From positions 1 to 33,589 of the forward strand of contig JAUCBJ010001553.1 in NCBI GenBank assembly GCA_032718475.1: a DNA stretch of 33,589 nt, read 5' to 3'. How positions within the stretch are numbered: the stretch's first letter is position 1; the number at the start of each line of letters is the position of its first letter. Source of the stretch: Nemertoderma westbladi (Eukaryota > Animalia > Xenacoelomorpha). Positions 1-33,589 of this stretch are shown piece by piece. Position numbers and translations under genes: made by a program. The notes beneath the pieces are model-generated. The model was not told the origin of the DNA. It saw only the letters and a program-made list of their open reading frames with translations, and did no database searches.

Positions 1-570
1 TGTCTTTCTCGATTTTGACCCCGATTTTGTCTTTCCCTATTATGTCCTCTGTGTGCATGGTATGTGTCCGAATTTGTGTTTACCATTGTGTACTTGATAT
101 TGTGAACATCTGTTGAGTACAGTGACTGGTAAGTGGTTACTTGTTCCTAGCTTTCGCACTTTCGCACTTTCCTAGCTTTCAGTATTGTTTGCGGAACTTA
201 CTTCCCCTCAATACTGCCGGCGAGGCGGGTGAAAACGTGTCAATATTCCATGTTGGGTAGCGCAAGCCCACATGGGACAAGACCGTCGGTTAGGCCCAAG
301 GGCGACCTTGGTGCTCGATCGCTATCGACTGGGCCACCCGCTGGTTGACTCTCTGAGTTGGCTCAATGTACAGTCAGGCCACAGTAAGTTGACAGTAGCC
401 GCCCATCTGGCTACACGTTCGACGAGCTGTGCCGTTGTGATCGGGGGACCGATAACAGAACCCGGGAAGCATAGGGCCACCCTCCAGCCCGGTCTGATAA
501 TAACATCAGTCACATTGGCCCCAGGGGTGGTGGAAAGGTGTCCGCCTCGTTGGTGCGCCTCGGGGAGGAG
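1..570. other. Unidentified repeat fragment homologous to 18175-18700, directly abutting BEL/Pao pol
   Basis: Collinear match to 18175-18700 (e.g. CTTCCCCTCAATACTGCCGGCGAGGCGGGTGAAAACGTGTCAATATTCCATGTTGGGTAGCGCAAGCCCAC in both). The plus strand is G/T-rich and no protein family was recognised. Right boundary approximate. Confidence 0.8.
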
Positions 571-574
571 CCCA

Positions 575-3235
575 GAAGGACACAAGCGCTGCTACCGACA
601 GGACATTTTGAAGTTGGAATGTTGTGGCGTCGACAACCTCCTAAGTTGGAGAACAACTACAACTTGGCTCTGAAAAGATTGAACGGAGTAAGGGCTCGGT
701 TGTTAAAGAATCCAGACGTTAGGGAGAAGTATTGCGCCCAGATAAACAACTATTTCGCCAAGGGATTTGCTGGGAAGGTAGAGGACCCCGACTTAGTGAC
801 GGACCAGACTTATTACCCCCCACACCACTATGTGACTCACCCTGACAATCCAGACAAAGTCTGAGTAGTCAACGACTGCGCAGCAGTCTATAGAGGTATG
901 TCCCTGAACTCAGAGTTGATGGATGGTCCCAACTTAAATAACTACTTAATAGGGATACTGTTACGCTTTAGACAGCTGCGATTCGCGTTTACTTGCGACA
1001 TCGAGGCAATGTTTCACCAGGTAAGAGCCTGCAAGGCGGACCAGGGTAGTCTCCGATTTCTCTGGTATTAGAATGAAGACCTATCCGGCCCAGTGGTTAC
1101 ATACCAGATGTATGTCAGGATATTCGGTGCCCGCGATAGTCCCAACAGCACGCTGTTTGTTCTAAAGAAAACGGAAATGGCCCAGATATGTAAGTATCCA
1201 GTAGATGTTATTGAGTCCATCCTGAGAAACTTCTATATGGACGACGGATTGGTGTCCAAGGACACAGCGGAACAAGCCATAGAAGTGGCTCACGGCCTAC
1301 AGGAGTGCATGGCTACAGGAGGTTTCCCTCTGACCAAGTTCACCACCAACTCGGAGGCCCTATTAGAGTCGTTCCCGGTGAAAGATCGCGGGAGCGGAGA
1401 CATTGAATTGGGGGTAGAACCCATCCCCATGGCGCGAGTACTGGGACTAGCTTGGAATCCGAACATGGATAAGTTCCAGGTGAGAGTTTGGTTTGAGCCC
1501 AGTAGCCCGGACAAAGTTTTGACTAAGAGAATCTGCTTATCCACAATGAGTAGACTATTTGACCCGATGAACTTTATTAGCCCAATAATATTACAGGCAT
1601 GAGTATGTATGAGGAAAATTTGGTTGTCCGACCTAGAGTGGGACGAGCCAATATGCAAAGCAGTGGAGAGAGTGGGAAGCCGAGTTACATCTATTGAAAA
1701 ATATAGATATACCCCGCTCCTACTTTCCGAATCAGCTGGTATTTCCAGCTGATTTAGAACTGCATTTGTTCAGTGACGCAAGTGACACTGGCTTTGGTAT
1801 GGTAGCCTACCTTCGCCGAGAGGTAAGTCAGGATAAGTTTGAGACAGCCTTTGTGACTTCTAGATCAAAGACAATGCCGGTCAAATACATGACTGTCCCT
1901 CGTGCAGAGTTGCAGGCGGCATTAGTCTCAGTCGAGGTAAGTAAGCAGATAATAGAGGAGTTAGGCATGACATTGACCTTATTTTATTGGACAGACGCAT
2001 CCTTAGTGTTAGTGTATATTGCAGCTGACAATATTGCACTAAAGACATTTGTGGCCAACAGACACGCTCAGATCGTCGACTTCTCGACGAAGGAACAGTG
2101 GAGACATTGTCCGGGAGTGTTAAACCCGGCCGACATAACTTCGAGAGGTGCTATGCCGGCGGAATTCTGTCAGGAGGAGTCCCAGGAGTTTTGGTTGCAT
2201 GGACATGGTTTTCTAACGAGGACACAGGAACACTGGCCAGAGCGACTGAAGATAGTAACTAATCCGATGCCGATAGATGCAGAAGTCAAAGTGGAGAAAG
2301 TTTCCAAGTCTAAGTCGAAAGCCAAACTCAAGTCATTGGAGCGGCCTGATGAGTCATTGGAGAGGCCTGAAAAGTCATTGGTGCGGCCTGAAGAGTCATT
2401 GGAGCGGCCTGAAGAGTCATTGGAGCGGCCCGGAGACCTGTCAGACCAAGAGACTTACGTGACTACTAGGTCTGGAAGGGGAAGTTATGACATAAAACCA
2501 CCCTTACAGACTACACAAGGGTCACAATTGGTAAGTGACGGATAGAAAATGACCGACAAGATGGAGCCTTTGGTTTCCAAACCTGCGGGTTTGGATTCGA
2601 AACTTCCATTAGCTAGCGGGCAACCGTCGCTGGCATTAGAGCCATGTAGTATTTATGACAAATTACTAAATTCGTCTGCCTCTTGGCTAACAATTTGTAA
2701 AAGAACTGCGTGGTTAAGCCGATACGTTTCGTACCTTTGTTTAAAACATTCGGAACATTTAGGAGAACAAATGAGCACTAATATTGAGCGAATTCAGAAA
2801 TTGAAACAACCTCTGACAGAGGATGAGATTGATCAAGCGGAATTAAAGCATTTGCAGCATTATCAAATGTGTGCCTTCCCGAAAGAATTCTATCTGTTAT
2901 CGGCTCAACGACCAGTTCTCTATAAACCCCTTAGAAAATGGAGTCCATTAATCCATAAGGGTTTGATTTGTCATAGATCGAGAATCCAGACTGTCGACAT
3001 AAACTCACAGTTTAGGTTCCCAGTGATAATCCCTAGTCACCCAATAGAATTACAAAGAGCGATTCTATGGGATATACATAAGAGGTTGCATCACGCGGGA
3101 AAGTTATACTGTTTGTCGGCAGCGAGACAGCGATTCATTCTATTGCAGCCAAGCAGGGCAGTAGGTACTATGTACGACGCCTGTCTGGTTTGCAAGAGGG
3201 TGAACGCCAGAGTATTGGAACAGGAGATGGCTTAA
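575..3235 (+). pseudogene. pol: BEL/Pao LTR retrotransposon pol remnant: RT, Pao RNase H (peptidase A17-type region) and integrase zinc-binding domain; integrase core missing
   Basis: Motifs YYPPHHYVTHPDNPDKV, DIEAMFHQV, FGARDSP, RNFYMDD, RVLGLAWN, TKRICLS..FDP, LHLFSDAS, PRAELQAA, FYWTDA, FVANR, WRHCPGVLNPADITSRG and H..LHHAG...CLVC. Several stops and a frameshift near 1660-1690. The HPxKPDKVRVV-D / DIEAMFHQV style resembles the Sinbad/Suzu branch (recalled, not searched). Confidence 0.95.
2331..2435 (+). repeat. 5 x 21-bp in-frame tandem repeat (SLERPEE-type heptads) between RNase H and integrase
   Basis: AGTCATTGGAGCGGCCTGAAG-like units start at 2331, 2352, 2373, 2394 and 2415. Confidence 0.95.
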
Positions 3236-3523
3236 CTATTGTCCTTTTTAACTACTGTAGTCTAGTACAAGTATTGGGAGTAGCTTGGGCATCAAAAAGT
3301 GAGTTGGTCACGGCCAGTTTATCTCCGAAGTTTTTGCGCTATGCATGGGAATAGGTTAGAAGGTAGTTAGGAATGAGACAGGATCTAGAGAGCCGAACCT
3401 GAACTGCTGGAAGGCGGCCGGGGGTTTGGCAAGTCTGTCCTTCGGCATCATCTAACTGATTTACCCCAGTGTAATTAGTTACGTAATGGACCCAATTGGA
3501 TATATGTATATATACGTGGCAAA

Positions 3524-4319
3524 ATGGAGAAGGAAATGAGAGCGCAACCGAGGAGAGGGTTCACCGCCAGAGAGGAGGCGGAACTACCGTTCGCCCAACC
3601 CGGGTGTAAGGATTCGAATGTTTACTACCACGGGAGATCGGTGATGGAGTTGAACGGGAAGTATAAGCCCACGTATGAGAAGGAGTTGAGGAGGGAACGG
3701 ATGCGAGCGTTGGGACACCGCATGGAGGTTCTACGGAAAGAATAACGCACTCGTTATCCCTACGACTTTGCCCTTGATGTATGTGATATTAGCGCAGACC
3801 CCGATGAGGAAATCGCTCGTCTATACCACATTAAACATGTATTTACGATATGACGAACCGCTACCTGCAGTCCGGGATCAATTCGACGGAATGCCCCTTT
3901 ACCGGAGGACTCGAGGCGAGGATCAGGAGACGCCAAAGGTTTTCATTATATACAAGTTGTTCTACATATGTGGCGAATGCATGAATAAGCAAGACGTAGC
4001 GATTCCCGATCGACTGAATGAGCAGAATCCTGAACCGATATTAACGCGATGTCAAGCTCACCAGTTTCTTAGATACAACGAGGGAGGTTACCCGATGAGC
4101 AACCCGATGATCAGTATCGACTTTAGCGGAAAGCGACCTCCGAGACCCATTATGCCGACTGTTACGACTTTAGATCCGTATACGGAGATTAAACCCTGTT
4201 CGACACCCGCTTTGATAGAGACGGCGGCGGCCATTTCGCTATACCGAGCCTATAAGGACATAGAGGCGCGGCGCGAAGCGGCACGGGACTCGAGTACCAC
4301 CTATATCCTTATTTATTAA
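3524..4319 (+). pseudogene. Orphan ORF region downstream of the BEL pol remnant (ORFs 3524-3745 and 3768-4319, probably one disrupted gene), function unknown
   Basis: ATG at 3524 and a coding-like, CpG-rich island between AT-rich DNA. Contains CGEC...CQAH. No family recognised. Confidence 0.5.
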
Positions 4320-4979
4320 ATATCATAAACACTTATATATTCAAATTAAACAAATAACAAATAAAATTGTTCTAGAACACATTTTTGTTGTATGAAATTT
4401 TTGTTGTAAGAACAGTTTCTTAGAAATTACCAAAAATGTGAAAGTCCCATAGAACATCAACAGGAAATGGCAACTCACTACTAAATGGTAGTTTTCAAAT
4501 CAAATCAACCTAAACCACCACCCATTAGTTATCACAATATCATCATAAATAAATTACGGACCATGGCCCGCCCAAGCCACCACCCCCCACTCGTACTCCC
4601 TAATTATTCCCACCACCCACCCCATTAGCATCATGTATCAGCCCACCCACCCTCCAATGTGTTTACTCATATAATATATGGCTAAGGGTCAGCCCACCCA
4701 CCCACTAATTTAATTCCATGTAGTTAAAATTACGTTTGGTATTTTTTTTATGTCATGTAACCCCCATTATCGCCCCCAACCCCAACATATTTCTATTACG
4801 TTGTTTTCATATCTGCACTATGTCATAATCTAAGACGGACGCCGAAATGTAGCATTCTAAAACATTAATACGCATCATCCAAGGACTCGGTCGCAATCCA
4901 AAACAAGTTACATCCGAAAATTAAATAATATTGCCTGCTTCCAAATTAGCTTTGATTCCATCTAAAAACGGTCATTTTG

Positions 4980-5540
4980 TATGGTAATTTTCACTCGAAA
5001 CCTCGATCATTAAATCTGCCGTAGTCGATAGAGTAGGGGTAGGTAGCGGTCCCATAGTTAAATAATGTTTAGTTAAGCCGTTGCTATGGCGGAACACCCC
5101 GTTGCTATGGTATTTTGACTCGAAACCTCGTCCATTAAATCCGCTGTAGTCGATATAGTAGGAGCAGGTAGCGGTCCCATAGTCTACTAATGTTTATTTT
5201 TGCCGTTGCTATGGCGGAACACTCTGTTCCTATGGTAATTTGACTCGAAACCTCGTCCATTAAATCCGCCGTACTCGATATTAGGAGTTGAAATTGGTCC
5301 CATAGTCTAAACATTTTTATTTAAGCCGTTGCTATGGCGGAACACCCTGTTGCTATGGTAATTTTGACTCGAAACCACGTCCATTAAATCCACTGTAGTC
5401 GATATAGTAGGGGTAGGTAGAGGTCCCATAGTCTAATAATGTTTATTTTAGCCGTTGCTATGGCCGAACACCCTGTTGCTATGGTAATTTTGACTCGAAA
5501 CCTCCTCCATTAAATCCGCTGTAGTCGATATAGTAGGGGT
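4980..5540. repeat. Tandem array, ~125-bp unit, ~4.5 copies
   Basis: CTATGGTAATTTTGACTCGAAACCTCG...CATTAAATC...GTAGTCGATA...GGTCCCATAGT...GCCGTTGCTATGGCGGAACAC recurs near 4980, 5105, 5230, 5353 and 5479. Confidence 0.92.
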
Positions 5541-5553
5541 ATGTACTATGTAG

Positions 5554-6960
5554 TAGGGCGGTGTGTTTTTTACTTTTTTTCGATTTCATTGTTCTACCGG
5601 TGCACAAAAGTTGCCAAATGGTAAAGAAATAAGGCAAAAAAAATTTCTTTAAATTTCGTCTATGTCTTCACGGATCCCAAGAGGGTTGAAATTTTGTGCC
5701 ATCGCGATGCACCATAATGAAATTTATAACAATATAACACATTGATGAAAGATCAATGACTCAAAAAAGAACTTCCTGCATGCATCAAATGTCATCCAAT
5801 GGGTCCAAACTTAGTTAGATACCAAAATTTTAATTTTTGGATCAAGGGAAGTAGTGCCACAGGCACATGACCAGAACCTACTCTTTGGCGCAAGTGATGA
5901 TTATTCTCAATTTTGGTGATGGACAACTTTTAGTTCTCCTACGGCATTAATATTATGCTCATTAGAACCGCAATGACCGATTTAGTGGGGGTAGACACCA
6001 TCAAAATAAGCATAGAGCGAATAGTTCTTGAGATATTACAGAAAATGTTAAGTACGGCACAAGTCAACATTACCGCCTTGATGATTTATAGACAAATACA
6101 CAAAAACGTTACTTCTAATTATCTTAAGGCATCAAAAATATACACATCACTCCAACAAATTGATTTAGTGTATACAGACACCTTCAAAATTAAAGAGTAG
6201 TGATTAATTCACTATAGTTTTTATACAAAATGTGTGGAATGGTTCAATTCAATATCAAGTATTAATTGGTGGGCATAGTCTTGACATTTTGTAAAATAAC
6301 TCAAGAACTAATTACTCTACTCTTATTTTGAAGGTGTCTTCACCCACTATATCGATCATTTCTGTGATGTGTATATTCTTGATTCCTTGAGATAATTCAA
6401 AATATCATTTTTAGTGTAATTGTCCATATCACATCAAGGCGATAATGTAGACTTGTGCCGGACTTCACATTTTCTGCCATATCTCAAGAACTATTCGCTC
6501 TATGTTTGTTTTGCAGGTGTCTACTCCCACTAAATCGGCCATTGCGGTTCTATTGTGCATAATATGAATGCAGTAGGAGAACTCAAAGTTGGCCATCGCG
6601 TAAATTTAGAATAATCATCACTTGCGCCAAATGGTAGGTTCTGGCAATGTGCCTGTGGCACTAGTTCCCTTGATCCAAAAATAAAAATTTTGGTATCTAA
6701 CTAAGATTGGACCCATTTGATGACATTTTATGCATGCAGGAAGATCTTTTTTGAGTCATTGATCTTTCATCAATGTGTTATATTGTTATAAATTTCATTA
6801 TGGTGCATCGCGATGGCACAAAATTTCAACCCTCTTGGGATCCGTGAAGATATAGACGAAATTTAAAGAAATTTTTTTGCCTTATTTTTTTACCATTTGG
6901 CAACTTTTGTGCACCGGTAGAACAATGAAATCGAAAAAAAGTAAAAAACGCACCGCCCTA
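5554..6960. mobile_element. Non-autonomous foldback DNA transposon (hAT-like MITE), 1407 bp, whole element palindromic
   Basis: Ends are TAGGGCGGTG...CACCGCCCTA and the arms are inverted all the way to a centre near 6255. The 8-mer CTATGTAG occurs at 5546-5553 and again at 6965-6972 after an extra CTAT. TAGGG termini with an 8-bp TSD are typical of hAT. Confidence 0.85.
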
Positions 6961-7695
6961 CTATCTATGTAGTGATATGTAACAAGAGATTAAAATAAAG
7001 CCAGTCATTGTTTATATAAAAATCTTTTATTTTTCGAGGTATTTCAATTAAAACAATTCTCTCGTTAATTAGTAATTAATTTATTAACCGATTTTAGCGA
7101 AAAAATTTATCCAATACATCAGATACGGGTCCTCTACATGGTGCCAAAAAAACAGAATCGCCCTAACTAATATAGAAAAAAAAATATTATCCACCTCGTC
7201 CCTAACCCGTATTCGAACTCTGGACCACCCCCGGTCGGGATTTTTTTTGACTCCCCTATACAATCGCGCCAATCGATTTTTAAAATCAATTTTTCGTCCC
7301 TTTATCTCGGTCCTGGGGCCGTATAAAATAATTCTTGAAAAGTGATTTAAATACGCTCTTTCCAACGGTACCATCTGTTTTCCCTGAATATGTTTATAGT
7401 TTTGGCTGTGCTCGATACAGCCAAAATCCTGGTAGCCTTAAGATTGGTACGATTTTAGTGTTACGTGCGCCGTGGCGCAATTTTCGTTATAAACCGGAGT
7501 TTACAGGCCTAAACGCCGGTAGAACAGAGTGGCGCGTTTCGACAAGCAACTCTTTGACTTTAATTTGACTTTTCTGTCGCGCTTTGACAAATTTGACTTT
7601 TTTGACTATTATTTGCAAATAACATGGGTCTTTGAGTCTTGTACTGTAAAAGAATAAAATTTAAAAAATTAAAATTATTAAAAAATTTTTACTTA

Positions 7696-8652
7696 CGATA
7701 TTTTCCAACACTCGATATTTTTCAACACTCGATATTTTTTACTCTCGATATATATCAACACTCTATATTTTTACTCTCGATAATTTTACTCTCGATAATT
7801 TTCAACACTCGATATTTTTATTCTCGATATTTTTCAACACTCGATATTTTTACTCTCGATATTTTTCAACATTCTATATTTTTCAACACTCGATATTTTT
7901 ACTCTCGATATTATTCAACACTCGATATTTTTACTCTCGAATTTTTTCAACACTCGATATTTTTACTCTCGATATTTTTACTCTCGATATTTTTCAACAC
8001 TCGATATTTTTACTCTCGATATTTTTCAACACTCGATATTTTTCAACACTCGATATTTTTACTCTCGATATTTTTGAACACTCGATATTTTTCAACACTC
8101 GATATTTTTACTCTCGATATTTTTACTCTCGAAATTTTTACTCTCGATATTTTTCAACACTCGATATTTTTATTCTCGATATTTTTCAACACTCGATATT
8201 TTTACTCTCGATATTTTTCAACATTCTATATTTTTCAACACTCGATATTTTTACTCTCGATATTATTCAACACTCGATATTTTTACTCTCGAATTTTTTC
8301 AACACTCGATATTTTTACTCTCGATATTTTTACTCTCGATATTTTTCAACACTCGATATTTTTACTCTCGATATTTTTCAACACTCGATATTTTTCAACA
8401 CTCGATATTTTTACTCTCGATATTTTTGAACACTCGATATTTTTCAACACTCGATATTTTTACTCTCGATATTTTTACTCTCGAAATTTTTACTCTCGAT
8501 ATTTTTCAACACTCGATATTTTTACTCTCGATATTTTTGAACACTCGATATTTTTCAACACTCGATATTTTTACTCTCGATATTTTTACTCTCGAAATTT
8601 TTACTCTCGATATTTTTCAACACTCGATATTTTTATTCTCGATATTTTTCAA
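7696..8652. repeat. Minisatellite of interspersed 17-bp (CAACACTCGATATTTTT) and 15-bp (ACTCTCGATATTTTT) units with higher-order structure
   Basis: Read directly from the sequence. Diagnostic variants recur at 352-bp and 111-bp spacing. Confidence 0.97.
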
Positions 8653-9970
8653 TATAACCAATTCATTGCACTGCAATATATATTCCTCCACTAAATATAT
8701 ATTTATTTTACCCGCAATCATCACTAAAATTATTTTATCACTAAAATGTCATTCGATTTCGCTGTGTATATATACAGTACTGTATATAATTTCTTTCTAT
8801 TCTATAAATTCTTTCCCTCTCAGTGTTAAAATAATGATATTATACAGTAGATATTTCTAATTGTATATTTTCAAGCATATATCAATGTAATATTCAAATT
8901 TAAATAAGAATACTGTTGGGTAATTATAAAATTACATTATTTGGTACGGTTTGTACTATTAATAATAATACCACTAATATACAGTACCGGTACTTGATTA
9001 GGCCTACAGTATATAATAATCTATTACAGTAGTGTGCCTACAAACATATCCAGCGGAATAGTTTGGACCTACCGGTAATAAGCAATTTGCTCAAACAGAA
9101 TAACATTCATTTCAAGTTTGTTTCATTGTTTGTAGGCTACTATTAGGCCTACTGTTTAAATAGCAATATTACTATGCTATAAATTAATTAATTAATGATT
9201 TGAAACTATCATTTTGATGATGGAATGAGATTAAATGTGATATACAGTATATATACAAGTATGCAGTTTTATCATGCTCCTCATTTTAATACAAGCACAT
9301 TAGAGTGGGCTATGAGATAGGCCATAAAATAAAATAGCAATTTGGTTTTACCAGAATATCCCTAAGTTAATTACATACAGTATGTAATAATTGTTGATGT
9401 TGAAGGCCAATATTCTGCAAATTTTTAATTGGTACCATGGTGACATCACTGCGGTGTGAGGAGGGGAGGGGGGGGGGGGGGGTGGGGGGTGTCAGCGAGA
9501 GACCTTACCGTGGGAGTTGGATTAGTGGAATTGTGATAAAAGAGCGGAAAAGTTGGATAGTTATTTTTACGGAACACAAGGGAGCACACACAGACGCACA
9601 CCCCAACACACTTCAGTAGAATGGGGGGTGTTTGCTGTGTCCAAACATACTGTAGGCGAATACACTAGTAATTAAAATCAGTACCAAACTGGCTGAATTC
9701 ATATAACTGTAAGAAGTTAATTACACTTTTCAATAAATTAATTGACGGTATTCCAAATCCTCTAAAAAAAGACTATAAATTACTTCTTTCCTAGATTATA
9801 TAGTTTTTGCACCAAAAATGATATCCCCAAACTTCTGTAAGCAAATATACAGAAAAGGGAAAGGTTTAAATACATATTTTTTTTCCCAGATTAAATACTT
9901 TTCGCACTAAATAATTTATATTCGTCCCAAAGTATTTTTATATATGTTCATAAATATTTTTATATTCGAT

Positions 9971-10216
9971 ATTGTTAACAACATCGTTTATTGTTTTGGT
10001 TAGAAAAAGCCGTCTCTAAAACCAGCTTCTTTCCCTCAATTGGTACAAGATACTGTAGTTTATTGTTTTCGTTAGAAAAAGCCATCTCTGTAACATGCTC
10101 CTTTTACCCAATTGCTAACAACATTGTTTATTGTTTTGGTTAGATAAAGTAGTCTTTGTGACATGCTCCTTACTCTCCATTGGTAACAACGTCGTTTATT
10201 GGTTTGGTTGGAAAAG
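9971..10216. repeat. Diverged tandem repeat, ~70-bp unit, ~3.5 copies
   Basis: ATTGGTAACAAC..GTTTATTGTTTTGGTTAGAAAAAGC-like units near 9971, 10039, 10111 and 10179. Confidence 0.85.
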
Positions 10217-10626
10217 CTAACTTTATGGAATTTCATGGCATATATCTGACTATTAATAATTATTGTTTGCTTTTTGTGTTTTAGTGTAGTAAATGTTTGT
10301 TTTGGGGCTGATGTTTTAATTCAGATTAATTTTTTTGGTCAACAAGTTAATTATTTGGTGCAAAAAGTATGTGTATTGATGTTTGCTATTTTTTTGCCAG
10401 ATTTTTTTTTTGGACCGCTTTTATGTTATTTTGTCAATGAGTAAATTATTTGGTCTCGAAAGTATGTTTTTTGGGTAAACTTTAATTGGCTTTAATTGGT
10501 AGCCTAAAATAAATTATTTTTTTTATCCTGTAACCATGGAGAATTGTCTTCCTGCTGTCACAACCAGTCCAGTAGGCCTACAGTACGGGTGATATACTTT
10601 AAGTAGGCACCGGCAGTAGGCCCTAT

Positions 10627-11833
10627 TATAAAAGCTTTTGCGGACATAACAAGTCATTTTTCCCGCAATGCGCAGTGTAGAGGCTTTTCCGGACATAACA
10701 AGTCATTTTCCCGCAATGCGCAGAATACTCTAAAAAAGCCCTAAATTTATCCAACTACGTGACGGGAAGGAATCAGAGCCCAGATGACGACATCTATCAG
10801 CTGATTCTTTGTGGACGTGGAATCTCTTTGTTCGTCCAACCAATCAGAGCGATTTCCCCTTATGTCTGACAGAGGCCTATGGAAACTCGCGCAATGCATT
10901 ACGGTCTTTGTTTACTATTTTCTGAGCAGCACAACCGGCTTGGAATTTTCTGTACTTCTGTGTAGAAGTTTCAGACTTTGGCCTAGAATATCAGATGGCT
11001 TTGATTATAAGAACGTAAAACTATTTACTGAAACACCACTGAAACATTGCTGGATACACTGAATCACTAAACATCGGACCGCATGGAACATTGCTGCACA
11101 TGTCATCCTGCATCATACCTGGAACACTGCATAAGTAACACATACTGACTGTTCACCGCATTATTTTACTTCTGTTATTAATTGTTGTTATATTAATGGA
11201 TATTGCTGTTATATTTGGAGAATACCGATAAATAATCATAAAACGCCCAATCTTCTTAATTACTGAAGGTAAGAGGAACAGGTTTACCGGTAGCAATTGC
11301 GACTTACATTATAGTGGTTTTTGTGTGAATTAAATGCTATTTCATAATCCCTACATGTGTCAGTTGCGATCCTCCTTATATATGATCAAATTCAGTGATG
11401 GTCGGCAGATCAGTGCGAAGTAGTGTGAAGTAGTGTGAAGTCGTGTGAAGGTTAATAAAGCATCTCCTAAAGAATGCGCTTTTTACGAAACTCTGTGGCC
11501 ATCTAGTTGTGATTAGTATAAGTCATAACTCTGTTTTTATACTTAAAGCGCCACGTCCTAAAGGAACTGTTAATATTTCCCCGAAAGTAAATATATTGTC
11601 AGAGATTATATAGTAACGATCAATCGAATAATACAGTAGGTCTACACTGCAATCACTATCAAGGAATCCGAATCCAGTCTCCCAAAACCGTGGGTGATAG
11701 GTCGCGCATGGACTGGCTTCGGCTGATGTAACTTCAGTACACTAGGTAATTGATATTGGCTAAAGTCGATTTATAAACAAGAGGACAACTAAAATTGGCA
11801 GGTTAAACTGCTAAAGGTCTAAAAGCGCGAACA
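10627..11833 (+). repeat. 5' LTR (TATAAAAG...GAACA; terminal TG mutated to TA)
   Basis: Direct repeat of 26536-27742 at offset 15909, with about 23 substitutions and 2 single-base indels counted by eye. Starts with a 49-bp tandem duplication (10627-10723) and has 10-bp AGTGTGAAGT repeats at ~11412-11450. Confidence 0.96.
11454..11459 (+). promoter_or_regulatory. Candidate LTR polyadenylation signal AATAAA (equivalent site 27363-27368 in the 3' LTR)
   Basis: Canonical hexamer conserved in both LTRs. Function not demonstrated. Confidence 0.45.
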
Positions 11834-11845
11834 TTAATAGTTTTA
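11834..11845 (+). promoter_or_regulatory. Non-tRNA primer-binding-site candidate TTAATAGTTTTA, complementary to an LTR-internal 12-mer
   Basis: Directly follows the LTR end and has no TGG. Its reverse complement TAAAACTATTAA is exact at 26925-26936 and 11/12 at 11016-11027. Confidence 0.6.
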
Positions 11846-13431
11846 AAGTCTTGATTGCACAGTAGGCAATAAATATATTTGTCTAATGTTCTGGTAAGAA
11901 CAATAATAGATTTATAAGTTTCTTTATTGCGCCGTAGGCAATGAAGTCGAATGTACCGGTTGGACGGTAAACTGTAGGCCTAACTGCCTAATCACCCGAA
12001 CCGGTACAGCAGTATTATTCGATTGTGATAATTATATACCGGTAGGTCTTGATATTTAATCGGGGACTGCAGCCCTGGTTTTTTATTGGGATTTTACTAA
12101 TTTCTGTCAGTTTTATTTATCTGTAAGTGTAATATTGAGCAGAAGGCGTGTAAGCCTGCTCAGATTGTATAAATAATTTGTAGGCCGGATTGTTGTCTAA
12201 CTGTTGTTAGGTCTGAAGAGATTGCAGTGTGTGTAGAGTGTCTTTCCGATAAAGTGCTAGTTAGGAAGGTGGGGGCATCCAGTGCTGTAAGGTAAATCCC
12301 CCCCGAAAGAGTAAGTCGTACTACTCAGTTAGAACGCCTACTAACTAACCATTTCGGAGTCTGCATATACTGTAGTTTATTTAGGCTTGACAGTAGTCTG
12401 CCAGCATTTGGTCTGTGTTTTGTTTGTATAGTCTGCAAGGGTAGCGTAATATTTATTATTCAGAGTCTATGCGAGTATTCGCAACCTCCACCTCCCCAAG
12501 TTTATTCCTACAGTATATAATTGTGCTTGTTATACATACCGTTATAGTTAAATTAACCCCGGTACTACATCAGGGCTGCTTGGCGTAGGTAAAGACTGGT
12601 GATTTTGTGCTCCGGTCACTCCAGCAGATACCGTGGTTCTTTTGGCTGTTCAAGTATATTTAACTGCTGGTTATTTGTTGTATAAGTACTTGTACCTAAT
12701 TTAGGGTTTAGCGTACAGTGCTTTCCGAAAGTAATTTAGAGTGTAGGCAGTATATTTGTGTTGTAATGTGGTTAATAGGCACGTTAGCACTGGTTGGCTT
12801 CGATAATTAACCTCTAGGTAAGGACACTCCGGGTATATAACGAAGTACTTATAGAGCTAAGACTATAAGTCGTCAGACGGTGGTATTTTCTTATCTGGAC
12901 AACGCAACTTACTTACTACTGCTTTATTGTTTTCAAATACCGTAGTTTCCTGTCAGTTTGTAAGAACCAGAAATTCTAACTCCTTGTTAGGCTGGTTTGT
13001 AGATTTCTTGTAAAATTACCCTAACAAATTGTACGTGTAACTTGTTATTGTTTATTTAGAGATTGTGATCTCAACCCGTTGTAATTGTAAGTAATTTGTA
13101 GTGATAAGTAACTTAGTAAAGTAGAATTATCAGTAATAGTGTCCAACAAGTAGCACTCCACTGAGAGCGTTCAGCTTCTGTGTAGTGACTCCTTATTCAG
13201 AAATAATAACATTTATTTCAAATATTGTTAAACCCCTTGTACGGGTATATATATATTATAAATCAACTCAAACAGATTTATAAAATAGTAGGCCTGTTAT
13301 ACATCAATTAGGTCTTAATATCAGTTGGACTACTGCTTGATAACAGTAATAAGTAAAAGGGAAGTAACCCTAAAATTCTGAAATTCAGTTATTATAAAAT
13401 AATTGACATTATTATTTACGTATTATTTTGG

Positions 13432-13679
13432 CCGGTATTTACGGTAAGCTTATTTTATATATTTATATAAATTTAGGCTGAAATTATATACTGGTATTCT
13501 GTGACTAATTCTAGTCTATAATAATACTTATATATACTATAGGTGTATACCGGTATTTAATGTAGGCTTATTATATTTATTTATATAAATTTAGGCTGAA
13601 ATTATATACCGGTATTCTGTGACTAATCCTAGTATATAATAATACTTATATATATACTATAAGTGTATACCGGTATTTT
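13432..13679. repeat. AT-rich tandem duplication, ~118-120-bp unit, in the retrotransposon leader
   Basis: CCGGTATTT starts at 13432, 13550 and 13670 with matching intervening sequence. Confidence 0.92.
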
Positions 13680-13814
13680 AATATTATATATATATATCAC
13701 ATTACACTGAGTAACGGTATCGGTAATTAATTACTAGGCTTACAGTTGATACTGAATTAATAGACTTGCTTTAACTGTCGTTATAGTAGTAGGCATTCAA
13801 CTGTAAAATAAATC

Positions 13815-16800
13815 ATGGCTGACACAAAGCAAACCCTGTCAGATAGTCTCCTAGAAAGAACAGTCTGTGACTCAGATAAGAGTATAGAACATCTGAGAAC
13901 GAAGTCCAAGTCCCCTCCTACTGTAAGAAAGGTCATCCCTACAGTAGTAGTATCAGACCCTAGGCTAGTAAAGCACCATAGGTCTGTTATAGGCACTAGG
14001 GCCCAAGTTAAGCGGGACCAAGAAGCAGCTGTTAAGCAGCAGCAGCACCCGAGCCGAGAACTTATTTCTCAACGGCACGATAACTCTAGTAGTTCAGACA
14101 CTGAAGAGTTGACGCCCGAGATCGGAGCAAGGATGGCAGAAGCGGTTTATCCAGATCCACTTCTAATTCTTCCTGGAGCCGTACTCACCAGAGTATTGAT
14201 CGCGGTGGAGGAACATCAAGTCGATTTGGCGAGAAATAAGCGATCTACCAGGGACAGTTATGCGGGATACACGATGGAGGAACTGAGGTCTATTGTCGAG
14301 ACGCAATGGAACTTCCCCGGATCCGGACTCCCGTTTAACTTATCGGAAGCTGCCTGGGAGGACTTATACAGGATGGGAATCGTAAGGGAAACTCGAGATC
14401 CAGCTGTGTGGAAGAGGTCGGCAGCAGGATATGTCCAGGGATTCTTCAGCTCTTTGGAGCAATTAGAGGAACACCTGTTTCAACAACGTCAAGGACCTCA
14501 AGAGCAGGGAGAGCTGCTTTATCAAGTGCGAGAACGAATCTTAAAGTCTTAAAGTCCAGGGAACGACACAATGGAAAGTTCAGCTAACTGAGCGCATGAC
14601 CCATGGGGAATCAACAGACGCTACCTTTTCTCAGGTGGAAGGCGAAGCTACATCCGAGAAACCTCAGAAGAAGGATGCTATTGACATCTATCTGTCGGAC
14701 TATCAACGATTTATAGGTTACAAAGAGTAAAGGAGACGGCTAGCTGGACTTCACCCTAATAGTGAGGGAGCCAAATTTGTGTTGGACTCGTTAGATGCGG
14801 AAATATTAGCCACGGAGCAGGCTAAATTTGATGAAAGCATCCTCATCGCTATGGAACAGGAAGAACAAATAAAGAAACGATAAATAGAAGACCAAAAGTT
14901 GGCAGCAGCGGCAGAAGCTGAAAGAAAGGCGGCGGAAGCTGAAAGGTCAGTGGCAGCGGCAGAATTAGAAAGACAGGCGGCAGCGGCTGTGTCAGCAACA
15001 GAGGCTGAAAGAAAAGCTGCAATGGCAGAAGCAGAACGGAAGGCATCTGAAGCGACTACACAGCTAGAGCTGGAGAACCTTCAGGTGAAACAAGATTACT
15101 TAAATAAACAAAGAATAGCTACTCTGATGCAACTACTGAGTCGATCTACTCCCAGAAGACAGGGATTTACCTCCTCCGATGAGGGTGTTACGACTGATCC
15201 TGAAGGAACAGGTAATAAATCTCGTTCAAGTGGACGTAGAAGAACGCCACACCATCAGAAGTTACCTAATTTACCTCCTGTGGTGAGAAGGCAACTGGCT
15301 AATGTAGATTTAAGTAATCCTGAGCCCACAGACCAAATTATTAGAGTAGACAGACTCCCTACTATAGTAGATGAGCCCTAAATAATTAGGCCTGTCATTG
15401 AAGCCACTCCGGTTATAGAGACGCCTGTACTTCCAGAACCTAACTCTAAATTCCCTTTGCACAGTACTAAACTACCCGTGCCCAGTAGACAAGCTCCGGA
15501 ATCACTCCCAGTCCTGGACGCCGAGCAAGACATAAATGACTTGTCTCCCGTTGTCCCTACGTGTCTCCCCGCTACTATGTTGGCGGCTCCCGCTTCGGCG
15601 GTTGAGTGGGTAGACGAGGGACGGCGGGGGATGGATCGCCTGCTCGGGCAGCTGGAAGACCATAAACGAAGGTCTTCACAGCAGGTCCGCGAATTGGAAG
15701 GGACTGTTCAGCAGTTAAAGGGAACAGTGAGAGAGAGTAGGTTAGAGTTGCAAGAAGTGCAACAAAGTATCACTTTAGAGCGCGATAAATTAGTAAATAT
15801 ACAAATGGGTATACCACCACCCCCTGTAACAATGTGTCAACCCGTTAGGTCTGAAGTATTTCATGCGCAAGGTGAGGAATCTACACGCATCTATACTGCT
15901 AGTGAAGTAGAAACTCCTATAGTAAACCCTATTAAGGGTAATTAAAAACCTGTGGATAATGATATCCCATACAGATCTGATCATAATCCGAGAAATTTAT
16001 ATACCGATAACTCGATATTTAATAATACGATGGCTCAAGAAAGTTTTACACGTCAAATGGGTAGAACTGAAGCCCGTCAAGCGGTAAAGGTGGGAGAGGT
16101 CGTCAAGTTTAATGGAGATGAGATGAAATGGTTACCTTTTAATGAATATTATAAAGATAACATACAGAACTCTGTACTATCTAACGGAGAGAAACTTAGA
16201 TTCCTCATCGAATGCTTGGAAGGACCTCCCAAGTTAATGGCGTTAAAGTTTATTGGACATCCAGATGGATTACGACAGGTTTGGGATACACTAAATATCA
16301 GGTATGTTAATAGGACTAACATAGCTAGGTATTTGTATGCGAAATTAGTAGCGCCCCGAAAGTTTCTTAGCAGCAGGATTATCGAGTTTTCCGATGAGAT
16401 CCAGGAGATCTATAGACAGTTAGATTGGTTAGGTAAGTCTCAGGAATATCAGATTTCTATGGTTGTTGGAGCCGTAGCATCTACTTTGCCAAAGGGTGGA
16501 GTAGGTACTCGCTGGGACCAAAAGGTTCTCTATATGATGGACTGGCAACAAAGAGACCCTACTATGGCTGATCTCATGTCATTCTTAAATGGAGAAGTTA
16601 GATTACAGCTCCTAAAGCAGTCCAGAGAAAAGACACCGGAAAGTAAGGTGAGTGAAAAACCCGTTTCTAGGAGAAAGGTAACACCAGTGTGTTATGCGGA
16701 CGATGGCGAAAGCCAAACCTCATACGAGGAAAGCAGCGGTAAGGACACCGAAAGATCTTATTATGTCAATAAAATGAGGAAAGACGTAAGTAAATCTAAG

Positions 16801-17444
16801 TCTCGAACCAGTGACAGGAGAGAACAGGTAACAACTCCTCCTATGTCTCCTAAGAGAATTCATGGAAGAAAGCCCGAGGAAAGAACAAGTGTGCACAACA
16901 CAACACAGGAGAAAGTAAGTAACATCAAACCCAAATGAGCATTGTGCGATGGGCCACATCGCTTGAGTGGGTGTGATGAATTCTTGAAGAAATCCCTAAA
17001 GGATAGACGTGATGTCATGTGGGATAAGCAGTTGTGTTATAATTGCCTCAGATGAGGACACCAACGGCGGACCTGTTACTCAGATGCGAGGTGTGCTAGT
17101 GCGGCACGAAACATCACATCTTGCTGTACACAGAATTTGACAGAACCCGCACGAGTCAGGTAAGTGAGCCCGAACTACATGTCCAATTCAGTGATGTGAA
17201 CGACACTGACCACAGCTCTGAGATGGAAGGATTCTACATGGACGAATTCTCCAACTAAAACGAATCCTGTTATATGATAAACACCGCGGTGTATCGAGCA
17301 CTTACGTATGAGACTGAAACTGAAAATGAAGAGCCTCGACTGACTATTCTGGACCGACAACCATCTTGGAAAGCTCGAACTTCCAACGTCGGAATCCGGG
17401 AATTCCCCGTGGTGCAGCTGAGAGTCCACGGGCTAGGGAAGAGC
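13815..17444 (+). pseudogene. gag: BEL/Pao gag, copy 1 (long N-terminus, Ala/Glu coiled coil, DUF1759-like capsid region, three zinc knuckles), ending just before the protease
   Basis: ATG at 13815; KFNGDEMKW..F...EKLRFLIECLEG..DTLNIRY; (C>stop)ALCDGPHRLSGC, CYNCLRxGHQRRTC and a frameshifted third knuckle. Multiple stops and frameshifts. Confidence 0.92.
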
Positions 17445-18690
17445 TTGCCTAAAGAGGTGAGGTCTCTATAGGGGTGAGCTCAACAGGCGGCGGCGGACTC
17501 GTGAGGGTCTGGGGGCACGTTAAATCTTTTCTATAGTGCAAGGGAGTTACTGAAGGCCCTCGTGTCTTGCGAACCATGAATCAACATGGTGCCGTGGTAC
17601 CATCTAGTCGGCCTGTTGCCATACTGCTAGTCCTATACACAGCAGGGGTGGTGGCTTGGTGTGATCTGTGGTCTATGTGGTCTATATGGTAGGTCTATGT
17701 TTGGTATGTATGAGTTCACCAGACTCTTTGCTGTCTCCGATCGGTTGCCGAAACGTGTCTTTTCCCAGGGTAGCACTATTGGAATGGAGGTGTTGCATCG
17801 GAATGGGCAGGATTCTAATGATTCTGTTGGTACTACTATTGGAATGGAGGTAGCACCTGGAATATCTGCTGAAAGGAGGGGGTGGTGTTGTAGTGTGGTC
17901 CCAGTGAATGATACTCTGGAATCTGTGGTTTGTGTGTGGACGATCAGTGGCAGTTTGCTTGAGCTTTCTGTTGCTGTGGGTACGTGGTATACGTGAGTGT
18001 GTGTATGGCCACTGCGAGTGAGTGTGGGAAATCTTGCCGGTTGGTTCAGTCGCCGCTGGCTATTAGTAGGACCATATCTTTACTGCGCCCCAGCATACTT
18101 TGTGCACACAAAGTTATTTTGCCCTGACGGCAAAATAAGGTACTCTCGACTCTTTTATCAGTCGATACAATTTTGTCCCCTCTGATTTTGTCACCGATTT
18201 GTCTTTCCAGATTATGTCCTCTGTGTGTGCATGGTATGTGTCCGATTTTGTGTTTACCATTGTGTACTTGATTTCGTGAGCATCTGTTGAGTACACGTGT
18301 ACAGTGACTGGTAAGTGGTTACTTGTTCCTAGCTTTCGAGCTAGTCAGTATTGTTTGCGGAACCGACTTCCCCTCAATACTGCCGGCGAGGCGGGTGAAA
18401 ACGTGTCAATATTCCATGTTGGGTAGCGCAAGCCCACTTGGGTCAAGACCGTCGGTTTGGCTCAAGGGCGACCTTGATGCTCGATCGCTATCGACTGGTC
18501 CACCCACCGGTTGACTCTCTGAGTTGGCTCAATGTACAGTCAGGCCACAGTAAGTTGACAGTAGCCGACCATCTGGCTACACGTGCGACGAGCTGTGCCG
18601 GTGTGATCGGGGGATTGAAAATTGAACCCGGGAAGCATCAGGCTACCCTCTGGCCCAGTCTGATAAAACGGAGTCGGACTGGCCCCAAGG
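17445..18690 (-). other. 1.25-kb unidentified insert between the two gag copies, with a stop-free minus-strand frame at 18079-17633
   Basis: No BEL similarity. The distal ~520 bp match 1-530. Manual translation gives 148 sense codons with no ATG (RYGPTNSQRRLNQPARFPTLTR...PQITPSHHPCCV*). Confidence 0.6.
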
Positions 18691-21600
18691 TGTGTGGAAG
18701 AGGTCGGCAGCAGGATATGTCCAGGGATTCTTCAGCTCTTTGGAGCAATTAGAGGAACACCTGTTTCAACAACGTCAAGGACCTCAAGAGCAGGGAGAGA
18801 TGCTTTATCAAGTGCGAGAACGAATCTTAAAGTCTTAAAGTCCAGGGAATGACACAATGGAAAGTTCAGCTAACTGAGCGCATGACCCATGGGGAATCAA
18901 CAGACGCTACCTTTTCTCAGGTGGAAGGCAAAGCTACATCCGAGAAACCTCAGAAGAAGGATGCTATTGACATCTATCTGTCGGACTATCAACGATTTAT
19001 AGGTTACAAAGAGTAAAGGAGACGGCTAGCTGGACTTCACCCTAATAGTGAGGGAGCCAAATTTGTGTTGGACTCGTTAGATGCGGAAATATTAGCCACG
19101 GAGCAGGCTAAATTTGATGAAAGCATCCTCATCGCTATGGAACAGGAAGAACAAATAAAGAAACGATAAATAGAAGACCAAAAGTTGGCAGCAGCGGCAG
19201 AAGCTGAAAGAAAGGCGGCGGAAGCTGAAAGGTCAGTGGCAGCGGCAGAATTAGAAAGACAGGCGGCAGCGGCGGCGTCAGCAACAGAGGCTGAAAGAAA
19301 AGCTGCAATGGCAGAAGCAGAACGGAAGGCATCTGAAGCGACTATACAGCTAGAGCTGGAGAACCTTCAGGTGAAACAAGATTACTTAAATAAACAAAGA
19401 ATAGCTACTCTGATGCAACTACTGAGTCGATCTACTCCCAGAAGACAGGGATTTACCTCCTCCGATGAGGGTGTTACGACTGATCCTGAAGGAACAGGTA
19501 ATAAATCTCGTTCAAGTGGACGTAGAAGAACGCCACACCATCAGAAGTTACCTAATTTACCTCCTGTGGTGAGAAGGCAACTGGCTAATGTAGATTTAAG
19601 TAATCCTGAGCCCACAGACCAAATTATTAGAGTAGACAGACTCCCTACTATAGTAGATGAGCCCTAAATAATTAGGCCTGTCATTGAAGCCACTCCGGTT
19701 AAAGAGACCCCTGTACTTCCAGAACCTAACTCTAAATTCCCTTTGCACAGTACTAAACTACCCGTGCCCAGTAGACAAGCTCCGGAATCACTCCCAGTCC
19801 TGGACGCCGAGCAAGACATAAATGACTTGTCTCCCGTTGTCCCTACGTGTCTCCCCGCTACTATGTTGGCGGCTCCCGCTTCGGCGGTTGAGTGGGTAGA
19901 CGAGGGACGGCGGGGGATGGATCGCCTGCTCGGGCAGCTGGAAGACCATAAACGAAGGTCTTCACAGCAGGTCCGCGAATTGGAAGGGACTGTTCAGCAG
20001 TTAAAGGGAACAGTGAGAGAGAGTAGGTTAGAGTTGCAAGAAGTGCAACAAAGTATCACTTTAGAGCGCGATAAATTAGTAAATATACAAATGGGTATAC
20101 CACCACCCCCTGTAACAATGTGTCAACCCGTTAGGTCTGAAGTATTTCATGCGCAAGGTGAGGAATCTACACGCATCTATACTGCTAGTGAAGTAGAAAC
20201 TCCTATAGTAAACCCTATTAAGGGTAATTAAAAACCTGTGGATAATGATATCCCATACAGATCTGATCATAATCCGAGAAATTAATATACCGATAACTCG
20301 ATATTTAATAATACGATGGCTCAAGAAAGTTTTACACGTCAAATGGGTAGAACTGAAGCCCGTCAAGCGGTAAAGGTGGGAGAGGTCGTCAAGTTTAATG
20401 GAGATGAGATGAAATGGTTACCTTTTAATGAATATTATAAAGATAACATACAGAACTCTGTACTATCTAACGGAGAGAAACTTAGATTCCTCATCGAATG
20501 CTTGGAAGGACCTCCCAAGTTAATGGCGTTAAAGTTTATTGGACATCCAGATGGATTAAGACAGGTTTGGGATACACTAAATATCAGGTATGTTAATAGG
20601 ACTAACATAGCTAGGTATTTGTATGCGAAATTAGTAGCGCCCCGAAAGTTTCTTAGCAGCGGGATTATCGAGTTTTCCGATGAGATCCAGGAGATCTATA
20701 GACAGTTAGATTGGTTAGGTAAGTCTCAGGAATATCAGATTTCTATGGTTGTTGGAGCCGTAGCATCTACTTTGCCAAAGGGCGGAGTAGGTACTCGCTG
20801 GGACCAAAAGGTTCTCTATATGATGGACTGGCAACAAAGAGACCCTACTATGGCTGATCTCATGTCATTCTTAAATGGAGAAGTTAGATTACAGCTCCTA
20901 AAGCAGTCCAGAGAAAAGACACCGGAAAGTAAGGTGAGTGAAAAACCCGTTTCTAGGAGAAAGGTAACACCAGTGTGTTATGCGGACGATGGCGAAAGCC
21001 AAACCTCATACGAGGAAAGCAGCGGTAAGGACACCGAAAGATCTTATTATGTCAATAAAATGAGGAAAGACGTAAGTAAATCTAAGTCTCGAACCAGTGA
21101 CAGGAGAGAACAGGTAACAACTCCTCCTATGTCTCCTAAGAGAATTCATGGAAGAAAGCCCGAGGAAAGAACAAGTGTGCACAACACAACACAGGAGAAA
21201 GTAAGTAACATCAAACCCAAATGAGCATTGTGCGATGGGCCACATCGCTTGAGTGGGTGTGATGAATTCTTGAAGAAATCCCTAAAGGATAGACGTGATG
21301 TCATGTGGGATAAGCAGTTGTGTTATAATTGCCTCAGACGAGGACACCAACGGCGGACCTGTTACTCAGATGCGAGGTGTGCTAGTGCGGCACGAAACAT
21401 CACATCTTGCTGTACACAGAATTTGACAGAACCCGCACGAGTCAGGTAAGTGAGCCCGAACTACATGTCCAATTCAGTGATGTGAACGACACTGACCACA
21501 GCTCTGAGATGGAAGGATTCTACACGGACAAATTCTCCGATGAAAATGAATCCTGTTATATGATAAATACCGCTGTGTTTCGAGCACTTACGTACGAGAC

Positions 21601-23868
21601 TGAAACCGACCATGAAGATCCTCGACTGACTATTCCGGACCGACAACCATCTTGGAAAGCGCCAACTTCCTCCGTCGGAATCCGGGAATTTCCTGTGGTG
21701 CAGCTGAGAGTCCATGGGCTAGGGAAGAGCCTGATAGTAAACGCCCTCCTTGACTCCGGCAGCACAGGTACATTCATTGACAAAGAACTAGCCGAAGACA
21801 TCTTTGCTGGACAACCCAAGTTCCGAACTAAGTTGAACCTTTCCAGAATTATGCAGGTTTGGAAATCCACAGTAGCTACAGATTACTACGTGGGTGCATT
21901 GTCCACTCCCCAGGATGAACTAGGAGAACATACCGTAAGGTCGGTAAAAATGGTGGCTATAAAGAACTTTGCTACTAGCCAAGTGGAACCTTACAACTGG
22001 GATGAAGACCATTTTACCCAGCAACATAATATACCTAGATTCAATACTGACTATCCAGGGGTGCAGATATTAATCGGCCAAAATGCGCACGAAGCGCTTG
22101 AGACTTTAGAAAAACGGCCTGCTCGACCGCAACCATTACAAACTTACGCGGGAAGAACGAGAGTAGGTTGGTACTTCACTGGCCCTTCCCGTAGAACTCT
22201 AATGGAAAGACTACCTAGTGAGAGAATTCATCAGGTGAGTGAATGGGAAGAAAAAATCAGTGAGGGAGAAACCACAACTGAGGGAACTCCATACTCCTCA
22301 GACAACGACGATATTAACCAACTGTACAATGAGGAAAATACAATCGACCTCCTCACCAAAAATCAAACTTGGTTAAACTAAGTAAACTTGTGCCATCTTA
22401 TCGATCAACATGGCAGACAATTCACATATAATGACGAATTAAACGAAGTGATAGATCGATACAATAACAAAATTTGTGATGAACACGCCGTATGATTCTT
22501 CATTCAAGAAGCCGTAGAGCCTAATTCCTACGACAAAGCCTTGTCTGTCGAGGAAGAGAGAGCCAAGCAGATTCAGGAAATGACAACCCGTTATCTGAAG
22601 GACGAAGGTCGCTATGAGATTGGTCTTCCGTTCCAATGGCTAGAACCCAACTTTATAAATAACCAATCTTTAGCGGAAAAGAGAATCGCGCAACTACATC
22701 GGCGTCTTACGGCCAACATTCCAGCCAGGGTAATGTATAAAACCCAGCTGAAGCAATTTATTGATAAAGGATACGCGGAGCGAGTACCGGAAGAAACACC
22801 CGTAACAGAGATAACGTATTATCTAACACATCATTACGTTCCCAAGCCCGGTAAACCCAACGAAGTCTGGGTAGTGTTTGACGGCTCCGCCCTCTACATG
22901 GGTCAATCCCTGAACTCGGAACTATTGCCGGGACCCAACTTACTCCAATCCTTGTTGGGAATACTATTAAGATTGCGGCAATATTCTATCACATTCGCTT
23001 CGGACATAGAAGGCATGTTCTTACAAGTCAAGGCGCTGGATATGGATCGAGACAGCCTACGATTTCTGTGGTGGCCTGAAGGAGACCTCAACCGATCCAG
23101 GCTTTCGGGATCATCTCGAGCCCCTCGAACGCTTGTTCGGTAGTGCGTACAACTGCCGATGACAACCGAGACGCCTTCTCTAAAGTGGTTATTGACAACA
23201 TGGATGGACGACAATTTAAAGTCCCTCCCATCGGTGGAAGAAGCCATTGATGTTACCATGGGAACGGTAGAGTGCTTGCAACGTGGTGGATTTCGACTAA
23301 CCAAATTCACTAGGAACTCCCGTGAGTTTCTGCAATCGATCCCGGTAGAAGACTGAGGTGTTAAAGATCTGTACCTCATCAAGGACGATCTTCCGGAAAC
23401 CAAGACACTTGGTTTAAAATGGGACACGGAGAGAGATATCTTGTTTTTCCAGTTAAAACAACGAGATAATCCAGTTAGAACTAAACGGATTTGTCTAAGT
23501 ATCCTGAGCACTTATTTCGATCCATTGGGATTTATTAGCCCAGTTATATTGGTTGCTCGGAGCTTAGTGCATGATCCACTTAAGGGAGAACTACTAAAGA
23601 AGTGGATGAAATGGGAAGATTCTCTACCATCCATCGAGAACTTTATGATTTCCCGTTCATATTTTGGTCACGTTCTCCTCACATATTCCTATCAACTCCT
23701 TGTGTTTGGAGACGCCAGCGATAGAACTCGTCGGTAGAACTCGTCGTCATGCGACATAACTTTAAGAAACCTGGAATTGTATTCGAAACACAACAACTCA
23801 ATCGCCCAGTTGGTCACTTATGTTTACTGGAAAGAGACAGAGAGCTATCCGGAAACTATGGAAGGTAA
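18691..23868 (+). pseudogene. gag-pol: BEL/Pao gag (copy 2, 5'-truncated) plus pol remnant: aspartic protease, RT, start of RNase H, extreme integrase C-terminus
   Basis: 18691-21730 duplicates 14405-17444 at offset 4286. Motifs NALLDSGSTGTFI, ILIG, YYLTHHYVPKPGKP, SDIEGMFLQV, WMDD, TLGLKWD, TKRICLS..FDPLG and VFGDAS, then a jump to RPVGHLCLLE (~23803-23832). Confidence 0.94.
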
Positions 23869-24459
23869 GATACTCTTCCTACGACCACCTCCCTAATCCA
23901 ACAAACATCTAGGGACTCCTCAACGTAACAGCGTCTGGAGTGGGTGTGTGACTACATTATTTTATATATATTTTTATTATTATTTTTATATTTATGTATG
24001 TATTATTACGTAATTTTTATTATTATAATCGTTTTCTTTAATTTTATTTAGTAGAATAATATTTTAGCGATTATTCAGTAGATTAGTGCAATATATATTC
24101 GTGTTTATTACTTAACTACTTAGCATTATATATTTAGTTTAACGGCGAGAAATTCTTTTTTCTCTTTCCTTACTGTCCGTATCATATTATAAATACGTGA
24201 CTACAGTAAGATGAAATGTCCGTACTTATTAAAGTACAATACCGCCCCTACTATACTCAAGTATTATTGGTAAGTAGAGTATTAGGAATGCAAAGTTCAG
24301 ATCCTCGTGTCTCGGCTAAACCAAGCTCTGGGTAGACCTTGGAAACGACTTGCCTCTTCTCACTGACATTGTTTCTGGCAATATTGCTCTCATACCGTAT
24401 ATTAAATAATACATATAGTAGAATGATGTCCATTTAACAGTAGCGTTAAAACGCAAAAC

Positions 24460-24847
24460 AAATCTGTTAAACCCTTTGACCATCTGAAATTCTAGTCGAT
24501 TAAGATATCGCTGCACCCACCGATATACTTGAAAGACAAAATTCTAGAATCAGTGGTTAACGTCCCCAGACATATTCTGGAATAAATCAGTGCCCATCTT
24601 AAATATTAAATATGTAATAAATATTTATAAAATCTATTAAAACAAATGTTATAATAGAGTAAATGCTGACAAATAAACTCTAAAGAGTTTGTAAACCAAA
24701 AATCTGTTAAAATTTAGATCCTTTAAATTTCTAGTCAATTAAGATATCGTAGCACTTACCGAGACTCTTAAAAAGACAAAATTCCTAGAATTAAGGATCC
24801 TGTTCTGGACATGTTATGGAATAAAATTGTGTCTATTTTAATATTAA
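24460..24847. repeat. Diverged direct duplication (~150 bp repeated at ~240-bp spacing) in the 3' non-coding region
   Basis: AAATCTGTTAAA...TTCTAGTC.ATTAAGATATCG..GCAC..ACCGA...AAAGACAAAATT...GGAATAAA...AATATTAA at ~24460 and ~24700. Confidence 0.8.
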
Positions 24848-25090
24848 GGGGGGGGGGGGGGGGGGGGGGGGGTAGCGCATTTTCTGACCAAAAAGTCGAA
24901 TTTTTTAAACATATCCTATCTGATGCAGAATTTCATGCTGATATGGAAACCGTTTTCCCATATGTTGCTTAGTTTTCGAGATATCTTGGATGGAAGATAC
25001 TGGCTCCGATACATCGCGATATCGGTAAACGAGATGAAGTTTGGGGTTTGCATTCTATTTCTGCAAATTTATGTGCTCATTGGTGCTAAT
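24848..25090. mobile_element. Possible fragment of a TTAA-targeting non-autonomous DNA element
   Basis: TTAA followed by a G run, plus motifs (CAGAATTTCATGCTGA, TTAGTTTTCGAGATATC) of a style common in invertebrate MITEs. No second terminus found. Confidence 0.3.
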
Positions 25091-26457
25091 TGGATGTCTC
25101 CACGAGAAAGAGCACCTCCCCATTCCCTGGTGAGACCTCAGACTTTTGATCCTAATAGTATGACGGATCCTCCTGAACTGTACTCATTGTTCAAAGATCT
25201 AGTGTTACCCGAACAATTAGTCGTTGACACTCCGGTTGTGGGCTCCCTAGATATTCGCCCATCTTACCTAGCCGGATTGGGACGCGGACACCTAATATCG
25301 CCATTCAACCCGTATAATCGTCCCGGTTTAACCCCGATACAACCCGTCACCAAGGTGGAGGAGAGCGTTGTACGAAACGCGTTAGACGTTATTCGACAAA
25401 AGATCGGAAAAGGAACCTACGATTGTTTAGATAAACGTAAATTGCATCAGCAAGTCCAAGCGGTAAAGGAATTGGCCTTACCCCAGTTCGACCGAGAAAT
25501 CCAGAACCTCGAAGAAGATATCGAACTCAGACTAACCTACTCTCTGCAAGAGTTTTTGGACGAATGCTTCCAACAACAAGCAGAGGAAAATCAGCTCGAG
25601 GAGAAGCACATCGAAATGGAGGAGTTAGAAGAAGCAGCTTTAACCCAGCCAGAAGCTCAAATCCTTATGACTGATCTCTATTCCAAAACCATCATCCATC
25701 CTTCGATGGTTCCCCATTTCGGAGACAAACTCTTCGCCACGGTACAACCCCAACCGGTTGTTATCAACCTAAAATCTAGAGATCTTATCGCTGACGCTCC
25801 TATGTTACAACGTCCGCCAATCGAGGCCGCTCGTGTCGACGGTATACTCGTTGAACCTCCGGACAATCGAGCGGATCTTGTCCGTCGTGTGGTACACGAG
25901 GTCAACCTACGCGCTAGACCTTTGCCGAACTCATTCTATGGGATCAATGACCACCCTTATTATGTCAATTTAACTCAATATTATATGGTGAAACCGGAAG
26001 ATCCTACGCACAGTTTAAAGTTTCTACCATTGATAAATCCTGCGGTGACTTGTTCATAAACTCGCATCCAGAGCTACAGGAAGTTTATAGACAACCATAT
26101 GAATATAGAGCCCGAGAACGCGAGTTGGAAAGAACCATTAAACCGAGGAAATTTCTCACTACTCACGGTCCGCCTACTGCTCTCGTGCAAACGACTCGTC
26201 AGGGACCAGTAAGAGCTGCCGTCCTGAAACGCTCTCTAAAGGTTGTTCGACCTCGTTCCATTGAGGTTGATATTGATCAACTGGGTACCTCGACTGGCGG
26301 ATACACCGACCACAATCCGAAACCTTCCGATGCAATTGTATTGCACCCCTCACCCAGGAGTTATAGCCCTCCTTGTAAAGTGGCTCGCCCCAAAGAGAAA
26401 AGGACTCTTACTAGCCTCAAAAAACTTTGTAAACGCCATTCACGTAGGAAGGACTAG
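24923..26457 (+). CDS. Extra ORF in the env position (24923-26059 plus frameshifted 26050-26457), unknown function; true start uncertain
   Basis: About 1.5 kb with no internal stop apart from one frameshift, ending 78 bp before the 3' LTR. Acidic/Gln coiled-coil-like centre, Pro-rich flanks and a basic C-terminus. No C-terminal transmembrane segment seen. Confidence 0.65.
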
Positions 26458-26526
26458 TAGTTTAGAGTATTTTTTGTATTTTAGAAACTGTGATTTTTAT
26501 ATTTTATAGACTTAAATCCCATTTTC

Positions 26527-26535
26527 TGGGAGCGG
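26527..26535 (+). promoter_or_regulatory. Polypurine tract TGGGAGCGG
   Basis: Directly precedes the TGT of the 3' LTR. Short G-rich PPTs are typical of BEL/Pao. Confidence 0.8.
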
Positions 26536-27742
26536 TGTAAAAGCTTTTGCTGACATAATAAGTCATTTTTCCCGCAATGCGCAGTGTAGAGGCTTTTACG
26601 GACATAACAAGTCATTTTTCCCGCAATGCACAGAATACTCTAAAATAGCCCTAAATTTATCCAACTACGTGATGGGAAGGAATCAGAGCCCAGATGACGA
26701 CATCTATCAGCTGATTCTTTGTGGACATGGAATCTCTTTGTTCGTCCAACCAATCAGAGCGATTTCCCCTTATGTCTGACAGAGGCCTATGGAAACTCGC
26801 GCAATGCATTACGGTCTTGTTTACTATTTTCTGAGCAGCAGAACCGGCTTGGAATTTTCTGTACTTCTGTGTAGAAGTTTCAGACTTTGGCCTAGAACAT
26901 CAGATGGCTTTGATTATAAGAACGTAAAACTATTAACTGAAACACCACTGAAACATTGCTGGATACACCGAATCACTAAACATCGCACCACATGGAACAT
27001 TGCTGCACATGTCATCCTGCATCATACCTGGAACACTGCATAAGTAACACATACTGACTGTTCACCGCATTATTTTACTTCTGTTATTAATTGTTGTTAT
27101 ATTAATGGGTATTGCTGTTATATTTGGAGAATACCGATAAATAATCATAAAACCCCTAATCTTCTTGATTACTGAAGGTAAGATGAACAGGTTTACCGGT
27201 AGCAATTGCGACTTACATTATAGTGGTTTTTGTGTGAATTAAATGCTATTTCATAATCCCTACATGTGTCAGTTGCGATCCTCCTTATATATGATCAAAT
27301 TCAGTGACGGTCGGCAGATCAGTGCGAAGTAGTGTGAAGTAGTGTGAAGTCGTGTGAAGGTTAATAAAGCATCTCCTAAAGAATGCGCTTTTTACGAAAC
27401 TCTGTGGCCATCTAGTTGTGATTAGTATAAGTCATAACGCTGTTTTTATACTTAAAGCGCCACGTCCTAAAGGAACTGTTAATATTTCCCCGAAAGTAAA
27501 TATATTGTCAGAGATTATATAGTAACGATCAAACGAATAATACAGTAGGTCTACACTGCAATCACTATCAAGGAATCCGAATCCAGTCTCCCAAAACCGT
27601 GGGTGATAGGTCGCGCATGGACTGGCTTCGGCTGATGTAACTTCAGTACACTAGGTAATTGATATAGGCTAAAGTCGATTTATAAACAAGAGGACAACTA
27701 AAATTGGCAGGTTAAACTGCTAAAGGTCTAAAAGCGCGAACA
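26536..27742 (+). repeat. 3' LTR (TGTAAAAG...GAACA)
   Basis: TGT...ACA termini, matches 10627-11833 and is followed by the TSD CCTAT. Confidence 0.97.
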
Positions 27743-28397
27743 CCTATGGTAATAGGCACCAGAAGAAGCCCCTTAACATTAGAGAGTCTATTGGTCTTCG
27801 GAACCGATAGGCCTACAACTTGCAACAATATACTGTAATAAGATATCTGCATTTCCTATGCGATAAAGGTAGTATGGGCCGATCAGCGATCGCTAATTCA
27901 TTCCCTCCCCCCCCCCCCCCCCATTCAGGGTGTTTTCCTGATTGGTAATCGTCGTACTGTACAATCCTCTACTACACTAGGCTTACTAAGTCTTCCTCTA
28001 TATTCATGGAATTTTAGTAGCGCTCCGCTAATCCCATCTGCTCAGTGCTCATATCAAAAAAACAGATATCTCATCCATTATATAGTAGTAGCAATTGGGC
28101 CTCCTACAGTAGTCGAAGAACATTCTCTTTAATGTTCACGAACATCATTCTCATGAAGTGATATAGAATTGCTCCGAAATTAGCTTACTCTTTAATACAT
28201 TTACTCGTGTGTTATACTCGCACTCGGTGTAATAATTTTGTGAAACTCTGAATTTATTTCCTAGATTAGATGCGTTGTTCTATTTGTTTTAATGAATAAT
28301 AGTCAATTGAGCACACATTAGGCCTAATCTAAACAGTACCGTGTAGTGCGGTACATTAAGCAGAAGAACGCAGTAACGTTTAGTACGGTTCTGATTA

Positions 28398-30597
28398 AGG
28401 ACATGGGGGCGGTTGGCGACTCGCCCTCGCGTCAGCAGATGATAGTGGCAATGGTGGTATTGGTCTATTGATGAATCCAATTGGACATGCTGCATTGTTC
28501 AAAATAGACCAAATCTCTAAAAGCAGCATCCGTTGCCACTTCTCATGTTCTGGAAGACAGGCTAAGAAGTTTCCTAAGGTGGTTCTGATTGTGTGCTACT
28601 CTCCAACTAGTGTTGCCCCTGTAGAGGAGGTGGAAAATTTCTACCACAATCTATCAGCAGCTTCTGATGGAGTGGATCAGCATGCATTCTTAACATTCCT
28701 GGGAGACTTTAATGCAAGTCTGCATCAATCACCTACATCGCCCTGGGTCTATAGCAATAGTGTCAACCGAAATTCCGTCCATCTTCAGGATTTAATCTCT
28801 GGAAATGGATTGTTTTCAGCTGGAACCCAGTTCAAGAAGCGAACTGGAAAGCTATGGACTCATAGTGGACCCAGTGGCCACAAGTCAGCAAGTCCCAGAT
28901 AGACCATATTCTGTTTCGTAGGATGTACAGGAGCTCTATACAAGACTGTAATGCATTTACACTTCGACCCTTCTCCAGTGATCACCGCCTTATTGTGGCC
29001 AAGGTAAGACTTAATCTGCATGCTAGCAGAACAACGATATCTGCCTTGCCGCGGCATGACTGGTCTTCTTTGTTGCAACAGCCAAGTGTGAGATCTAGCT
29101 TCACACTACAGCTGAGCAACAGGTATGAGGTTCTTGCCTCGGAGGCGGCAGATCACTATGATGGCTATACTGCCTTCACAGAAGCAGTTAAGTTAGCAGC
29201 TGCAGAAACAGTTCCTGTATACCCTCGAAACAGGAAAAGGGCCCCCTGGACTGACATCAAAATCCAGAAGTGCCGAAATGACCTGTATAAGGCACAGAAA
29301 GAGTCCCAAATTAAACAGACTACAGTGGCCAAGAATGCAGTTAAGGCTGCATCTTGGTCCCTGAACAGGCAGTACTCTGTTAATCTATAGAAGGAGCTCA
29401 TAAACCAATAGGTTGATGCCATCAATGATGCTGACGACAGCAGGCAATCATCCCAGCCATGGAAATCTATCAACTTACTTACTGGGCGGAAAAGCGAACC
29501 AACCACCAAGGTTAATTAAGGCTGAATCACCAGCCGATCGCCTCAATGGTTGGAAGGCCCACTTTGAAAAGCTCCTCAATAATGACAGGGTATTGCCTGA
29601 TAACTTTATAGAAGTAAAAGTGTCTGAGTCTGTACTCCCAGATATTCCCATTGGCGATATCTCCTTTGCTGGAGTGAAGGCTGCTGCAAAGAACATTAAG
29701 ACCAATCGTGCCAGTGGAGTAGATGGTGTTCCCCCTGAGGTCTTTAAAATGCCTGAGTGAGTAAAGCTCATCTATCCCATCATAGTAGACATGTACCGAA
29801 CAACAAGAGTCCCATATGAAATGAAAACAAATAAGTTGGTGTCAGTTCCCATGAAGGGCAACCTAACACTCTATGGTTCTTTTCGGATAATCTCATTGAT
29901 GTCGATTGCTGCAAAGCTACACAATAGAATTATATTAAATCGCATCAGGGATCCCATTGAGAGACTGCTCCGTGGAAATCAGAATGGGTTCTGTAAAGGT
30001 CGTGGGACCATGGAGCCCATTTTGTCACTTACTGTAGAAGGATAATTGAAGAGTTATCAAAAAAGAAAGACAGGCATGTTATAGGGCGTCCTCCAGGGAG
30101 AAACACTTGCACCATTCTTGTTCATAATTGTGGTTGACTATGTTCTACGCATGTCCTTAGATGATCATAATGATGATGGGGTGATGATAACTCCACCTAC
30201 CTAAGTCGAGGAAATCCTGCCAAGTACCAATCTGATCTAGACTTTGCTGATGACTTAGGAGTACTCTCAGAATCACTAGAGGGAGCCCATCGGCTCGTCA
30301 GCTCATTAGAACATGCTGCTTCTAGTGTTGGTCTTTTTATTAACTCCAAAATTTACCAAAATTTTCACAGTTAACTTTGAAAGTTCTCAGCAAGTCTCTG
30401 ATTGGATGAGCATAAGCTCAAAGGATGGTATGCTTGAGCATGTGGACGACTTCTGTTACCTGGGATCATGGATCTGGAAGACCTTCGAATACGTAAGGGA
30501 AAGGCATGGGCAGCCTTGAATAGGCTTTCCAGGATTTGTAAGTCACCGAGAATTAATCGGAAACTTAAGGTCCGATTATTTAGAGCAGCAATAGGAT
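28398..30597 (+). mobile_element. Decayed non-LTR retrotransposon (RTE group, possibly RTE-X): APE endonuclease and RT, truncated at both ends
   Basis: GGIGLLM, CYSPT, LGDFNA, WTH, IDHIL and SDH (APE); ASGVDGVPPE, ISLMSIAAKL.NRIILNRI, NQNGF, GVLQGETLAPFLF, DLDFADD and FCYLGS (RT). Frameshifts and an internal RT deletion near 30075. Confidence 0.92.
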
Positions 30598-33503
30598 CGA
30601 AAGAACAGAAGTGAGTGGGCAGAGTCTTCCATATATTGTACACATAGAGGAGCTCCACTGGTGATCGACCTCCATCACGTGAAGTATTGCGGAATCCAAG
30701 GATGCCCTGTGTGATGCTGTCTACATCATGGTTAGCACCCCAGACGACTATCTTAATCGCCTTGATGGCAGATTCGGCATGGCCATTATTGCAAGGCTGG
30801 TGGGGTGATGGTAGACTGAGGTGAACTACATAGCTTTTCAGCAAAGTCTTTATGGTCTCTGAATTGAACTGGGAGCCACTGTCTGCGTAGAATTCCAGTG
30901 GGATGGCAGTGGTCAGGAAGAGGAGTCAGAAGATTTTAATTATTGCTGTAGATGTTGTGTCGGAGCCAAGGCTGGACAAAGTAGGCCACCCTGTATACTC
31001 GTCAGTAGTCACCATGTAGTGAATGCTGTCAGCTACAAATATGTGGGTTCTCTGGAACGGGTGGGTAGTGTCTGGGTTGCGTTAGAGGGGTTCTTGTGCC
31101 TGGACAGCAGAGAGGATGACACGATTGGCAATGTTTGGTAGTGATGGCGATGTGGTTTGATATGGTGGGCCACCAGATGGACTGGTTCGTATGCTCCTTT
31201 ATTTTATTGAGCCTCTGGTGGGTGGAGTTTAACAGATGGAGGGTGTTGTGTCGTAGTTCCTTCGGTATGTAGAGTTGTGGTCCACGAAGTATGATGCCAT
31301 CATGGACCATGAGTTCAGTACAGTGCTGAAAATATGGGCAGATATCGTCATTCGTGATATTGTGGTGGGAGGTTGGCCAGCCATGCCAGATGGTGGCAAG
31401 GTGTGCCACATAAGTAGGGTAGCAATATCCCGAAGAATGGATCTCCTGTAGACGAGCATCCTAGTCACTCTTATCATTGCTGGCGTGTATGAGGTCGTCC
31501 AGGGTGGATGTTCGTGCCAGGGAGAATGCGTGAATGCATCAGTGATGAGGTGCTTAACACTGTTTTGGTGAAATGAGAGAGGACCATTTTCAACTTCAGG
31601 AGACAGTAATTTGACACTTGGTACTGTCATCTGTCATTCAGGATGGGTTCAGGTGGATGCTGTCAGTAACTGGATCAAAGTGGTTTAGCCCATCCATGAA
31701 GTAGCGGCACTTCTGTGCCACCCATACCACTCTGAGGGCATCCAGTTCTGCCATCCCAGACTAGTTTGCCTCGTGTTTGGTGAGGCTCCTGGATACGCAC
31801 TGGATGGTAGCCAGTGGTACAGAGCTTGGTCCCACTGGTAGTGAAGGATGCTGATACCATATAGATGTGAGGCATCAGTTAGAATTTAACTTCTTCTATC
31901 AGGATGGAAGAGGTACGATGGGCTGGAAATGGTAGCCTGAGTGGCCAAACCCAGGTAGAGTGGTCTGTATTAAGGCTGTGGAGTGGCTCGATGAGTTGAG
32001 AGATTTCTGCCATCTAATTTCCTAACTGTTGGGCGAGGCTGAGGAAGGAGCAGAGTTCCTTTCAGTTGTTTGGGACTGGGAAGTAGTGGAGGTCCTCAGT
32101 GAGAGTGTGGTCGATCCAATAGTGCCCATGGCAAGTACCCTCCAAAGTGAATCTCAGGGAGGCAGTACTGAACTTGATCTGTATTCAAGGAGATGTGAGC
32201 AGTGTCACACACACCTAGAATCCTAGTAACTGCATTGGAGTGTTCCTCAGCACTGTCTATGAAGGTAATGATGTCCTCCACTATGCATCTAATTTTGGAT
32301 ATTCCATGGAGGGCATGGGCCATCCTCACGTTGAAAATGTCAGAACTGCCATGCCACCCCATAGGTATATGGTGAAATAGCCAGTTGAGGTAGCGATTTT
32401 AGAGATGATGTGGAAGGGGGGGGGGGGGGGGCGGATAACTAACACGGGTGGATGGTGGCTTTGTTAATTTCCCACAAGTTGACTGTTATGCAGAGTTGTT
32501 ATTTTCTTCCAAGTAACAACAATTAGACTAAGCCACTCGCCCAGGTTATTCTCATCACCAGCAGCGGGTTCCAGGATGCCCATTGCAATTGAATGCAGCC
32601 TCCAAGTTGATAGGAATAGCTTGGTTCGTGTACGATTGTTGTGGTTGGACATCAGGGATGAATTTGATTAGTGATATATCCCATCAAGTCATCACTCGAC
32701 ACTGCCCCGATAATGGATAAGGGAAGCAATGGTGGAGTTCTTCCCAGTCAGGTCGGAAGGTGTGGTGTATACAGTGCGTAGGCAGGGGTGGGTGGGTTGG
32801 CAGTATTAGACGATGGCTATTTGTGGGTGGTATTTGGTGGTGATTTTGCACCAGGCTTGGTGTACTCAATTGAGTTCACTGTTGCAGATAAGTTGCCACC
32901 TCAGAGAATGGGGCTGAGCAGGATTCCCAGGGTGAAGCACATCTGCCATGAGAGGAAGGGTTGTTGCAACCCATTCAGGACCTAGAGGTCAGTTGTGCAG
33001 TTCATGCCGAGAGCAGTGCATTGGAGGGTGGCGTTAAATATCCCTGTAATCCATCCAGCACAACTACCATTGGCAAGCCGAGGGGCCTGATGAGTGTCGG
33101 ATTCCCTATGGCCCATCATCGGTACGCCATTGGGGTTGGCCTAGGGATAGTTGTTACATTGGCTCCAGAGTCCAGGAGAAATTGTTACTTTGCGATGCCG
33201 TGGGTGGGGTCCTTTGTGATCTGGAAGCCAATACTCATAGTATCCAGGGATTCTAATCGTTTGGTAGTGGAGACGGCTGGAACATCATTGGTGTTAAGGC
33301 CATCCAATATGGTGGTACATATTTGGGCATGGTGTGTGGACTCATCAGTGTGCTGGATCAGTTCCTGGTCCATGAATCACGAGTGGTGCTATTGGTCAGC
33401 TGTGACACATGTGGTTGTAGTGTCTGACCTACCTGCTTGCAGTGCTGGCAGCGGGCTGCCCCTGTCGGTTTGCCTGGCTGGTATGGTGTGTGGTAAGAAA
33501 ACG
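30590..33503 (-). mobile_element. Decayed Ty3/Gypsy (Mag-like) gag-pol remnant
   Basis: Minus strand, in gypsy order: CQHCKQVG..H..MC knuckle, FLLDSGANVTTI protease, PMG..GSSDIFN..IVEDII RT, GWP..IPKELR..H..IWWP..CQSC zinc finger, and DSGSQF, NGHAESAIK, FRNT..GRSP integrase core. No LTR seen. Confidence 0.9.
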
Positions 33504-33556
33504 AGTACTCTGCGTTGATACCACTGCTTTAAGCAGTGGTATCAACGCAGAGTACT
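33504..33556. other. Library adapter artefact: inverted pair of AAGCAGTGGTATCAACGCAGAGTACT
   Basis: Reverse complement at 33504-33529, one T, then the forward copy at 33531-33556. This matches the SMART/IS-PCR oligo, which is also used as a low-input gDNA amplification adapter. Confidence 0.98.
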
Positions 33557-33589
33557 AAACACAATGTTAAAGTCATTGCTGGTGACCTG

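What the first reader, a model, noticed from the sequence alone, without database searches (positions are those of the whole stretch)
11009..11852. BEL/Pao element with no tRNA PBS but a self-complementary primer site: candidate self-priming
Seen: the 5' LTR ends ...GCGCGAACA at 11833 and is followed by TTAATAGTTTTA(AAGTCTT), with no TGG as needed to pair with a tRNA CCA end. The reverse complement TAAAACTATTAA is present exactly in the 3' LTR (26925-26936) and with one mismatch in the 5' LTR (11016-11027). Extending to 19 nt adds AAGA/TCTT (16/19 for the 3' LTR copy). Polarity is correct: the 3' end of the LTR 12-mer pairs with the base abutting the LTR end. A rough composition estimate puts such an anchored 12-mer by chance in 1.2 kb at about 1 in 1000. 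Known: fission-yeast Tf1 (Ty3/Gypsy) primes minus-strand synthesis with the first 11 nt of its own mRNA. Inference: this BEL/Pao lineage may use the same strategy, with transcription starting near LTR position 390. I do not know of this being described for BEL/Pao but cannot check the literature.
Basis: partly seen in the sequence, partly recalled or inferred. Interest (0 to 1): 0.88.

Follow-up and report, generated by a model that had tools for sequence, protein, structure and literature searches.

The report
Self-priming site in BEL/Pao retrotransposons
This broken BEL/Pao jumping gene has no tRNA landing site; the site instead pairs with 10-12 letters of its own terminal repeat, as in 21 related families (where the partner is often predicted to be joined by splicing), so the group likely starts copying itself with the front end of its own RNA.

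Summary
Observation confirmed. A defective BEL/Pao element (10627-27742, CCTAT target duplication, no integrase found) has no TGG after the 5' LTR. Bases 11834-11845 pair exactly with the 3' LTR (2 of 4000 shuffles) and over 10 nt with the 5' LTR (97 of 4000). Family contigs stay alike up to 11025 and diverge right after, where such a primer would end. In 21 related families the post-LTR site pairs with the element's own LTR, mostly over exactly 11 nt: contiguously in 7, across a predicted LTR intron in 14, with compensatory changes between close relatives. An A lies two bases 5' of the duplex in 19 of 22 families (decoys 32%), which suggests a transcription start and a Tf1-like 5'-terminal primer. 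Against: no RNA data; this copy is the weakest member (it breaks the clade signature, has an 810-nt loop, the duplex is not predicted in the fold, and a TATA-like box at 11006 could put the start downstream). ICTV describes the family as tRNA-primed; my searches found no paper on BEL/Pao self-priming. This scan noted the same thing earlier on other genomes.

The parts
10622..10626 (+). 5-bp target-site duplication CCTAT (left)
   Evidence: repeated at 27743-27747
10627..11833 (+). 5' LTR, 1207 bp (begins TA here, TG in the 3' copy; ends ACA)
10990..11025 (+). block shared by family contigs; likeness ends at the 3' end of the candidate primer
11006..11013 (+). TATA-like TATAAGAA (would imply a start near 11036, the rival reading); 11012-11013 are the candidate start As under the clade pattern
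   Evidence: sequence; motif reading recalled
11016..11025 (+). candidate self-primer (10 perfect pairs in the 5' LTR; 3' end somewhere in 11024-11027)
11269..11363 (+). possible intron in the LTR downstream of the primer (donor GTAAGA at 11269; acceptor uncertain, six candidates); its junctions do not match the PBS
   Evidence: prediction only
11834..11845 (+). non-tRNA primer-binding site, with a 0-3 nt spacer
11898..11921 (+). degenerate second copy of the LTR end and PBS
13812..16938 (+). gag region, broken by stops (DUF1759)
14402..21733 (+). 3046-bp internal duplication (14402-17447 and 18688-21733) around an insert partly like the other BEL element at window 11-539
21386..23719 (+). protease, RT and start of RNase H, broken by stops; no integrase match follows
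24848..26059 (+). stop-free frame of 403 codons with no Pfam match
26528..26535 (+). polypurine tract GGGAGCGG
26536..27742 (+). 3' LTR
26925..26936 (+). exact 12-nt complement of 11834-11845

Best explanation
The element lacks a tRNA primer site, and its post-LTR site pairs with a stretch of its own LTR that likely serves as the primer for reverse transcription. Shown: the pairing, its recurrence with different letters in 21 related families, and the end of family likeness at the primer's 3' end. Inferred: transcription starts at an A 2-3 nt before the duplex (11012-11013 here); the first 13 or so nt fold onto the PBS; RNase H cuts after them, as in Tf1; minus-strand DNA copies U5-R from that end and jumps to the 3' LTR, which restores the primer sequence (and in relatives the intron, if the 3' copy stays unspliced). 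This family carries the primer ready-made; 14 relatives would need splicing of a 6-11-nt first exon to build it. This copy has no integrase match and could only have moved with help in trans, or decayed after insertion.
For: Pairing beyond chance. No TGG in 13 of 13 related records whose LTR end is fixed by the direct repeat. Junction matches of 11-15 nt at consensus-like splice sites in 7 of 9 related families tested, each above all 209 decoys; the other two were L065 (11 nt, loose scan only) and L057 (contiguous 10 nt, above all 209 decoys). Blind scan: 6 further junction families, and 6 contiguous families (shuffle rate 4-14 of 300 each). Duplex of 11 nt in 14 of 22 families; primer ends AC or AT in 21 of 22; A at -2 in 19 of 22 and CA in 11 of 22, against 32% and 7% of 834 decoys. 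Compensatory changes: two substitutions between L063 and L038, a one-base indel between L016 and L037, four bases between L034 and L040. Duplex probability of at least 0.5 in 13 of 16 relatives when the RNA starts at -2, 7 of 16 when it starts at -60. Family depth falls after 11025 in 3 of 4 runs (X1 27,626 to 3,719; X3 20,256 to 4,077; X5 3,673 to 157; also seen in the longer stretch), as expected if everything up to the cut is inherited with U3.
Against: No start site, splice junction, cut or primer was observed. The window element is the one family of 22 whose primer does not end AC/AT, and one of 3 without A at -2; shifted into the clade register (11014-11024) it has the A but only 9 of 11 pairs. 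The 5' LTR duplex is weak (-6.5 kcal/mol) across an 810-nt loop (relatives 77-328) and is not predicted to form (0.005); removing the candidate intron 11269-11737 gives 0.8, but so do 10 of 21 arbitrary deletions of that length. TATAAGAA lies directly upstream of the primer and inside the conserved block. The RT sits on a long, unresolved branch outside the main group of relatives (37-47% identity). Families share ancestry, so 19 of 22 is not 22 independent trials. Shortening an RNA favours any remaining helix, which weakens the fold comparison. The PBS in other copies of the window's own family was not read, apart from one variant that diverges after 11842.
Confidence: 0.68

Rival explanations
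1. Self-pairing is real and used, but the primer is not the RNA's 5' end: transcription starts elsewhere (about 11036 from the TATA-like box, or about 10973 at an initiator-like motif), and the primer is an internal or 3'-LTR-derived piece, perhaps from the second packaged RNA.
For: TATAAGAA at 11006-11013 within the conserved block, and the perfect 12-mer lies in the 3' LTR. First exons of 6-11 nt would be unusual (recalled). Initiator-, ETS- and YY1-like motifs lie near 10965-10999 (motifs recalled, not tested).
Against: The A/CA at -2 across both intron-bearing and intron-less families, and the 11-nt mode, fit a 5' boundary. Family likeness stops at 11025, not at 11036. No shared TATA-like signal at -25 to -32 in the 22 families.
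Confidence: 0.17
2. The clade self-primes, but in this family the AT-rich match is chance or a relic, and another site or RNA primes.
For: 5' LTR match p about 0.02 with free offset; off-signature primer; long loop; weak fold; long RT branch.
Against: p 0.0005-0.003 for the 3' LTR copy; best duplex in either LTR; position 390 and offset 0-3 lie close to those of relatives (95-361; 0-6); conservation ends at the site's 3' end. No junction alternative above chance (7 nt; 124 of 209 decoys as good).
Confidence: 0.1
3. A host RNA (tRNA fragment, half-tRNA or other small RNA) primes, and the self-complementarity is a structural switch or leftover.
For: ICTV gives tRNA-Arg or tRNA-Gly priming for the family (PMC8742986); half-tRNA priming exists in Copia lineages (PMC6317226). 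Host tRNAs could not be searched (no genome).
Against: The PBS letters differ among the 22 families and each matches its own LTR; no tRNA gene in the window and no Rfam match in 10600-13900.
Confidence: 0.05

Closest known systems
Tf1/Tf2 of Schizosaccharomyces pombe, Tj1, and the Tf1/sushi and Tcn1 groups (Ty3/gypsy)
   Same: No tRNA site; a segment of about 11 nt in the LTR is complementary to the PBS. For Tf1 the first 11 bases pair and RNase H cuts between bases 11 and 12 (PMC7175516, passage read; PMC4600332, passages read).
   Different: Different superfamily (BEL/Pao); predicted 2-3 unpaired 5' bases; in 14 of 21 relatives the partner exists only after predicted splicing; loop of 810 nt here; nothing tested experimentally.
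TAR/Houba/Osr-1 Copia lineage of plants
   Same: Self-priming predicted from at least 10 bp of LTR-PBS complementarity starting 0-5 bp after the LTR (PMC6317226, passages read); the window element meets that criterion.
   Different: Copia, plants; no splice-built primer in the passages read.
Belpaoviridae (Semotivirus), ICTV profile
   Same: LTRs, PPT, gag-PR-RT-RH order, DUF1759 and Pao peptidase domains.
   Different: The profile states an 18-nt PBS for tRNA-Arg or tRNA-Gly and priming by host tRNA (PMC8742986, whole text read); absent here and in 13 of 13 related records.

Membership tests
BEL/Pao (Belpaoviridae) | BEL/Pao-type Gag and Pol | tested here: met
   DUF1759 at E 6e-11; 42 RT homologues, 37 with Pfam PF05380 and/or PF03564 or named BEL-type domains listed; tblastn to full-length homologues
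BEL/Pao (Belpaoviridae) | LTRs of 0.2-1.2 kb, PPT, target-site duplication | tested here: met
   1207-bp LTRs, GGGAGCGG, CCTAT
BEL/Pao (Belpaoviridae) | integrase after RNase H | tested here: not met
   homologue matches stop at 23719; read as a defect of this copy
BEL/Pao (Belpaoviridae) | 18-nt tRNA-Arg/Gly PBS (ICTV) | tested here: not met
   no TGG within 11 nt of the LTR end
Sinbad/Suzu/Sailor clades of BEL/Pao | RT phylogeny with reference elements | not tested
Tf1/sushi group | Ty3/gypsy chromovirus RT | tested here: not met
   RT homologues are BEL/Pao
Tf1-like self-priming (mechanism) | at least 10 nt of LTR complementary to the site 0-5 nt after the LTR | tested here: met
Tf1-like self-priming (mechanism) | the complementary bases are the 5' end of the RNA | tested here: inconclusive
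   A at -2 in 19 of 22 families, but not in this element's best register; no reads that can show a start
Tf1-like self-priming (mechanism) | RNase H cleavage makes the primer | not testable with these tools
   needs biochemistry
Tf1-like self-priming (mechanism) | supporting RNA structure around the PBS | tested here: inconclusive
   duplex predicted in 13 of 16 relatives but not in the window element

The most novel reading that the evidence does not exclude
A broad marine BEL/Pao lineage primes reverse transcription with a capped RNA of about 13 nt cut from its own 5' end, and in most families the spliceosome builds that primer by joining a 6-11-nt first exon to the second exon; intron-less families such as this one arose repeatedly.
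Probability: 0.45. Interest if true: 0.87.

Novelty: new variant of a known kind. Interest (0 to 1): 0.68.

Why it matters
BEL/Pao is the least studied LTR superfamily and is described as tRNA-primed. Self-priming here would be a further independent origin of tRNA-free priming, in an abundant animal lineage, and would put these elements out of reach of tRNA-fragment silencing (inference). A primer built by splicing would tie the start of reverse transcription to host splicing, and the PBS would serve as a genomic record of an exon junction and of the start site. It also means PBS-based LTR annotation misses or mis-scores these elements. The predictions are base-exact and testable with CAGE and RNA-seq.

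Tried and rejected
No host genome was held, so no intact copies, host tRNAs or within-family covariation could be read. No RNA holder was listed; run X6 is only a guess at RNA and did not cover the site. Viral contigs gave no relatives; the 8 hits were at most 22-26-nt matches, taken as chance. Prokaryote genomes gave none. A splice-junction primer in the window element was sought and not found (best 7 nt). The candidate intron 11269-11737 as a helper of folding is not specific (10 of 21 decoys). The L060 rows with n=18-20 are script artefacts and were dropped, as were two 10-nt contiguous rows (L040/L042, L063). Of 79 loci, 29 received a call (22 junction, 7 contiguous; 21 families; L041 and L060 were labelled from their identical relatives); 3 truncated loci (L008, L037, L067) show only the exon-2 half; the other 47 gave no call, mostly because the contig lacks an LTR or the PBS, but L044, L045, L056, L061 and L074 have LTR sequence and stayed unresolved, and L079 has a changed first PBS base. 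One search also printed matches in L048, L052, L074, L075 and L079 at places not shown to be LTR ends; these were not counted. The strict donor pattern was written after I had seen the candidates by eye (GTACGT was added for L059), and the L065 donor was chosen by hand; the loose scan gave 0-5 of 209 decoys as good. Intron-bearing and intron-less families are not clustered on the tree (6 changes, at least 4 forced; shuffles as low 179 of 500); the 98-row tree was the quick method only. The atlas look-up for the 3' frame did not complete. Literature: 10 searches; the term 'bel pao' probably does not match the slashed spelling, so carry the negative. Levin 1995 was not held. No supplements were read; GyDB and Repbase entries could not be seen and may describe these sites.

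Full report
The element. Two 1207-bp direct repeats, 10627-11833 and 26536-27742, are 98% alike (23 mismatches and 2 gaps) and are flanked by CCTAT, with a polypurine tract before the second. Inside lie a broken gag (DUF1759), a 3046-bp duplication around a foreign insert, protease, RT and the start of RNase H; homologue matches end at 23719, so no integrase was found. The RT's 42 homologues are BEL/Pao-type; the named ones come from Ciona, a barnacle, a ribbon worm, amphioxus and two insects. It is a recently inserted but defective copy of a family with very many variant contigs in its host.

The observation. There is no TGG after the LTR. The reverse complement of 11834-11845 occurs once in the window, in the 3' LTR, and over 10 nt (11016-11025) in the 5' LTR. 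Shuffles give 2 of 4000 (3' LTR, offset 0), 12 of 4000 (offsets 0-6) and 97 of 4000 (5' LTR 10-mer). It is the most stable duplex the PBS can form with either LTR.

The family in its host. Only contigs were available, which cannot show starts or ends of RNA. They follow the window up to 11025 and then part: depth falls 5- to 23-fold across 11025/11026 in X1, X3 and X5 but not sharply in the small run X4, and the same fall is seen in the longer stretch, so it is not an edge effect. All 4 listed loose ends behind 11025 begin with A, as the 3' LTR does (20 of 25 loose ends shown), so the T at 11026 is probably a change private to the 5' LTR and the shared partner is 11 nt long. Inference: in a Tf1-like cycle everything up to the cut is copied from the 3' LTR together with U3, and what follows comes from strong-stop DNA, so a boundary is expected at this place.

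Relatives. A metagenome scan kept 79 loci. In 13 of 13 whose LTR end is fixed by the direct repeat there is no TGG. A contiguous complement was usually short, but it began right after a polypyrimidine tract and AG and continued into the bases before an upstream GT. Across those predicted junctions the match is 11-15 nt and exceeds all 209 decoys in 7 of 9 families; L065 passed only the loose scan and L057 is contiguous. I noted this before looking at earlier findings. A blind scan of 16 records with a whole LTR region found 6 more junction families, with ACA 0-6 nt before the match although this was not asked for (L072 had a second, equal hit without it), and 6 contiguous families, where ACA was required and shuffles pass 1-5% of the time. 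In all, 29 loci in 21 families got a call; what was left out is listed under Tried and rejected.

Shared signature. Among 22 families (window included) the duplex is 11 nt in 14, 10 in 2, 12 in 2, 13 in 1 and 15 in 3; the primer ends AC or AT in 21; an A lies two bases 5' of the duplex in 19 and CA in 11, against 32% and 7% of 834 decoy inverted repeats. The signal holds in intron-bearing (13 of 14) and intron-less (6 of 8) families, so it is not a splice signal. I read it as an initiator (inference). Close relatives keep the pairing through changes on both sides: L063/L038, L016/L037, L034/L040. The two forms are interleaved on the RT tree (at least 4 changes), so the intron was lost or gained repeatedly. 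With the RNA started at -2, the duplex is predicted in 13 of 16 relatives, against 7 of 16 when started at -60.

Where the window element departs. It is intron-less at the primer, and no junction does better than chance. Its best register does not end AC/AT and has C at -2; the clade register 11014-11024 has the A at 11012 but 9 of 11 pairs. Its loop is 810 nt and the duplex is not predicted (0.005); shortening by 469 nt restores it, but unspecifically. A TATA-like box abuts the primer. Its RT is a long branch at the unresolved base of the group. The case for the clade is therefore stronger than the case for this copy.

Mechanism. Most likely (0.68): start at 11012-11013, fold-back of the first 13 or so nt onto the PBS, RNase H cut, strong-stop synthesis, jump to the 3' LTR. 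The pairing and its conservation are shown; start, splicing, cut and priming are inferred from Tf1 (PMC7175516, passage). Plus-strand copying of the primer would also rewrite the PBS each cycle and so keep the two in step (inference from the general LTR cycle, recalled). Rivals: an internal or 3'-LTR primer (0.17), chance in this family (0.10), a host RNA (0.05).

What is known. The ICTV profile gives tRNA-Arg or tRNA-Gly priming (PMC8742986, whole text). Self-priming is shown for Tf1 and predicted for Tf1/sushi, Tcn1 and the plant Copia TAR lineage (PMC6317226, PMC4600332, PMC6934838, PMC3601003, PMC5445492, PMC5443660: passages). Word searches inside five BEL/Pao or LTR surveys found no PBS or priming passage (PMC554778, PMC3118150, PMC6238403, PMC4131045, PMC8556966). 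Searches listed no title on BEL/Pao self-priming; of the 10 papers I read passages in 4 and saw only the listing of the rest. Subscription papers, Repbase and GyDB were not searchable. This scan has 8 earlier notes of the same kind on other genomes, three of them on the splice-built form; they are not independent support. The A at -2 does not appear in the few lines shown of those notes.

Verdict. A real feature; a BEL/Pao member that fails the family's stated tRNA-PBS feature and looks like Tf1 in mechanism without belonging to its group. New variant of a known kind; interest 0.68.

Noticed in passing
window 11898-11921: A degenerate second copy of the LTR end plus PBS lies 64 nt downstream of the first.
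   Followed up: partly
window 1-3235 and 3690-4319: A second, broken BEL/Pao pol (RT, RNase H, integrase zinc finger) followed by an unmatched 209-codon frame; a piece 86% like 11-539 lies inside the main element at 18184-18704, between the duplicated gag blocks.
   Followed up: partly
window 24848-26457: Two long stop-free frames with no Pfam match lie before the 3' LTR, where integrase is missing.
   Followed up: partly
L031, L034, L035, L038, L063 (first 45 nt of the LTR), L056: Several intron-less families carry repeated ACTTAC motifs, the reverse complement of a splice donor, near the LTR start.
   Followed up: no
L041/L042: One contig reads as a head-to-tail array of a 6138-bp unit of one element; may be an assembly effect.
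   Followed up: no
L067 111-125: The exon-2 half of the match starts 8 nt after the LTR end, further than in any other family.
   Followed up: no
window 5551-6963: A long inverted-repeat element of about 1.4 kb (arms 91-93% complementary), like a non-autonomous DNA transposon.
   Followed up: no
window 4980-5545 and 7683-8652: Tandem arrays with units of about 125 bp and of 15-17 bp.
   Followed up: no
window 28399-29390 and 30371-30925: Frames that look by eye like a non-LTR retrotransposon endonuclease region and an integrase remnant; no Pfam match at E 0.01.
   Followed up: no
window 11026-11135: The stretch after the primer is C/A-rich and differs strongly between family contigs.
   Followed up: partly
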